Source: a virus. From it: DNA of 64,000 bases. Below the pieces are notes generated by a model. It saw only the letters and a program-made list of their open reading frames with translations. It was not told where the DNA came from and searched no databases. Below, one piece after another: positions 1-64,000 of the stretch (positions are counted from its first letter, which is position 1; each line of letters starts with the position of its first letter). The translations under genes and the position numbers were made by a program. The stretch is taken from the IMG/VR virus record IMGVR_UViG_3300017917_002838, positions 40,556-104,555 of that record, one strand, 5' to 3'.

Positions 1-158
1 CAAACTATTGCCCAACCAACTATTGTTCTGGCCATGCCAGTCAAAGTTAACCATGCTATAAAGAATCCAAGCAAAGTAAATGTTTGATTCATTATTTCAA
101 TGGTAGAATCCTTGACCCATGAAAGAAAACCTTTTATCATTTTCATTACTAGTTTCAT
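1..158 (-). CDS. Small membrane protein, partial (runs off window start); possible holin
   Basis: Read manually: ATG at 158 overlaps the upstream stop (TAATG); MKLVMKMIKGFLSWVKDSTIEIMNQTFTLLGFFIAWLTLTGMARTIVGWAIV..., hydrophobic helices. Confidence 0.6.
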   Translation of the reverse strand, partial: MKLVMKMIKGFLSWVKDSTIEIMNQTFTLLGFFIAWLTLTGMARTIVGWAIV

Positions 159-2617
159 TAGATCCTCCTTGCTGACAATATGTTTGCTACTGCATTCATT
201 ACCTGAGATACAATAATCACAGGAATAATTACTTCTTGTGCTTTTTCTCTTTGATCGTCTGTCATGTCTGAACCGAGACTTGCCAATGCCTCTCCTGGAT
301 TAGACAATAGATCTCCTGCAAAATTTGCTAATTCTGTAAAACTTTCTGCTGCTCCAGCAAAAGCTGCTCCGGGATCAGTAAATACTTCTGCAATTGCTGT
401 TGCTACTTGCTCCGCTTGTATTTCAGTCGCAACATCAGCAAGTGTATATGGCATAGGGGCATTTTGATTTGCCTCCGCTCTCTGGCTAAATTGTTCTACA
501 GCTTGCGCTATAACTTCATCTGTTTTAATTAATTCAGCCAATTGTTTTATTTCTGATTCAGATAAATTTGTTGATTTTATTACATCCATTAAATTTTCAG
601 TTTCTTTTTCAGAAAGACCACTATCTTCTAATATATTTGCTATAATTAATTCATCTTTAGAAAGGTTGTCATTTGGAAGAGTTTTTTCCTCGTCATCAAT
701 TATGGTCTCTTCAGGACTTGGAGAGTCTATATTTTCTTCAACGGGATCTTCTTGCACAGGAGTCTGGTCTTCAATCGAATCTTCTTCTGCTGGAACAGGT
801 TCTGGATTTGATTCATTATCGTCTACGGGATTCTGTTCATCAACTGGAGTTTGATCAATTGGTTCAGTTGGTTCAACAGGAACTTCTGAATCCGGATTTG
901 GATTTGGATCTGGTTCCGGCTCTTCAGTGGGCTCGACAACAGGATCGGGATTTGGAATTACTGGTGGAGGACTTGGTATCACAACAGGAGGTTCTGGTGC
1001 GGGAGGAGGAGCAGGTGGAACATATGGTTCCGGTGCAGGAGTTGGGGTCGGAGTTGGCTCGACAGGTGCGGGAGAAGTTGGAGTGGGCGAAGGCTCCGTG
1101 GGAGTTGGAGATGGACTCTGGGTGGGTTCTGGACTCTGGGTGGGCTCAGGACTTGGGGAAGGTGGAGGAGTAGGAGCATCTTTATAGGTAACAGAAACTA
1201 TAAGAACTTTTACAACTCCTGGTACTGGATCTCCAAAAATAGTATTCGTGGCTGATAGGTTTGCGCTAGACATATTTGTAAATTGTTGAGTTAATTGCGA
1301 TGAAACATTTGATCCAAAATTTCCATCATTTGGATCTCCATACCAAGCATTTATTGAATTTATTACTTTGTTTTCTGGAGCAGTAATTGTTAGCGTATCA
1401 TTTTCATTAATTGTATATTGTGGAGTAAAGGGAAGTGGTGCTGGAACATATACTGGTGTAACATTTATAGAAGCATATAGATTAACTTCTCCGCTCCAGT
1501 TAGCAACCTTTATTTCATATTGACATCCATTTTGCAGATTATTTATTACAAATGACGTTGGGTGCCCATCCGTATTTAAAGTTTGTCCCGCATAAGAATT
1601 TGAACATCCTTGAGGAGCATTTACCTGATAAAACCAAGTATTTGCATTTGGGTGAGACGCAGATATTGTTGCTGACTCGTTTCCTGCTAAAGCAGATATT
1701 GTAGGCGCAATATCTGGTATATATGTAGAAACTATATTTGAGTCCGGAGAATAAACACTAAGACTATCGTTATCAGCTCTTATCTTAAACTGATATTGTT
1801 TTCCTCTACCATCTTGTGCAATTGTTGTGTATGGAATTGATATTGATGTATTTAATGCAGTTGGACTTCCAACATTACCAGTTGCTATACCCCAACCATT
1901 TGTTGTAAAGTTTGATGTAGACCAACTTATAGCATATCTTTCTACTGCAGTATTAGCTTCAGTTGGAGATGGAGCAGTCCATGATAATGTTACATTAGTT
2001 CCATCATGTGTTGCAGTTAATACACTTGGTGCATTTAATGATGGGGTTGGTGGAGGTGGAGCTACCTCTGTTGAAAAAGCAGAATTTGGAACTATTACAA
2101 TTGAAGAATTTGGAAGTTGCCAAAATAATCTTGCTGTTGCACCTCCGCCAGTTTCATGATGAAGAATTTCTATTGTATATGATTGTCCTGCAACCATGTT
2201 AATCGATCCGGCTGAATTATAAAATCTTGGACCTTGTTCTACCCAGTTATATATAACATTAGTATTATTTATTCTTAATATAAAACCATCATCGCTGGAG
2301 TTTCTAAATATAATATTACCAGTAACTGGTGAAACTATTGTGCCAATCCAAAGATTTGTAAAAAAATCTGGTTGACTGGGCAAGCATTGTGTTGCTCCGC
2401 CACCCCAATTATAATCTAAGTTTGAAGAAATACCACAATTTGTTGTAAAATTTGAAGGATCGAATGTTATTTGGGTATTTGGGGTGCTTGTTTGTTCTGC
2501 TTTTGAATACCAGCTAAGACCGGATGTAGGAATTCCGCTGGCAGATTCGGCAAAGCCGAAGAAGGATGACCCTATAATCATCCCTAATGCGCCTAAAATT
2601 CTTAACCATTTGCCCAA
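158..2617 (-). CDS. Secreted/membrane-anchored surface protein: signal peptide, PA14 domain, fibronectin-III-like domains, galactose/rhamnose-lectin-like domain, Pro/Glu-rich stalk, C-terminal hydrophobic anchor
   Basis: N-terminal signal peptide; PA14 motif (DFFTNLWIG...SDDGFILRIN...HETGGGA); FN3-like (LNAPSVLTA...VTLSWTAP...YQFKIRADN); lectin-like AWYGDP...NTIFGDPVPGVVKVL; PT/PE repeats; IIPVIIVSQV near C-terminus. Confidence 0.75.
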   Translation of the reverse strand: MGKWLRILGALGMIIGSSFFGFAESASGIPTSGLSWYSKAEQTSTPNTQITFDPSNFTTNCGISSNLDYNWGGGATQCLPSQPDFFTNLWIGTIVSPVTGNIIFRNSSDDGFILRINNTNVIYNWVEQGPRFYNSAGSINMVAGQSYTIEILHHETGGGATARLFWQLPNSSIVIVPNSAFSTEVAPPPPTPSLNAPSVLTATHDGTNVTLSWTAPSPTEANTAVERYAISWSTSNFTTNGWGIATGNVGSPTALNTSISIPYTTIAQDGRGKQYQFKIRADNDSLSVYSPDSNIVSTYIPDIAPTISALAGNESATISASHPNANTWFYQVNAPQGCSNSYAGQTLNTDGHPTSFVINNLQNGCQYEIKVANWSGEVNLYASINVTPVYVPAPLPFTPQYTINENDTLTITAPENKVINSINAWYGDPNDGNFGSNVSSQLTQQFTNMSSANLSATNTIFGDPVPGVVKVLIVSVTYKDAPTPPPSPSPEPTQSPEPTQSPSPTPTEPSPTPTSPAPVEPTPTPTPAPEPYVPPAPPPAPEPPVVIPSPPPVIPNPDPVVEPTEEPEPDPNPNPDSEVPVEPTEPIDQTPVDEQNPVDDNESNPEPVPAEEDSIEDQTPVQEDPVEENIDSPSPEETIIDDEEKTLPNDNLSKDELIIANILEDSGLSEKETENLMDVIKSTNLSESEIKQLAELIKTDEVIAQAVEQFSQRAEANQNAPMPYTLADVATEIQAEQVATAIAEVFTDPGAAFAGAAESFTELANFAGDLLSNPGEALASLGSDMTDDQREKAQEVIIPVIIVSQVMNAVANILSARRI

Positions 2618-2660
2618 TTAAGACTACTCCAAGTATGAGTTTTGTACCCATACACTAAAG

Positions 2661-2669
2661 ATTATACCA
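2661..2669 (-). promoter_or_regulatory. Extended -10 promoter (TGGTATAAT)
   Basis: TGnTATAAT consensus in the intergenic gap upstream of the 819-aa gene. Confidence 0.65.
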
Positions 2670-2698
2670 TCTTAACTAGTTTAAACTATTTTAGTTAA

Positions 2699-2881
2699 CT
2701 ACTTTTTATTATCTGTTTTATAAAATCCTGGACCTTTAAACTGGACGCCAATAGATTTATATGATCTAATCATTTTATATCCGCATTTTTCACATAAAGG
2801 AAAAACTTCTTCATCAGATATTTTTCTTTCAATTTCTTTATATTCATCACAATTCATGCAAGTATATTCATATCTTGGCAT
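2699..2881 (-). CDS. FmdB-family zinc-ribbon protein
   Basis: MPRYEYTCMNC...CEKCG...GVQFKGPGFYKTD, typical FmdB/CxxC_CxxC pattern. Confidence 0.85.
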   Translation of the reverse strand: MPRYEYTCMNCDEYKEIERKISDEEVFPLCEKCGYKMIRSYKSIGVQFKGPGFYKTDNKK

Positions 2882-2894
2882 ACTTTATCCTATA

Positions 2895-2926
2895 AATAAA
2901 AATGGGGGCAGTTTACCTGCCCCCAT
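2895..2926 (-). terminator. Intrinsic terminator
   Basis: ATGGGGGCAG-GTAAA-CTGCCCCCAT followed by TTTTATT on the minus strand. Confidence 0.85.
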
Positions 2927-2937
2927 AGTTTATCGCT

Positions 2938-3951
2938 TTACTTTTTGATTTTCTTTAGGAGAGCTGCATACTTCTTTTGCAAAGCTGTTAAATCAGCCTT
3001 GGCTTTTGCTAACTCTGCTTCTAGTGTTGCTTTTGTATTTGCAGCGGTCTTTTGTACAAGATCTACTGTTCCTAGAGCTTGTGCTAAATCTGCTTTTGTT
3101 TTAGCATGTGCAACTTTTTCAGCAGCAAGTTCTTCGGCAGCCTTAGCAGCCACCGCTTTAAGATTTGTTACTTCAGAAGCTAAATCTGATACAGTAACAA
3201 ACTTTACTGTTGATTTCTTTGCTGCATCTAGTCCATCTACATCAGTAACTGCTCCTGGAAGAGCAATGCTTACAGCAGCCTGTCCAGCAGTTGCAGCATA
3301 CTTTGTGCTGAATTTTGAAAGACCAGTTGTTGCATCTGATGCTGTGGCAGCAACTTCAATTGTTGCTCCAATAACAGTAACAGCTGGTGTTACTCCACCA
3401 ACTACGTTACCAAAAATATCAGTTACCTTTACTGTATTTTCTACAATACTTGCAGTGCTTACATCAGACTTAACTGTAGCATCAATATTATATGCTCCAC
3501 CTGCTGTACCTTTCACATAATATGTAAGTGTATTTGAACCATTAACAATTGTTACAGTTCCAACTTCAGTTGTTGTTGTATAAACAAAAAACTCTGCCGT
3601 ATTTCCTGTACCAACATTAATTGTTAGGCTGGCAGCACCAGACTTTGAGGTTACTGGTGTTGTTGAAGTATGAAGAGCAGAAACTACAAAAGCTTTTGCT
3701 GTAGTAACAGCAACGCTGGTTCCTGGAACAATGTTTGATAGAGCAAACCTTACTGCATCTGTTGCTTCTACCTTATTGTCTGCAGGAACTGCTGCAATTG
3801 CAGCTCCAGCAATTGTATTTGCATCTGTGTCAGCAACTGAATTTACAGTAACCACAACAGTTGGAAGATTTGCATGTGCCGGAGCAACTGCAATTAAAGA
3901 GCCTAAAATTGCCAAAGGCAATGCTAGAGCAATGTTCTTAACTTTTTTCAT
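2938..3951 (-). CDS. Signal-peptide surface protein (S-layer/Ig-like, C-terminal coiled coil)
   Basis: MKK...AHA signal peptide, Ala/Thr/Val-rich beta body, basic coiled-coil C-terminus. Confidence 0.6.
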   Translation of the reverse strand: MKKVKNIALALPLAILGSLIAVAPAHANLPTVVVTVNSVADTDANTIAGAAIAAVPADNKVEATDAVRFALSNIVPGTSVAVTTAKAFVVSALHTSTTPVTSKSGAASLTINVGTGNTAEFFVYTTTTEVGTVTIVNGSNTLTYYVKGTAGGAYNIDATVKSDVSTASIVENTVKVTDIFGNVVGGVTPAVTVIGATIEVAATASDATTGLSKFSTKYAATAGQAAVSIALPGAVTDVDGLDAAKKSTVKFVTVSDLASEVTNLKAVAAKAAEELAAEKVAHAKTKADLAQALGTVDLVQKTAANTKATLEAELAKAKADLTALQKKYAALLKKIKK

Positions 3952-3958
3952 TTATCTC

Positions 3959-4408
3959 CTAATTAATTTCTTTCAATGAATTGATTGTAATTACCCTTGG
4001 CTTTTTATCTTCTGGGATTTCTTTTACAATCTTAATAGAAAGTATACCATTCTCCATGTCTGCAGATACTACCTTGCAATGTTCTGCTAGAGCAAAGACT
4101 CTTGTAAACTTTCGTTTTGCAATACCGTGATGAACATAAGTTTCTTCTGTACTTTCTTGTCCACCCTCGATCTTGAGATTTCCATTCTCTTCTACCACTA
4201 CGATGTCATCCTTAGAAAATCCTGCGAGAGCCATGTCAATAACATGTGTATCGTCAGAAATTTTTCTGATGTTATATGGTGGGAAGGTCCCAGAATTAAT
4301 ATGTTTTACGTTTTCTAGTCTTGGCCATAGGTCATTGAATCCAATAAAAAATGGATCAGACCAAAAATTAGATGGCAATAGGGAATTGAATTTATCGTAT
4401 GTAATCAT
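3959..4408 (-). CDS. hsp20: Small heat-shock protein Hsp20 (IbpA-like)
   Basis: FPPYNI...MALAGFSKDDI...HHGIAKRKFTRVFALAE...ADMENGILSI alpha-crystallin motifs; SD AGGAG. Confidence 0.95.
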   Translation of the reverse strand: MITYDKFNSLLPSNFWSDPFFIGFNDLWPRLENVKHINSGTFPPYNIRKISDDTHVIDMALAGFSKDDIVVVEENGNLKIEGGQESTEETYVHHGIAKRKFTRVFALAEHCKVVSADMENGILSIKIVKEIPEDKKPRVITINSLKEIN

Positions 4409-4460
4409 TTATTTCTCCTTTTAAGCGAGTATAGTTGATACCCCCATTAGGCGGGTACCA
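4409..4460 (-). promoter_or_regulatory. ROSE-like RNA thermometer in the hsp20 5' UTR
   Basis: 5' hairpin GGTACCCGCC-TAAT-GGGGGTATC, then CUC(G)CU-UAAA-AGGAG pairing the SD with the UCGCU ROSE motif. Confidence 0.6.
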
Positions 4461-4465
4461 ACTAT

Positions 4466-4474
4466 ATTATATCA
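4466..4474 (-). promoter_or_regulatory. Extended -10 promoter (TGATATAAT) for hsp20
   Basis: TGnTATAAT immediately upstream of the structured leader. Confidence 0.65.
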
Positions 4475-4478
4475 AATG

Positions 4479-5087
4479 TTACTTCTTTTTAGTAGCTGGC
4501 TTTTTAGCTGCTGGCTTTGCTGCTGGCTTTGCAGCAGCTTTTGTAGTAACTTCTTTCTTCTTTACTGGTGTACCAAATGCTGGTCTTCCAAATCCTACAA
4601 TTGCTACTGGCTTGCTAGGCATAACCTTAGAGCCGTTCTTTTTCTTGTAGGCACGACGTTGAAGGCAAACTTCTCCGCCGTTTCTTTGATCTCCAGCCTT
4701 AGCTTTTGTTGTATTTCCTTCAATTACCATAACGGTTCCGTCCCCGTTATCCTTTACAACAATTCCAACGTGAGAAATTCTATCTACGCCGTCTGCTGGA
4801 AAGTCAAAGTAGGCAATATCTCCTGGCTGTGGACTCGCTTCTTCCGCCTTTTGCCAGGTTCCGGCTTTCATAAATGCTTGTGCTCCAGCTGGGGTATACA
4901 CCGTATTTGGCATCTTTACCTGAGCCTCATTAGCACACCACATAACAAAACTTCCACACCATGGTTGGAAATTTGAACCGGTAAATGCACCATATTTTGT
5001 TTCGTTATCTTTAGGACCTTCAATAGTTCCTTCTTCTGCAAGCGCAACTTCTACTAGTCGTGCTGCCGAACCTTGTACTGCTGCCAT
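4479..5087 (-). CDS. CHAP-domain endolysin/amidase with Lys/Ala/Pro-rich C-terminal tail
   Basis: QPWCGSFV (catalytic Cys), ISHVGIV (His), VIEGN; C-terminal KPAAKPAAKK. Confidence 0.85.
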   Translation of the reverse strand: MAAVQGSAARLVEVALAEEGTIEGPKDNETKYGAFTGSNFQPWCGSFVMWCANEAQVKMPNTVYTPAGAQAFMKAGTWQKAEEASPQPGDIAYFDFPADGVDRISHVGIVVKDNGDGTVMVIEGNTTKAKAGDQRNGGEVCLQRRAYKKKNGSKVMPSKPVAIVGFGRPAFGTPVKKKEVTTKAAAKPAAKPAAKKPATKKK

Positions 5088-5095
5088 TATTCTCC

Positions 5096-5554
5096 TTAGT
5101 TACCGTTGATCATAGTCGTTAGAGATGAAGTCATTTTCCATCTCCACTTTTCGTGAGCAGTTATTCTATCTGCAAAAAAATTTGCAACGCCTTGCTCTTG
5201 AGCATCATTTGCAAGAATAAATGCTTGCTTTAGGTCGTTAATAATAATGTCGTTAGAAACAACCAAAGATCTTAACATTTCGATTGGATTATTATCATTC
5301 ATCGAAAGATCGTATTTTATAGTTGCTGTTCCGGAAATTTTATTGACATCAAACTCTGCAAATTGTCTGAATATTCTAATCCATTCAGCGTATTGATCTA
5401 TAGAATCCCACGCATCATTATAAATATCCGAGAACATTTCATGGAATTGATCAAATAAAATTCCTTCTACATTCCAATGATATCCGTGAGCTTTTGTATA
5501 ATAGACAAATACATTTGCTTGTAAAAGTCTTAATTGTTGCAATAAAGCTTCCAT
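5096..5554 (-). CDS. dps: Dps / ferritin-like DNA-protection protein
   Basis: KAHGYHWNVEG...FHEMF...IDQYAE ferroxidase motif; HEKWRW near the end. Confidence 0.92.
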   Translation of the reverse strand: MEALLQQLRLLQANVFVYYTKAHGYHWNVEGILFDQFHEMFSDIYNDAWDSIDQYAEWIRIFRQFAEFDVNKISGTATIKYDLSMNDNNPIEMLRSLVVSNDIIINDLKQAFILANDAQEQGVANFFADRITAHEKWRWKMTSSLTTMINGN

Positions 5555-5581
5555 TATTAACTCCTAATTAATTTATTATCA

Positions 5582-5590
5582 AGTATACCA
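5582..5590 (-). promoter_or_regulatory. Extended -10 promoter (TGGTATACT) for dps
   Basis: TGnTATAcT between tRNA-Arg and dps. Confidence 0.55.
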
Positions 5591-5598
5591 TTTGCTTG

Positions 5599-5671
5599 CG
5601 CCCTAGGCAAGATTCGAACTTGCGACCAACGGATTAGAAGTCCGCTACTCTATCCACTGAGCTACTAAGGC
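5599..5671 (-). tRNA. tRNA-Arg(TCT)
   Basis: GCCTTAG...GCGGA-CTTCTAA-TCCGT...GTTCGAATC...CTAGGGC-G cloverleaf; no encoded CCA. Confidence 0.95.
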
Positions 5672-5672
5672 G

Positions 5673-5745
5673 TACTTCCAACGGGGTTCGAACCCGCGTT
5701 ACCGCCGTGAAAGGGCGGCGTCCTAGGCCACTAGACGATGGAAGC
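5673..5745 (-). tRNA. tRNA-Glu(TTC)
   Basis: GCTTCCA...CCGCC-CTTTCAC-GGCGG...GTTCGAACC...TGGAAGT-A. Confidence 0.95.
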
Positions 5746-5746
5746 G

Positions 5747-5820
5747 TGGGGCGTGTAGGGCTCGAACCTACGACTACCGGATTATGAGTCCGGGGCTCTA
5801 ACCAACTGAGCTAACGCCCC
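5747..5820 (-). tRNA. tRNA with CAT anticodon, probably Ile2 (lysidine-modified) rather than Met
   Basis: GGGGCGT...CCGGA-CTCATAA-TCCGG...ACGCCCC-A; paired G1-C72 and no GGG/CCC anticodon stem, so not initiator; resembles actinobacterial Ile2 as I recall it. Confidence 0.85.
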
Positions 5821-5825
5821 CAACA

Positions 5826-5855
5826 ACAAAGGCTATCATTTCTGATAGCCTTTGT
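5826..5855 (-). terminator. Perfect 13-bp hairpin with GAAA loop directly upstream of the tRNA cluster (terminator or processing signal)
   Basis: ACAAAGGCTATCA-GAAA-TGATAGCCTTTGT then TGTTG and the tRNA 5' end. Confidence 0.55.
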
Positions 5856-5947
5856 CTATAACTATAACATCCCAAGGTAGCGAGCCCGAATGTAGTAGGT
5901 GTTTTGGGGACCCTACTACTTAAAGTATATTACATAAATATTCTAAA

Positions 5948-6109
5948 TTATTTAGTTTTATTGTTTTTTTCTTCTGAAGCATATAAAGCTTTTAAATGCG
6001 CTATAGCTGCACTTCTAGTTGGGTGACATCCGACAAGCTTGCCGTCTCCCTCTTTAACTACAGCATATCCGCTGCATCCTGCAGCATTTTGTTTGATTTG
6101 CCAAGGCAT
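5948..6109 (-). CDS. Small phage protein, 53 aa (not in ORF track)
   Basis: MPWQIKQNAAGCSGYAVVKEGDGKLVGCHPTRSAAIAHLKALYASEEKNNKTK; SD AAGGAG upstream. Confidence 0.75.
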   Translation of the reverse strand: MPWQIKQNAAGCSGYAVVKEGDGKLVGCHPTRSAAIAHLKALYASEEKNNKTK

Positions 6110-6118
6110 TTTTTCTCC

Positions 6119-6448
6119 TTAATTATTTGGTAATTCTTTAGAGTCCATAGGAATTATTCCATACTCTCTAGCAACATTTAGACCTTCCTGTGTCATTCTA
6201 AAAGATGCCTCTAGATTTTCATCATATTCTATTTCTACATAACCTTCTTCATACAAGTTTTGTAGAACATTGTCTATGTGATCCATATGTGCACTCCACA
6301 ATTCTGGGGCCACATCCTTTGCTTTATTTGTTATTCCATAAATAAATTGACCATCATCATCAATTCCACTAAGCTCTATGGCACCTATTTCAATATAGTG
6401 ATTTAATCTTTCATATTCATATTCATCGCCAAGATCTTCATCAAACAT
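6119..6448 (-). CDS. Hypothetical acidic protein (possible winged helix)
   Basis: ORF track; fills the operon between neighbours. Confidence 0.7.
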   Translation of the reverse strand: MFDEDLGDEYEYERLNHYIEIGAIELSGIDDDGQFIYGITNKAKDVAPELWSAHMDHIDNVLQNLYEEGYVEIEYDENLEASFRMTQEGLNVAREYGIIPMDSKELPNN

Positions 6449-6677
6449 TTTCTCTCATCGCTTCCTCTACTATTTGTTGAACAAACTCAGAAAAGTGTTT
6501 TCTGATGCTTCCGGCTGGTCTGCCATTTAACTCTTTCCATAATCTAGTATACTCTATTACGTTTGCATATGTAGTTGGGCATAGCATAATTTCATTATAT
6601 TGTCTTAAAACGGTAGGAAGCGGGACGTGTTTACCACAACATTTACATTCTTTTGCAAGTATTTGATATTTATTCAT
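6441..6677 (-). CDS. Hypothetical Cys-containing protein
   Basis: CKCCG...C motif; ATGA overlap with terminase stop. Confidence 0.7.
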   Translation of the reverse strand: MNKYQILAKECKCCGKHVPLPTVLRQYNEIMLCPTTYANVIEYTRLWKELNGRPAGSIRKHFSEFVQQIVEEAMRENV

Positions 6678-8464
6678 AGCATCTTCATTCTATCCAATGC
6701 TGTTGCTAAATCGCTAGGCATTGACTTTGGTGGTCTAATTAAATTTATAGAGTCTTTCTTTCCTTCAAAATATTCATCCATAGTCATGGATTCATAAGTA
6801 TGTACTCTAATTTCTTTTTCTACTCCAGCATTAGATTTTGAAATAGCATTATAAATTGATCCACAAACTGCGTCCGCCAAATCTTTTGAACCTTTTCTAG
6901 GGTGATCAACTCGATCTCTCATAATTCTAAGCTGTAATAATTCATCAATTAATAATGGTATATATGGTCCATGAAGTCTTTCTTCTAAAACAACCATAGC
7001 GAAATCGTCATAATGTTTTTTTGCAACCGACAAAAGTTCCGTATATATGCTATATTGATTTAACTGTTGCATCATATCGTGAGAGTTCCATCTGTCAAAG
7101 GAACATGATCTTATCTTAAATCCCCGAGATTTTAAAGAAATTATATAATCTTTTACTTCTGTAAAATCTACAGACTTATCTGCTGTTGGAGTCCAATATC
7201 TAATAGCATCTACGTGAACTATTGGTGCTGGTTGGGAATATTCATTTGTTATTTTTACATTTACCCACTCTGACACATGAGACATTGCAACAGCGCAATG
7301 GTCGTGTTTTTGAGCTAAGTCTACGTGTATAAAATAGTCGACATCTTCTTTTGGCTTAAACCACTCTTCAAATCTTCCAAACTGATCTACAGCTATATTT
7401 GTATTACTGAAAGCTTTTTCTATTTTTTCTCTAGACTTAAAGAAAGCGTCTACAGCATCAGATGGCATGCATGCAAATCTTGCTAAGGCATCCGGCATAT
7501 TTTTATAAAATTCAATTTTAAAATTTTCTATTTTTTTGGTTGGATTTATATCCCATGTAGGTCTTTTAATTGCATATACTTTTGGTATTGTATATGAAAT
7601 AATATGATCTTCTTCCCACTCAACAGTTATTTCATTTCCGTCAATTCCGTCTGGAAGGTCTTCGTCCATCTTAAGTGTCTTACTTTGAATAATTGTTTCT
7701 TTTTCTGCTATTACTGAATTATAAAATTTTTGTATTGGATCATTTTTAAAACGAGGAAATGAAAGAAGTATAATCTTACCGAAATCTGGAAAACGAGAAA
7801 CTACAGAACCTCTATACATATCATAAATAGCATCAGCGGTTTTAGCCTGATCGTGTCCTGTAGTATTTTCTGTAGCAAAACCAGAAATTTCATCAAGGAT
7901 TACTGCTATTACGTTATAACCTTCCCAAGCTTCTCTTTCTGAGTGACCTGAATGAACTGTAATATTTTTATCAAATTTTATCTCAGAAGCTTTTGGATCA
8001 TATTTTCCAACAAACCAAGGAGATCTTTCTATTCTGGTCTTAAATCCTTTAAAGAAAACATTGTTTGCTTGTTGTGCGTTAATAGCAATATTAAGAATAT
8101 CTATAGAGTCTCCAGGTGGCTTACCATAGTATGTTGCAGGATCTTTAAGACACAACAATAGATACACCATGTATGAAACAGCTATAGTAGAACAATAGTC
8201 TTTGCCAGAACCTTTTCCGAGCTGTGCAATAATTTCGGTACAAGTTTGTTTGTATCTTATAGAACCTTCTTCTTTTCCAAATAACTTAATTAAAGTTGAC
8301 TCTTTATATATCTGAGAAGACTTTTCAATAAGTGTATATTGATATTCTGATAATGGTGGTAGACCTAAATAATCTGGGCTAGTTACAAAAGTTTTTAAAT
8401 CTACTGGCTTTTCGTCAAACTCTTCGCCATCTAAAATATCTATAATATCTGTAAAATCAAACAC
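6674..8464 (-). CDS. terL: Terminase large subunit
   Basis: Walker A GKGSGKD, Walker B VIAVILDE, RNase-H-like nuclease HVDLAQKHD...SFDRWNS...KDLADA. Confidence 0.92.
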   Translation of the reverse strand: MFDFTDIIDILDGEEFDEKPVDLKTFVTSPDYLGLPPLSEYQYTLIEKSSQIYKESTLIKLFGKEEGSIRYKQTCTEIIAQLGKGSGKDYCSTIAVSYMVYLLLCLKDPATYYGKPPGDSIDILNIAINAQQANNVFFKGFKTRIERSPWFVGKYDPKASEIKFDKNITVHSGHSEREAWEGYNVIAVILDEISGFATENTTGHDQAKTADAIYDMYRGSVVSRFPDFGKIILLSFPRFKNDPIQKFYNSVIAEKETIIQSKTLKMDEDLPDGIDGNEITVEWEEDHIISYTIPKVYAIKRPTWDINPTKKIENFKIEFYKNMPDALARFACMPSDAVDAFFKSREKIEKAFSNTNIAVDQFGRFEEWFKPKEDVDYFIHVDLAQKHDHCAVAMSHVSEWVNVKITNEYSQPAPIVHVDAIRYWTPTADKSVDFTEVKDYIISLKSRGFKIRSCSFDRWNSHDMMQQLNQYSIYTELLSVAKKHYDDFAMVVLEERLHGPYIPLLIDELLQLRIMRDRVDHPRKGSKDLADAVCGSIYNAISKSNAGVEKEIRVHTYESMTMDEYFEGKKDSINLIRPPKSMPSDLATALDRMKML

Positions 8465-8466
8465 GG

Positions 8467-8994
8467 CTATTCTGCCTCAATAACTATTGGCTCCGGCTTG
8501 CCTACAACTTGTGCAAGCTTCTTCATAATGTCTTCTCTAATTTCTGGATATTTTGAAGAAACATCTTTTAATATACCAACTAATATTTCTTGCTTTCTTT
8601 CTGTTTCAGCTATTTGAGCAGCAAGGTCTTGGTTATCCAATAAACCTACAGATTGAAGCATGTTAATTCTTTTTTGCTCTATGTCTGATATAAGTTTTAA
8701 AGCATTTGCCTTAACGTTTAGCTGTCCTGCCTGATCTGCATCGTCTACGGTCTTCCAGGCCTCTTTAATGAGCATTGCGTAGTGCTTGTCTGCTCCAGAA
8801 ATAGCCTCTTTTGCCCTGTCCTTAGAAGACCTATCATTACTAATTATGTCTTTCCAGCTATCAATTAGCTCCAAGACTTCTTTTCTTTGAAATCCAGTAA
8901 TTGTGGCAATTTGAGTCGGGTTATTGCCTTTGAGCAATTCCTCGACAACTTTATTCATGCGGTCAAAATGTTCCGCTAACTCTATTTCTGCCAT
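8467..8994 (-). CDS. HTH protein, probable terminase small subunit
   Basis: N-terminal HTH (NPTQIATITGFQRKEV), helical C-terminus, directly upstream of terL. Confidence 0.55.
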   Translation of the reverse strand: MAEIELAEHFDRMNKVVEELLKGNNPTQIATITGFQRKEVLELIDSWKDIISNDRSSKDRAKEAISGADKHYAMLIKEAWKTVDDADQAGQLNVKANALKLISDIEQKRINMLQSVGLLDNQDLAAQIAETERKQEILVGILKDVSSKYPEIREDIMKKLAQVVGKPEPIVIEAE

Positions 8995-9000
8995 TTATAT

Positions 9001-9029
9001 ATTATACTTTTAGTCAACTAAAATGTCAA
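9001..9029 (-). promoter_or_regulatory. Consensus sigma70/SigA promoter TTGACA-N17-TATAAT giving a leaderless mRNA
   Basis: TTGACA at 9029-9024, TATAAT at 9006-9001, 6 nt gap then ATG at 8994, no SD. Confidence 0.8.
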
Positions 9030-9349
9030 TTTTGACTGGCTATTTTCAACAATATTAAATAACCAATTAGATCATCAATATCGTTATCTCCAGGAAAACC
9101 TTGAGCATTTTTTATCCTATTTAACTTATCATCAATACGAACTTTTAATTGTTCGGTAGCATCTGATTGTGCAAATAGTCTCATTGGGCTTAGTGCTGAG
9201 TCTCCATAAGAAATATTCTTTTTAACAAGATTGTGTGCTATTTCATGGCACATATTAACTATCTTTAATCCGGACGGTGCCGTACATGCTTTTGTGACTA
9301 AATCATCACATCTAAAATATTCTCTATCTGGATATACTGGATCCAACAT
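9026..9349 (-). CDS. DUF1599/Nmad1-like alpha-helical nucleotide-modification-associated protein
   Basis: KKNISYGDS...VRIDDKLNRI...DDLIGYLIL; start moved to ATG 9349 behind AGGTGG. Confidence 0.7.
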   Translation of the reverse strand: MLDPVYPDREYFRCDDLVTKACTAPSGLKIVNMCHEIAHNLVKKNISYGDSALSPMRLFAQSDATEQLKVRIDDKLNRIKNAQGFPGDNDIDDLIGYLILLKIASQN

Positions 9350-9356
9350 TTTCCAC

Positions 9357-10082
9357 CTATTCTTTAGTATTTTCAATTTTTTTATGAACCTCAGCTATCC
9401 ACTGCACATAACCGTCCGTCCAATTTTGACTGCCATAAATATTTCTTGCAGCTATGTGATGGAATAGTCTCCAGTTTTCTCCACCATAGCAAAAGAATTT
9501 CAAGTCTTTAGATTTTTCTAAATTATTGTATTCTTCATAGTCCTTAATTAAATCATATTTTTTAGAAAACGTCAAGGACTTAGTTATTCCTGCTGTCCAA
9601 ATTGTTGGTCCAGTCATGGCATGCACAAAATGTGGATTAGAATAGTCTGGATCTTTAAATGCTTCTTTAATTAAATCTAAAACATTTTTAATTATTTGAT
9701 TTCCTGGTGTTGCAGCAAATAACCATTGACAAAAATCTATTTCATGTTCTGGGCAAACAATTAGGGAATACTCGTCATTTATCCATGTATCTATTGGTTT
9801 TAAACATATGCAATCTAGATCTGCATATATTCCACCATATTTATAAATAACCATGTATCTCCATATATCACCTCTCATTACGCCAATAGGTGCAGTTATA
9901 AATATATTATGCCATTCTTCACCAAATTCTTTTAAAACAAACTCGGCGGCCTGAGTATCGTCCATATATACGTATTTATATTCAGGATTTAAACTCTTCC
10001 ATGTTTCTGTTGTTTCTTTAATATAGTCTGGTAGAACATCATAAGGGTCTTTGTATGTTTGCCAAATTATTCTAGGAATCAA
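9357..10082 (-). CDS. Glycosyltransferase, GT32/Och1-like (DxD sugar-binding)
   Basis: MIPRIIWQT...GDIWRYMVIYKYGGIYADLD...TGP. Confidence 0.9.
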   Translation of the reverse strand: MIPRIIWQTYKDPYDVLPDYIKETTETWKSLNPEYKYVYMDDTQAAEFVLKEFGEEWHNIFITAPIGVMRGDIWRYMVIYKYGGIYADLDCICLKPIDTWINDEYSLIVCPEHEIDFCQWLFAATPGNQIIKNVLDLIKEAFKDPDYSNPHFVHAMTGPTIWTAGITKSLTFSKKYDLIKDYEEYNNLEKSKDLKFFCYGGENWRLFHHIAARNIYGSQNWTDGYVQWIAEVHKKIENTKE

Positions 10083-10641
10083 TTTTAAAATCCTTTACTA
10101 CTCTTGGGTCTATCCACCAATCTTCAAACATCCTATTTGGATCTCCATCATTAATATTTTCAGCAATCAATTCATATCCAAGCAATTTAAATATACCATG
10201 AGATTCAGCCTTGATTAAAGAGTTATCTGGGCTTGCATATAAATCATGTTCATATGTTATAGTTGAAAATCTATACTCGAGTAAAGGTAGCTTATATAAA
10301 GCTTTAAGAGTTTGTTCGGCAGGCTCTATATCTAATTGCAGATAATCAATTTGTTTTGGAAAATTATTATCTTTAAAATATTTTAAATAATTAAAATCTG
10401 TTGCGTCTGTAGCAATACATTTATTTTTTCTAGAATTATTATATATCTCAACCAATTCTGAATTTATCTCAAAACCTACTCCAGACCAACCATATTCTTC
10501 TTCTAACAATAAAGTATTATTCCATGCGACTGGATCGTTAGATCCTATTTCTACATAGAATCCATTTCTTTTTTCTTTTAAAGCATTTAATACAAAAGAT
10601 TCCTGGTGTGCTTGGCTTTGGCTCTTTTCAAATATCCTCAT
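10072..10641 (-). CDS. FkbM-like SAM-dependent methyltransferase
   Basis: GFYVEIGS...NNT..LE....WSGVGFE...IDYLQLDIE...ITYEH. Confidence 0.8.
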   Translation of the reverse strand: MRIFEKSQSQAHQESFVLNALKEKRNGFYVEIGSNDPVAWNNTLLLEEEYGWSGVGFEINSELVEIYNNSRKNKCIATDATDFNYLKYFKDNNFPKQIDYLQLDIEPAEQTLKALYKLPLLEYRFSTITYEHDLYASPDNSLIKAESHGIFKLLGYELIAENINDGDPNRMFEDWWIDPRVVKDFKIDS

Positions 10642-10784
10642 CTTTTTTTAATCAATCCAAACTTTTCTAAATATCTCTGTATGGTCATTGCAGAGACTCC
10701 ACACTCATCAGCTATTTCTATAACTGTTTTCTTTTGAACAACGTACCTTCTGTATAACCAAACCTCGCTTTGATATAGTTTCAT
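10638..10784 (-). CDS. Small HTH DNA-binding protein, 48 aa (not in ORF track)
   Basis: MKLYQSEVWLYRRYVVQKKTVIEIADECGVSAMTIQRYLEKFGLIKKR; ATGA overlaps at both ends. Confidence 0.8.
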   Translation of the reverse strand: MKLYQSEVWLYRRYVVQKKTVIEIADECGVSAMTIQRYLEKFGLIKKR

Positions 10785-11527
10785 GATTTTCTCTTTAAAA
10801 TTATATTAAAAACTTTTCTTGGAATATTGTTAATATCAAATCTATCTCCATTTAAATAAAAAATATCATAATCAATATATATTTTTTGTAAAAATTTATT
10901 ATCATTATGTCCAACTTCCATCATAATTAGTTTACATTTTTTTGTATTATTATGCATTCCATCAAATACTTTTTCCTCATGTCCTTCTACATCAATTTTA
11001 ATAAAATCTGGAGTTTCATCATAAATGCTATCCAATCTTATTGCTTTTACCTTTTCTACTGTATATTTATCATTGGGCTCATTATTATAAAAATCTAATT
11101 TTATGATTGTTGATGCTCCTATATTTTCAAAAGGGATAAGCATTGTGGCTTCGTAATTTTTATTAGAAAGAGCATATTGATACATTGTTATTTTGCCTGC
11201 ATGATCATAATTGTTTAATTTTGTAGAAATTTGATAATTATCATTTAAATGTTTTAATGGTTCAAATGCTATTACTTCTCCGGTTTTTCCAACAATTCGT
11301 GCCATAACTTCTGTAAAGTATCCATTATTAGCTCCAATATCTAGACATTTCCAACCAGGTTGTATATTTTTTATCATCCATTCAGTTTCTTCTTGCTCCC
11401 ATATTCCTAATTTTTTGCAACATGCTTGTACTGCATTATCACTTTCATCTCCCGTATAAACAAAAAATGAGTTTAAAACTTTTGAAAATCCTCCAAGATT
11501 TACAATTTCTCTATTTTGTGTATTCAT
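10781..11527 (-). CDS. FkbM-family methyltransferase
   Basis: CLDIGANNGYFT...VIAFEP...FIKIDVEGHE. Confidence 0.9.
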   Translation of the reverse strand: MNTQNREIVNLGGFSKVLNSFFVYTGDESDNAVQACCKKLGIWEQEETEWMIKNIQPGWKCLDIGANNGYFTEVMARIVGKTGEVIAFEPLKHLNDNYQISTKLNNYDHAGKITMYQYALSNKNYEATMLIPFENIGASTIIKLDFYNNEPNDKYTVEKVKAIRLDSIYDETPDFIKIDVEGHEEKVFDGMHNNTKKCKLIMMEVGHNDNKFLQKIYIDYDIFYLNGDRFDINNIPRKVFNIILKRKS

Positions 11528-12093
11528 TATCTTTCCGTAAGTTGTTTATATCCATAAAATGCTATGCCAACCGAATCAGCAACATCAAAATCATCCAAGT
11601 TAATATTAAAGTTTGTATTTGCCCAGTTTACAGTTCTTTGCTTTCTTATCTCTCTCATTTTTGCTTTATACCAAGATTCAGTTTTACCTGGATTTTCAAA
11701 CTTTAATTTGTCTTTTTCCATCTTTGTTGGATTTTTATTTCCAATGTGTGATTGCCAAGCTGTTGGAGATATTGTAATTACTTTAGCCCCGCTAGACATT
11801 AGCTCGGCAATAACAACTCCATATACATAAGATAATTTAATAACAGCATCTGGAGACTTTACAAAAACAGCTCCTTCTACAACAATATAATCTGATTCCA
11901 ATTGCGGAAGCATTGCCTTCATTTTTATTTTTGCGTCATATATTTTTTCATATATGTCTGCACCTACAAATTCTATTTTACCCCAACGAACCGGTTTATT
12001 GTTTTCTATCAGACAAAAAGCAACTGAATTTGTAGAAGCATCTATGCCCAATACACGTTGCGCTTTTACTTTATGTAAACTAGCTAATGTCAT
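11527..12093 (-). CDS. ruvC: RuvC-like Holliday junction resolvase
   Basis: VLGIDAS...IVVEG...FDVADSVGIA acidic catalytic motif. Confidence 0.85.
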   Translation of the reverse strand: MTLASLHKVKAQRVLGIDASTNSVAFCLIENNKPVRWGKIEFVGADIYEKIYDAKIKMKAMLPQLESDYIVVEGAVFVKSPDAVIKLSYVYGVVIAELMSSGAKVITISPTAWQSHIGNKNPTKMEKDKLKFENPGKTESWYKAKMREIRKQRTVNWANTNFNINLDDFDVADSVGIAFYGYKQLTER

Positions 12094-12355
12094 TTAGCAA
12101 CCTCTTTATGTGCTCTCTGTCTTTAGTTTTATTTTTTTGTTGACACTTAGTACATTTGTTGCCCTCGTTATATCTGCTTAACTTAGCACCACACTTACAT
12201 TTTCTAACGGCACCATTTCTAATTGCTTTTTTTTCATAATACTTTTCCATAATTCTGCGATTAGTGGCAACACGGCAACACTCATCACAGCAATATTTTT
12301 GATTATGTGTTTTAGGATTAAAATCTTTTTTGCAATCTGAGTTAGCGCATATCAT
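12080..12355 (-). CDS. Cys-rich zinc-finger protein
   Basis: C..SDC...KYCCDECC...CKCG...CTKC. Confidence 0.75.
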   Translation of the reverse strand: MICANSDCKKDFNPKTHNQKYCCDECCRVATNRRIMEKYYEKKAIRNGAVRKCKCGAKLSRYNEGNKCTKCQQKNKTKDREHIKRLLNDIS

Positions 12356-13128
12356 AATTTTGGAGCTTCAAATTTATCTATCTCAATAATGCCATTTTCT
12401 TTAGAATAGCATTCACTTCTGACAGGACACCCCTTGCAAACAGTAGAAGATTTTGTGAACGATCTAGTAGGCAAGGTATCCTCTTTATATGCCGACCATA
12501 CAGTAGACATCCACTCAAAAGCTTCGTCAACAATTTGTTTATTTGCTTTATTCATCTCAATCGGTATTACTACAACTTCTTGCGTATTTTTATTCTCATA
12601 TATAAAGAATCCCTCATCGGAATTGTTAATCTTCATATATATAAGTAGTTGTATTAAATGGTTTCCTGAAGGCTTAAGACTTGATTGCTTATGCAAAAAT
12701 ACTTCTTCTTTGGCCGTCTTTATTTCACCAATAATTTCTTTATTGTCAATTTCAAATATTAAATCGGCAAACCCTCTGATTGGTGGGTCCTGATTTAACA
12801 TCTCCCGCTCTTCTTCTTTAAACCAGTCCATGTCTTTTATAAGGTCTTGAAGTCTTTCATGTGCTTGAGTACCATTCATCATGTTTGCAATTGCTACAGA
12901 GTCTTGTTGTTCCTCAAAAATTGCGCCGTTAAAAGCAATATACCAATATCTAGCACAATTACCATGACCGTAACCTATTGTGCTTGGAGAAAAGGACTCT
13001 TTTTTAGTAAATTTATTTTCTCTTTTTTTAGAAAGGTATGCCTTGTTTAGCTTTTCGGAAAACTCCTCTAAGTTAAAAGACCCTTTGGACTTTTTGAACT
13101 TTAACTGGGATACTATTTCCCTTGACAA
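12352..13128 (-). CDS. Cas4-like PD-(D/E)XK exonuclease (solo, no CRISPR)
   Basis: SPS...C, GT..H, RGFAD...EIKT, Q..IY, CKGCPVRSEC Fe-S cysteines. Confidence 0.85.
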   Translation of the reverse strand: MSREIVSQLKFKKSKGSFNLEEFSEKLNKAYLSKKRENKFTKKESFSPSTIGYGHGNCARYWYIAFNGAIFEEQQDSVAIANMMNGTQAHERLQDLIKDMDWFKEEEREMLNQDPPIRGFADLIFEIDNKEIIGEIKTAKEEVFLHKQSSLKPSGNHLIQLLIYMKINNSDEGFFIYENKNTQEVVVIPIEMNKANKQIVDEAFEWMSTVWSAYKEDTLPTRSFTKSSTVCKGCPVRSECYSKENGIIEIDKFEAPKL

Positions 13129-13136
13129 TTTTCCTC

Positions 13137-13475
13137 TTAACTATATCGTGCAGAATACTTTAGTGCATCTACAAGCCGATCTATGGCTTCTTTAGCTGAG
13201 TAATAAATATTTTTTTTATAATTATTTATTGTTCCAGCTTTATCTTTACCAATTGTAGCATAATACGAAGCAAGTATGGCCAGTTTTGCAGATATTGCTT
13301 GTAATTCTACAATTAAAACTGGAGCTTTTGCAGATGGAACATCAGGGTTCATTACTAATTTAATTATTACTGACAAAGCCCTGTCCAGTTGTTCATCTTG
13401 CATATGCTCATGAAGATCATTAAATTCTGTAACTTCACTAATAAGTTCTAGTATGCTTTTAGCCTCTGTTGCCAT
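13137..13475 (-). CDS. Hypothetical helical protein
   Basis: ORF track, operon context. Confidence 0.7.
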   Translation of the reverse strand: MATEAKSILELISEVTEFNDLHEHMQDEQLDRALSVIIKLVMNPDVPSAKAPVLIVELQAISAKLAILASYYATIGKDKAGTINNYKKNIYYSAKEAIDRLVDALKYSARYS

Positions 13476-13617
13476 TATTTCTTACTTTCCAATGATTAAC
13501 AATATAAGGTCCTAAATCGGACTTTATTCTGCCACTCTTTTCTACCCTAACAATTCTACCATTTTGAATAATAGTTTTATTGTGTGGATGTTTTTTAATT
13601 CTTTGACCGTTAGACAT
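13459..13617 (-). CDS. Small basic protein, 52 aa (not in ORF track)
   Basis: MSNGQRIKKHPHNKTIIQNGRIVRVEKSGRIKSDLGPYIVNHWKVRNNGNRG; GGAG upstream; fills the gap. Confidence 0.6.
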   Translation of the reverse strand: MSNGQRIKKHPHNKTIIQNGRIVRVEKSGRIKSDLGPYIVNHWKVRNNGNRG

Positions 13618-13918
13618 CTTTTTTCTCCCACTCTTCTATAAGCTGCTCCAGTAATGACCATTCAATTACTGCGAGTCTTGTTTTGCTGTTATCTTTTCCA
13701 AGAATAAGTTTAAGTACAGGGTACTTGTCACGGCTAACTTTAAATGTATCTGTACAAACTTTTGCCCAAATTTTTTGGGAAATAGAAATACTTGACTCAT
13801 ACTCTTTATAATCAACTACGAAATCCTTCCACTGAGCATCTCCTTTTTGATAGTTACCACGTCCACTATTTTTTTGCTGTTTTGCTCCATCACGTTTAGC
13901 TTCAGATCTTTCAGACAT
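13610..13918 (-). CDS. PD-(D/E)XK nuclease / Hjc-type resolvase-like protein
   Basis: E..EAKR...NSG...KGD...VVDYK pattern. Confidence 0.65.
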   Translation of the reverse strand: MSERSEAKRDGAKQQKNSGRGNYQKGDAQWKDFVVDYKEYESSISISQKIWAKVCTDTFKVSRDKYPVLKLILGKDNSKTRLAVIEWSLLEQLIEEWEKKDV

Positions 13919-14112
13919 TACAGTTTAAATCCAGTAGAGGATATATGTCCATTTGGACATTTCCAAAATATAATCTGTTTTTCTCTAACATATTCTGCTT
14001 CGTCTGCAACTTCCTGGCATTCCTGACAAGAAAATGATCCTTCAACAATTGTCTTTGGCTTTTCTACATTTTCATATTCTGGTTCAGAAAAAATGTCATT
14101 AAAGTTTGGCAT
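13918..14112 (-). CDS. Small zinc-ribbon protein
   Basis: CQEC...WKCPNGH. Confidence 0.65.
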   Translation of the reverse strand: MPNFNDIFSEPEYENVEKPKTIVEGSFSCQECQEVADEAEYVREKQIIFWKCPNGHISSTGFKL

Positions 14113-15097
14113 CTATTTGTTTCCTTAGTTCGGTAACAACTTTAGGGTTTTCTTTAAGATATTGAACTGCTTTCTGCCTACCTTGTAGTCTTTCTCCCAA
14201 TACCGTATACCAAGCTCCGCCCTTTTCAATAATTCCACACATCTCAGCAACATCTAGAGTTTCACCTATACTGTCCACTCCAAGCGACTCGCCCTGATAG
14301 TAGAAATCATATTGTCCAGACAAATTAGGTGGTCCAAGTTTGTTATAGTCTATAATCCAGTTTACTGGTCTTCCAACCTTCTGTTCTATAATCTTGTCTC
14401 CAACCTGAACTCCAGCTTTAATAGCATTTGCTTCAGCCTCCGAAGACCATAATTTAATAACAGTAGATGAGAAAAATTTTACTGCCATTCCACCCGTAGG
14501 GATATGGCTAGCATGCATAGAGCCAAATTGATTTCTTTGCTGTGATATAAGAACCAGTAAAGTATTTTTGTTTGCATAATTTAACATTTTTACAGCATGA
14601 GTCATGTCTTTAGCCTCAGCACCAATTTGTTTTGTATCCTGCAAATCCTTTAGTTCATTTCCATCTTTTTCAAAGTAGATTGCTGGTAGTAAAGCAGATA
14701 TAGAATCTACAACTATTAAATCTACTCCTGCTTCCATAAGCCCAGTTGCAACATCAACCATATCGTTTACAGTTTTTGCTGGAGAATAAATTAATTTTTC
14801 CGAATCAACACCCAAACTTTCTGCCCACTTAGGATCATATGAAGATTCAGAGTCTATCCAAGCACAAGTTTTTCCTTCTTGTTGAGCCAAACCAATCATT
14901 TGCAGGCAAAAAGATGACTTGCCAGCTGATTTGTTTCCCCATACCAAAACCTGTCTTCCATATCCTAATCCACCCTTAAGGGCAAGATTGAGACCAATGC
15001 TTGGCGTAGGCTGTTTTTCAATAGTAACGTCTATTGCAGATTGAACTCGTTGTCTTGTTTTTGCATCTAATTGTGATAATACTTCTGTTATATCCAT
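14099..15097 (-). CDS. recA: RecA/UvsX-like recombinase
   Basis: GNKSAGKS, WIDSE, LIVVDSISAL, PTGGMAVKFFSS, KGGAWY; extended -10 TGCTATAAT at 15119-15127. Confidence 0.95.
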   Translation of the reverse strand: MDITEVLSQLDAKTRQRVQSAIDVTIEKQPTPSIGLNLALKGGLGYGRQVLVWGNKSAGKSSFCLQMIGLAQQEGKTCAWIDSESSYDPKWAESLGVDSEKLIYSPAKTVNDMVDVATGLMEAGVDLIVVDSISALLPAIYFEKDGNELKDLQDTKQIGAEAKDMTHAVKMLNYANKNTLLVLISQQRNQFGSMHASHIPTGGMAVKFFSSTVIKLWSSEAEANAIKAGVQVGDKIIEQKVGRPVNWIIDYNKLGPPNLSGQYDFYYQGESLGVDSIGETLDVAEMCGIIEKGGAWYTVLGERLQGRQKAVQYLKENPKVVTELRKQIDAKL

Positions 15098-15127
15098 AAA
15101 CTTCTTTCTGTTTGATTTATTATAGCA

Positions 15128-15541
15128 TTAAAATAAATTGCCGTGAAGTCTTGGACGAGCTCTATTTTTATCCATCTTAGAGTCTAAAACTTCATCTAGT
15201 GATTCCGAAACAATCTGTGCATTTTTAAGGGCAGCATAAAGATCTAATATCCTAATTAATACGTCTGCCATCTCTTCAACTATTTGGTAGCCACCCTTTT
15301 CTTTTCTTATTGCTTCTAAAACTTCAGTTACCTCAGAGTGTACTAATGCTAGCTTATTTCCAATCTTGTCATAGCTTGTTTCGCCTTCCCAAAAACCTTT
15401 TTCAATAGCCGACTCATGTAGCACTGCTGCAAGGGCATCTAGACCGAACTCCGTTACAATTGAATGTGCTGTAGTTGTAACAGTAGGCTTATCTGGATTA
15501 TTTGGATTTACTCTAAAATCTCCTATTTTAATTGTTCCCAT
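15128..15541 (-). CDS. MazG-like NTP pyrophosphohydrolase
   Basis: LVHSEVTEVLEAIRK...EEMADVLIRILD...KMDKNRAR. Confidence 0.85.
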   Translation of the reverse strand: MGTIKIGDFRVNPNNPDKPTVTTTAHSIVTEFGLDALAAVLHESAIEKGFWEGETSYDKIGNKLALVHSEVTEVLEAIRKEKGGYQIVEEMADVLIRILDLYAALKNAQIVSESLDEVLDSKMDKNRARPRLHGNLF

Positions 15542-15728
15542 TTTTATCTCCTAGTTTAATAATAAAAGATGAATTATCTTCACTATAATCTAAAACTAAT
15601 TGTTTTTCTTCTGTATTTCCTTTTAATACTGAATCAATTGTAACCTCAACAGATCCAATTTTTTCTAGTATTGCATATAATACATTTCCTATTTTTATTT
15701 GCGAGCTGATATCATTAATTTCGGACAT
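15528..15728 (-). CDS. Hypothetical protein
   Basis: ORF track, operon context. Confidence 0.6.
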   Translation of the reverse strand: MSEINDISSQIKIGNVLYAILEKIGSVEVTIDSVLKGNTEEKQLVLDYSEDNSSFIIKLGDKNGNN

Positions 15729-15945
15729 AAACGTCTACCCCTTTAAATTTTTTTAACCAGTCGAAGGTTGACATAAGATTTTCTCTAGTAACACAGGTAT
15801 CGCAACCACAAAATAATTCGTATGGCTCCCAACCTTCAGGAACGCCTTCATCTTCATAAATACTGTTTAGGCAAGTATTGATATGATCTGTTACAAAATT
15901 TTGTAAAGACTCCGCTTCTTCTGTAGTTAACTCAACTGAGGTCAT
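15715..15945 (-). CDS. Hypothetical Cys-motif protein
   Basis: FCGCDTC; likely start ATG 15945 coupled to the dnaE stop (ATGA). Confidence 0.65.
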   Translation of the reverse strand: MTSVELTTEEAESLQNFVTDHINTCLNSIYEDEGVPEGWEPYELFCGCDTCVTRENLMSTFDWLKKFKGVDVYVRN

Positions 15946-18900
15946 TTTATTTCCTTTACCATCAGTGTCCCATCTTCCAATTTTGAAAGGACTACATTGC
16001 ATATCATTCCTTCTCTCATTTTTGCTAAAGCTAATTTATACATACTAGTAAATACGATACATCTTGTCAACTCTTTATTATTATTTACAAGCACTATATG
16101 TGCCATTGTTTTACCAGCTTTAGTCTTATATGGAATAAAAGTTAATACTCTATATTTATCTTCTGGAATATCTTTATACTCAGATCTATATAAATAGTCT
16201 ACAAATATGTCATCTGTGTCTTCTTTAATCTCGTTTATATTTACATATCTTGCAATTCGATTATCTCCAACTAATATAAAGTACATCTGTCCAGATTCTA
16301 TTTGAGTATTTTCATTATGGAAAAGTCCTATAGATCCAGTCTCATCAACTAATTCTATTCGAGCCCAGCCAGTACCTCTTTTAATTCCTTTAACCATTCC
16401 AAACATAACAAAACATCCAAGCTCATCAAAGTCTTCAATTGGTCTTGCTTGTGCTTTAATTTTTGGAGGAATAGTATTTAAATTAAACTGAGGTATTCCT
16501 AAGTATTCGTAGAAGTTTTCTTGTTCTTTTCCGCTTCTTGGATTGTCCTTAAAAGCAGCCCCGCCAATGGTATTAAGAGCGCTAACAGCCCTAGAGTTAA
16601 TACCACTCCCTTTTGCTGACGCTTTTCCAGAAAAGTCTTTATAGTCTTCATATGGCCTCTTTTCAATTATTTTATTTGCTATGCTATCTGAAATATATTT
16701 AATATTTGCTAATCCAAATCTTATTGAATTATCTTGTAAAGAAAAATCTATTTGTGATTCGTTTACATGTGGAAGTAATATCTTCAACCCAAGTCTTTTA
16801 GCCTCAATTAAATATTCAGTTCTTGCATCCTTGTCGCCTTCATTTTTAAGTATGGCGAACATAAACTCTAATGGATAATAATGCTTTAGCCACGCAGTCC
16901 AATAAGAAAGCATACTGTAAGCAACAGCGTGAGACCTATTGAAAGAGTAGCCAGCATGAGCTTCAAAATCATGCCATAGCGCTTCTGCCGTTTCTTTTGT
17001 AATGTGCTTTGAAGCTCCAGAAACAAATTTTTCTTTGAATTGATCAAACTCTCTTGCATCCTTTTTCTTACCAATAATCTTTCTTACTTTATCTGCTTCA
17101 GACCAGGACATGCCACCCAAATAAACGCAAGCTTGCATAACCTGTTCTTGATAAATAATAACACCATAAGTATTTTTTGTAAAAGGCTGCATAATTTGAT
17201 GAACATATTCTACGGCTTCTCTACCATTTTTTCTGGCAATATATGAGGCACCGACAGTATTCATTGCTCCCGGGCGAACCAAAGCGTTTGATGCAGCTAA
17301 ATCTTCAAAAGAGCTGACTCCCATTTTTATTAGAAGATTTGTATATGGAGTTGCCTCAGCTTGAAAAACTCCTTTAGTATATCCAGAACTTAGATCAAAA
17401 TATACTTTTGAATCATCTAAAGGAATTTGTGATGTAATTATATCTTTATTATATCTTTGTTTGATTGATTGAATTGTGTCTGAAATAACTGATAATGTTT
17501 TTAATCCTAAAGCATCTAGCTTGATTAGCCCAATGTCTGCTACTGTATCCATGTCATAGGCTACAACAGGAACCCGTCCAGATACCTTGTCTTGTGGATC
17601 TTCTCTAGTTTCAATTGGAGCATAGTTTCTAACATCATCTTTAGCAACAACTACACCGGCTGCATGTACTCCAACATTTCTAATTCTTCCACGTAATTTT
17701 TCTGCTAAGTTTGTAACTTCTGGATATTTATTTCTAAAATCTAATGTGTTTGGCGAATCCATATAATCTTCAAATGTGTCTACAGATTTTAGTGCCTTGT
17801 TTACTTCACCAAGTGGCACCATGAATACTCGGGCAGCATCACGTACTACACCCTTGTCTTTAAAATATGTAAATGTAGAAATAGATGCAACGTGCTTAAA
17901 CTTTTTCTTTAGATAATCTTTAACTTCTTTACGACGGCGGTCTTCAAAATCTGTGTCAATATCCGGAAAGTCGTTACGCTCTGGATTAATGAATCGAAAA
18001 AATAGAAGATCATATTCTACTGGATCAACATCTGTAATTCCAAGGGTATAGCAAACCAAAGATCCGGCTGCAGAACCACGTCCTGGTCCAACCATAATGT
18101 TCTGAGACTTTGCCCAGTTAATCATATCTGCTACAACCAAGAAATAAGAAGCAAATTTTTTATCCTTAATAATATTTAATTCTTCTGTTAATCTCTGTTC
18201 GTATACATCATTACCCAGTAAGGATGGTGTCAGGCCTAGCCTTTCTAGGCCCTGGAAGGCCATCTCAGCCAGTTTCTCGTCGGCATTGGTCTTGGGTACT
18301 GGAAGTAGGTCTAATCCCTGCTTAAAGTCGTACTCCTCGACCTTATTTGCTATTTCAACTGTATTATCTAAAATGTCTGCCCTATTTATACCATTTAGTT
18401 TAAATGCTTCTTCTATTTCTTTTCTGGTCATTAAATATAAATCTAAATGTTCAAAGGATATCCTGCGCTCTGGCCATAGGTAATTATATCTTTCAAACAT
18501 ATTGTTTATTTTTCTAGACTTTTCAAAATCTAATTCTTTATTAGCTTTTGGAGAAGTAGAAAGGATTAGCATGGCCTCCTCTAATTCTCTTTCTGATTCT
18601 TTAGAGAAATGTGCATCACCAGTTGCAACTGGTTTAATTCCTAGTTCGTCTGCTAAATTTAATAAGGCTGTATTTATTTCTATTGGATTATGTGGCTGAA
18701 CCTCAACATAAAAATCATCGCCAAATGTTTTTTTAAAATCTTTTAATAATAATTTTGCGGTAGAAAAATCTTGCTTTTCAATTGCCTTGCTAATTAAACC
18801 GTTAAGACATCCGCTTAAAACAATAATGCCATCTGAGTATTCGTTTAAAACTTCTCTGTCAATTCTAGGCTTGTGATAAAAACCTTCTGTCCAGGCAATT

Positions 18901-19229
18901 TCTTGAAGTCTATTTATATTAGTAAGACCCTTTTGATTTTTTGCTAATAAAATTACGTGATTATAAGATTGAATAGATTTATCGGTAGCTGAAGATTTAT
19001 CAAACCTATCTGTTGGAGATATGTACGCTTCTACTCCAAGGATGGGTTTAACTCCATGATCTTTTGCTGCAGCTTGAATTTCTCTGTGAGACGAAAGAGT
19101 TCCATGATCTGTTATTGCCATAGCTGGCTGACCAATTTCTTTTACAGTTTTTATAAGCTCTTCTGGAGAATTTAATCCGTCCATGAGGCTATAATAACTA
19201 TGAACATGTAAATGAACAAAACTATCCAT
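15942..19229 (-). CDS. dnaE: DNA polymerase III alpha subunit (DnaE-type), PHP domain intact
   Basis: HLHVHSYYSLMDG, AITDHG, GPGRGSAAGSL, PDIDTDF, GYSFNRSH; no intein-sized insertion. Confidence 0.97.
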   Translation of the reverse strand: MDSFVHLHVHSYYSLMDGLNSPEELIKTVKEIGQPAMAITDHGTLSSHREIQAAAKDHGVKPILGVEAYISPTDRFDKSSATDKSIQSYNHVILLAKNQKGLTNINRLQEIAWTEGFYHKPRIDREVLNEYSDGIIVLSGCLNGLISKAIEKQDFSTAKLLLKDFKKTFGDDFYVEVQPHNPIEINTALLNLADELGIKPVATGDAHFSKESERELEEAMLILSTSPKANKELDFEKSRKINNMFERYNYLWPERRISFEHLDLYLMTRKEIEEAFKLNGINRADILDNTVEIANKVEEYDFKQGLDLLPVPKTNADEKLAEMAFQGLERLGLTPSLLGNDVYEQRLTEELNIIKDKKFASYFLVVADMINWAKSQNIMVGPGRGSAAGSLVCYTLGITDVDPVEYDLLFFRFINPERNDFPDIDTDFEDRRRKEVKDYLKKKFKHVASISTFTYFKDKGVVRDAARVFMVPLGEVNKALKSVDTFEDYMDSPNTLDFRNKYPEVTNLAEKLRGRIRNVGVHAAGVVVAKDDVRNYAPIETREDPQDKVSGRVPVVAYDMDTVADIGLIKLDALGLKTLSVISDTIQSIKQRYNKDIITSQIPLDDSKVYFDLSSGYTKGVFQAEATPYTNLLIKMGVSSFEDLAASNALVRPGAMNTVGASYIARKNGREAVEYVHQIMQPFTKNTYGVIIYQEQVMQACVYLGGMSWSEADKVRKIIGKKKDAREFDQFKEKFVSGASKHITKETAEALWHDFEAHAGYSFNRSHAVAYSMLSYWTAWLKHYYPLEFMFAILKNEGDKDARTEYLIEAKRLGLKILLPHVNESQIDFSLQDNSIRFGLANIKYISDSIANKIIEKRPYEDYKDFSGKASAKGSGINSRAVSALNTIGGAAFKDNPRSGKEQENFYEYLGIPQFNLNTIPPKIKAQARPIEDFDELGCFVMFGMVKGIKRGTGWARIELVDETGSIGLFHNENTQIESGQMYFILVGDNRIARYVNINEIKEDTDDIFVDYLYRSEYKDIPEDKYRVLTFIPYKTKAGKTMAHIVLVNNNKELTRCIVFTSMYKLALAKMREGMICNVVLSKLEDGTLMVKEIK

Positions 19230-19431
19230 CCCGCCTCCAATGTATAAACGATTTAATATAAACTATCATATATGCGATAGCTGCAACTATAAAACCATAT
19301 TGTTTTGTAACGATAGCATATGCTATCCATAAGCATTCATTGACAACAAGTATGAGCCAACCCCAGATTGTTTTTTTACCAACAAAAAATATTCCGGTTA
19401 CTCCAACCGCTGCTAATATCCATGACCACAT
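19222..19431 (-). CDS. Short PnuC-like membrane protein (3 predicted helices)
   Basis: MWSWILAAVGVTG...KKTIWGWLI...LWIAYA...QYGF hydrophobic pattern. Confidence 0.6.
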   Translation of the reverse strand: MWSWILAAVGVTGIFFVGKKTIWGWLILVVNECLWIAYAIVTKQYGFIVAAIAYMIVYIKSFIHWRRDG

Positions 19432-19439
19432 TTTAATAA

Positions 19440-19459
19440 TAGGGGGCTTTCGCCCCCTA
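19440..19459 (-). terminator. Intrinsic terminator after ssb
   Basis: TAGGGGGC-GAAA-GCCCCCTA then TTATT. Confidence 0.75.
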
Positions 19460-19462
19460 CCT

Positions 19463-20134
19463 TTACCAGTCTAAACTGCTGCTTGTTGAGGAATCTTCTG
19501 ATTTTTCTGACTCATTGTTGAGATAGAATGATTCCTGCTCTGCATATGGAAGATCTCTAACGGCAACCGTTTCTAGATCGAATAATTCAAGTGCTGACTT
19601 ATCAAAAGCACCCTCATCTTTTGCTAATGGAATTGCTGTGTAACTGGTATCTGTCTTAGAGCCAGTTCTCTTTACACGCCACATTAAATTAGAAATGCTA
19701 CCCATTTCATTTGCATACTCAATGAGTGTTGGTGTAATTGTTTTTCCGCTATGACCTTGAGACAAGATTGCTACGTATGGATCTTCCTTGCCATCATCAA
19801 CTAGAACGTTGATATAAAGTCTTTGTCGGCCTTTCCATCCAGCCTTATAGTCTTTCTTATGCTGTTCGCATCCCCAACACTTGCCTTGATCGTCAATTGT
19901 GCATAGGGCTTTTCGTCTGTAATCTTTAGGATTTGTATGTTCTACTGCAATAAATCCAAGACCGTATTTAACATCGTAATGCGGTGAATCTGGGTCTAGC
20001 TCTTGTAAAAATCTAATCTTTAAGCTTTCGCCGTCTTCAATCTTTAGCCAACGGCCTTTTGGTCCGCCTTCTCCACTTGATTGTGGTTTGTCTAGTGCTT
20101 TGTTTAGGTCTTTTAGACCTTTTACTATTCCCAT
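19463..20134 (-). CDS. Single-stranded DNA-binding protein (gp32-like)
   Basis: IRFL, H...C...CWGC zinc site, RLYINV, KRTG...TSY, acidic tail ending LDW; extended -10 TGATATAAT at 20185-20193. Confidence 0.75.
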   Translation of the reverse strand: MGIVKGLKDLNKALDKPQSSGEGGPKGRWLKIEDGESLKIRFLQELDPDSPHYDVKYGLGFIAVEHTNPKDYRRKALCTIDDQGKCWGCEQHKKDYKAGWKGRQRLYINVLVDDGKEDPYVAILSQGHSGKTITPTLIEYANEMGSISNLMWRVKRTGSKTDTSYTAIPLAKDEGAFDKSALELFDLETVAVRDLPYAEQESFYLNNESEKSEDSSTSSSLDW

Positions 20135-20190
20135 ATATATTCCTTATCTGTATAGTTGGCAGTATAGATCTGCCTGTATATTCTATTATA

Positions 20191-21183
20191 TCATTGCCAT
20201 AAAACATATTCAATATGAGAAACTGCATTTCTGATACAATCTTTTATCTCAGAATCTGTCATGTCTCCCGCATCTTTTGCATCATGTGGGTATATCTTAC
20301 CATAAGAATGCGAAGCCCACAAGATGTCTTTATTCTTTAATCTACTTACAATTGAATTACCAAGTTCTCTACCTGCTAAATCTGCATCTGTCATAATTAT
20401 TATTTTGTTAAAATATCTATTTAATAAATTAATATTTGTAGAAGATAGATGTCCTCCCAGTGTTGCTACTACGTTTGGAAATCCAGCCTGATGAACCCTC
20501 ATTGCATCAAAGGATGATTCTGTAATAATACAAATACCGCCAACAAGTTTAGCCCTGTGAATATTAAAAAGGGTACTACTGCGAGGTAGTCCCGTAGAGT
20601 TTTTGAACGTTTTACTATCAATCCCACGCCCAACAATCCCAACGCAAGTCCCGTCAGGGCTATGTACAGGAACAGTAACCATCCTGCGATTATAAGAATA
20701 TCCAACATTAAAGTACTCCAATGTTTCATCTGTAAATCCACGACCATGCATGTATGCACGTCCGTCATCATATTTTTTCATCTCTTCTGAAAGTTTTAAT
20801 AATGTTTCTGAATCAAACTCTATAAACTCTGGTTTATCTTCTAGCGTTTCTGCTAACATTTCATCAAAGTTTGATAAAGATTCTGTTTCTTTACTAGAAA
20901 TAAATCTTATTGCTTCAAAGTAATTCTTGCCACCTACTCTTTTTATTAGATCAATAAGTGTTCCAGTTTCTCCGCAAGCTGGGTTGAAACACAACCATGC
21001 TCCAGAACTTTTGCTAACAGAAAAACTTGTTGTATGCCTATTACTATGAAATGGACAATATAATAAAAAGTCGTTACCGGTTTCTCCAGCTACATCTAAA
21101 CCTAAAGACTTTAGAACTGATTTAATGTGCGAGGAGGAATACGTCTGATCAGTTTGCTTTGCGAAATTCCCTCTAATTGCCAT
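20191..21183 (-). CDS. dnaG: DNA primase (CHC2 zinc finger + TOPRIM)
   Basis: CPFH...CFNPAC, ITESSFD, VATLG, MTDADLAG; start placed at ATG 21183. Confidence 0.9.
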   Translation of the reverse strand: MAIRGNFAKQTDQTYSSSHIKSVLKSLGLDVAGETGNDFLLYCPFHSNRHTTSFSVSKSSGAWLCFNPACGETGTLIDLIKRVGGKNYFEAIRFISSKETESLSNFDEMLAETLEDKPEFIEFDSETLLKLSEEMKKYDDGRAYMHGRGFTDETLEYFNVGYSYNRRMVTVPVHSPDGTCVGIVGRGIDSKTFKNSTGLPRSSTLFNIHRAKLVGGICIITESSFDAMRVHQAGFPNVVATLGGHLSSTNINLLNRYFNKIIIMTDADLAGRELGNSIVSRLKNKDILWASHSYGKIYPHDAKDAGDMTDSEIKDCIRNAVSHIEYVLWQ

Positions 21184-21410
21184 GCCTGACTCTTTCCTAC
21201 ATGCACTCCGTGGATAGTTATTAGGAACTTCCACTTTTCACCATCATATTCTACAGAAAAGGCGGGGTCTATGTCAAGTGTTCTTACATAGCCCATGTCT
21301 CTCATATTATGTATCAGTAAAGATTCGTACTGGGCTCTGATTCTAACCATGTCAGAATCATCTAGGAACTCGCCCTTAATTTGAAATCTTCTTAATTGTT
21401 GATGAGTCAT
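21111..21410 (-). CDS. Hypothetical protein overlapping the primase 5' end
   Basis: ATGA-coupled to the dnaB stop. Confidence 0.65.
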   Translation of the reverse strand: MTHQQLRRFQIKGEFLDDSDMVRIRAQYESLLIHNMRDMGYVRTLDIDPAFSVEYDGEKWKFLITIHGVHVGKSQAWQLEGISQSKLIRRIPPRTLNQF

Positions 21411-22633
21411 TGCACCGGATTTTCATACACTTCCTTAATTATACCTCTATTGATATCCCAGTCCAGATAGAATGAAAATTCTTTTCCATGTCTATTTTTT
21501 CTAGAAACAATCTCAATAAGATTTGAATCGGAAATTCTATGAATGGCTAGTGCCATATCTGCATCATATTCAATTGCTTTTGACCAGGCTACCTGAGAAA
21601 GCATTGGTGGATTATCTTGGTCTGAGATATCATCCATTGTTGCAGCAGTAATATCAATAATTGGAATATTATTTGTCATTGCAAGCATTTTAAATTCACG
21701 AGAAATATTCATATTACGCTCTGTAGCACCAGAACTTTTTCTAGTATCTACGAACAACTGGTGATAATCTAAAATAACTAGATCTGGCTTATGCTGGTCA
21801 ATCTTTGCCTGAATAGTATTAGCGTTGACTTCTCCAACACCCTCATTAGACACCAAAATAAATCCACGCTTATCTGCAAACTTCTTTTTACTCCAAGACT
21901 TGAAGTCGTCCATGTTTATATCACCACGAGAAATGTCGCTATTTTTAAATATACCGGAACCCATAATTGTATATATACGATCACGCATGTTTTCTGGAGA
22001 CATTTCAAGGGATACAATCATTGGTTTAAAACCTTGCTCCCAAGCTTTGCATGCTAGATAAGAAGTAAACCAGGTCTTACCTTTACCCGGCCATCCTATA
22101 GCAACTATAAGATGTCCTGGAGCCATTCCTGTGGCATAAGCAGCATCAATTGCTTCAAACCCCGTTGGTATTCCTGGACTTCCACCCATCATGGCAGACC
22201 TTAGTTTAACATTCTCAAAATGTTTTTCTGCTAATTCGATGTCTGTAACATCTACGTCTCGAATATTATTTGTAAACTTATTTAAAACAGAAAGCTCTTT
22301 TTGCATTTGATCTAGCACTCTTGCTGGAGTATCTTCTTTTAAACTACTTCCGCTTTTCAAAATAATATTCTTGATTTTATTAGAAAGATATTCATTCTTT
22401 AATTCGTCTAGATAATATCCAGTTTCTGCTGTTACCTTTACTGGTTCAAAATCTTTAAACCGATCCTGAAGAATTCCAACTTCTGGTACCGACTTAAATT
22501 TTTGATAATAAGATTTTAAACTTTCCCAAATGTCTTTATGCGAAACAAATAGGTCATCTACATTTTGTGCCAGCAGTACGCTTATGTCTTTATTCTGACA
22601 TACTGCCGAGATTAGAGTTGCCTCCGTGTTCAA
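21407..22633 (-). CDS. dnaB: Replicative helicase DnaB-like
   Basis: GIPTGF, GWPGKGKT, SLEM, VILDY, IEYDAD, KNRHG. Confidence 0.93.
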   Translation of the reverse strand: MNTEATLISAVCQNKDISVLLAQNVDDLFVSHKDIWESLKSYYQKFKSVPEVGILQDRFKDFEPVKVTAETGYYLDELKNEYLSNKIKNIILKSGSSLKEDTPARVLDQMQKELSVLNKFTNNIRDVDVTDIELAEKHFENVKLRSAMMGGSPGIPTGFEAIDAAYATGMAPGHLIVAIGWPGKGKTWFTSYLACKAWEQGFKPMIVSLEMSPENMRDRIYTIMGSGIFKNSDISRGDINMDDFKSWSKKKFADKRGFILVSNEGVGEVNANTIQAKIDQHKPDLVILDYHQLFVDTRKSSGATERNMNISREFKMLAMTNNIPIIDITAATMDDISDQDNPPMLSQVAWSKAIEYDADMALAIHRISDSNLIEIVSRKNRHGKEFSFYLDWDINRGIIKEVYENPVQ

Positions 22634-22958
22634 TGTTCCGCCTCTCTTCTACCATGCTCTTAGTCTCATATCTTAACATATCTCTATGATGTTTGTCACT
22701 TTCTATATCTCTTTTTAACTTATCTATTTTATCAAAGTTGTATAGGAACCAGGATATAGGATGTCCAGACTTATCTAAAGTAAAATAATAAGAAATTAAT
22801 TCTTTAGCTTTTTCATAGCCAACAGAATCTATTACGTCCTGCATACCCCACTTTTCACGATACCTATTAATTGAAGGATTTTTTCCGCCATACTTTTCTT
22901 TGTATAAATTTGTATAAAGTGTTAAAAGGGCATGTGGTAAATTATTTTTATTTTCCAT
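22590..22958 (-). CDS. Hypothetical replication-associated protein (upstream of dnaB)
   Basis: ORF track; position suggests helicase loader/initiator. Confidence 0.6.
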   Translation of the reverse strand: MENKNNLPHALLTLYTNLYKEKYGGKNPSINRYREKWGMQDVIDSVGYEKAKELISYYFTLDKSGHPISWFLYNFDKIDKLKRDIESDKHHRDMLRYETKSMVEERRNIEHGGNSNLGSMSE

Positions 22959-23154
22959 TCTTTAGCTCTTCTTCAACCTCTTCTGTTTTTTGAACAAGTT
23001 TCTTTTCTACAAATGCGTAAACTCTATCTGTGGCCGAGTCGACAGTCTCCCCGTCTCTAACCCAATCCTCTACGCCAATGCCAATTTTAATGCTCTCATA
23101 ATTACCTAAATTTCTGGTAAATGAAAGATCAACCTTAACTTTTGTTTCGGACAT
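22948..23154 (-). CDS. Hypothetical protein (TRNLGNYES motif)
   Basis: Start moved to ATG 23154 behind GGTGG. Confidence 0.7.
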   Translation of the reverse strand: MSETKVKVDLSFTRNLGNYESIKIGIGVEDWVRDGETVDSATDRVYAFVEKKLVQKTEEVEEELKNGK

Positions 23155-23156
23155 AA

Positions 23157-23312
23157 TCACCACCAATATATCACAAAGTAGAAAAATAATAGATCTACTG
23201 ATAAGCTTCTTTTATTTATTTGTATGCCAACTGCCAAAGTCTTAAATGAATAAGACCATTCTAAAGAAAGTCTAAATTTTTTACGTCCGGAAGAATATAC
23301 TCTATTCCTCAT
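23157..23312 (-). CDS. Small protein, 51 aa, hydrophobic C-terminus (not in ORF track)
   Basis: MRNRVYSSGRKKFRLSLEWSYSFKTLAVGIQINKRSLSVDLLFFYFVIYWW; TAATG coupling. Confidence 0.55.
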   Translation of the reverse strand: MRNRVYSSGRKKFRLSLEWSYSFKTLAVGIQINKRSLSVDLLFFYFVIYWW

Positions 23313-23797
23313 TAGTCCGCCTTCCAAACTGGTATAAATTTTCCGTCTTCTGTTTTCGTATACAGAATGATATTATTTTTTAAAAGAGCTGTCAACTCCC
23401 TTTTATTAGGAAGATCTTCTATATTTCTTCCTGAAGATAAAATAAATTCATATATTTCAATAATGTCATCTTCGCTAAAAATATATTTCCACCACCCTGA
23501 ATCTGGTTTTCCTATAGGAATAGCTTTTTGTGGAGCCCGAACCTTGCCCTCTATTATATAATCTTGTATAGTTACTCTATGTTTATTTAAAATAGTACTT
23601 ACTTCTGTTAGTGTAAAAGCATTTTGCATATATTTAACGACATCAGAGTATATAAATATCATTCTTTTTTGATCTGAATATGACCAGGCAATTATCTGAT
23701 CTTTAGCCCTGGAAGATCTTAGAACACGGTAAAGTTTTTTATCTAAATAAAAATACTTAAACTTTTTGCTTGTTCTATTTCTTTTTGTTGTAGCCAT
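23312..23797 (-). CDS. HTH (MerR-like) DNA-binding protein
   Basis: FTLTEVSTILNKHRVTIQDYIIEGKV...YIFSEDDI. Confidence 0.7.
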   Translation of the reverse strand: MATTKRNRTSKKFKYFYLDKKLYRVLRSSRAKDQIIAWSYSDQKRMIFIYSDVVKYMQNAFTLTEVSTILNKHRVTIQDYIIEGKVRAPQKAIPIGKPDSGWWKYIFSEDDIIEIYEFILSSGRNIEDLPNKRELTALLKNNIILYTKTEDGKFIPVWKAD

Positions 23798-23931
23798 ACA
23801 GCAAGTACCGATTTCTCTTTATGAAGCATCCACCGCTTACCGCACATAATACAAAATAGTTCTACGTGCAACTTTTGAGAAAATACTCTGTCTATAAAAA
23901 CTCGACCATTGCATTTTCTGCAGGTAAACAT
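23743..23931 (-). CDS. Zinc-ribbon protein
   Basis: CRKCNGRVFIDR...CIMCGKR. Confidence 0.7.
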   Translation of the reverse strand: MFTCRKCNGRVFIDRVFSQKLHVELFCIMCGKRWMLHKEKSVLAVWLQQKEIEQAKSLSIFI

Positions 23932-24738
23932 TTATATCGAAAAGACCTTTCCATCTACCACACATGTATAGTCTGGAGATATTTCAATTATTTGAACATG
24001 TGGCCATTCGCCATTTTCTATATGAGCAATTGCAAAACCTTTTTGCCAATCATGATGTTGAGTATATTTCATTCCTTCGCTTTTTTCATCGCACATGTGT
24101 CCGATTTCATATCCACGAATTGTTTCGCCCTTACCATCATTTCTTAACTCATATGTTTGAAAGTGTGAGGCTATTCTATGAGAATGACCTCGAATTAATG
24201 ACACCTGAAGATCATTCATGTCTTTTCTCACAGCTCCAGTGTCTGCCACCGAAAGTCCGTGATGAACGTGAATATCTCCATATCTTTTTTTAGGAAGTTC
24301 ATTATAATAAATATAATCGTAACCATATGAGTCAAGTCCCCATAGCGATTCTGGTGTTACTAATTTAATATAATCTGGAAGTTTTGCATCTACATAATTA
24401 AAAATTCTTACATCATGATTTCCAAGTGCTGTAAATAGCTCTGCTTTTTTACCAGCAACATCCCGATTCATTTTATAAAATTCTCTAGCGTCTTTAGCCT
24501 CATGCTCCATTAACGGAATAATAGCTTCACCATTTTCTGCCTTATGCATTTTTAAGAATTCGGCAGATCTTCCTTCTGTATATTTACTATAACAGGCTTG
24601 ATCGTCTGTATCACCCAAAATGTCTACTACGTCCGGCTTCCACCACTTCATTACCTTAAACCAAAGCTCAATAGCTTTGTTGTCTTGATAAGGAAATTGC
24701 TGGTCAGAAGACAGCATCCATTTTAAATCATTAGACAT
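23932..24738 (-). CDS. Calcineurin-like metallophosphoesterase
   Basis: SDQQ, LGD, GNHD, HHG, GHSH motifs. Confidence 0.9.
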   Translation of the reverse strand: MSNDLKWMLSSDQQFPYQDNKAIELWFKVMKWWKPDVVDILGDTDDQACYSKYTEGRSAEFLKMHKAENGEAIIPLMEHEAKDAREFYKMNRDVAGKKAELFTALGNHDVRIFNYVDAKLPDYIKLVTPESLWGLDSYGYDYIYYNELPKKRYGDIHVHHGLSVADTGAVRKDMNDLQVSLIRGHSHRIASHFQTYELRNDGKGETIRGYEIGHMCDEKSEGMKYTQHHDWQKGFAIAHIENGEWPHVQIIEISPDYTCVVDGKVFSI

Positions 24739-24753
24739 TTTTCTCCCTATATG

Positions 24754-24778
24754 TAAAAAGTCACGAAACCGTGACTTT
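24754..24778 (-). terminator. Terminator-like hairpin with U tract between promoter and replication operon
   Basis: AAAGTCACG-GTTT-CGTGACTTT-TTA. Confidence 0.6.
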
Positions 24779-24789
24779 AGGTACTACAA

Positions 24790-24818
24790 ATTGTAGCATT
24801 ATGAATTGATATCGTCAA
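24790..24818 (-). promoter_or_regulatory. sigma70-type promoter TTGACG-N17-TACAAT with TG extension
   Basis: -35 at 24818-24813, -10 at 24795-24790. Confidence 0.7.
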
Positions 24819-25238
24819 TTATCCGTGCAAGACTGCCATGAAATAAATATTTACCATGTATTCTTTTTTGTCACCAGTTTTATAATAAACGTAAACATCT
24901 GCCGAGTCTACTCTAATTTCACCAATTGTTACAGACATTTGCTCGTTTGCCAATCCACCTTCTGGGCTGCTAACATTTGCAATAACAGATTGTGGTGCCA
25001 TTGAGAAAAATCCTTCAAAATTAGCAATAAATTTTGTTGCCTTGCCAGCTACCACTTTTTGTTTTCCGGTTAATCCACCAAATATTTGTGGCTGAATACT
25101 ATTTTCTAAAGAACTTTGACCAGGTCTTCTTCCTACAATTGGAATAGATGATCTTACCGCATAAAAATCTTGAGCTAAACTATTTAGAGTGGAAGCATCT
25201 AATGGTGTTCCATCTGGAAAGTTATATGCCTGAGCCAT
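24819..25238 (-). CDS. Minor tail/structural protein (H-type lectin-like fold possible)
   Basis: End of tail gene cluster; F..F..AP.V.A...V..YFMAV pattern. Confidence 0.5.
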   Translation of the reverse strand: MAQAYNFPDGTPLDASTLNSLAQDFYAVRSSIPIVGRRPGQSSLENSIQPQIFGGLTGKQKVVAGKATKFIANFEGFFSMAPQSVIANVSSPEGGLANEQMSVTIGEIRVDSADVYVYYKTGDKKEYMVNIYFMAVLHG

Positions 25239-25246
25239 TTTTCTCC

Positions 25247-25426
25247 TTAGTTATCTAAGCTATCTAGATGTAGCTGATACTCTTTTTCTGCTTTTTCTTT
25301 TTCTTCTTTTTCATTAAGCATCTGTGTTATTTCTGATCTTAAAATTGCAATTTGTGTTTCATAATTAGCTGCCATCTCACCAATTTTTTGCTGAAGAGCT
25401 GTAATTATTAATTCTGATTTATTCAT
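25247..25426 (-). CDS. Small coiled-coil protein, 59 aa (not in ORF track)
   Basis: MNKSELIITALQQKIGEMAANYETQIAILRSEITQMLNEKEEKEKAEKEYQLHLDSLDN; TAATG coupling. Confidence 0.75.
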   Translation of the reverse strand: MNKSELIITALQQKIGEMAANYETQIAILRSEITQMLNEKEEKEKAEKEYQLHLDSLDN

Positions 25427-25731
25427 TATTGTCCTGTAATATGTGGAAAAGCATTTACATTGTTCATGTATAAATATTGTCCAGGTGCAGCATATTCAAA
25501 AAGGGAATTTACTAAGTCTGGTGAAACCTCTAAAGAATTTAATTCTTCTTGTAGAGCTAGAACCTTTAAATTTATTTTTTCTATTTCAGAATTTGTAACA
25601 CTTATGATTCCAGAATTTTCTTCTGAATTAACATTATATTCAATTAATGCTAATTCAAAATTATATTTTTGTGCAGATAAATTTTTTAATTTACCAACCA
25701 CAATAGAAGCTTTTTCGTTATTTGAAAGCAT
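25426..25731 (-). CDS. Hypothetical coiled-coil protein
   Basis: SD AGGAG and extended -10 TGGTATAAT at 25752-25760. Confidence 0.7.
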   Translation of the reverse strand: MLSNNEKASIVVGKLKNLSAQKYNFELALIEYNVNSEENSGIISVTNSEIEKINLKVLALQEELNSLEVSPDLVNSLFEYAAPGQYLYMNNVNAFPHITGQ

Positions 25732-25768
25732 TTTTCTCCTTTATTTATATTATTATACCATAACAGCA

Positions 25769-27298
25769 TTAAGTTGTTACATCTCCAATTATATAATATG
25801 GTTTATAAGATAAAAAATAATCAGATGCACCGTCGAATACCCAGTAAATTGCTTGTGCTGATAATCTATACTTAAAACCAGACTCTAAAGCAAGAGTTTG
25901 AGATACTTGCAAGGCTGATGACCCATATGGGTCGTCTAACCAAATTCCGGACGAACTAGAATTCGGAGTAGTGTTTCCGTATACAGAATATCCATTTATA
26001 TAAATAAATCTTGTGCTTCCATTACCAGAAAGAGGAAAAACAGATATAAATGCATTTGTAAATTTATTTAATTTGTGTGCATATATTTGAACATAGTGTG
26101 GCAAAGATGTGTAACTTCCACCTGGGGCTTTTAATTTAACTACGTACTGTGCAGTATTTGGCACTGGACCACTTTGAAAATAAGATGACGAATCTATTGT
26201 GCTTGAAGTTGTTATTGTATTAACAGTTGCTAAATTATATAATGATTTTAAATAATTAAATTTTATATAATTAGAATAAAAGTAATAATCAGACCCTTGA
26301 TATCTTCCAATTGTGTAGTTCCATACATAGCAATCATGTATTTTTCCTTCATTTGCATAAAAAGTCCAATATCCAGGTACAGAAGTATCATAAGATTGTA
26401 ATGCATTTGTTGTTCTATACCATGAGCCTGAACTCCAATATTCTGGATCTGAATGTACATTATTATATCTATTAGCTTGTATGTATTCTCCGTGTCCGGA
26501 TCCACCAGAACTTCCAACCAAAAAATAACCAATATTAGCTGAATCTATATACGCATTTCTAAATATTGATGTTTTTGCAATTGGGCTTGGTCCACATAAA
26601 TAATTAATTGACGACGTTGCACTATCGTTATACCCAGAAGCTTTTGCTTTTATTGATATTGTAAGAGATTTTCCCATTAAATTGTTTAAATCATTGAAAA
26701 ACCAAGTTGTTCTAAAAATTTTTCCATTCGATGTAACTGTTCCAGTTGCTGTTGAAGAAATTGTATAGGTATATGTTTGCTGATATAGAGGCGGAACAAG
26801 AGCATTTGTTACCTTTGTTGCAATTCTTCCATTTATATTAAATTGAGTAGGTGTAGCATTTCTAATATAAACTTTATCATTAATATCTAAATTTAATGTA
26901 CTAGTTAGCGTTACTGTAGATCCATTTCCAGAAAGACTAATTATGCTTGCTTGATAAAAAGATGAATCTAAAATTGTTGCATTTTGTGCAATATAGGTGC
27001 TTGTTGTATTATTATAAATTGAATATTCATACGAAGTTGCATTATCTACTGGTCTAAATTCAATTCCAAAATTTGTATCTCCGGCGGATGGATTAAATGG
27101 AGAATAATAATATACATTTAAATCTTGTACGGCATCTAAAGTTGGAGTAGGAGCAGCTGTTGAAAAAAATTGTTTCCATGTTCCCGAAACATTAACATAT
27201 CCAGATTTTATTGTTTTCCATGTTCCAGAAACTAATACTTTTGCTGATGTTATATTTCTCCATGTACCAGAGACTAAAACTTTCATCTGTTTTGCCAT
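25769..27298 (-). CDS. Tail tip / receptor-binding protein candidate
   Basis: Three N-terminal (K/Y)V(L/N)VSGTW(R/K) repeats, Tyr/Ser/Thr-rich beta domains. Confidence 0.55.
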   Translation of the reverse strand: MAKQMKVLVSGTWRNITSAKVLVSGTWKTIKSGYVNVSGTWKQFFSTAAPTPTLDAVQDLNVYYYSPFNPSAGDTNFGIEFRPVDNATSYEYSIYNNTTSTYIAQNATILDSSFYQASIISLSGNGSTVTLTSTLNLDINDKVYIRNATPTQFNINGRIATKVTNALVPPLYQQTYTYTISSTATGTVTSNGKIFRTTWFFNDLNNLMGKSLTISIKAKASGYNDSATSSINYLCGPSPIAKTSIFRNAYIDSANIGYFLVGSSGGSGHGEYIQANRYNNVHSDPEYWSSGSWYRTTNALQSYDTSVPGYWTFYANEGKIHDCYVWNYTIGRYQGSDYYFYSNYIKFNYLKSLYNLATVNTITTSSTIDSSSYFQSGPVPNTAQYVVKLKAPGGSYTSLPHYVQIYAHKLNKFTNAFISVFPLSGNGSTRFIYINGYSVYGNTTPNSSSSGIWLDDPYGSSALQVSQTLALESGFKYRLSAQAIYWVFDGASDYFLSYKPYYIIGDVTT

Positions 27299-27309
27299 AG
27301 CACACCTAT

Positions 27310-28785
27310 TTATTCATAAACAAATACTATGTCGCCATCGACATAATTTTTAACTAACAATGGATTGTTAATTGAATCATATTGCGTTTGATATGTACTT
27401 GGCATTGTTGTGCTAGTTTGAACAGTAATATTTCTAAGACCATGCCTGCTAGAAGAGTTAGATTGATTTAGTCTAACATCGCTTCCCCATAAAACAAAGG
27501 TGTAGTTAGTCCTTAACTGTATTCCTATTGTATTGTCATTATTAGTAATTCTAATATCATCTAATGCAGTAGCAGGATATATATATGGATTTGAAGCGGA
27601 TATAAAAAGCTGGCCAATTTTTCCGCCCCCAGTAACTTCTAAAGGACCCTTTATGTCTAACGCGGATCCAGTCCATTTAATATAATTTGTAGAGCTTCCT
27701 ATATTGATAACTGGATTTGAACTATACCAACCAATATACCAACCAGTTGTTGTATCTGTATAAGAAGTCTTTGAAGAATATATAGATCCACTACTATTCA
27801 TAATTATTCCAGCATTAATATTTCCACTGGTATCAAACTTTTGAGCCCTACTATTTGCTGTACTTGCAGTTGAACTTGCAGAACTTGCAGTACTTGAAAT
27901 TGATCCAATGTCTGTTGGAGTATATCCACCTATTGCAACATATCCTGCTAGATCTGCTCTAAATTTAACATCGTTTGCTGAATCATATACTGCTAATCCT
28001 GGAAGTACTGGATATGTTAATGATATTGGAGATCCCGTAATGGGATCAGGATAACTTGTAATATTTGTTGTAGAACTAGATAATTCTATTCTTGCACCAG
28101 TTGCATTTCCGGCTCTCAAAAATGAGGTTGCGTCTATGGTTCCAGCTTTAATATTATTAAATACCAAAACGTCGCCTTTAAGTTTGCTTATTGTTACTGC
28201 TCCGGGACCAAGGTCTACATCAGATGCTCTAGTAGCTCCGCCAGAAACTGTAGCAACTAGAGCTTTTGATGATTCGTCTCCATTTGCATTTACTGCAGAA
28301 GCGAATATATAAACTGGTTCTGAATATCTTACATATGTACCATCAACAGAAAGTGTAATTGTATTTTCAATTAGATCAGAATACAAAACTCCAGCTAATT
28401 TTGCAGTAGTATTAGAATATGTATTTTCGTAACCAGCATAAACATTAATACATTTAAAACCATCGAAAGATTCTTCTGGATCGTCTCCTTGGTATGTTCC
28501 ATCCCAAGTAATTAAAATTGATGCGAACTCGCTACTAGCGGTAAATCCAGTTGGAACTTTGGGAGGATCAGCTTCGGTATCTATTAAATAAGATGGAGAC
28601 CAGTTGGATACAGACCCATCATTATAAACCCACTGAAACTGTAGTGCATATTCACTATCTGAATTTAAATCATCTACAACGATATCAAAATAGTCTCTTG
28701 GAATATTTTTTTGTTTAGGTGTGATGGCAAGATCTTCTGGTAGATTTGGATTTACCTTAATATCAAGCACATCTTTGTAGCTCAT
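27310..28785 (-). CDS. Minor tail protein (FN3-like domains)
   Basis: DLNSDSEYALQFQW...SNWS, PKVPTGFTA...ITWDG; position after tape measure. Confidence 0.65.
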   Translation of the reverse strand: MSYKDVLDIKVNPNLPEDLAITPKQKNIPRDYFDIVVDDLNSDSEYALQFQWVYNDGSVSNWSPSYLIDTEADPPKVPTGFTASSEFASILITWDGTYQGDDPEESFDGFKCINVYAGYENTYSNTTAKLAGVLYSDLIENTITLSVDGTYVRYSEPVYIFASAVNANGDESSKALVATVSGGATRASDVDLGPGAVTISKLKGDVLVFNNIKAGTIDATSFLRAGNATGARIELSSSTTNITSYPDPITGSPISLTYPVLPGLAVYDSANDVKFRADLAGYVAIGGYTPTDIGSISSTASSASSTASTANSRAQKFDTSGNINAGIIMNSSGSIYSSKTSYTDTTTGWYIGWYSSNPVINIGSSTNYIKWTGSALDIKGPLEVTGGGKIGQLFISASNPYIYPATALDDIRITNNDNTIGIQLRTNYTFVLWGSDVRLNQSNSSSRHGLRNITVQTSTTMPSTYQTQYDSINNPLLVKNYVDGDIVFVYE

Positions 28786-29960
28786 TAGAAGCTTAACTCC
28801 AGTCTATACTCGATATCTACCTGTCTTCCTGCAACTTTGGTTAGTGGTGATGCTAAAACTGCTCTGCTAATAAGACCAAAAATTGGATCAAACGTGTCTT
28901 CATCATTTATTCTTAGCCCATCAAAATATACAGTTGCTGGTGATGCTGCGCTAGAACAATTTACTACAATTCCAACTTTAGATATTGTTGTTGGGTCTGG
29001 AGTTCCAGTTGTGTTTCCAAATAAACTAGATAAGGATATTGATTGAATTTTATTTCCAGTACCAGAAGTCGGAGTAAATGTAGCAGTATAATAATCTGAT
29101 GCTGAACTATACAGCTTAACATCTATTGAAGAAAGGTTTGTGTCTGCTCTGTTATAACATAATGTTAGTGTATCATTTACGCTATATCCTGAAATATCTG
29201 TTTTAACAATTTCATTTAAATATTCAATGCTTGTAGTTGCACCATCATTTGACACTTCTAATAAATATGAACCAATTCTTGGAGTGGGTGTTGTTACCAA
29301 AGTGGGGTTTCCATCAGTTGTGCTATTTACCCAATTAAATTTATTTTCAAAAGTTGTGACGAATTTGCTATCAAAATTATTATTCGATGCTCTGGTTCCT
29401 GGATACAAACCAATTTCAGAAATTACTCCGGCAACATCTTGTGGAATTGATGTTTTATAAACAGTTTCATATGTATTTACTGTAGCAGTTCCACCGCTTA
29501 CATATGCAGCAGTATTTGTTCCAGAAATTGTAAATTGAGTAGCTGTTGCCGATGCTATAGTTGCTCCATACTGAATATATGAAGATGGACTAACTCCAGT
29601 TATGTCAACAGATTGTCCAGCTGTAAATGAATTATTTGCCGTAAATGTTATTACTGATCCATTTCCTGCAATATTTGTTATTGTTGCTTCAGACAAATTA
29701 ATATTTAAACTTCCATATTGAATTGGAAGTCTATAGAACTCAAAGTCCAGTCTGGTGTCTATTGGTTTTTCTGAAGTTGTTCCAGCAGCCGTAGAATCTG
29801 TTGCGGAACCACCTACACCCATTGCTATATCTTTTTTATCAAATACAACATTACCGGCCAAGAAATTTGTTAAAAATCTTTTTCCAAACCTGGTTATAAC
29901 GTTAGACTGTCGAGCTACTTCTTTGCCATTTTCATAAAATACATAAGTACCTTTAATCAT
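28785..29960 (-). CDS. Minor tail/baseplate protein
   Basis: NVITRFGKRF...IAMGVG...LDFEFYR...ISEIGLY...IEYRL pattern. Confidence 0.65.
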   Translation of the reverse strand: MIKGTYVFYENGKEVARQSNVITRFGKRFLTNFLAGNVVFDKKDIAMGVGGSATDSTAAGTTSEKPIDTRLDFEFYRLPIQYGSLNINLSEATITNIAGNGSVITFTANNSFTAGQSVDITGVSPSSYIQYGATIASATATQFTISGTNTAAYVSGGTATVNTYETVYKTSIPQDVAGVISEIGLYPGTRASNNNFDSKFVTTFENKFNWVNSTTDGNPTLVTTPTPRIGSYLLEVSNDGATTSIEYLNEIVKTDISGYSVNDTLTLCYNRADTNLSSIDVKLYSSASDYYTATFTPTSGTGNKIQSISLSSLFGNTTGTPDPTTISKVGIVVNCSSAASPATVYFDGLRINDEDTFDPIFGLISRAVLASPLTKVAGRQVDIEYRLELSF

Positions 29961-30340
29961 ACTATCGACTTCCTCACGTTTACCCCTTTAACACTTAAAC
30001 CTTTTGAATTTGTAACTCTTACTGTAATTTTAAATTTTTTGCTATTACCAACGTAGTATGGTGTTGGTCCAGATATTTTTTTAACTTCTTCTAAATCTAC
30101 TATATCGCCAGGTTCAGTTAAAACCGTTCCTTCTAACGATTTGTCTTCTTTAATATATGCAGAAGTAAATTGTGAATCTAGACCGCTAAGAACTGGTGAT
30201 AATTCTGCATAAATATCTCCTGAAGGAATTATTCTATAAAGACTTGGATCTAAATCTCTAGCCTCTGGAGAATTCTCATAAATTGCTATTTTAGGAACTC
30301 TAACAATTTGAGAGCTTGTTATTCCTTTTTTATTTTTCAT
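29957..30340 (-). CDS. Hypothetical tail-region protein (leaderless)
   Basis: TGATATAAT at 30347-30355, 6 nt before ATG. Confidence 0.65.
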   Translation of the reverse strand: MKNKKGITSSQIVRVPKIAIYENSPEARDLDPSLYRIIPSGDIYAELSPVLSGLDSQFTSAYIKEDKSLEGTVLTEPGDIVDLEEVKKISGPTPYYVGNSKKFKITVRVTNSKGLSVKGVNVRKSIV

Positions 30341-30359
30341 TTTAATATTATATCATTTA

Positions 30360-32435
30360 TCAGCTGTAAATTGCACGACAAACGATATCGGTCTCCAATC
30401 CTTGATTATAGTTTAGCGTTACATCTGTTACCAAAAATCTCATTGAATCTGTTAAACCTGGTCTAGAATAATTAATCTTAACAATATCACCTGGAGATAT
30501 TAGTGGGTTTCCAAATACAGACATTCTAACAATAATTTGTTTTTTAGACCATTGTGTTTTAATCCAGTCTGCTAATTTTTTAGCATCTTCTTCTTTTTGA
30601 ATCCAGGTTGAATCAAAGATAATTGGTTCTAGTCCTGCTGCATCTGATGGAGTATCTGTTTTATATTCTAATTGTCCAGCATTATAAACCTGAGTTCCAA
30701 CTATTTGAAATGATAATGAATTTCCATCACTTGCAGGAACTTGACCACCTGTATTATTCATTAAAAACATTTCAAATCCAAAATTATTTGTTTTCGTTCC
30801 CAATATTTCTATATGAGGATTTATTCCTTTGCTTGCATATTTTGCATATCCAGGATTTCCACTTTCATATTTTGTTTTAATTTGTTTAATTTCTTTAGCG
30901 GTGGTTCCAAATTCTAGCATGGTTCCGATATGCTCTTCAGATGTAGAATCAAATACTCTGTTCCCAAATAGGAAGGACATTGCCTGATCTTCAATTTTTC
31001 CATTTTTATTTAAAATCTTTTTAGGATTGTTAAATTCTTCTTCAGTCAGCGGATAGGCATAAACATAGTCATAATTTGCTGTTCCAGTTTGAGCCATAAG
31101 ACCCACATAAGTTGTAACTGGCAAATCTTCTGGCTCGGGATCTGTTGCTACAAATTTTTTACCATTTACATAAATAGTTATTTTTCTTTCAGCAGATGTT
31201 GAGTTATTTACTAATGCAGTTATATTATAAGTTTCACCACCATAAATAGCAGTAACTCTTTTATCGCTGGAATTTTGAGTATCTTTTAAAATTGTTTTAG
31301 ATCCTCCAACAACTTTAGCAACATATATGTCACGTTTATCTCCCGTACTATATCTTGCTGTTGATCTTGTAAATATAAAATATCCATCTGTTCCGGTATC
31401 GTTTGTAAAAAATCCAAGCCCTCCGGCTTGCTCTGGTTTTTTTTCATTAAAATCTAAAAACATGGTTGTGCCAAATGCAAAATATTTATATGGTATTTGT
31501 TCATAAATATATGTTGCTAAATTTAATGCAGAATATGTTGTTGGGAAATTCATATTTTTTATTGCTATAGAAACTTTATCTGAATTTTTAGAATTATTTG
31601 TAATTGATAAAACAGAATTTTGTATATCAGGAATTGTTGTTTTTAATATTGGAATAATTGGTTTTTTGGGAGCTGATTGAGATTCAGTTTTTGCTATTTC
31701 AACTTGTTCTTGAGGTTTTGGTGCGGCAACTGATTGTACAGTAGTTGTAGTAGTTTTCTTTTTTGTTCCAACTGTTGAAGATTTTGATGTACTTGAACTT
31801 TTAGGAACTGTTTTTTTAGTTTGAGTTACAGTTTTTTGAGGAGCTTTAAGGCCATCCATATGAGCTCCATGTGGAATCACAACAGATTTTGCCTGTGGTT
31901 TTTGAACAGAAACTTTTGTAGACTTTGGCGTTGTAAATGTAATTTTTACTGTATCAGAATCATATGAGTTTATTACTTGTGAACTTGAATTTTGCAAAAC
32001 AGTTGTTAATTGTATTTCTAATCTATATTTTGTATTTGAAATTAATGCTGGCATTGGGTCATTAGTAGAAAGTATTGATATTTCATCAACATTTCCAACT
32101 AAAGGAACTGTGTTGTTTTGATTTAAAACATTATATACAGTAGTTGTGTCTCCAGTTAATAATAATTCTTTAATTTTTACTATTAATGGAGGATTATATG
32201 GGGTATAAAAATAATTTACATAAAAGTCATTTACTAGTGATGAGTTACTAACCTTATAAAGTTTTACTGTAAAATTAAAACGATATTTATTTGTTCCTAA
32301 TTGTGCTGGAGAAAAATATTTTGGAGTTAACTCAAAGCTGGCTGAACAGGAAGTACTTTTTAAATTTAATATTTTAAGTTTATTAACAGATCCATTGTTA
32401 TTAGTATTTCCAGAGTATATTGGTTCTCTTGCCAT
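30360..32435 (-). CDS. Minor tail protein
   Basis: C-terminal DSTWIQ...FGNPLISPGDIVKI hub-like motif; start at ATG 32435 (TAATG). Confidence 0.65.
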   Translation of the reverse strand: MAREPIYSGNTNNNGSVNKLKILNLKSTSCSASFELTPKYFSPAQLGTNKYRFNFTVKLYKVSNSSLVNDFYVNYFYTPYNPPLIVKIKELLLTGDTTTVYNVLNQNNTVPLVGNVDEISILSTNDPMPALISNTKYRLEIQLTTVLQNSSSQVINSYDSDTVKITFTTPKSTKVSVQKPQAKSVVIPHGAHMDGLKAPQKTVTQTKKTVPKSSSTSKSSTVGTKKKTTTTTVQSVAAPKPQEQVEIAKTESQSAPKKPIIPILKTTIPDIQNSVLSITNNSKNSDKVSIAIKNMNFPTTYSALNLATYIYEQIPYKYFAFGTTMFLDFNEKKPEQAGGLGFFTNDTGTDGYFIFTRSTARYSTGDKRDIYVAKVVGGSKTILKDTQNSSDKRVTAIYGGETYNITALVNNSTSAERKITIYVNGKKFVATDPEPEDLPVTTYVGLMAQTGTANYDYVYAYPLTEEEFNNPKKILNKNGKIEDQAMSFLFGNRVFDSTSEEHIGTMLEFGTTAKEIKQIKTKYESGNPGYAKYASKGINPHIEILGTKTNNFGFEMFLMNNTGGQVPASDGNSLSFQIVGTQVYNAGQLEYKTDTPSDAAGLEPIIFDSTWIQKEEDAKKLADWIKTQWSKKQIIVRMSVFGNPLISPGDIVKINYSRPGLTDSMRFLVTDVTLNYNQGLETDIVCRAIYS

Positions 32436-34363
32436 TATGACCAGTCCACCTCCCACTCAATTAAACCATTAGCAAATGCTAGATTAGAATATGCCTCTCC
32501 GGTTCCAACATGAGCTTTGGCAGTTGTACCTAAAGCGCCTCTTGTTTTTATTTTAAATCTATTTGTTGGAAATATAGTTCCTGCTTTAGATAAAGATTTT
32601 AATTGTTCTAATTCGCTCTTAGATTTGACAATTACTGGTGTTTGATCAATTCCATCTGAATTTTTATAACGATATTCAGCGCCTTCAAATTCTATAATTT
32701 CATCATCTACAGAAAAATAGCCACTTAAAGATGTGGTTGCAACTACATCTTTTTGAAGTTTGTTTGGAAGTATTGGAGAAAGCTCTATATAGTCAGTTTC
32801 TGAATTATCTAAACTTTTAATTAAAGCTCCTCCTCCTAAAAACATTTCTCCGCTTGATTGCCATAGGAGTTGGCTATTTTGCAAATCAAATTCAGATGTT
32901 ACTGCTGGCTGCCATACAATTTTAACATAACTACTTGATGGAGTTTCTTCCTTTTCTAAAGATATAATATTAGAAGAATATCCATTTCCAGTAGTATCTC
33001 TAAATTCCCACGGTGACGAAACTCTGGTTGCGTCAAACAAATAATCTCTTGTGTAGAACTGCAATATATTATTTTCGTCAAACACCGCTGTCATTTGTGA
33101 ATCTCTGCATATTTCTTGTAGTGCATCCCAAACTGTTTGATCATCTTTTGACCACCAATAAATCGGTGTGATGATTGAGGTGTCTTGAGCTGTTCCAGAT
33201 TTTAAATTTATATTATAATTTGTAAATCCAATAGAGTCCAACATATATCTTATAATTGCTGGTGAAGTATATCCGTTACACAATAAGTTTGGAGAAACTG
33301 TTTCTTGTAATATTTTAGACGAATCTAAAGCTGTTATTGATAAATCTCCATATTCAGAAAGAGTATAGCTATGTAAATAATATGTACCCTGTTTAATTTT
33401 TTCATATGTAGATGAAGTTGGACTTTCATAAACTTTTATATATGGCCTAATAATAAGATTTTTAAATAAATAAATATCAGATGACGATAATGATGTTAAA
33501 GATTTTTCAAATGTTTTAAATTTTATGGAAGACTCAAACGAAATTAATTCTGATCTTAATGAGTTTGCTGTGATTTTTCCCACTGGCAAAAGATCTTCTG
33601 CTGAAGATGAAGACTCTTTACTTATTGAAAATGATTTAAGATATTGTGTAGCATCTAATTCCCATCTGGGAGACAATTCAATAATTCCCAAATATTTGTC
33701 TACGACTCCATCAACTGTTAACCTTAATGTTGTAATACTTACTGGTGATGCAGGTGTAGTTGGTTCAGCTACAGACCACAAGCTACCATCATAATAAATA
33801 GTAACAGTGCCAGCATTTGGACTTCCCCAAGGTGCCACGTTTGAAGCATTTCCGGAAAAAATTGTTCCTGCTTGAGTTCTTATAGTAAAAGATTCTGGTA
33901 TTGAGTGACCAAGCTCAAAACGAACAACTATTTTGTTTGCTAAAATTGTTTTAGGATAGGTCATTGAAATATCTACTGCTTGACCTTTGCCATAAAGCCA
34001 GTATTTATATACGTTATCTTGACCCGGATAATATGTTCTGTATTGTAAAGAATATTGACTATTACGAGGATCTTTATAACTACCCGTCAAAACATCTCCG
34101 ACAATAGCATATTTAATTCCGGCACTTTCTGGCCTAAATGGTTTTTTAATTGTATCTATTGGAAAAAGTTTTTTAAATGGAGATCCAGGAACAACAGTTT
34201 GCGGATAATTTTCTACTCCACCAGCAAAATTATTAATTGTAATAAAACTTGTTTCTGTTTCTCCCATATAATTCATATTATATTCAAAGGTCATGCCAGC
34301 AATAGCTTTTACAGAATTGCCAGTTTTAATTGCTGCCAATGTAGCTGAATTTGCAGAAATCAT
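32435..34363 (-). CDS. Minor tail protein (baseplate hub-like)
   Basis: TVWDALQEICRDSQMTAVFDE..LQF; start at ATG 34363 (ATGA). Confidence 0.7.
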   Translation of the reverse strand: MISANSATLAAIKTGNSVKAIAGMTFEYNMNYMGETETSFITINNFAGGVENYPQTVVPGSPFKKLFPIDTIKKPFRPESAGIKYAIVGDVLTGSYKDPRNSQYSLQYRTYYPGQDNVYKYWLYGKGQAVDISMTYPKTILANKIVVRFELGHSIPESFTIRTQAGTIFSGNASNVAPWGSPNAGTVTIYYDGSLWSVAEPTTPASPVSITTLRLTVDGVVDKYLGIIELSPRWELDATQYLKSFSISKESSSSAEDLLPVGKITANSLRSELISFESSIKFKTFEKSLTSLSSSDIYLFKNLIIRPYIKVYESPTSSTYEKIKQGTYYLHSYTLSEYGDLSITALDSSKILQETVSPNLLCNGYTSPAIIRYMLDSIGFTNYNINLKSGTAQDTSIITPIYWWSKDDQTVWDALQEICRDSQMTAVFDENNILQFYTRDYLFDATRVSSPWEFRDTTGNGYSSNIISLEKEETPSSSYVKIVWQPAVTSEFDLQNSQLLWQSSGEMFLGGGALIKSLDNSETDYIELSPILPNKLQKDVVATTSLSGYFSVDDEIIEFEGAEYRYKNSDGIDQTPVIVKSKSELEQLKSLSKAGTIFPTNRFKIKTRGALGTTAKAHVGTGEAYSNLAFANGLIEWEVDWS

Positions 34364-34821
34364 ACTTCTTCCAGAGAGATAGATACTTCCCAAAATTCTT
34401 GTGCGGGATCAGTTGATCTAGATTTTACATTTCTTTTAGATAACGTACAGCTAAATGAAGATATAAACATTGTCAAAGATTCCGTTCTTGTTGGACTATA
34501 ATATATAGTCAGTGTTACTGGAGAAAGGCCAGAAGTTTCGTATAAATATCTTAGGTCTAGTGCTCCGTAACCAGTGTCTAATGTCATTGTACTATATGAT
34601 GGCAAAACTGACCAGGAGGTAGAAACTGTTTTTTTATTGGCTACAATAAATTTTCTCATGGAGCCATCTGCCATTCTATCTGATTTTTCTATTCGATTAT
34701 AGCCAATATCAATTGGCGCTCTATTGTGTTCACTTAATTTATTTGAATTAATATATAAAGCTGATCCAGCTGGCAAAGTAATCTTGCTGGCACTAGAGGT
34801 TACTGGTGTTTCGTAGCTCAT
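34360..34821 (-). CDS. Distal tail protein-like minor tail protein
   Basis: RMADGSMRKF...WEVSISLEEV; immediately downstream of tape measure. Confidence 0.7.
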   Translation of the reverse strand: MSYETPVTSSASKITLPAGSALYINSNKLSEHNRAPIDIGYNRIEKSDRMADGSMRKFIVANKKTVSTSWSVLPSYSTMTLDTGYGALDLRYLYETSGLSPVTLTIYYSPTRTESLTMFISSFSCTLSKRNVKSRSTDPAQEFWEVSISLEEV

Positions 34822-37800
34822 GATTTAAACCTTCTATCTGAACCAATCTTTATATTTGAAAGTTTGGTGTTACTATTTATAATACCAACTATATCATTCT
34901 TTAGCTTATCTTCCATATATGGCGACAACTCTCCTTGGAATATAAAGTTTAATGTTGTAGCTCCATAAGAATCTGATTCTACCATTCCGCCATAAGCATA
35001 TCCTATTCTATTTGTAGGGACTTTATATACTGCACCGCCAACACGATATGAAGGCATTGACATATTAGATGACATTGATGGGTTTACGTATCCGCCCATT
35101 CCCATTCTGTTAATATTATTTAAGAATGGAACACCAACTGCTGCCGTTGCTCTAGCATTAACAACAAATTCTCCATTTGAGAGCAAGGCTGGAATTGAAT
35201 CTGATGTTCCAGTTCCTGGACCATAAATAGGTCCGCCCATGGCTGATCCTTTTGGTCTTCCTCCGGTTCCAACATCTCCAACACCAGGTCTATTGGTATA
35301 TGCTCCTTTTCCTCCACTTTGATATTCTGGTCTTTCAACAGCTTTAACAGATTTACCATTAACAGTTGCACCTTCTGGAATTTTTCCAGTTGTAATTATG
35401 GTTGCTGCTGTTACAAAATCTGTTGCAGCAGCTTTAATGTCTGAAGCACCTTGAGTAAAATTCTTTTGAGCTTCTACACTTAATTCAGAAGATGCCCTAT
35501 TTCCTAGCGCTGCTATCTTAGATTGAAGATCCGTTGAAACTGTTAACTTTCCTCCGCCTCTTGCAGCCATTCTATTTTCTTCAGTATTAGCAATAACGCC
35601 AGTTCCCAAAATTGATTCTACTGCGGCGTTTAGATCTTTATCTTTAAGTGATTGAACACCTTTAATTGCTGTTTCCATCTGACCCATAAATGCTTTTTGA
35701 TCAATTTGCCCTAGTTGTCTTGCTGTGAGTGCTTGAGATATAAGACCCATATACATTTGAGCCTGAGAAGATTTTTGCTGATTATTTGCAGCAGATTGTT
35801 GCATGGCAACAATTTCTTTTTCTTGCTTCATCTTTTTTTCATTAAGCTTATCAATTTTTGCTTGTTGTTCTTCTAGTTTGCGTTGTCTCTCATCTTCAAT
35901 TGCTTGTAGAGCAAGTTGTTCCTGACGCTCCCTAGCAGCATCTTGAATCCTTATTTGAGCTGATGCAGCAGCCTCTTCATTTCCATTTGCTATAGCATTT
36001 CTATATTCAATATCTAGTAAAGATATTTCAGTCTTGAAATCACGTTCTGCTTTTTGTAGCTCAAGTGCTTTCTTTCTGGCATCCGCCTCTTTATTAATTT
36101 TGTCAATAATTTTTTGAATAGCGTCTGCTTGTTTTTTATAAGCTTCTTCGCTACTTTGAGCGGCTTTTTGTATAGATTTAGACGAATTAGACCATTTCTT
36201 TGAATAGTTATCAATTGCTGTATTTAAAGGACCAAATGATCCTGTTTTTAATATTGATGCTGATGCTGTTTCTACGCTTGATTGATATTTTGCTAAAGAA
36301 ATTGCAGTAGCTGCATCTAATTTAGATACCTCATCGCCCATTCCAGCAAGTAGTAATTTAGATTTAGCATAAACGCTTGCTAGGTTGTCAGAAGTATTAA
36401 GTACCTGACCAAGTTCTTTATTTTGAGCTTGTATTGCTAAAAGTTGTTCATTAGTTAAATTTTTATTTGCGCCTTGTGTATTGGCAATTGTTTGAAGTTG
36501 TGTATTAACTGCCTCTTGTGCGGTAACAATTTTTCCTGTAGCATCTTTTGTACCAATTGAAGCTTTTTCTGCTTCTAATAAAGCATTAACCATAGACATA
36601 ATTCCGGTTGCAGCTTCTTCAGAATTGGAATTTACAGAAGACATTTCTGTGGCAGTTATTCTAACTTTTGCTGCAGCAGCAGTTGCCTTATCTGTAATAT
36701 CTGCAAAACCCTTATTTCCTATAGCACCTACAGCCATGGTAGCTTTTTCAGAAGCTTTAATAATTGCAAATACTTTATTTGTTGCTTCTTCTGCGCTCAT
36801 TCCACCGGCAATAAAATCGGCTTTCATAGATTGAGCTAATTGATTAACGTTAGAAGGATCTATGTTATTAAATAAGTTAACAAGATCTGGCATATTTTTC
36901 TTTGCATCTTCTATTGCAGTTTTTAATTCTTTTATGCTTAGTGTTAATCCTCTAAATCCAGTTTTAGTATTTTCGTTATAAGCTGCTAAACCTGATGCCT
37001 TAAATGCATCTGCTGCATCTTTGGCAGACTTTAATCTATCGGAAAGAGAAACAATTTCTATTCCAGCCTTTTTAGCTTGTTCTCCGGTAAGTCCAAAAGA
37101 AGCTCTGTTTGCTTTTCCAACCTCTTCTGCATGTTTTTTCATGTCTAAGAATTTTTTGCCTAACCATACTACTGCAGTAAGTATGGCTCCTGGCAAGGAT
37201 AACATTTTTAATAACCTTATAACTTTAAAAACTACAACACTCATGCTTGTCATTCCTTTTAGTGCTGTTCCTAATTGTGGTAAAAATGCTGGAGCCATAC
37301 TTAATGCCATTCCACCAGCCATCATAGCTGTTCCACCGGCACCACCCATTTGACTTCCAGCTGTCATCATTCCCATTCCAGCCATTCCAGCCAGCATTCC
37401 ACCATTATCTTTTCCATAATTTTGCATTCTTTTTGCAAGTGCTTCTCTTCTGGATCCAGCTGCTGGAGGAGGTGGTAAAAATCCTGCTCTTGTTGTTAAA
37501 AGTTTTTTCCATTCTGTTTTAGTTTGAACAACTGTTCCGAGAGGACCTTCAAATGTTTCTCCTGCTGCCATTGGTCTATCTCGCAGTCTAGAAAGATCTT
37601 TAAATCCAGCTAAATAATCTTTTGTTTTTGAAGCAGCTAACTTTGCAGATTCTCCAGACTTTAGTATAGCTGCTCTACTTTTATCTATTGCATTAGATAT
37701 TGCTTTACTAGAAGACTCATATGATTTTTTAATTGAATCATTTATTGCTGCTATTCTATCTTTTGTAGAATTTGCAGCTTGTAATAATCCAGTGTAAGCA

Positions 37801-40800
37801 GTTGTTGTAAGCTGGTTTCCCATTCCACTTGTTCCAGTAAGTGCTCCCATAGAATAATCTGGCATAGGTGTAAAAGTGACTTGTGATCCTCTTACTTGTA
37901 AATCTGAAGGTCCCGCTCCTCTAGTGCCATAACCTCTAGTTTTTCCTGGAATAACTTCTCCTGCTGCCATTGCTGCAGCTTCTTGTCTTGCATTAAATTC
38001 TGCTTCCTGCATAGCACGTTTTGCTGGATTTCCAGAAAGACCTTGTCTCTTTTTTCTTACTTGACCAGCTTTAGCATATTTTTGAACACCAGGAATTATT
38101 GTTCCAGAAGTATTTGGTACAAACATCTCTGGTCCGTTTTCTCCAACTACATATGCTCCTCCAGCGCTAACTCCACCACCCATTGCTCTATTGCCAGACA
38201 TAGGTCCAGAAATAGTTTCAATTCTTAATCCGGTTGAATCGGCTGCAGTAATTCTAAACTTTCCACCAAAATAAGACTCTTGTTCATTTACAGCAACTTT
38301 TCCTTGAGGTGTGCCAAATTCTAAGTCTGGAACTATTTTAGAAATAGGAGTCATACCTCTATTTTTAACATCTGCCATTAAATAGAAATCGCCAAATCCT
38401 CTTGCTACTTGTGGATCAGAACTCCATGAAGACCTTCTCATGATGAATTCTTTTCCTATCAACTTTGAAAAATTTCCAGTAGCTTTTGCCATTTTAATTT
38501 CATTCATTAGCCACTCGGGAAGTGGTTTCATTGCAGTTGATGAAGCTAAACTTATTCCTCTAAAGAATGTTCCAGAACCTTTAGTTCTTGCTGCAAGCAG
38601 AGCGGCAACATGGGAAGGTTCTCTCATTATGTCATATGCGCCCTTTGCATACATCTCTGCAGCATATCTTGCTCTTTCTTCTGCAGAACCAGTTGCCCCA
38701 GCCATTACGTTAATTGTTGATTTTTGTCTAAATGGATTCCAACTTGGTCCATATTGTATAGCAGCAGGATATGCTCTATTCCTAACTGTTACTGGGGTCA
38801 TGTATTTTCCAATATTTAATGGTCCATGTAATGGGTCTTGATTACTACTGTCTACTCCACGAACTTTACCCCATTTTGACATTATCTTGGCTAATCTTGA
38901 TGCAGCAATTCCTGGAATTCCTCCACCACCCATGTAATTATTTAATGGAATCATTCCGCCGAGATTGCTCTTTCTAATTACATTTCTTGTTTTTAAAGAT
39001 TTTATTCTACTTTTCTTTGCCCCATTAGATATCATTACCTCATCAATAAATGGTATAAAATTTTCAAATTGTATATCTCCGCCAAAATCTCCAATTAGCA
39101 GGTCGTCTTTGTCTGATAAATATTTTTTTATCTGTTTGTCTATTTCTTTTTCTGCTTTAGCAAATTTACTTTGATCGACTCCTGCCATCCTAAATAAATT
39201 ATCATATTTGCCATATCTTCCTAAATTTCTTGCAATAAAATCTGAAACAAGTAAATTGTTTTGATTTGCTTGTTTGTTTGATCGTTCATCATAGTCAACA
39301 GTATATTTACTTACATATCTTTTATTTCCAACAATTCTTGCTTTAGTTAGATGAGTTGCATTTGTTGGAGTAGTTCCAGAATAACTAAGTCTTGGAAACC
39401 CATTTGATTCTAGTATTGAAGAAAGTTCTCCTCTAGAATCTAGATGACCCCATTCTAAAGTTTTTGTGCTTCTAGCCCTAGACCTATCTAAATTAAATCC
39501 ATAATTTTGAATAACTTCAGCAGCCTTTGATCTTTGATTTAATGGTAAAGACTCTAAATAATTTTGTATAGCATTTCCAGTATTATTTCCTCTAGTAAGA
39601 ATTGGATACTTATTACCAAAAAGATATCTAAGAGAAGTAGCATCTCTTCCTCTCCCGGCAAATCTAGATGCAACAATTCCTCTAAGAATCCTAGCGATAC
39701 CACCTACATTCATTCCTGATCCTGGAGCCTGCTTGTTATCATTTATTGCCATTAAAAGTGGAAGATTTTCTGCTGTTGCTTTTCTGTTTACAACAAATTC
39801 TCCTGGAGTAAGCATCGCAGGAACTACGTCAGCATTTATATTTGGACCTGGAACAACAGAAGGACTTTGATAAATTTGTCCTCCTTTATTTCTATATTGG
39901 AATCCTGAAGCTTCTCCTGCTATTCCAAGATTTTCAGAAAAAGGACCATAAAATCTTCCAGCTCTATCTTTTCTCAACAAAGACTTGCCGTTAAATGTTA
40001 CTTTGCCAGAAGGAGATCTTGAAATAATTTGTTGGTTTGTTCCAGGAACCATTCTTAATCTAGAAACATTTATTCCACGAGAAACAGCCATAGACTCTAA
40101 TTCTGCTAGCAGTGCTCTGTTTGCCGCTTCTATTTGAACCTGAGCCTGTTCTGCAGTAATGATTCCTTGCTGTGCTTGAGTAGCTATTGTTTTTGCAGCA
40201 TTTGCAGCATTTGTTGCAATTGCTCTTATTCCAGGAAGAATGTCATCAAACTCTTGTAAGAATTGAGTTGGAAGCCTTCCAGTCATATTTAAAACATTTA
40301 AAGCATTTTCTAATTCGGCTTTTGTTTTTGTTGCCATAGTTGTAAGCAATGCTTGGTATCTTGCATATTGCTCTGTTGAAATTGATGCTGATGCACCTTT
40401 TAATGCGGTAACTCCTTCCACCATTGGAGTTCCTGTGGTTCCTAAAGGTTGTGGTCTAGTTCCCCAACCTTGATTTATTCCTCCGACAAAAGGAACTGAC
40501 GCATAGAATGTTTGTTTTTCTAATTCTTCTGGAGTCATTCTTGCTTGTGCAAGTAAATGAGCTATATTGGATTCTGGAATTACACTTCCAGATTCGCCCA
40601 TTATATTAGCTCTTCCAGTAGCTCCTGATGTTCTTGTAATTGTTGATGGAACAACTTGATTCAATGCAGCTAAAGATGCTCTTAAATTATCTACAGCAGA
40701 TTTTAATGCTGTAGCTGCTGCTGCATCAGAATATAAAGTTTGTCCAAAACTTTCTGCTGCAGCTTCTGCTGCAACCATGTCTGGAGTTAATAATTTAAAT

Positions 40801-42542
40801 CCTTTTGCGCCAGAGAAAAATGCTCTTAAGTGTGAAAGACCTTTAAATACATATCCAAGGAAGTTAGCAAAAACACCTGTAAGCATAATTATTGGACCAG
40901 TTACTGCAGTAACACCACCTAAAATACTTAAAAACTTTTTAACTGGCTCTGGTAATTTATTAAAGAAATTAATAACTTTGTCTGCAACATTAATTAGTTT
41001 TGTTGCAATATCTAAAAATGATTCTCCTACTGTTGCTAAATCTGCCCTTAATCCTTCAATTGCTCTTCTATATCTACCAGAAGCAGATTCAGTTACCATC
41101 GCTAATTCTCGATCAGCAATAGCACCTATTTGTTGAGTGCTTGCTTTCATTAGATCTAGAACTTGTAAAGTTTGGCTGCCTTGTCTTCCAAGATTATCAA
41201 ACAAAGCACCCATTCTTGCAAATTGATATTTACCAAATAGTTGTTCTAACGCCTGCTGTTTTTGTAATGGATTTAATGTATCTAAAGCACTTTGTAATGC
41301 TAAAATTGTGTCTGTTAAATTTCCTGCATTTTTTGTAACTAGTGCTTCTAAATCTATGCCAAATCCTTCAAACATATCCTTGGCTCTATTTGTTGGATTA
41401 ATTAATGAACCAAGTGCTGATTTCAAACCGTTAGCAGCTGAAGCTGCATCAATTCCGCCTTCACGCATAGCTGTTAGATAAAGAGCCAAATCTTGAACGC
41501 TTCCGCCAAGACCTCTGATAATTGGTCCAGCTTTTGGAATTGCATCTACTAAGTCATTTAGAGTTGTTGAGGTTTGGTTTTCAACTGCGTTAAGAAAGTT
41601 AATTGAATCTGCTAACTCAGTTGTATTTTGCTTAAAAGCATTCTGAATTGCAAGAGTTGCTTTCATTGCTTCTTGTCTATCTACTTCACCAAGAACTGAA
41701 AGTCTTGTTGTTTCTTGTAATGATTTTAATAGGTCATTACCTTGTTGACCAGTTGCTGCAATATCTGCTGCCAAGGCAATGGTATCTTTGAATGATACTC
41801 CATATGCAGATGACAAATCCTTGGCAGTTTTAGATACATCGTCTCTTACTTTACTTAGTTCCTGTGAAGAAGTAGCTGCAAGTCCGCCGTAAACTTTTGT
41901 TAATCTTGTTAGTTCACGATCTGCTTGATTGAATGCTTCTGCTGCAGCTTTACCAAATGCTGCTATAGGAACAGTAAGACCAACCGTTAGCTGTCTACCG
42001 GCCCATTGTGTATTTTTACCCCAGTTGATGAGCTGTAGAGATCCATCTTGCATAACTTTATTCATAATAGACAGCTCTTTATTTGCTATAGCTGTTTTAT
42101 TTTTTAATTCGTCTATGCCAGTAGGAATATTAACTGCAAACTGCATCTGTCCTCTAGCATTTTTTCCTAGTGGTTGCAGTATTGCTTGTTGTAGAGCTAT
42201 TTGTTGTCTGGCAAGCTCTTTAACCATACTATTAGAACTTCTATGATATTCCTGCCAAGTTCTATAGTAATCTCTTAACTTTAATCTTCCGGCATCAAGA
42301 TTCTTTCCAAATTTATCTATGTCTCTAGATACCGCTACAAATTGTGTACTAAATTGACCGCTATTACTTAAGATTGAAGAAAAATTAGCATTTGCAGTTT
42401 TAATGTTTCTAGTTAATGCTGCATCTGTTAAACTAAATTGTTTTTGTAAAGCAGAAAGCTGAGTTATTGCAGACTTTACCTGGCTTAACAAACCAGAGAA
42501 ATCTGCATTAGCAGTAATTTGCGTATTAATTATTTCGGCCAC
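34818..42542 (-). CDS. Tape measure protein (TP901-family core) with inserted enzyme-like cargo domains
   Basis: 2574 aa, Ala/Gly-rich; WAGRQLTVGLTVP and LNAVENQT TMP core; follows tail assembly chaperone; internal R-S-E ART motif. Confidence 0.93.
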   Translation of the reverse strand: MAEIINTQITANADFSGLLSQVKSAITQLSALQKQFSLTDAALTRNIKTANANFSSILSNSGQFSTQFVAVSRDIDKFGKNLDAGRLKLRDYYRTWQEYHRSSNSMVKELARQQIALQQAILQPLGKNARGQMQFAVNIPTGIDELKNKTAIANKELSIMNKVMQDGSLQLINWGKNTQWAGRQLTVGLTVPIAAFGKAAAEAFNQADRELTRLTKVYGGLAATSSQELSKVRDDVSKTAKDLSSAYGVSFKDTIALAADIAATGQQGNDLLKSLQETTRLSVLGEVDRQEAMKATLAIQNAFKQNTTELADSINFLNAVENQTSTTLNDLVDAIPKAGPIIRGLGGSVQDLALYLTAMREGGIDAASAANGLKSALGSLINPTNRAKDMFEGFGIDLEALVTKNAGNLTDTILALQSALDTLNPLQKQQALEQLFGKYQFARMGALFDNLGRQGSQTLQVLDLMKASTQQIGAIADRELAMVTESASGRYRRAIEGLRADLATVGESFLDIATKLINVADKVINFFNKLPEPVKKFLSILGGVTAVTGPIIMLTGVFANFLGYVFKGLSHLRAFFSGAKGFKLLTPDMVAAEAAAESFGQTLYSDAAAATALKSAVDNLRASLAALNQVVPSTITRTSGATGRANIMGESGSVIPESNIAHLLAQARMTPEELEKQTFYASVPFVGGINQGWGTRPQPLGTTGTPMVEGVTALKGASASISTEQYARYQALLTTMATKTKAELENALNVLNMTGRLPTQFLQEFDDILPGIRAIATNAANAAKTIATQAQQGIITAEQAQVQIEAANRALLAELESMAVSRGINVSRLRMVPGTNQQIISRSPSGKVTFNGKSLLRKDRAGRFYGPFSENLGIAGEASGFQYRNKGGQIYQSPSVVPGPNINADVVPAMLTPGEFVVNRKATAENLPLLMAINDNKQAPGSGMNVGGIARILRGIVASRFAGRGRDATSLRYLFGNKYPILTRGNNTGNAIQNYLESLPLNQRSKAAEVIQNYGFNLDRSRARSTKTLEWGHLDSRGELSSILESNGFPRLSYSGTTPTNATHLTKARIVGNKRYVSKYTVDYDERSNKQANQNNLLVSDFIARNLGRYGKYDNLFRMAGVDQSKFAKAEKEIDKQIKKYLSDKDDLLIGDFGGDIQFENFIPFIDEVMISNGAKKSRIKSLKTRNVIRKSNLGGMIPLNNYMGGGGIPGIAASRLAKIMSKWGKVRGVDSSNQDPLHGPLNIGKYMTPVTVRNRAYPAAIQYGPSWNPFRQKSTINVMAGATGSAEERARYAAEMYAKGAYDIMREPSHVAALLAARTKGSGTFFRGISLASSTAMKPLPEWLMNEIKMAKATGNFSKLIGKEFIMRRSSWSSDPQVARGFGDFYLMADVKNRGMTPISKIVPDLEFGTPQGKVAVNEQESYFGGKFRITAADSTGLRIETISGPMSGNRAMGGGVSAGGAYVVGENGPEMFVPNTSGTIIPGVQKYAKAGQVRKKRQGLSGNPAKRAMQEAEFNARQEAAAMAAGEVIPGKTRGYGTRGAGPSDLQVRGSQVTFTPMPDYSMGALTGTSGMGNQLTTTAYTGLLQAANSTKDRIAAINDSIKKSYESSSKAISNAIDKSRAAILKSGESAKLAASKTKDYLAGFKDLSRLRDRPMAAGETFEGPLGTVVQTKTEWKKLLTTRAGFLPPPPAAGSRREALAKRMQNYGKDNGGMLAGMAGMGMMTAGSQMGGAGGTAMMAGGMALSMAPAFLPQLGTALKGMTSMSVVVFKVIRLLKMLSLPGAILTAVVWLGKKFLDMKKHAEEVGKANRASFGLTGEQAKKAGIEIVSLSDRLKSAKDAADAFKASGLAAYNENTKTGFRGLTLSIKELKTAIEDAKKNMPDLVNLFNNIDPSNVNQLAQSMKADFIAGGMSAEEATNKVFAIIKASEKATMAVGAIGNKGFADITDKATAAAAKVRITATEMSSVNSNSEEAATGIMSMVNALLEAEKASIGTKDATGKIVTAQEAVNTQLQTIANTQGANKNLTNEQLLAIQAQNKELGQVLNTSDNLASVYAKSKLLLAGMGDEVSKLDAATAISLAKYQSSVETASASILKTGSFGPLNTAIDNYSKKWSNSSKSIQKAAQSSEEAYKKQADAIQKIIDKINKEADARKKALELQKAERDFKTEISLLDIEYRNAIANGNEEAAASAQIRIQDAARERQEQLALQAIEDERQRKLEEQQAKIDKLNEKKMKQEKEIVAMQQSAANNQQKSSQAQMYMGLISQALTARQLGQIDQKAFMGQMETAIKGVQSLKDKDLNAAVESILGTGVIANTEENRMAARGGGKLTVSTDLQSKIAALGNRASSELSVEAQKNFTQGASDIKAAATDFVTAATIITTGKIPEGATVNGKSVKAVERPEYQSGGKGAYTNRPGVGDVGTGGRPKGSAMGGPIYGPGTGTSDSIPALLSNGEFVVNARATAAVGVPFLNNINRMGMGGYVNPSMSSNMSMPSYRVGGAVYKVPTNRIGYAYGGMVESDSYGATTLNFIFQGELSPYMEDKLKNDIVGIINSNTKLSNIKIGSDRRFKS

Positions 42543-42551
42543 TGCTTTTAA

Positions 42552-42923
42552 TTATTCCTGAGCGTATCCTAATCCTTGATTTATTCCAAATCCTTTGCTT
42601 GAAGCACTTTCACCTTGTAATCCAACAACGTCGTTTTTTATTCCAGTGTCTATACCCAGAGCTCTCATTTGGACATCTTCAAATGTTAGAACGTCTCCTG
42701 ACTCTTCCTCCTTTAGATTAACCCCTTGCAATGAAGCAAAGAATTTTCTTTCTTCGTCTTCTTCTTTATGCATACTTTCTAGGGTATGCAAAAGCTCTGG
42801 CATAGATAAGCTTTCTTCTAGTTCTTCGTAGTTTTTCCAAAAACCTAGAAGAAAAACTTTACCTTCAAGGGCGGCTAGATCTAGTTCTGACCAGCTAGAA
42901 CTGCCGCTGCTAGTAAATTTGGG
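42552..42923 (-). CDS. Tail assembly chaperone, -1 frameshift extension (G-T fusion part)
   Basis: The -1 frame is open from the slippery site CCCAAAT (42923-42917) to TAA at 42552: ...WSELDLAALEGKVFLLGFWKNYEELEESLSMPEL... Confidence 0.8.
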   Translation of the reverse strand, partial: PKFTSSGSSSWSELDLAALEGKVFLLGFWKNYEELEESLSMPELLHTLESMHKEEDEERKFFASLQGVNLKEEESGDVLTFEDVQMRALGIDTGIKNDVVGLQGESASSKGFGINQGLGYAQE

Positions 42924-43213
42924 TCATCCATTTTGATGCCACCACAAACTTCTAGAATTCTATTAATGGTTGGAATGTCTAATGCATCTTCTAGTGCATC
43001 TTTATCTTTAACAAGTTCTGGAAGTTGTTTTTCTAGGGCAACGCCACATGCATCAATTAGAAGATCAAGTGTTTCTTCTTCGCCTGTTACCTCTGAAGTT
43101 TTTTGCATAACTTCCATAAATTTTCTTAGTTCTTTAATACTCAATGGCTTGAGTTTTACTTTTGCTCCATTTTGAAGCTCAATTTCTTCTACGCTATAAA
43201 CGGTAGTAGCCAA
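42881..43213 (-). CDS. Tail assembly chaperone
   Basis: Between major tail protein and TMP; TTG start with AGGAG SD; promoter TTGTCA-N17-TATAAT at 43268-43240. Confidence 0.85.
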   Translation of the reverse strand: MATTVYSVEEIELQNGAKVKLKPLSIKELRKFMEVMQKTSEVTGEEETLDLLIDACGVALEKQLPELVKDKDALEDALDIPTINRILEVCGGIKMDDPNLLAAAVLAGQN

Positions 43214-43263
43214 TTTATTCTCCTTTATACTTTAATATAATTATACCAAAATGAGTGTATAAT

Positions 43264-43286
43264 GACAAACCCCCGTTTCCGGGGGT
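43264..43286 (-). terminator. Intrinsic terminator after major tail protein
   Basis: ACCCCCG-GAAA-CGGGGGT-TTGTC. Confidence 0.75.
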
Positions 43287-43313
43287 GTGCCTAATTATTT
43301 AATTATTATTAAA

Positions 43314-43961
43314 TTATGCTTCGATCACACGATCAATAATCTTACCGTACTCAGCGCCTGCGTAAGCAGAGTCTGGAAGTAGACGGAAGGTTACTGGAAA
43401 TGTGGTTGCAGCGTTACGAGCTAGAGAGAATTGTGACTGTTGTACTGAAAGTACACGACGTGCATAATATACACGCTCACGCTTCTTATTTGATGCGTTT
43501 CTTGGTGCTAGACCAATAGCGATCAATTGACGCTCTGTTGGTTCTGCGCCGAGAGCTCCTGCTTCGATTGACAAAACATCAGATGCGAGAGAAGATGCTT
43601 TTTGTCCGAAAACTCGAACAACGTTAGCTAGTGTTGCTTCAGTAAATTCTGTAGCAAGCATAACTTCCATTGCTTCCTTGAAAAGCTTTGCTGTATCGAG
43701 AAGTTGATCAACAGTTACTGAACCATATGTTGGGTTGTAAGTAATCTGAAGACCGTTATTTGTATAACCTACGTTAGAATAAGCTGAACCAAGTGCTCCC
43801 TTGAGTTCTTTTGTTGACTCATCATAAAGAGAATTGGTTGAATAAGCTGCAACGTTAGTTCCTTCTGGAATTACTGCTGTGTAGGATGCGTCTGTTGAAT
43901 CTAGATTTGATAGAAACATAGGTGCTGCACCTACAAGAATATTTTTAGCTTCAAATGCCAT
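43314..43961 (-). CDS. Major tail protein
   Basis: NILVGAA...VGYTNNGLQITY...VDQLLD...EATLAN...PVTFRLLP; strong SD GGAGG; terminator follows. Confidence 0.85.
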   Translation of the reverse strand: MAFEAKNILVGAAPMFLSNLDSTDASYTAVIPEGTNVAAYSTNSLYDESTKELKGALGSAYSNVGYTNNGLQITYNPTYGSVTVDQLLDTAKLFKEAMEVMLATEFTEATLANVVRVFGQKASSLASDVLSIEAGALGAEPTERQLIAIGLAPRNASNKKRERVYYARRVLSVQQSQFSLARNAATTFPVTFRLLPDSAYAGAEYGKIIDRVIEA

Positions 43962-44051
43962 TTAATTTCCACCTCCTGGAATATTTACTTAGTGGCTGGC
44001 TAGGCTCTTTCCTCGTATTAATAGTAACCCAAAATGGTTAAAAAGGCAAGA

Positions 44052-44567
44052 TCAGATGTATCTGCCGTTGCCAGAGGTAAGTCTTGAATATTTAACCTCT
44101 AAAATTATATCTGTAGACAAGAAACCGGCCATTTCTTCTGATGGGGCTGTTGCGGACATATCTGATATATAAATGCTGTGGAAAATAAATTTGCTATTTT
44201 GTCCAGTATAAAGATTAACGTCTTTTGCAGACTCATCCATTCTTCTAAATAGGTCTATAAAGAAATTTCTCATTTCATTAATATCTGATATATTGGTAGC
44301 AAATAGGGTAAACATTACTTCTTCGTTACATATCATCCAAATATCGTCTTCGTAGGTCATCCCAGTTTTGTCATAAACAATAAACTTTTTACCAGAGAAA
44401 AATTGATCCATTTCTGGAACTTCTTGAACTGGTATTACGGGAACTACATAATCCATTATTGTATCGCTATAATAGTTATTCTCGTCAAAAATACCAGCCA
44501 GTAATAGCTTGTCCCAGATAAACTTTCTAAGTTCGTTTACTGCGTCTATTTTATAATTTACAGTCAT
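44052..44567 (-). CDS. Tail terminator-like protein
   Basis: Position immediately upstream of major tail protein; size and acidity. Confidence 0.6.
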   Translation of the reverse strand: MTVNYKIDAVNELRKFIWDKLLLAGIFDENNYYSDTIMDYVVPVIPVQEVPEMDQFFSGKKFIVYDKTGMTYEDDIWMICNEEVMFTLFATNISDINEMRNFFIDLFRRMDESAKDVNLYTGQNSKFIFHSIYISDMSATAPSEEMAGFLSTDIILEVKYSRLTSGNGRYI

Positions 44568-45352
44568 TAGAATCCTACCCCTCCATTTACTGCAGCCCTA
44601 GCAGAATTTTTAACTGCAGACGGTGAGTATGAATATGAATCAATCCTGATTATTGAAGGAACTCTCATGGCTTTATAAACAATGTTCCTCATCATTTTAT
44701 CTGCTCCAGACTTGTCCATAGATGCTTTTAACATTCCACCGGAAACAAATTTTTTATAATGTTTAACAACCGATCCTGCTACCATTTTACCGCCAGGTTT
44801 TGCAACCCTAACAGATCTTCCAATTCCCATAAATATAACTTTTCCACCTATTTCAAAAACAAGTCTTTCGGCCTGTCTTGGTGAAATTGTCACGGGCTTT
44901 CCAGACTCCATTACAAAAGCTTTGTTTTTAAATATATATTTTTTACCATAAGCATTTGGAACTGAGGTTTTTGATTGTCTTAATTCTAATCCAAATGTTA
45001 ACCCGTACCCGTCCGAATTTGTTTTATTTATTTTAAATAATCTTGATATCGGAACTCCGACTCTTTTCCATTCATAAACATGATGTAATTCTTTTGGCTT
45101 ACTTCTTGCCTGCATATCAATATATGCTCCGAGGTCTTTACCAATTTGATTAAATAATAAGTCTACATATTTTGTTTTTAATTTGCTAGATTTTGATATT
45201 TCAGATATTACAGAAGATTGATAGTAAATTACTGCAGCTATTTTTGCTACAGTACCCCCGTCATCTAGTCCACCCTTTGGCTTTGTGCCCGCCATGAGCT
45301 TCCCAGCGCCTCCTAGAGCCATTTCTAGGCCAACTTCATCATACCTCGCCAA
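44567..45352 (-). CDS. Neck/tail-completion-region protein
   Basis: LHHVYEW motif; start placed at TTG 45352 after GGAG. Confidence 0.6.
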   Translation of the reverse strand: MARYDEVGLEMALGGAGKLMAGTKPKGGLDDGGTVAKIAAVIYYQSSVISEISKSSKLKTKYVDLLFNQIGKDLGAYIDMQARSKPKELHHVYEWKRVGVPISRLFKINKTNSDGYGLTFGLELRQSKTSVPNAYGKKYIFKNKAFVMESGKPVTISPRQAERLVFEIGGKVIFMGIGRSVRVAKPGGKMVAGSVVKHYKKFVSGGMLKASMDKSGADKMMRNIVYKAMRVPSIIRIDSYSYSPSAVKNSARAAVNGGVGF

Positions 45353-45776
45353 GTCTCTGATTCTCCGATCTTGCAGCAATTAAATTCCAGGCAATTTCTC
45401 TTCCATATGGGTCTAATATTGGAGTTGATCCGGTTATATCAAATATAGTGGGAGTATTATTTGGAGAATCAATTTCTGTCCATATTGGCTTACCATCTTG
45501 CTGTCTAATATTTCCAACTTTATCTCTAAATGAAATATAATGTTCTGTTCTTATTTGAATTTCATTTAAATTCTTATAATCTTGTCCAAATTTAGTTCTT
45601 TGATTTGATCCTCTAGCGCTAGAACTATTGCTAATATTACCTTTTGCAGAACAATTAATAGTTTTATGTAATTGCCAAACTCTATTTAATGCTCCGGTAT
45701 CAGGATCTTGTATAACAGATTGCCGGTATATGTCTAGCATCAGTGGTAGCATAGAGCCAACAAGATCGTTTTTCAT
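45339..45776 (-). CDS. Head-to-tail stopper/closure protein
   Basis: Position after adaptor; beta-rich, ends RSENQ. Confidence 0.65.
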   Translation of the reverse strand: MKNDLVGSMLPLMLDIYRQSVIQDPDTGALNRVWQLHKTINCSAKGNISNSSSARGSNQRTKFGQDYKNLNEIQIRTEHYISFRDKVGNIRQQDGKPIWTEIDSPNNTPTIFDITGSTPILDPYGREIAWNLIAARSENQRLGEV

Positions 45777-46744
45777 TATACAACAATCATTCCTGTCAAG
45801 ACATAAGGTTGTAGCAATTGGTCAGCATAAAGGTTTCCGGTTCCCCTGTGTGCATCTTCTGCAAACTCGAAACTCCAGTCGAATGTTTGTATTTTAGAAA
45901 CGTATCTATTTCTCCAGGCTTTATCCTGATTAAAGAAATCATTTATTAATATAATACATGCTTCTTCAACATTATCTGGAACATATGTCCATCCAAATTT
46001 TCCAGTAACGACATATCTATAATCTTTTTTAAATGCTCCAGAATATCCTTGGTCATAAATAGTTGGTGGAACCAATCCATTTGAAGTATATATCATATTG
46101 TCTAATTGATTTTGCCTATTTACTCTTAGTCCAAATCCGCTTTCTGCTATCATTGGAACATAATTCCAATTTAATTCAGTACCATCTATTTCATATAATA
46201 AATTATCATTTTCATATAACGATGTTAATTCATTAATTTTAAATGGCAGCGGCAAAATATCGCTTCCGTATCCGTATGCAACATGTGTGTCTTTATATGG
46301 ATAAAAAAATTGTGTTGTGTATGCTTCAATTAATTTTCTAGCATATTTTTCTGCCATTTGTATATCATGATAAGATTTAAAATTGGGATCTGAAGGATCT
46401 GTTCCAAAATTTAAATCTTCAAATACGTCAGAAATATTAGCATAGGGAGCTACGACATCAAAAAAATCTGTGTGTGCTCCTTCATCTCCATTTACCTCAT
46501 ACTCCCAAATTACTTTGTATCTTTTTAATTCTGTACAAAATTCATATGGAAGAACTACTTGATATGTTCCTAGATCTGTTTCATCTTTTGTTGCAGTAAA
46601 AATTGCTATTACTGAATTACTATTAAGATCTTCTGTAATATCATAAATTTTTGCAGAAACATCATCGTCTGCATCTGTTATGTTGCCAGACCAAAAAATT
46701 TTAGTTTTTATTGGTGAAGTTCTATTTATATATATTTCTGCCAT
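45776..46744 (-). CDS. Head-to-tail adaptor
   Basis: ARKLIEAYT...FGWTYVPDNVEEAC...TGNLYADQLLQPY. Confidence 0.8.
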   Translation of the reverse strand: MAEIYINRTSPIKTKIFWSGNITDADDDVSAKIYDITEDLNSNSVIAIFTATKDETDLGTYQVVLPYEFCTELKRYKVIWEYEVNGDEGAHTDFFDVVAPYANISDVFEDLNFGTDPSDPNFKSYHDIQMAEKYARKLIEAYTTQFFYPYKDTHVAYGYGSDILPLPFKINELTSLYENDNLLYEIDGTELNWNYVPMIAESGFGLRVNRQNQLDNMIYTSNGLVPPTIYDQGYSGAFKKDYRYVVTGKFGWTYVPDNVEEACIILINDFFNQDKAWRNRYVSKIQTFDWSFEFAEDAHRGTGNLYADQLLQPYVLTGMIVV

Positions 46745-46756
46745 TTAAAGTTTTAG

Positions 46757-47164
46757 TTAGCGATAGAAGTCTTGAACCTCTGTTGCATTCGCTAGCCTAA
46801 AGCCCTCCTCTTTATTAAAAATTGCTTCGGCTTTTTCAGATGGCATTGCTACAAATGGATGTTCTCTTGTAAATGTATATCCCATAGTATCGTATCTGAA
46901 GTTTGCTCTTGTCATTCTTACCAAAACTGTATTCTCCGGTTGTGCTGCCTTTGGGTCAAACTTTGGTAATACCTCTACTGCATCTTCATCTTCTTCTGAT
47001 GAATCTTCATTTTTTTTAATTGTTTTGTTATAGACTTCCCAGGTAACGCCTTCTTCAGCCAGGGCAGCAATAACCTCTTTTTTATTTTTGATACCTTCTA
47101 GGTCAACTCCGAAATCTTCGGCAACCTTTTTTAATTCATTAAGTTTTAATGTCTCAAAAGACAT
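46757..47164 (-). CDS. Protein with Rho-N/HeH-like helix-extension-helix N-terminus
   Basis: FETLKLNELKKVAEDFGVDLEGIKNKKEVIAAL; promoter TGATATAAT at 47188-47196. Confidence 0.6.
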   Translation of the reverse strand: MSFETLKLNELKKVAEDFGVDLEGIKNKKEVIAALAEEGVTWEVYNKTIKKNEDSSEEDEDAVEVLPKFDPKAAQPENTVLVRMTRANFRYDTMGYTFTREHPFVAMPSEKAEAIFNKEEGFRLANATEVQDFYR

Positions 47165-47209
47165 GGCATCTCCTTTGTTATTTTTTAATTATATCATTTT
47201 AGCATATTA

Positions 47210-47244
47210 AAGTAAAGACCCCCGAATTTCTCCGGGGGTCTTTA
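47210..47244 (-). terminator. Intrinsic terminator after major capsid gene
   Basis: TAAAGACCCCCGGA-GAAA-TTCGGGGGTCTTTA-CTT. Confidence 0.85.
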
Positions 47245-47262
47245 TTGGTCTAAATTCCTAAA

Positions 47263-48312
47263 TTAGGATGCGACCTTGACGTTCTTAACGACTACCCAAG
47301 CATCTGCTTGCTCGATTTGGACACCAACGCGAGTATAAAGTGTATACTCGATTGAATCCTTACGTGGCCAGAAGAAGCGATAGACTGTTACATCACGCTT
47401 AATACCAATTACGACGTTATTTGGGAATGTAAGGTGGATGTCACCATGATCTCCCGATGCGCCGGAATGTGTACCTGTTTGTGTTTCTTTAAGAAGTGGA
47501 ACTTCAACAATTGGAATTCCAAATGCATAAGGTGCTACGTAACCAGCTGGTCCTCCAAGAGGAGCAACATCGCCACGGATAATGCTTGAAGCAATATCTT
47601 GTGGGATTGTCTGGTTTGTACCAATGCTATTTGCATATAGGAAGTCCTGGATCAAGTTCGAACCTGCGAGGAAGCGAAGGTCAGTACGACGTTGCTTGTA
47701 CTTACGTGGAAGAGCCTTAAGAGCACTGTTAAATACAGCACGGCTAATATTAGCACCTGCTGCATCAACAACGTGACCGTAAGCCTTTGACTTAACAACT
47801 ACACCATCAAATGCCTTATAAAGGTTATCTGAGGTTAGTGCTGTATTACCATTAAGAACAACATCTTCGATGTCATTTCCTGCTTGTGTTGCCATGAGAC
47901 GAGCGATATGATCCTCAAGGTCTGGACCCTCAATGTTGTCTTCAAGAGACTCTGTTGAAAGTTCCCAGTCAAGGCGAAGCTTCTTTGTTGTAAGATTAAT
48001 CTTGGAGAATGTAACACCGGCATTGCTTGAAGTATCATCTGCTTCAGATGCAACCTTCATAAGCTTCTCACCGACGCCAATTCGATCAATCTCAGTCGTG
48101 TCTGCTCTCATTCTTACAGTACGTGCGACTTTACCAATTACGGTTGCATCGAATACGTAGTCCAAGAAACGTGCGGACTGTTCTGGGTTCAAAAGACCAC
48201 CATCACCAGTTGATCCAATATGGATACCTGTTGTGCTAGTAGCTGAACCTGTCATGCTATCAGTTACAGTAGTATTTGATGCTACTGTCTTTTCTAGAAT
48301 TTCATTACTCAT
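47263..48312 (-). CDS. Major capsid protein (HK97 fold)
   Basis: GGLLNPEQSARF...ESLEDNIEG...GNDIED...FGIPIVEVP; start at ATG 48312; follows protease/scaffold. Confidence 0.93.
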   Translation of the reverse strand: MSNEILEKTVASNTTVTDSMTGSATSTTGIHIGSTGDGGLLNPEQSARFLDYVFDATVIGKVARTVRMRADTTEIDRIGVGEKLMKVASEADDTSSNAGVTFSKINLTTKKLRLDWELSTESLEDNIEGPDLEDHIARLMATQAGNDIEDVVLNGNTALTSDNLYKAFDGVVVKSKAYGHVVDAAGANISRAVFNSALKALPRKYKQRRTDLRFLAGSNLIQDFLYANSIGTNQTIPQDIASSIIRGDVAPLGGPAGYVAPYAFGIPIVEVPLLKETQTGTHSGASGDHGDIHLTFPNNVVIGIKRDVTVYRFFWPRKDSIEYTLYTRVGVQIEQADAWVVVKNVKVAS

Positions 48313-48331
48313 TATTTCTTTCACCTGCCTT

Positions 48332-49705
48332 TTATTTTAGTATGTCACTAACGGAACCGAGGAAAGCGCCGCTCCATTTTGATTTTTTGATTGTTGTTAC
48401 TTCCTGAGACCCGCCAAGGTCTGAGGACTTCTTTACCGCAGTGTCATTCTCCACTGCGTTAATTCTTTTTTCTACCATGCCGATTTGTTCTCTGATGGTA
48501 CGCACTGATTCGCTCAATGCTGTGTGTTGTTCTGCTAATTCGCCAATTCTTGTTTCTACACTCTTTGTAAATGTTTCCACTGTTGCTTTAACTTCTGCAA
48601 CTTGCTCGGCACTCTTTTCGCTTGCCTTGCTAAGAGTATCTGAGAAGAATCCCTTAAGGTCGCCCAACATCTTTGCAAAGTCTGGTTCCTCTACCTGGAC
48701 TTCTGACACATCTGCGGACTTCTCTACGGTTTCGGCTTCCTTAGCGTCTTCAGCTACTTCTGTAGCCATAGCTGCTGTATCTTCAGCTGCTTGTTCTGCA
48801 ACTGTTTCTACTTCTGGGGCTGGTGTTTCTTCAACTACAGCCTCTGAAGTAGTATCTTCAATTTTTGCTTCTGACACTATAGAACCTCCTTCGTTGATCT
48901 GTGTGTTTGCCTGCTTTGCAAGTTGATTATTAAAATCAGGCAACTTTATATTTTCACGCTCTTTTGCAGAACGAGAAACCTTATTGATATATTGTTCATA
49001 AATATATCTTACTGTATCCGCCTTATTTACTTCTGAGTTTTCAACCCAGCCAATATTTTTCATTTCATTTGAACATACTGAGCAAATTCTTTTTTCTGAA
49101 GAATCTGAAACAACAAAATTATCTGTTTCGCAATAAAAAACATTTGCTGCTACTACATCTGCAGCAAGTCCCTTATAAACTAGTTGACCATTTACCTTTT
49201 CAATAGAAAGAATATTGCAAAGCTCATTTGCTGGTGAATCTACTAGTGATAGTTCTACAAGATCGTAGTCTTTAATAAATCGAACTGTTGTTCCATCTGC
49301 CTTATTAACTTCATTATCCGATTCATTAATTCTTCCGCCAATTGAAAATCCACTCAAAGTTCCATCGAGAACTTTTTCCCAAGTATCCTGTGCGCCTTTT
49401 GAAATATAGGATGTAACCCAAACTCCGTCATAGAAAGCTTTTGATTCTGGATCAAAAAAAGTTTCTGGTTTAAAAGAAACAACTTTGCCAACTGCAATTG
49501 GTTGATGCATTTCTCTAAGGTTGCCTCTAAATCTTTCAAATGCCTTTAGGCTTGCTTCTGCAGTAACAACATCACCGGTTTGATCTAGGTTGTTTAGAGT
49601 GGCAAAACCTGAAACGGTTCTTTTCTCTTTATTAACTTTAGCAAAGGGTACGGCAATATTGAGCCGGGTACCCTGGCTAGACCAATGAGTTTTTTCTATG
49701 TTCAT
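48332..49705 (-). CDS. Prohead protease fused to scaffolding domain
   Basis: VSGFAT...DQTGD...REMH...GFSIGG...ELSLVDSPAN (HK97-type protease); acidic coiled-coil C-terminal half; promoter TTGCCT-N17-TAAAAT at 49743-49715. Confidence 0.9.
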   Translation of the reverse strand: MNIEKTHWSSQGTRLNIAVPFAKVNKEKRTVSGFATLNNLDQTGDVVTAEASLKAFERFRGNLREMHQPIAVGKVVSFKPETFFDPESKAFYDGVWVTSYISKGAQDTWEKVLDGTLSGFSIGGRINESDNEVNKADGTTVRFIKDYDLVELSLVDSPANELCNILSIEKVNGQLVYKGLAADVVAANVFYCETDNFVVSDSSEKRICSVCSNEMKNIGWVENSEVNKADTVRYIYEQYINKVSRSAKERENIKLPDFNNQLAKQANTQINEGGSIVSEAKIEDTTSEAVVEETPAPEVETVAEQAAEDTAAMATEVAEDAKEAETVEKSADVSEVQVEEPDFAKMLGDLKGFFSDTLSKASEKSAEQVAEVKATVETFTKSVETRIGELAEQHTALSESVRTIREQIGMVEKRINAVENDTAVKKSSDLGGSQEVTTIKKSKWSGAFLGSVSDILK

Positions 49706-49763
49706 ACTATATAAATTTTAGCAATGTAGATATAAAAAGGCAAATATTGATCGACCAGAAGAA

Positions 49764-51350
49764 TTATTCTACCTGGCGACCTGCACCTTGTTCATTTCTT
49801 CCTTCTCCAGAAATATCCGGAGAATTTGCTGTCCTTTCCTGATCTCTTCTTCTAGAATCCATAGCCTGAGAACGCTGTTCTGCCTGTTGTTGTGGCTTTA
49901 ATTCAATAACCTTATCTCCATTGTCTAAAGGAATATATCCTTTTCTAATTCTGACCTCATTTGGAGTTATAACCTGCATTCTTAAATATCTTTCGTCAAT
50001 CTTAGATTGAGTATCTTCATCTGTTAGGGTCATTTCATTGAATTTAATTTCTAAAGCATCAGTCTTTTCTTTAATTAATTTAGATAGTTTTTTCTCTAAT
50101 AACATTTGAGAAGGTCGGCAAACCTGCTCTTTAAATGTTTTATCGGCATCTCTTGCAACTGCTAAATTAACACCTTCTGGAGTTCCCACCTTGTTTACAG
50201 GCACTCTATGAGCCATTAATATTTCATCACGATTTGATTTTCTATAAACATTAAATGAAGATTCTTGTGTTCCAGCCTCAACCGGCTCCATCTTAAATTC
50301 TACCTTTTGATCTGGAGAATCTGCTGGAAGCGGAATATAAAGAGATCTATGATTTCTCCCCTTAAGTCCAACCTGGAAAAATTCTAAAAGTTTTCTTTCT
50401 GATTCTGGTGAGAGTTTCGCACCCTTTACGGTAATAATATATCTTGGAACTGCTTTGTTCTCAAAATAGTCTAGGTTATACTTACCTGCAAATTCATTAC
50501 CTGCTAAAGCATTCTGTGCAGAGATAATATCTGGTATTCCATAATATTGATTTACCGGTGTATATTTCTTAATATGAATAATTTCGTTTGGACGATCTTC
50601 TCCGCCAAGAATTGGGTTTGGAGTTTCCATATCTCCAAAGTTTCTAAAAAATACAATCTTGCCATAAAGAAGCTGTACGAATCCGTCTCTCATTCTTCTT
50701 ACACGCATAGTTTTTGCTGGGATATGTCCAATGTATCCAATGTCTCCACGAACAGTTCTACCTATTTCTAGATATCCATTTCCTGTTGCTTCATAATCTG
50801 TCCAAACTTTAATAAGAGTTTCTGTAAAGGTTTCATTATCATTACATTCATCAAGCCAGTTAAAAAGTTGTTGTTTCATTCTTTCAATTTTTCTTCTAGC
50901 TCTTTCTAGCTGTGGACCCTCTTCTAGTTGATCAAGGGCATCCTTCATCTTTCTGCTTTCTTCAAATGAGTAGCCCAAACTTACAATATTTGCAACCTTA
51001 GCATTAATTGCAGCATAGTTATATGTAGAAATTTCATAAATTCTTGAAAGATATTCCATATTGTATGTTGGTTCTATCAAGTCTAGTAATGCATATCCGC
51101 TTACTGCTTGAGCCATTAAAACTTGTTGTGTCTTTGCGCCATCTTCTCCAGTAAAAGATTTTGTCATTTCTCTAGAAATTTTTCTTCTAAATGCTGGAGA
51201 TAGCCCCGACATCTTTTTAATATCTTCTGCGCTTACCGCGAATGGGTCTATAGAATTACTTTCTTTTTCAAACTTAAAACGGTCATCGTATGAAACAACA
51301 CTTACTGTGTTTTCCATATCTGGCTTATCTTCTTCAAATGAAACTCTCAT
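49764..51350 (-). CDS. Portal protein
   Basis: DYEATGNGYLEI...EIIH...YYGIPD...YFENKAVP...ILMAHRVP...TPNEVR. Confidence 0.93.
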   Translation of the reverse strand: MRVSFEEDKPDMENTVSVVSYDDRFKFEKESNSIDPFAVSAEDIKKMSGLSPAFRRKISREMTKSFTGEDGAKTQQVLMAQAVSGYALLDLIEPTYNMEYLSRIYEISTYNYAAINAKVANIVSLGYSFEESRKMKDALDQLEEGPQLERARRKIERMKQQLFNWLDECNDNETFTETLIKVWTDYEATGNGYLEIGRTVRGDIGYIGHIPAKTMRVRRMRDGFVQLLYGKIVFFRNFGDMETPNPILGGEDRPNEIIHIKKYTPVNQYYGIPDIISAQNALAGNEFAGKYNLDYFENKAVPRYIITVKGAKLSPESERKLLEFFQVGLKGRNHRSLYIPLPADSPDQKVEFKMEPVEAGTQESSFNVYRKSNRDEILMAHRVPVNKVGTPEGVNLAVARDADKTFKEQVCRPSQMLLEKKLSKLIKEKTDALEIKFNEMTLTDEDTQSKIDERYLRMQVITPNEVRIRKGYIPLDNGDKVIELKPQQQAEQRSQAMDSRRRDQERTANSPDISGEGRNEQGAGRQVE

Positions 51351-51682
51351 TTTTTCTTCGCCTTTGCTACTTCTTCTTTATATACACCAATATCCAATGG
51401 ATCTGGTACCAATCCCCACTCTAGTCTTTGTCTTTGGTATTCAAACTCTTCATCATCTATTTTTCTTCTACCGGACAAAAATTTAGGTTGACCAACATAA
51501 ATTCCATAACCTTTAACTTCTCTGGCAATTATATCCATTTTTACCTTATCGCCTTTTCTGGCAGCAATACTTAGAAAATTTCCTTCATCGTCACCTATCC
51601 AGCGACCATCTGGCATTTCCCAGACATATATTCCGAGGTTAGTTTCCTCTATAATTTGATGAGATTTCTTTTTTAGTTCCAT
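51347..51682 (-). CDS. Hypothetical protein upstream of portal
   Basis: GIYVWEMPDG...GLVPDPLD; promoter TGGACA-N17-TAAAAT 8 nt upstream. Confidence 0.75.
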   Translation of the reverse strand: MELKKKSHQIIEETNLGIYVWEMPDGRWIGDDEGNFLSIAARKGDKVKMDIIAREVKGYGIYVGQPKFLSGRRKIDDEEFEYQRQRLEWGLVPDPLDIGVYKEEVAKAKKK

Positions 51683-51743
51683 AGACTATTATTTTACCAT
51701 TAACCCGGCTTTATGTCCAAAAAATGTCAACTAGATGGACACT

Positions 51744-54131
51744 TTATATGCTTGAAACCACTACCCAGTCATTGTTGTAGTACTTAGGGTCATTTTCAAC
51801 AATTTTTATGACAGAATCTTTTACTGAAGCTGAGGCTTTTGCTGTATATAAATTATAATGATCTAATGCCATAGCTCCAGAAATATTTTCTTCATATAAG
51901 GTTATATTTTGATAAAGCCCTTTTAAGGCAAAATATGGGTTTCCTTGAAATAAATGCATGTCGTGTAAAAGTATATTTCCTGTTACAGTATTGGTAAAAT
52001 TAATAATTACGTGTTGTATATTTTTAACACTAAATACATTATCTATAAGTGCAGTTTCAGTTGTTTTATTTATTCCATTAACATAAATAGAGTCTATATT
52101 TTTTTTACGAATTTCGGATCCAACCACTGTATAAGGCTGAGTTGATTGTACCCATGAATATTCTGTTTGATATCCTTGAATTGAAAATGAATTATTGGAT
52201 GCATCTAGCCAAGAATATCCGCTCACTGATCCGTCAAAGTATGGTGTTGTTGATGACCCTTCTTCTAATTGTGTACAATCAATATATGTATTATATGAAC
52301 CGCTGGGAAATTGTAAATATGGTACTAAAAGTGGTGCAGTATTCTCTGCTGATACAGTTACATCATATCTATGCCAATTTGTATCAGTTGGATAAAATGT
52401 TTCAGCACCAGTTCCGCCTTGAACCGCAAGACTAAATTGTGTGGATTCTGTTTTTACATACGCAGAAAACGTAAAATTTTTTCCTCTCTGATCTTCTCTT
52501 AAATATGCACTTGGCCCAGAAACATAGTACCAAGATCCTGAAGTTGATACCTTCAAGCTTTTTGATCCGGCATTAGAAATTGATGGAACGTCAGAAGATA
52601 AAGATTTTGTTATTTGAGATTGATTTCCACCAGATATATTCCAGTTATCATAATTTATTTCAAAAGATGGGTTGGAGATGTAATTATATTTTGTTGCTGG
52701 AGAAAATAGTATAGAATATCTTGATGTTTGTAAAGGATATAAATTTTCTGGAGTATAAAAAAATTCAATAGCTTTGATTTCTTTATCTGTTGAAATCTTA
52801 AATGGACCAGATATTGATTTAATTCCATTGTTCTTATGTCTTGATAACAAAGGATAATTAAGTGTTCCTACATAATAATCTTGACCTGCGCTAGATATGA
52901 ATTCTGAAGAGTTTTCAAATGGTACCTCTTTGTTATTATACATACTTATAGCAAAAAATGAAAACGATGGATTCATTTTTTGTACATCTGGTGTGCTAAT
53001 TGTTATTTTTATATAAAGAGTTCCATCTGCTTGAGTAGCATTACCATTATATGTTCCTGCTTGAATAATTGGAATTACACCACCATTTTCACATGGATAA
53101 TAGTTATACTGATCCCCATCTGTACTTACTTCTACAGATATTCCAGCATCTCCCCGCCATTCTATTTTAGATGAAGTTGCTGATGATGGAGGAGTATAAA
53201 TAATATCGTTTAAAACAACAGACTGTGCGCCAGTTAGCGTACTCAAGAATTTTAAAGATTCTGTTGCATCATCGTACTCTAATTTTTGAGAAGTTATTGA
53301 GTCTAAAAATGAATAAAAATCTTTATTTTGTGGATAAGTATATGAAAGAGTTTTAAAAAGCTTAGTATCATTAACTTGATTAATTAATCCACCGTCTGGA
53401 TAGGCTACTTGAATTGGTTCTATTTGAATATGTCCATCTGAAAGATGTGTTAATATAGATTCATATGAAAGTGCATATCTGTATATTGCTACTGCATCAA
53501 TTAAAAACTTATCACCAGATGCTGAATCCGTACTAGGAATTTTTATTGTAGGATTTGAAGAGCCTTGTGGAAATTTAAATGTAGATGGAAGGGTAAGGGT
53601 TTCTGACTGTAAACCTTCTATATACATCGTGATGCCAGTTCCAGAATATACTGCAACTACATGGAAAGACTTGCTATCAAAATCTAAATACTTAGATATT
53701 TTATACGTAGTCGAGTCATCTCCATATACCTCAAAAAATAATGTACTTTTTTCTATATATATGGAAAAAAATCCTTGACCTTCGATTAGTTTCATTTGAG
53801 TATTATATTTTGGAGAACTTCCTCCAGAAATTGGATAAAACCAAAACTCTACAGAAAAATCATTGTCTGAACTATAATATGTGCCAAACGGATTAGTTTG
53901 TGGAACACCATAATAATTATTATTAATTGTAAATTCTAAACTTGTTAAGTCCGATATTTCTGTTGCATTATTCCCACCAGAAACTAAAGGAAGAAGTCCA
54001 GCTGTAAATGTTCCATTATAAGTTCCATTATTTCCACAGCCTGAAATATCATAGGCAACCGAGCCTGAAGTCTCATCCAGGGGCCAGAAGGCTATTGGAT
54101 AGTCTCTAAGGACTTTTAATTGATAGGACAT
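51744..54131 (-). CDS. Concanavalin A/LamG lectin-domain virion protein with a carbohydrate-binding-module-like domain
   Basis: PIAFWPLDE...FSVEFW...FHVVAVY...IDAVAIYRYAL; NYISNPSFE...FTFSAYVK...QLEEG. Confidence 0.75.
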   Translation of the reverse strand: MSYQLKVLRDYPIAFWPLDETSGSVAYDISGCGNNGTYNGTFTAGLLPLVSGGNNATEISDLTSLEFTINNNYYGVPQTNPFGTYYSSDNDFSVEFWFYPISGGSSPKYNTQMKLIEGQGFFSIYIEKSTLFFEVYGDDSTTYKISKYLDFDSKSFHVVAVYSGTGITMYIEGLQSETLTLPSTFKFPQGSSNPTIKIPSTDSASGDKFLIDAVAIYRYALSYESILTHLSDGHIQIEPIQVAYPDGGLINQVNDTKLFKTLSYTYPQNKDFYSFLDSITSQKLEYDDATESLKFLSTLTGAQSVVLNDIIYTPPSSATSSKIEWRGDAGISVEVSTDGDQYNYYPCENGGVIPIIQAGTYNGNATQADGTLYIKITISTPDVQKMNPSFSFFAISMYNNKEVPFENSSEFISSAGQDYYVGTLNYPLLSRHKNNGIKSISGPFKISTDKEIKAIEFFYTPENLYPLQTSRYSILFSPATKYNYISNPSFEINYDNWNISGGNQSQITKSLSSDVPSISNAGSKSLKVSTSGSWYYVSGPSAYLREDQRGKNFTFSAYVKTESTQFSLAVQGGTGAETFYPTDTNWHRYDVTVSAENTAPLLVPYLQFPSGSYNTYIDCTQLEEGSSTTPYFDGSVSGYSWLDASNNSFSIQGYQTEYSWVQSTQPYTVVGSEIRKKNIDSIYVNGINKTTETALIDNVFSVKNIQHVIINFTNTVTGNILLHDMHLFQGNPYFALKGLYQNITLYEENISGAMALDHYNLYTAKASASVKDSVIKIVENDPKYYNNDWVVVSSI

Positions 54132-54158
54132 ATTACCTATTATACCTTAAAATTAATA

Positions 54159-54839
54159 CTAATTTTCAGACGACAGCGCTCTTGTTAGGTAAGTTAAAAA
54201 GTCTCCCTTTATATTGATCTTTGATATATGGCCAATATTTGCGGACGGATCAACATATACCTTGTTTCCAAGTTCCTTCCATTTATGACACATAATGTAG
54301 TCTTCTGAATATAGTTCGCCATCCTTTATTTGAATCTCAAAAACGCTGGCTATTTGATCTTCTTTTATATTATTAAAGGAATATGTTGGCGAACTATTAA
54401 TAAGATCTGATATTGCTTTTTTGCTCATTTTTAAAAATCCGGTTCCAACTGAATCTACTTCAATAAGTCCAGATTTTGTCATATTAATTTGTCCGTTATT
54501 AATTCTAACATTAAAGCTTTCTGTAAATGGATCTCTTCTTCTAGCAACTCCGCCAACAATATCTTCTTCATGATTCATTAATCTTATTGCATCTAGTGGA
54601 TCCCAAAACATGTCTGCATCTATAAACAATATACAATCTAAATCTTTCATACTATTTGCTAATTTCAATAATTCATTTCTAGCTTTTTGAATTAAAGACT
54701 CACCCGGCAAAAATGTAAATGATATATTTATTCCTAGCTTTTGTCCATGATAAATGGTTTCTACTAATGAATTAACATATTCAGTGGCAAGTTTTCCCTC
54801 ATAGCATGGAGTTAATATTGCACAATTTTTAATCGACAT
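54159..54839 (-). CDS. GT-A fold glycosyltransferase-like protein
   Basis: LTPCY...SLIQKARN...LFIDADM...VGTGFL...SEDY..C...GH. Confidence 0.8.
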   Translation of the reverse strand: MSIKNCAILTPCYEGKLATEYVNSLVETIYHGQKLGINISFTFLPGESLIQKARNELLKLANSMKDLDCILFIDADMFWDPLDAIRLMNHEEDIVGGVARRRDPFTESFNVRINNGQINMTKSGLIEVDSVGTGFLKMSKKAISDLINSSPTYSFNNIKEDQIASVFEIQIKDGELYSEDYIMCHKWKELGNKVYVDPSANIGHISKINIKGDFLTYLTRALSSEN

Positions 54840-55533
54840 TTTCCATCTCTTTCATTTTCCAATACATCTTATAATATTCTTCATCAAAATAAAATCTTTT
54901 AACATGTTTTGCAATTGCTCCCGTATAAGCATGCAATTTAATTCCAGTCTCTTTTAATTTTTTAAAAAACATTATGTCTTCTCCAATAAACTTATCATTA
55001 AGTCCTGGATACTCCATAAACAAAGACTGATCTGGGAACTTGTCTTTAATTTTTTGCAAAACTGATTTATGCATTAAAAGCAAACCAAATCCGGCATATT
55101 CACATTCTATTACTGAATTTTCTGGAAGTGGATGAATATAAACTAGTTTGCCTTCTTCATTTTCAAAATAAATTGTTGGAAGTGGACATGGTAATGGAAT
55201 TTCTCCTTCTGGAGATGTAAAATATACACCAGAAATAATTGGCATTGTTTCTTTATCTGCTAATTGCCATAATGAACTAAGAATTTCTGATGTTAAAAAT
55301 ATGTCTGAGTCTACCCATAAAATCCAGTCTACATTATCAAAAGATAGCAGACCTTCAACTAAAACATCTCGTTGTCTTCCAATTTGATTTCCATGAATCC
55401 TAGAAATTCTTGAAATTTTTATTCCTAATGAAGGAGCTTGAGCTGTTACTGAAACTAGTCCTTCTGTAAATTTAGCATCTGTAATTCCATTATCACACCA
55501 GGCTAAACATAGCCTTTCTTCTGAATTTGCCAT
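54829..55533 (-). CDS. GT-A fold (GT2-like) glycosyltransferase
   Basis: IGRQR...LWVDSDI...AGFGLLLMH...GEDI.FF...H; promoter TTGACG-N17-TATTAT at 55585-55557. Confidence 0.8.
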   Translation of the reverse strand: MANSEERLCLAWCDNGITDAKFTEGLVSVTAQAPSLGIKISRISRIHGNQIGRQRDVLVEGLLSFDNVDWILWVDSDIFLTSEILSSLWQLADKETMPIISGVYFTSPEGEIPLPCPLPTIYFENEEGKLVYIHPLPENSVIECEYAGFGLLLMHKSVLQKIKDKFPDQSLFMEYPGLNDKFIGEDIMFFKKLKETGIKLHAYTGAIAKHVKRFYFDEEYYKMYWKMKEMENVD

Positions 55534-55589
55534 TTATTTCCAATCGTTATTTAATAATAATACTAAATTATTTTGTTTTCGTCAAGATA

Positions 55590-55618
55590 TAAATAAAGGC
55601 ACCTAAAAGGTGCCTTTA
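55590..55618 (-). terminator. Intrinsic terminator ending the fibre gene cluster
   Basis: TAAAGGCACCT-TTT-AGGTGCCTTTA-TTTA. Confidence 0.75.
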
Positions 55619-55632
55619 AATTTTATTAATTA

Positions 55633-55929
55633 TTAAGAAATTTCTACTCCGCTAACATGAAAGTTAACAAAAGTTGTACCGGCAAAAGCTGTGATTGTTT
55701 GAGCATTAGCCATCACCTGTTTTAGATCAATATAAGCTGTTGTATTTGCAGCAATTGTTGTACCGCTTTGCAAAGCAACGCTGTTAATATTGATTGTAAA
55801 TGTAGTTGACGATGAAGATGTATTTGCAACTGCTATATTTGTAACAACTGCTGTGCCTGTAGCTGTATAGATTGTTGTTGAGCTTGTTGCTGCAGCAGCT
55901 CTAGACATTAGTTTTGTGGTCGTAGCCAT
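55633..55929 (-). CDS. Small beta-rich virion protein (fibre-associated)
   Basis: VTNIAVAN...IAANTT..IDLKQV...VNFHVSGVEI; SD GGAGG. Confidence 0.65.
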   Translation of the reverse strand: MATTTKLMSRAAAATSSTTIYTATGTAVVTNIAVANTSSSSTTFTININSVALQSGTTIAANTTAYIDLKQVMANAQTITAFAGTTFVNFHVSGVEIS

Positions 55930-55957
55930 TATTTCCTACCTCCTATTTTTATTAGTT

Positions 55958-57793
55958 TTAAACTGCACCCATTAGAATCATAAATTCATCTGGTAAACCA
56001 ACTAAGTTAATTCCGGTTGCGTATGTAACTGTTCCTGAAAGAGTTACGTTTCTAATTGTTCCTCCAGAAAATGTACCTTGATGAGTCATTGTTCCAGAAA
56101 GTGTTACATCTTTTACTGTTCCACCTGAGACAAATGCTGAGATAACTGTTGCATTTGTTCCGGTAATTGTACCGGAAAGTGTTGCATTAACATATGTTGC
56201 ATTTGTTCCGGTAATTGTACCGGAAAGTGTTGCATTAACATATGTTGCATTAGTTCCAGAAATTGTACCGGAAAGTGTTGCGTATGTAATTGTACCACCA
56301 GAAATAGTACCATTATTTGTAAACGTTCTTCCATTATTTAAAGAAACAGTATCAAATGTTCCTGAAACAGAAGATATTGTTGTTGAAGTAATTGTTCCAT
56401 AAGTAATTGTTGGATATGTTATGTTAGCATTAGTTGCACTAATCATTCCGCTTAATGTTGGACCAACAATTGTTCCACCGGAAATTGTTGGGCCATCTAA
56501 AGTTGTATAATAAGAACTTATTGTACCTGATAATGTTGAGCCAACGATTGTTCCACCAGAAATTGTGCCATTATTGGTAAATGTTTTTCCGGAGTTTAAT
56601 GTAACGCTTCCAAGCGTTCCACTCAATGCTGACAGCGTACCTCCAGAAATAGTTGGAGCATCTAGAGTTCCACCTGATATTACACCTTGATTTGTCATTG
56701 TTCCAGAAAGTGTTACATCTTTTATTGTTCCACCCATAGCACCATCTATTGTGCCATAAAATGAACTTGTTCCGGCAATTGTTGTACTTGAAATAGATCC
56801 ACCAGAAATTGCTGGGCCTACTATAGTTGAACCAGTTGCAGCAATTGTTCCAGAAATTGTTGGACTTGTAAGAGTTTTATTAGTAAGAGTTTGCGATGAT
56901 TGATCGTCTACAAGAAAAACCGACACTCCTGTATAACTTGGGAAAAATATAGATTTACCTACTCCAGTCCATCCTATCGATGGATTTGATTGAGGAAGTT
57001 TAATTGATGGTTCATTTATAGTTGAACCTGAAATAGTTGAACCAATAATTGTTCCACCTGAAATAGTACCTACGCTTATAAGGCCAGAGTTTAAATTTAA
57101 AGTTCCGGATACTGTTGTGTTTGCATTAAGTGTTCCATAAACTCCAGTTGTTCCAGTAATTGTTGAGTTCCATATATATGGATTTCCTGAAATTGTTCCA
57201 CCGGAAATTGTTGCTGAGTTAACTGTTCCTCCGGAAATTGTTGGGGATACAATTGTTGCAGTAGAAGCGCTAATAGTTCCAGAAAATGTTGGGTACGTTA
57301 ATGTTGGATATGTTATTTCTGCTCCATAAGCTCCCAAAATTCCGTTTAATGTTGCGCCTGAAATTGTTTTGTTTGCTAATGTCTGTGATGCAGAATCCAA
57401 TATAACTGTTCCAGAATCATCTGGAAGATATATTATTCTATCTGCTGTAGGGTCTACAACTGTTAATGTTGTTTCCTTAGTATTATCTGTTGCACCTTCA
57501 AAAACAAAAGCATTTTGAACATTTACTTCTGTGCTATTAATTGTTGTTGTTGTGCCTAATACTGTTAGATTTCCGGAAACTGTAAGGGCTTCTGATACAG
57601 TGGTAATTCCAGATGTTCTAGAAAGAGACTCTACGCCACCGGCATAAGACAATGAAGACCAAGCTGCTGAACCATCACCAATTTTAAACTTTCCAGTATC
57701 TGTTTCAAAACCGATTTCACCAGAAGAAAGAACTGGGTTACTAGAGGTCCACTGTGATGCGGTTCCTCTTCTATTCTGTATCTTAATTGTCAT
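55958..57793 (-). CDS. Tail fibre/appendage protein with Mtd N-terminal domain and SGGT beta-repeats
   Basis: IQNRRGTASQW..SNPVL..GEIGFETDTGKFKIGDG; many TISGGT repeats. Confidence 0.8.
   Translation of the reverse strand: MTIKIQNRRGTASQWTSSNPVLSSGEIGFETDTGKFKIGDGSAAWSSLSYAGGVESLSRTSGITTVSEALTVSGNLTVLGTTTTINSTEVNVQNAFVFEGATDNTKETTLTVVDPTADRIIYLPDDSGTVILDSASQTLANKTISGATLNGILGAYGAEITYPTLTYPTFSGTISASTATIVSPTISGGTVNSATISGGTISGNPYIWNSTITGTTGVYGTLNANTTVSGTLNLNSGLISVGTISGGTIIGSTISGSTINEPSIKLPQSNPSIGWTGVGKSIFFPSYTGVSVFLVDDQSSQTLTNKTLTSPTISGTIAATGSTIVGPAISGGSISSTTIAGTSSFYGTIDGAMGGTIKDVTLSGTMTNQGVISGGTLDAPTISGGTLSALSGTLGSVTLNSGKTFTNNGTISGGTIVGSTLSGTISSYYTTLDGPTISGGTIVGPTLSGMISATNANITYPTITYGTITSTTISSVSGTFDTVSLNNGRTFTNNGTISGGTITYATLSGTISGTNATYVNATLSGTITGTNATYVNATLSGTITGTNATVISAFVSGGTVKDVTLSGTMTHQGTFSGGTIRNVTLSGTVTYATGINLVGLPDEFMILMGAV
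56148..56282. repeat. 48-bp tandem repeat (2 perfect copies plus 1 partial degenerate copy)
   Basis: Unit gcatttgttccggtaattgtaccggaaagtgttgcattaacatatgtt; encodes TYVNATLSGTITGTNA. Confidence 0.9.
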
Positions 57794-57842
57794 TTTTAGT
57801 GTCTCCTAAAATTTATAAATTTATTATAGCATGTACTGATTA

Positions 57843-60800
57843 TCAACTCAAGGCACCGGCATCCATGGTAAAGCTAAATGATGAGGTATTTGGTGCTCCT
57901 CCATCAACTATTGAGTCAAATGATGTGGTTGACGGGCTTCCAGCCTCTACTGAAGCCGAAGACATAACAAACCATATTCCACCATAAGCTACATTTAAGG
58001 TGAAATTTTCATAATTAAAATAAATTTGTCCGTCTGCCGGATTACTTGGATCTTGATTTGTTACTGCTACAAATGGGTTTGCCCAAGATGCCGAACTTCC
58101 ATTTGTAGTTAAATATTTTCCAGAATTTCCACTCTGGGTAGGCAGTGCGTCTACTGATTGCCAAGAAACATCCAAACCGTCTGTAGTTAAATACTTTCCG
58201 TTATTTCCACTTTGGGTTGGATATACCGCTTTTCCATCTAATTGTGTTTGAATATTAGATTGGGCTCCATCAAGGTAGCTTATTTCTGTAGCAGATATTG
58301 TCTTAGATGAGGCAACAATAGTTGGATCTGTAAAAGTACCACCAGAAACTGTTGCATTATTTATAGTTGAACCAGATAAAGTTGAACTTAAAATATTTGT
58401 ATTGTTTAATGTTCCGCCAGAAATAGTTTTGTTTAAAAGTGTTTGATTTGATTCAGTATCTGCAATATAAATTGAAGATCCTGTATAACTTGGGAAAAAT
58501 ATAGATTTGCCTACTCCGGTCCACCCTATTGATGGATTTGTTTGAGAAAGTTTGATTGATGGCTCATTTATTGTTCCACCTGAAATAGTTTTATTTGATA
58601 GTGTCTGAGTATCAGTTGTACCAACAATGTCTCCGGAAACTCCGTGTGTAGATAAATCATTAATATGATTTGTTAAATCTGTAGATGTTGCTTTATCATT
58701 TAATTGTGTCTGAATGCTAGATGTAACACCGTCTACATAATTTAATTCAGTTGTAGTAAGAGTTGCACCGTCAAGGATATTTATTTCCGATGCTGATGCT
58801 GTTACACCATCTAAAATATTAAGTTCAGCTGTACTTGCAGTAATTCCGTCTAAAGTATTTAGTTCAGATGTTGAAAGTGTTGCTCCGTCTAGAATATTTA
58901 ATTCAGAGGCAGATACTGTAGCCCCAGTAAGAATATTTAGTTCTGTAGTTGAGGAAGTAATTCCATCTAGTGTATTTAATTCTGCAGTAGATGCTGTAAT
59001 TCCGTCTAATGTATTTAATTCAGAGGCGCTTGCAGTCAAATCTGAGACATTTGCAACTTGAACTGTAATTGTATTATCTGAATAAGAAATTGTCTTATTG
59101 CTAAGTGTTTGTGCTGTTGTTTTATCTACTGTTGTTGCAGTATCTATATTGAATTGTGAACCACTTAAAGTTAATCCGGTTCCTGCTGTATATGTTCCAG
59201 CACCAGAAAACTGTGTAAACTCAATATTATCTGAACCAATTGTTGAAACAATATTTGTTTGAACCCATCCAGTTTTTCCATTTATTGAACCTAATTGTAC
59301 AAATACAAAGTCTCCGGCATCTATTTCTGTAATGCTGTTGTAGTCTGATGCACGAGTAGGTGCGCCTGTTGCTTCAACAATATAAATGCCATTTTCAGAT
59401 TTTGTTGACTGATTCTTGATAAGAATTCTATCACCTGTTACAAGTGTGATTCCATCAATTACGTCTCCGTTTTCAAAATCAGATGCTAATGTTTTGCTTT
59501 CAGTTGTAGCTACTCGAACTGCATCGTGAACATTTAATCCTGTTGTAGCTGCATCTACATAAGCTTTTGTTGCTGCATGTAGATCATTTTCTGGGGTTGC
59601 TGATAGAGTTAGGAAACCTGTCATGGTTCCACCGGCTAAATCTAATTTATCATCTAATGCATTTTGAGTTGCTGTTGAAATTGGTTTATCTGCATCAGAA
59701 GTATTATCTACATCTGAAAGTCCTACATCAGATTTTGTAAGACCTGTTGGGTTATCGATATGTGGAGAGGTAAGAGTCTTATTTGTAAGAGTTTCTGCTC
59801 CGTCAATTGTTGCAAAATCTCCATCTGATAAAGCTGTATTAAATTCAGCTACTGTACCAGATAGATTATTATCAGCTAAATCAATTTCTTTATTTGTTAA
59901 AATTTGAGATGTGTTTAGATCAACTGTTGCATTTGTATCAATTGATATGGAACCAGAATTTGAATCATAAGATATACCATTCCCGGCAGAAATTGAATCA
60001 CGTGCACGTTGTTCTGTAAAATATTTATTTGTAGGGGTTAATGTTTCTTGAACATCATCTGTATTCAAAGTTACACTTGATCCAAGTGCTATTGAATATC
60101 CATTTACAGTAATAGAGTCATTATCTAATGCATTATTTGGTATATTTTGAAGAGTATTATCTCCGCCATTAATTGTTTTATTAGTTAAAGTCTGTATGTC
60201 TGAAGTGCCAACAACATTTCCGTTAATCCCGTGAACATTTGAAGAATATCCATCGTGTGTCGAAACTTCAGAAGATGCTGATCCAGCTGCATCATACCAT
60301 GTATCAACTGTATCTCTATCTACAACAATTTGACCAGAAATAATTTCAAGACCTGTGCCTAAGTCAGCTGAAATATCTCCTGTAGCGCCTAATGTAATTC
60401 CGTCTCCGCCATTTAGTGAATCCCAAACACGCTGTTCTGTAAAATACTTATTTGTTGTACCCTCATCAAGATCGTCTGTTGTTGAGTCGGCAACTCCATT
60501 TTCTGCTGTTATTGTTAGTTGACGATTTGCCTCATCGTAAGAAATTGAAATATTTGACTGTGTTGAATTTTCAAGAATATAACCTGCGGCATCTTTTGCT
60601 CTATTATCAGTATAATATTTATTTGTTGTGCCCTCATCAATATTATCAGTACTATATGATGCAGCTGAACCCAAATGGATCTCGTAACCATTGATTGTTA
60701 CTGAATTATTTTCTAATTTATTATTTTGAATAGAACCAGCAAGCATTGCATTTGTAACTGTACCCAAATCTGCTGCTGTTATTGCAGTTCCAGAAATTTT

Positions 60801-61538
60801 TCCTTTATCTATTTCTGCAGAAGAACTAATATCAGCATTAACAATTGTTCCATTTGCAATTTTTTCAGATGTTACTGCACCATTATTAATTTTATCTGTA
60901 GTAACAGCAGAATTTACTATTTTATCTGTTGAAACAGTATTATCTGTAGGAGTTCTTGTATCAGAAAGTCTTGAATCATTTGTATATACAAGATTTGCTG
61001 TATTAGAAATTCCATGAATATTTGTTGTATCATTTTCATGGTTTGAAAGATTTGTGGCTACACTTGTAAAAAATGATGGATCATCATTTACTGCAGCTGC
61101 TAATTCATTTAGTGTATCTAGAAGTCCTGGAGCCCCATCAACTAAATTTGTTACCGCTGTAGTAATATCTGATGTAAGAGCTATTGTTCCTGAGTTGTCA
61201 GGTAAATTAATTGTTCTATCTGCGGTTGGATTTACGGCTAAAGTAACTTCATAATTATTAGTTGTTAAACCTGGAATTATTAAATTACCGTCGGCATCTA
61301 AAGTTGCAACACCATCTTCTACGCCTTTTTCGGCAAGTGGTATGAAGTCTCCTAATGAGTTTTCTAAGCCTTCTGGAGTAACGTTGGCATATTTAGTGAT
61401 GCTATTCCAATTTGAACCATTACCAATTTTAAATTTTAGGGTATCTGTTTCAATACCAATTTCTCCTGAAGAAAGGATTGGGTTATTACTGATCCAATTT
61501 GTAGATGTATCTCGCCTAAGCTGAATTTTAGTTGCCAA
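57843..61538 (-). CDS. Long tail fibre/appendage protein with Mtd N-terminal domain
   Basis: IQLRRDT...NPIL..GEIGIETDT.KFKIG; QTLTNKT, AATKAYVD, GDRILIKNQ..ENGIY, ELNxLDG repeats. Confidence 0.85.
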   Translation of the reverse strand: MATKIQLRRDTSTNWISNNPILSSGEIGIETDTLKFKIGNGSNWNSITKYANVTPEGLENSLGDFIPLAEKGVEDGVATLDADGNLIIPGLTTNNYEVTLAVNPTADRTINLPDNSGTIALTSDITTAVTNLVDGAPGLLDTLNELAAAVNDDPSFFTSVATNLSNHENDTTNIHGISNTANLVYTNDSRLSDTRTPTDNTVSTDKIVNSAVTTDKINNGAVTSEKIANGTIVNADISSSAEIDKGKISGTAITAADLGTVTNAMLAGSIQNNKLENNSVTINGYEIHLGSAASYSTDNIDEGTTNKYYTDNRAKDAAGYILENSTQSNISISYDEANRQLTITAENGVADSTTDDLDEGTTNKYFTEQRVWDSLNGGDGITLGATGDISADLGTGLEIISGQIVVDRDTVDTWYDAAGSASSEVSTHDGYSSNVHGINGNVVGTSDIQTLTNKTINGGDNTLQNIPNNALDNDSITVNGYSIALGSSVTLNTDDVQETLTPTNKYFTEQRARDSISAGNGISYDSNSGSISIDTNATVDLNTSQILTNKEIDLADNNLSGTVAEFNTALSDGDFATIDGAETLTNKTLTSPHIDNPTGLTKSDVGLSDVDNTSDADKPISTATQNALDDKLDLAGGTMTGFLTLSATPENDLHAATKAYVDAATTGLNVHDAVRVATTESKTLASDFENGDVIDGITLVTGDRILIKNQSTKSENGIYIVEATGAPTRASDYNSITEIDAGDFVFVQLGSINGKTGWVQTNIVSTIGSDNIEFTQFSGAGTYTAGTGLTLSGSQFNIDTATTVDKTTAQTLSNKTISYSDNTITVQVANVSDLTASASELNTLDGITASTAELNTLDGITSSTTELNILTGATVSASELNILDGATLSTSELNTLDGITASTAELNILDGVTASASEINILDGATLTTTELNYVDGVTSSIQTQLNDKATSTDLTNHINDLSTHGVSGDIVGTTDTQTLSNKTISGGTINEPSIKLSQTNPSIGWTGVGKSIFFPSYTGSSIYIADTESNQTLLNKTISGGTLNNTNILSSTLSGSTINNATVSGGTFTDPTIVASSKTISATEISYLDGAQSNIQTQLDGKAVYPTQSGNNGKYLTTDGLDVSWQSVDALPTQSGNSGKYLTTNGSSASWANPFVAVTNQDPSNPADGQIYFNYENFTLNVAYGGIWFVMSSASVEAGSPSTTSFDSIVDGGAPNTSSFSFTMDAGALS
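58716..59027 (-). repeat. Eight tandem 13-aa (39-bp) ELNxLDG repeats
   Basis: ASELNTLDGITAS / TAELNTLDGITSS / ... / TTELNYVDGVTSS. Confidence 0.85.
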
Positions 61539-61581
61539 TTTATTTCCTCCGGAACAATATAATTATACTATTATTTTTATT

Positions 61582-61971
61582 CTATGGGTAATAGTTGCCT
61601 ATAAATGTTTCGGTAGAAGATCCACCCCCATCTAGAACCAAATCAAAATCGGTAGTGCTTGAATCTCCACCGTTCACAATATCTGTATCTGCCTTATAGG
61701 CAAATTCTCTCCAAATATTGTTATAAGCTAACGCCATTCTATCTGCAGTTGTATTGTATGCTAGTTGTCCATTAGATGGTAAATTTTGATAAGATGAAAC
61801 AATATCTACTCCTGTAGAATTTGTTGATCCAGCTAAATCAATCCATCCTGAATTAGTATAAACTTTTACAGTACCACTGGTTGAGTTAAAATATAACGAA
61901 CCGTTTTCTCCACCGGAAGGATCTGATGAAAGAGATGGTAGTGTTATGGGCGATAAGAACTTCTTAGCCAC
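61582..61971 (-). CDS. Small fibre-associated protein
   Basis: Two G.L.(Y/F)N...W modules, C-terminal DGG motifs. Confidence 0.65.
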   Translation of the reverse strand: MAKKFLSPITLPSLSSDPSGGENGSLYFNSTSGTVKVYTNSGWIDLAGSTNSTGVDIVSSYQNLPSNGQLAYNTTADRMALAYNNIWREFAYKADTDIVNGGDSSTTDFDLVLDGGGSSTETFIGNYYP

Positions 61972-61973
61972 TA

Positions 61974-64000
61974 TTAACCTATAACTACAACTCTATACTG
62001 ATCAGTTGTTGGAGCAACAGCAAATCTTATTGTTGCTGCATTTGTAGTAGTGTGTTCAACATCTGCTTCTACTTGAGCATATGGAGAAGCGTTATCAAAT
62101 ATTTGAACTGTAACGTCTCTAGTGCCAAGATTATGAGAAATTGTGAATGATGTTGCAGCATTATCTCCAATGCTTTCTGAATGCTTTCTTACTCCGTATC
62201 CTGTAGAAAATTCAAGAGCTCCAGAAGTAATATCAAATCCGGTTCCTGCATTTATTGCTACATTACCAGAGCCATCAAACTCAATTCCGTTTCCAGTCTT
62301 TACATATACGCCATCTCCGTCAATTGCAAGACCTCTGGTATTATCAACAATTGCGTTGATTTGATTTCCATCAACCTGAATTGAATCAGATCCAATATAT
62401 GTACCTTGTCCTGAGAATTGAACCCAGTCTTGTCCAGCAAAACTTGTTAAGTAGTGACCTGCTTGAACCCACGAAGTTGCCCCATATTGATTGCCTTCCA
62501 TAACGAAGACTGCAGCACCTTCTAGCTCAGTATATACATCTGCATCTACTGCACGTGTTAAGGTCCATGAAGTTCCAGACTGATTATACACATAAATACC
62601 AGCATCATTGCCATTTGTAACAAGGATACGGTATCCGACATCTGCTGCTCCTAGAGCTGCATGTCCATCAATTACCAAAGGAGATGCTACCGAGTCTCCA
62701 GAAAGTGTTGGTGTAGCATCATCATAAAGAAGATGTACTGCTTGCTTCCAGCTTAATCCAGAAGAAGCTGCCTGAATATCTGAAATCTTAGCAATTTCGT
62801 TTCCAGCAGTAGCTGAAGATCCATAGTATGCTTTTGCTGTTGCATCTGGAAGAATTTCAATATTCTTAGATGTACCATTAATATGAATTTGAGAAGCATT
62901 ATTAGAATCAGAAATTGTTAAGTTTCCACCAGCTGAACCTAGTCCATAAACATGTTGAGTAAACGTGTTTCCATTTACTTCAAGGTTGGAGTTTATAACT
63001 ACTTGTCCATCTGGATTTAGTGTAATATCACCATTTGTAGAAGTAATATCTAAATTAGATGTATAAGCTTTGATTTCAAAATGTTCGTTAGTATCATTAA
63101 CAACAATTCCGCCATCTACCGCATATGTAGATGGATTTGTAAATGTAAGCTCATCACCAATATTTTTATTTGTTAGTGTTGCAGAACCTGCTTCTGTTAC
63201 AATCTTATTGCCTTGAGAAGCAGAACCAATATAAGCACTTCCGTCTGGATTAAGAACTAAATTATTCCAGGCTGCTACTTGTAGGTCGTCATTCACATCT
63301 GTATAAATATTTGATGTATTAGAACCGTTAGCATCGCTTAAATTAAGCTGTCCATTTATAGAAACTGTATCTGTTGTTGCATTTGCATTAAATACATTTG
63401 CTGTAGATCCAACTGCAAATGTATCTGTTACTACAACATCATCTGGAAGACCTACTGTTATATTTCCAGAACCATCATCTGAAACTGTAACTTCATCAGT
63501 AGTTCCAGAAACTGATTGAACAACAGCATTTGATTCTAGATCTCCAATTGTCGCAATACGATTATTTGGAGATACATTAGATCCAATATATGCTGTTCCA
63601 TCTGGATTAAGTACAATGTCGCCATTGACTGTTGTCAAGTTAATATCTTGATTTGCAGATAAGTTTAAATTATTTGAAGAAGCAACAATTTCAAGGTTAG
63701 TGGATCCATCATCATGAATGTATCCAACATTTCCTCCGCCATCATTGAAATGAAGATTGTCTGAAATTGTTTTATTTGAAAGTGTTTGTGTGTCTGATGT
63801 TCCAACAACATCTCCGGTTACGCCATGAACGCCAGTTGTAAGATTGTTATGTGTTGAAATTAAATCGGAAACATCTGATTCATTAAGTGTTCCTTGTACC
63901 CAAGCAGTACCGTTATCTATATAAAGTACTTTTGCTTGTGTGTCTACATAAAGCAGTCCTTCTTTTGAAGATGCTGGCCGACTTGCGGTATTACCAAACT
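61974..64000 (-). CDS. Tail fibre/appendage protein, partial (frame open to window end)
   Basis: Frame stays open upstream of 63638 to 63998; GDI.LNPDG repeats, WKQAV, ISHNLGTRDV.VQ C-terminus. Confidence 0.8.
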   Translation of the reverse strand, partial: FGNTASRPASSKEGLLYVDTQAKVLYIDNGTAWVQGTLNESDVSDLISTHNNLTTGVHGVTGDVVGTSDTQTLSNKTISDNLHFNDGGGNVGYIHDDGSTNLEIVASSNNLNLSANQDINLTTVNGDIVLNPDGTAYIGSNVSPNNRIATIGDLESNAVVQSVSGTTDEVTVSDDGSGNITVGLPDDVVVTDTFAVGSTANVFNANATTDTVSINGQLNLSDANGSNTSNIYTDVNDDLQVAAWNNLVLNPDGSAYIGSASQGNKIVTEAGSATLTNKNIGDELTFTNPSTYAVDGGIVVNDTNEHFEIKAYTSNLDITSTNGDITLNPDGQVVINSNLEVNGNTFTQHVYGLGSAGGNLTISDSNNASQIHINGTSKNIEILPDATAKAYYGSSATAGNEIAKISDIQAASSGLSWKQAVHLLYDDATPTLSGDSVASPLVIDGHAALGAADVGYRILVTNGNDAGIYVYNQSGTSWTLTRAVDADVYTELEGAAVFVMEGNQYGATSWVQAGHYLTSFAGQDWVQFSGQGTYIGSDSIQVDGNQINAIVDNTRGLAIDGDGVYVKTGNGIEFDGSGNVAINAGTGFDITSGALEFSTGYGVRKHSESIGDNAATSFTISHNLGTRDVTVQIFDNASPYAQVEADVEHTTTNAATIRFAVAPTTDQYRVVVIG

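Follow-up and report, generated by a model that had tools for sequence, protein, structure and literature searches.

A predicted C3/VIP2-like ADP-ribosyltransferase domain within the tape measure protein of an uncultured siphovirus-type phage

T4 Alt is an ADP-ribosyltransferase (ART) that travels in the virion and enters the host together with the DNA (PMC9206674, PMC7824862). Together with ModA and ModB of the same phage, it belongs to the clade of the ART described here, which lies in a tape measure protein (TMP) encoded by gene P0001 of the window (the whole stretch of 64,000 nucleotides that was analysed). ModB is detectable at the profile level, while the likeness to Alt is drawn from its description. 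Alt is, however, a separate protein packaged in the head, and ModA and ModB are early gene products, whereas the P0001 ART is a domain of the TMP. Polymorphic phage toxins fused to MuF, including MuF-VIP2 ARTs of Microbacterium, Gordonia and Pamexvirus phages, have been described (PMC7302621, PMC9206674, citing Jamet 2017). As in P0001, a conserved virion protein is combined with a variable effector, often a VIP2-like ART, and the presence or absence of the effector among close relatives is comparable to that in the TMP family of P0001. The carriers differ, since MuF is a head protein with the toxin at its C-terminus, whereas the carrier here is a TMP of the tail lumen in which the ART is internal, with TMP motifs on both sides; no MuF domain was found in P0001 (Pfam).

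Peptidoglycan hydrolase motifs are found in the TMPs of mycobacteriophages and lactococcal phages and in T5 pb2. To our knowledge, cell-wall hydrolases are the only enzymes found embedded in TMPs so far, and the virion ARTs known to us are T4 Alt and the head-packaged MuF fusions. Like P0001, the hydrolase-bearing TMPs carry catalytic domains, and theirs work during entry. These modules, however, work without a cofactor on the cell wall, outside the membrane, whereas an ART needs NAD+, available as far as we know in the cytoplasm only, which implies translocation of the protein into the cell. Among the TMP-related effectors of actinobacterial contractile injection systems, those of the Sle1 type vary in their functional domain, of which one is a toxin and none is reported to be an ART (PMC13277306). 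As described, they use a TMP-like scaffold as a reconfigurable platform, as the P0001 TMP appears to do; their variable domains are, however, C-terminal and they belong to intracellular phage-tail-like particles, whereas P0001 is the TMP of an infectious phage. A literature search on tape measure proteins with ART or toxin domains returned MuF-ART fusions or unrelated papers, and no TMP-embedded ART.

The tape measure gene and its surroundings

The window comes from an uncultured, siphovirus-type phage with a genome of about 104.5 kb, known from a metagenome alone. An earlier note on this DNA had taken the carrier of the ART to be a TMP, and sequence comparison bears this out: P0001 is identified as a genuine tape measure protein by its match to PF10145 (9e-30, Pfam search), by matches to PHROG TMP families (down to 2.5e-123, best phrog_10030), by its closest cultured relatives, which are annotated Streptomyces phage TMPs with 34-36% identity, and by its gene order. 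The features outside the ART segment are as follows.

34818..42542, minus strand: TMP gene P0001, 2574 aa (open reading frame, PF10145, PHROG TMP families, Streptomyces phage TMPs)
43314-43961: Ig-domain protein at the tail tube gene position, preceding the small ORFs and the TMP in gene order
42881-43213 and 42552-42803: two small ORFs at the chaperone ORF position, between the Ig-domain gene and the TMP
30360-34393: minor tail proteins, next after the TMP in gene order
40683..42542, minus strand: conserved N-terminal TMP body, aa 1-620 (62-69% identity in 80 IMG/VR loci), with the PF10145 match at aa 237-437 (Pfam)
40836-40937: hydrophobic hairpin in the N-terminal body, aa 536-569 (hydropathy scan)
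39693..39905, minus strand: motif B, a GG..P..GEFVVN-type TMP motif, aa 880-950 (PHROG matches, conservation)
38922..39692, minus strand: region C, an independent globular module ending in an R-K-x-N-x-GG linker, aa 951-1207
38043..38192, minus strand: motif F, R-x-x-GG-x-V..G..Y-V-V-G-E-N-G-P-E-M-F-V-P, a module end, aa 1451-1500
37158..37403, minus strand: Gly/Met-rich, glycine-zipper-like stretch and hydrophobic segment, aa 1714-1795 (hydropathy and G...G...G scan)
34821..37115, minus strand: C-terminal helical TMP body, aa 1810-2420, and motif J region, aa 2420-2574

This order, in which two small ORFs separate the Ig-domain tail protein from the TMP and the minor tail proteins come last, fits a tail module. 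The C-terminal body, rich in helix formers, is kept in 29-35 of 44 homologues; the C-terminal region matches PHROG TMP C-terminal motifs, and motif B recurs near the C-terminus as motif J. The glycine-zipper-like stretch lies downstream of the ART. Glycine zippers have been described in TMPs and in the translocation of Tde1 (PMC10240207).

Motifs, fold and conservation of the ART segment

The segment at 38190-38920 of the window corresponds to aa 1208-1451 of P0001, and the conserved ART module begins upstream of the catalytic core, at about aa 1230, so that the cassette measures about 220 aa in all (aa ~1230-1450).

38208..38690, minus strand: ART catalytic core, aa 1285-1445 (AlphaFold2, VIA, Foldseek, hhalign, invariance)
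38559-38561, minus strand: R1328 of the core
38427-38429, minus strand: S1372 of the core
38421-38423, minus strand: S1374 of the core
38283-38285, minus strand: E1420 of the core
38277-38279, minus strand: E1422 of the core
38691..38921, minus strand: N-terminal extension of the module, aa 1208-1284 (low AlphaFold2 confidence)
38808-38843, minus strand: invariant motif N1234-x-D-P-L-H-G-P-L-x-I-G in the N-terminal extension

The earlier note had numbered the three ordered motifs of R-S-E ARTs as R1328, S1372-W-S1374 and E1420-Q-E1422, and in the ORF translation they stand at exactly these positions, within GTFFRGISL (aa 1324-1332), IMRRSSWSS (aa 1367-1375) and AVNEQESYF (aa 1417-1425), with 44 aa from R to S and 50 aa from S to E. 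P0001 contains the ordered triple [FYH]RG..30-60..S.[ST]..30-60..E.E once, and the pattern was recovered in just 29 of 2000 residue shuffles of the protein (1.45%), so that the motifs alone are already unusual.

An AlphaFold2 model of the segment, built on an alignment of 37 homologues that share 31-49% identity with the copy in the window, has a pLDDT of 79, and its core (aa 1285-1445) lies mostly at 82-97. The secondary structure expected around the motifs is present in this model: R1328 closes a strand (segment residues 113-123), S-x-S ends another (158-167), after which comes a short helix (170-174), and E1420 lies in a loop while E1422 opens the first of two strands (215-227 and 231-236). 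A comparison of the model with known ART folds, which the earlier note had proposed, matched the core to C3/VIP2-type R-S-E ARTs with both Foldseek and VIA. Foldseek gave 77 matches in the PDB at E<1e-3, and among the matches listed all are ARTs (C3bot, Tre1, ExoS, Ia, CDTa, C2-I, HopU1 and Vis). With VIA-align against 48,161 chains, the top 18 matches are all R-S-E ARTs (Z 8.0-11.5, rmsd 3.0-4.7 A, 127-144 aligned residues) over model residues 78-238; diphtheria- and cholera-type ARTs reach Z 2-3 at most. Thus, as modelled, the core matches no fold except that of the C3/VIP2-type R-S-E ARTs. The named matches in BFVD are almost all phage or giant-virus ARTs or MuF/portal fusions, ModB included, and many are MuF, portal or minor-capsid fusions. 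From the superposition of 128-144 residues on solved ARTs at 3.0-3.7 A, we infer that R, S and E cluster in one NAD+ cleft of the model.

The split beta-sheet fold is common to the modelled domain and the C3/VIP2-like toxins (C3bot/C3stau, VIP2, Iota Ia/CPILE-a, Certhrax, Vis, ExoS, HopU1, Serratia Tre1 and a Listeria ART-ARH effector), with VIA Z 8.9-11.5 and rmsd 3.0-3.7 A over 127-144 residues. The motifs are placed alike (R on beta1, S-x-S/T before a short helix, E-x-E at the ARTT loop/beta5) and the R-to-S and S-to-E spacings are similar. Structure-based identity is, however, just 11-22%; unlike these toxins, the P0001 ART has the additional invariant motifs N-x-DPLHG, FIMRR, R1395 and GGKF, and it lies mid-chain in a phage tail protein, whereas the toxins are secreted or exported. 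The model and its intact catalytic set (R1328, S1372-x-S1374, E1420-x-E1422) describe a divergent C3/VIP2-like (R-S-E clade) mono-ADP-ribosyltransferase.

At the sequence level, the family profile aligned with T4 ModB over 129 columns (hhalign, P=1.5e-4; 22 control proteins, P>=0.056), pairing R1328-G1329 with R73-G74 of ModB and E-Q-E with E-Q-E; ModA alone aligned weakly. The ART segment has no match in Pfam at E<=10, in PHROGs or in NCBIfam, nor among PDB sequences (phmmer and family profile). It does not reach the gathering threshold of PF03496 (ADPrib_exo_Tox), the profile of which matches nothing in the whole phage genome; faint PF03496 and DRAT matches appear in 3 of 37 family members (best PF03496 E=0.1, in 2 of the 37). 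The domain is therefore an ART by fold and motifs that lies outside the PF03496 sequence family as currently modelled, and by escaping all curated sequence models the family is invisible to standard annotation. Relatives of the module were found neither in INPHARED phages (megablast, tblastn) nor in GTDB species genomes, nor by a single-sequence query of IMG/VR; an alignment query of IMG/VR recovered 57 loci. Weak leads from the ESM Atlas (DUF4765 at 0.89, and a viral cluster with 20% PF03496 members at 0.85) were left out of the evidence for ART identity.

R1328 and G1329 are invariant (37/37 homologues; the residue before R is F, Y or H), S1372 is kept in all 37, S1374 in 34 (with T in the other 3), and E1420-x-E1422 is kept in 36, the exception being L057, in which this strand is deleted. 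FIMRR before S-x-S, R1395, and GGKF after E-x-E are likewise invariant. The median dN/dS of the module is 0.22, a sequence signature of purifying selection.

An optional cassette in a mosaic central region

Among the complete giant TMPs related to P0001, 48 have the ART and 50 do not; the module is thus dispensable in about half of them. The N-x-DPLHG motif follows the same division (48/48 ART-bearing TMPs, 0/50 ART-less ones) and always stands 87-106 aa before R-G. The nearest relatives of the window's TMP lack the ART, its N-terminus grouping with four ART-less TMPs in the N-terminal tree, on which at least 6-9 gains or losses of the ART are needed. Region C occurs in other TMPs both with and without the ART; its AlphaFold2 model (pLDDT 73.6) found no fold match with Foldseek at E<1, and its best VIA match has Z 4.9. 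Motif F follows the ART in 34 of 44 proteins. In ART-less TMPs it trails a different cargo, which fills the slot before it, and these alternative segments belong to no Pfam family. Apart from the ART, the modules of the central slot group into 16 clusters. These comparisons show the ART to be one of a set of interchangeable modules that make up the mosaic central region of this TMP family.

Proposed role and alternative explanations

There is good support, from the model and the conservation of its sequence, for the P0001 segment being a real and probably active ART. As part of the TMP, the enzyme would be built into the virion. The TMP has to clear the tail lumen ahead of the DNA, so that at infection the ART would emerge in the cell envelope or the cytoplasm. 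Possibly refolded, or released by proteolysis at Gly-rich linkers, it would then use host NAD+ to ADP-ribosylate one or more host targets, resulting in host takeover or counter-defence ahead of all phage gene expression. The reading as a whole, a virion ART in the TMP that is ejected ahead of the DNA and modifies host targets before phage genes are expressed, is considered fairly probable. Its delivery step, the passage of the enzyme into the host cytoplasm together with the ejected TMP, is one we only infer, by analogy with known TMP ejection and T4 Alt. The E-x-E motif suggests arginine as the acceptor. Searches of the phage genome for ARH (PF03747) and macro (PF01661) domains found no immunity or reversal partner of these two types for the P0001 ART; the lack of such a reversal enzyme fits a one-way, host-directed effector and not a toxin-immunity pair. 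The lumen of a siphophage tail tube measures about 4 nm. A folded module of about 25 kDa, present in three copies in register, would be hard to fit in it, which may mean that the ART is stored unfolded. Synthesis of the TMP takes place late, in the producer cell, and the ART could equally act there.

Action in the producer cell is in fact an alternative in its own right: an active ART or NADase could work late, undelivered to any new host, by modifying host or phage proteins during tail assembly, by ADP-ribosylating virion components or by lowering NAD+ against NAD-dependent defences. The TMP is synthesised in an NAD+-containing cytoplasm, the catalytic residues are invariant, the genome shows no ARH or macro-domain reversal enzyme, and the steric problem of a folded ART in the tail lumen would vanish; but a late cytoplasmic function needs no embedding in the middle of a virion protein, the ART always occupies the same cargo slot between conserved TMP motifs, and nascent TMP is normally coated by tail assembly chaperones, all of which makes this explanation unlikely. 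It is also rather improbable that the fold was recruited solely to hydrolyse NAD+, or to modify something other than protein, be it DNA, RNA or a small molecule (a cell-wall precursor, for example), in which case the arginine rule of E-x-E would be void. Some enzymes with R-S-E-like ART folds do modify nucleic acids or act as NADases (with VIA, Scabin, Tne2 and Tse6 come up at low Z), ModB, the only relative found at the sequence level, reportedly also attaches RNA chains (RNAylation work of 2023), and the invariant DPLHG, FIMRR and R1395 are atypical of C3/VIP2 enzymes; the best matches (Z 8-11.5), however, are all protein-modifying ARTs, and DNA- or NAD-directed members stay at Z<=4.

A catalytically dead insert that keeps the ART fold as a spacer, a plug or a receptor- or chaperone-binding module would agree with the absence of the ART from about half of the related TMPs, with the lost E-x-E strand of L057 and with the failure of every sequence model to recognise the domain. 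Pseudoenzymes usually lose their catalytic residues, whereas here exactly these residues are invariant in 36 of 37 homologues, at identities to the window's copy down to 31%, and dN/dS is about 0.2, so that such an insert is very improbable. As for an artefact, either chance motifs on an over-predicted model or a giant ORF from a mis-assembled chimera, the fold evidence is indeed a predicted model and shuffling does yield the motif triple at the rate given above. Yet the architecture recurs in 57 independent IMG/VR contigs with open frames of 2300-4200 aa, and two independent structure aligners agree with a controlled sequence profile test. A chance motif match or assembly chimera is essentially refuted by these contigs, by VIA and by hhalign with its controls, and is hardly credible.

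A wider proposal, which we regard as tentative and rather doubtful, is that the central region of the TMP forms a polymorphic effector-cargo slot, playing in siphophages the part that T6SS/eCIS cargo and MuF toxins play elsewhere. Here a dozen or more unrecognised modules, together with region C and the ART, would sit between Gly-Gly linkers and conserved docking motifs, would be stored unfolded and expelled before the DNA, and would be helped across the membrane by the downstream glycine-zipper segment, perhaps being freed by processing at a site such as the ART-specific, invariant D-P-L-H-G. If so, long-tailed phages would be able to inject proteins into the cytoplasm by a route that is general and programmable, and the slot might serve naturally as a scaffold for delivering proteins. 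The presence of an NAD+-dependent enzyme in a TMP would in itself imply that some of the tape measure arrives in the cytoplasm still able to function, and it bears on where the TMP goes during siphophage genome delivery. A swappable slot beside many unrecognised modules is also a place in which to seek new early takeover or anti-defence effectors. Longer relatives of P0001 carry CHAP, LysM and OmpA-like modules in C-terminal extensions.

The tape measure gene and its surroundings

The source record is an IMG/VR virus sequence of 104,555 bp with direct terminal repeats, rated complete, of which the window represents bases 40556-104555; nearly every gene of the window is carried by the minus strand. 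The features considered here are the following:

15942-19229, minus strand: phage-encoded DNA polymerase III alpha (PHP, finger and HHH domains)
34818..42542, minus strand: tape measure protein ORF (P0001), 2574 aa
38440-38841, plus strand: antisense ORF of 133 aa inside the ADP-ribosyltransferase-coding region
38808-38843, minus strand: invariant motif N-x-DPLHGPL-x-IG, P0001 aa 1234-1245
38922-39692, minus strand: region C, a separate conserved module, P0001 aa 951-1207
43314-43961: Ig-domain tail protein, preceding two small ORFs, then the tape measure gene, then minor tail proteins
49764-51350: portal
57843-61538, minus strand: protein of 1231 aa with an N-terminal Mtd_N (major tropism determinant) domain

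By sequence comparison, P0001 is a tape measure protein (TMP). It contains a Pfam match to PF10145 (aa 237-437, 9e-30), its N-terminal 800 aa are matched by PHROG TMP families (best 2.5e-123), and the C-terminal TMP motifs of PHROG families are matched twice. Among cultured phages, its nearest relatives are annotated TMPs from Streptomyces siphophages of ~132 kb, with 34-36% identity over aa 3-620, and the gene neighbours fit a non-contractile tail module. The antisense ORF is most likely a by-product of strand composition. Scanned as a pool against Pfam, 46 ORFs of the window also gave matches to RecA, a DnaB-like helicase, a primase, Hsp20, a ferritin-like protein, glycosyltransferases and methyltransferases, and to two Mtd_N proteins, one of which is placed (57843-61538); matches were assigned to individual ORFs only for the PolIII alpha, portal, PA14, Laminin_G_3 and Mtd_N proteins.

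A putative ADP-ribosyltransferase domain

An earlier note proposed an ADP-ribosyltransferase (ART) domain for positions 38190-38920, which correspond to aa 1208-1451 of the TMP. Its numbering of the key residues R1328, S1372/S1374 and E1420/E1422 is correct, the quoted peptides mapping to aa 1324-1332, 1367-1375 and 1417-1425. An ordered motif triple with ART-like spacing is contained in 29 of 2000 shuffles of P0001. The segment alone has no match in Pfam, PHROGs, NCBIfam or PDB sequences; among 37 family members, PF03496 is matched by two (E=0.1) and DRAT by one (E=0.14), faint hits that agree in direction with ART identity. When the alignment of the module homologues (A2) was compared by hhalign with ModB, a T4 ART (from NC_000866), P was 1.5e-4 over 129 columns; the controls, 22 unrelated T4 and window proteins, gave short alignments with P of at least 0.056. 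F-R1328-G-I-S of the TMP is paired with Y-R73-G74-I-S of ModB, and N-E-Q-E-S with R-E-Q-E-W.

The AlphaFold2 model obtained from A2 (pLDDT 79, pTM 0.68) has a core, segment residues 80-236, whose 10-residue blocks mostly score pLDDT 82-97, the lowest falling to 69. In the PDB, Foldseek found 77 matches at E<1e-3, and every one of those listed is an ART: C3bot (2.2e-5), Tre1, the Listeria ART-ARH effector, ExoS, Iota Ia, CDTa, C2-I, Certhrax, HopU1 and Vis. With VIA-align, an aligner independent of Foldseek, the model was compared with 48,161 chains; the top 18 are R-S-E ARTs throughout (Z 8.0-11.5, covering model residues 78-238), led by 8za7_B (11.5), C3bot2 (10.6) and C3stau2 (10.5) and followed by VIP2, Vis, Certhrax and CPILE-a at 10.3 and Tre1 (9.8), while cholera- and diphtheria-type ARTs reach Z of just 2-3. 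In BFVD the matches are phage and giant-virus ARTs, ModB among them; many are fusions with MuF, portal or minor capsid proteins, and none is named tape measure. In the model the motifs occupy their canonical structural elements. R1328 lies at the end of beta1; as the note had claimed, S-x-S (ending beta2) is followed by a short helix and E-x-E goes with two strands, E1420 being in an ARTT-like loop and E1422 opening the first of them. Taken together, the predicted fold, the alignment to ModB and the catalytic motifs make this segment very probably an ART, though as judged from sequence it is outside every current family model.

The 37 sequences of A2 are each 31-49% identical to the window's copy. 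Invariant among them are N1234-x-D-P-x-H-G..L-x-I-G, Y1298, G1301, G1324, R1328, G1329, R1395, G1426-G1427 and the F-I-M-R-R preceding S1372; residue 1374 is S or T, and E1420 and E1422 are kept in 36 members, the exception (L057) having the entire strand deleted. The median dN/dS of the module is 0.22 (range 0.08-0.45, 377 pairs), an approximate value with many pairs near synonymous saturation. In the exceptional locus (L057:10001-10837), FPDGG leads directly into PVSGGTPYVVGERG, which resembles motif F, the conserved module-end motif; this module looks like a decaying copy.

An optional cassette in a swappable slot

Searched exhaustively with phmmer, a set of 1.84 billion representative proteins yielded 44 relatives of the ART segment, nearly all being proteins of 2300-3700 aa with the domain at ~aa 1200-1600. 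The module is present at 57 IMG/VR loci, invariably within open frames of 2300-4200 aa, and has no relative among INPHARED phages or GTDB species genomes; in the collections searched it is therefore restricted to TMPs of uncultured phages. Among 80 IMG/VR loci found with the TMP N-terminus (62-69% identity), the ART is present in just 7 of the 79 with a recovered TMP frame and missing from at least 45 complete TMPs (2041-3895 aa). Pooling all complete TMPs, the ART is present in 48 and absent from 50, the latter count being slightly inflated by three frames (L003, L094 and L139; 1022-1334 aa) that look truncated or split. On a tree built from the first 620 aa, nine changes of ART label are required, at least six of them forced by well-supported branches, and the window's TMP clusters with four ART-less TMPs (100% support).

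The stretch from motif B (the GG..P..GEFVVN-type TMP motif, ~aa 905-970) to the C-terminal helical body sorts into 16 clusters unrelated to one another, and no Pfam family was found in any non-ART central cluster. In an 18-member ART-less class another globular segment occupies the exact ART position, with a GG linker before it and R-E-M-GG-P-V-N-x-G..Y-L-V-G-E-K-G-P-E after it, as with the ART. The ART is thus an optional cassette in a swappable slot of a bona fide TMP. Region C (motifs ATHLT, VSxYTVDYDxRSNxQAN, KYD, IGD and IPxID) is likewise an independent module: it occurs both alongside the ART (L006, L040) and without it (L140-L149, L151, L152); its AlphaFold2 model (pLDDT 73.6) has no solved-fold match (best VIA-align Z 4.9, nothing at E<1 in Foldseek). 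Longer TMPs of related phages (3100-4200 aa) are extended at the C-terminus by CHAP, LysM or OmpA-like modules, which are, by their domain matches, cell-wall-directed modules on the same carrier. The loci are:

L095:3713-6670, L105, L112, L138 (TMP aa ~1000-1800): 18-member ART-less class, unrecognised cargo of ~750 aa with motif F at its end, no Pfam match
L028:12865-16788, L002:12224-14779: CHAP and LysM extensions
L005:14027-18409, L041:13052-17494: LysM-only extensions
L130:12591-16367: OmpA-like extension

The TMP of L003 lies in two frames, of 1022 aa (6031-9096) and 1918 aa (9065-14818), and the near-identical L004 has a single frame of 3198 aa; the split is either a true split gene or frameshift, or else an assembly error.

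Possible delivery with the tape measure protein

The analysis shows that a genuine TMP holds, in a swappable slot, a constrained ART whose catalytic motifs are complete. The TMP's hydrophobic segments (aa 536-569 and 1765-1795) would place the ART between two membrane-active regions, and a Gly/Met-rich, glycine-zipper-like stretch (aa 1714-1760) precedes the second. TMPs fill the tail lumen, which in siphophages is ~4 nm wide; they have to leave it ahead of the DNA, and they become inserted in the envelope or pass through it. T4 Alt is an injected ART able to reprogram the host at time zero, and E-x-E ARTs usually modify arginine. Given this exit before DNA and the precedent of Alt, the most likely reading is delivery of the ART, as an effector, along with the TMP. 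Such delivery is plausible. Fitting three copies of the module into so narrow a lumen is a difficulty, and they might be stored unfolded. If it reaches the cytoplasm, perhaps released from the rest of the TMP, the enzyme would draw on host NAD+ and modify host proteins at an early stage of infection. The mechanism as a whole is moderately probable. No second ART was found in the phage genome, which encodes no ARH or macro domain.

Glycine zippers are common to TMPs and the T6SS effector Tde1, which needs them to traverse the cytoplasmic membrane of the target cell (PMC10240207). Fusions of ARTs to MuF head proteins (PMC7302621, PMC9206674) and modular TMP-related effectors in actinobacterial contractile injection systems (PMC13277306) have been described. 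Virion-borne ARTs and enzyme-bearing TMPs are known kinds, of which the window's TMP is a new variant in that it combines an ART with a TMP carrier; no ART within a phage TMP was found in the full-text literature searched, whose coverage is incomplete, and earlier notice elsewhere is possible. The ART-bearing TMP renders protein delivery through siphophage tails open to experiment.

The motif N-x-D-P-[LAT]-H-G is present in 48/48 ART-bearing TMPs versus 0/50 ART-less ones, always 87-106 aa upstream of R-G. Model confidence is low over it (pLDDT 48-60), and most structural matches start only at aa 1285. One possibility is that it forms an N-terminal lid or a substrate element of the ART. Another is a self-processing site, autocleavage being known at D-P bonds and at the motifs N|PTH and GD|PH.
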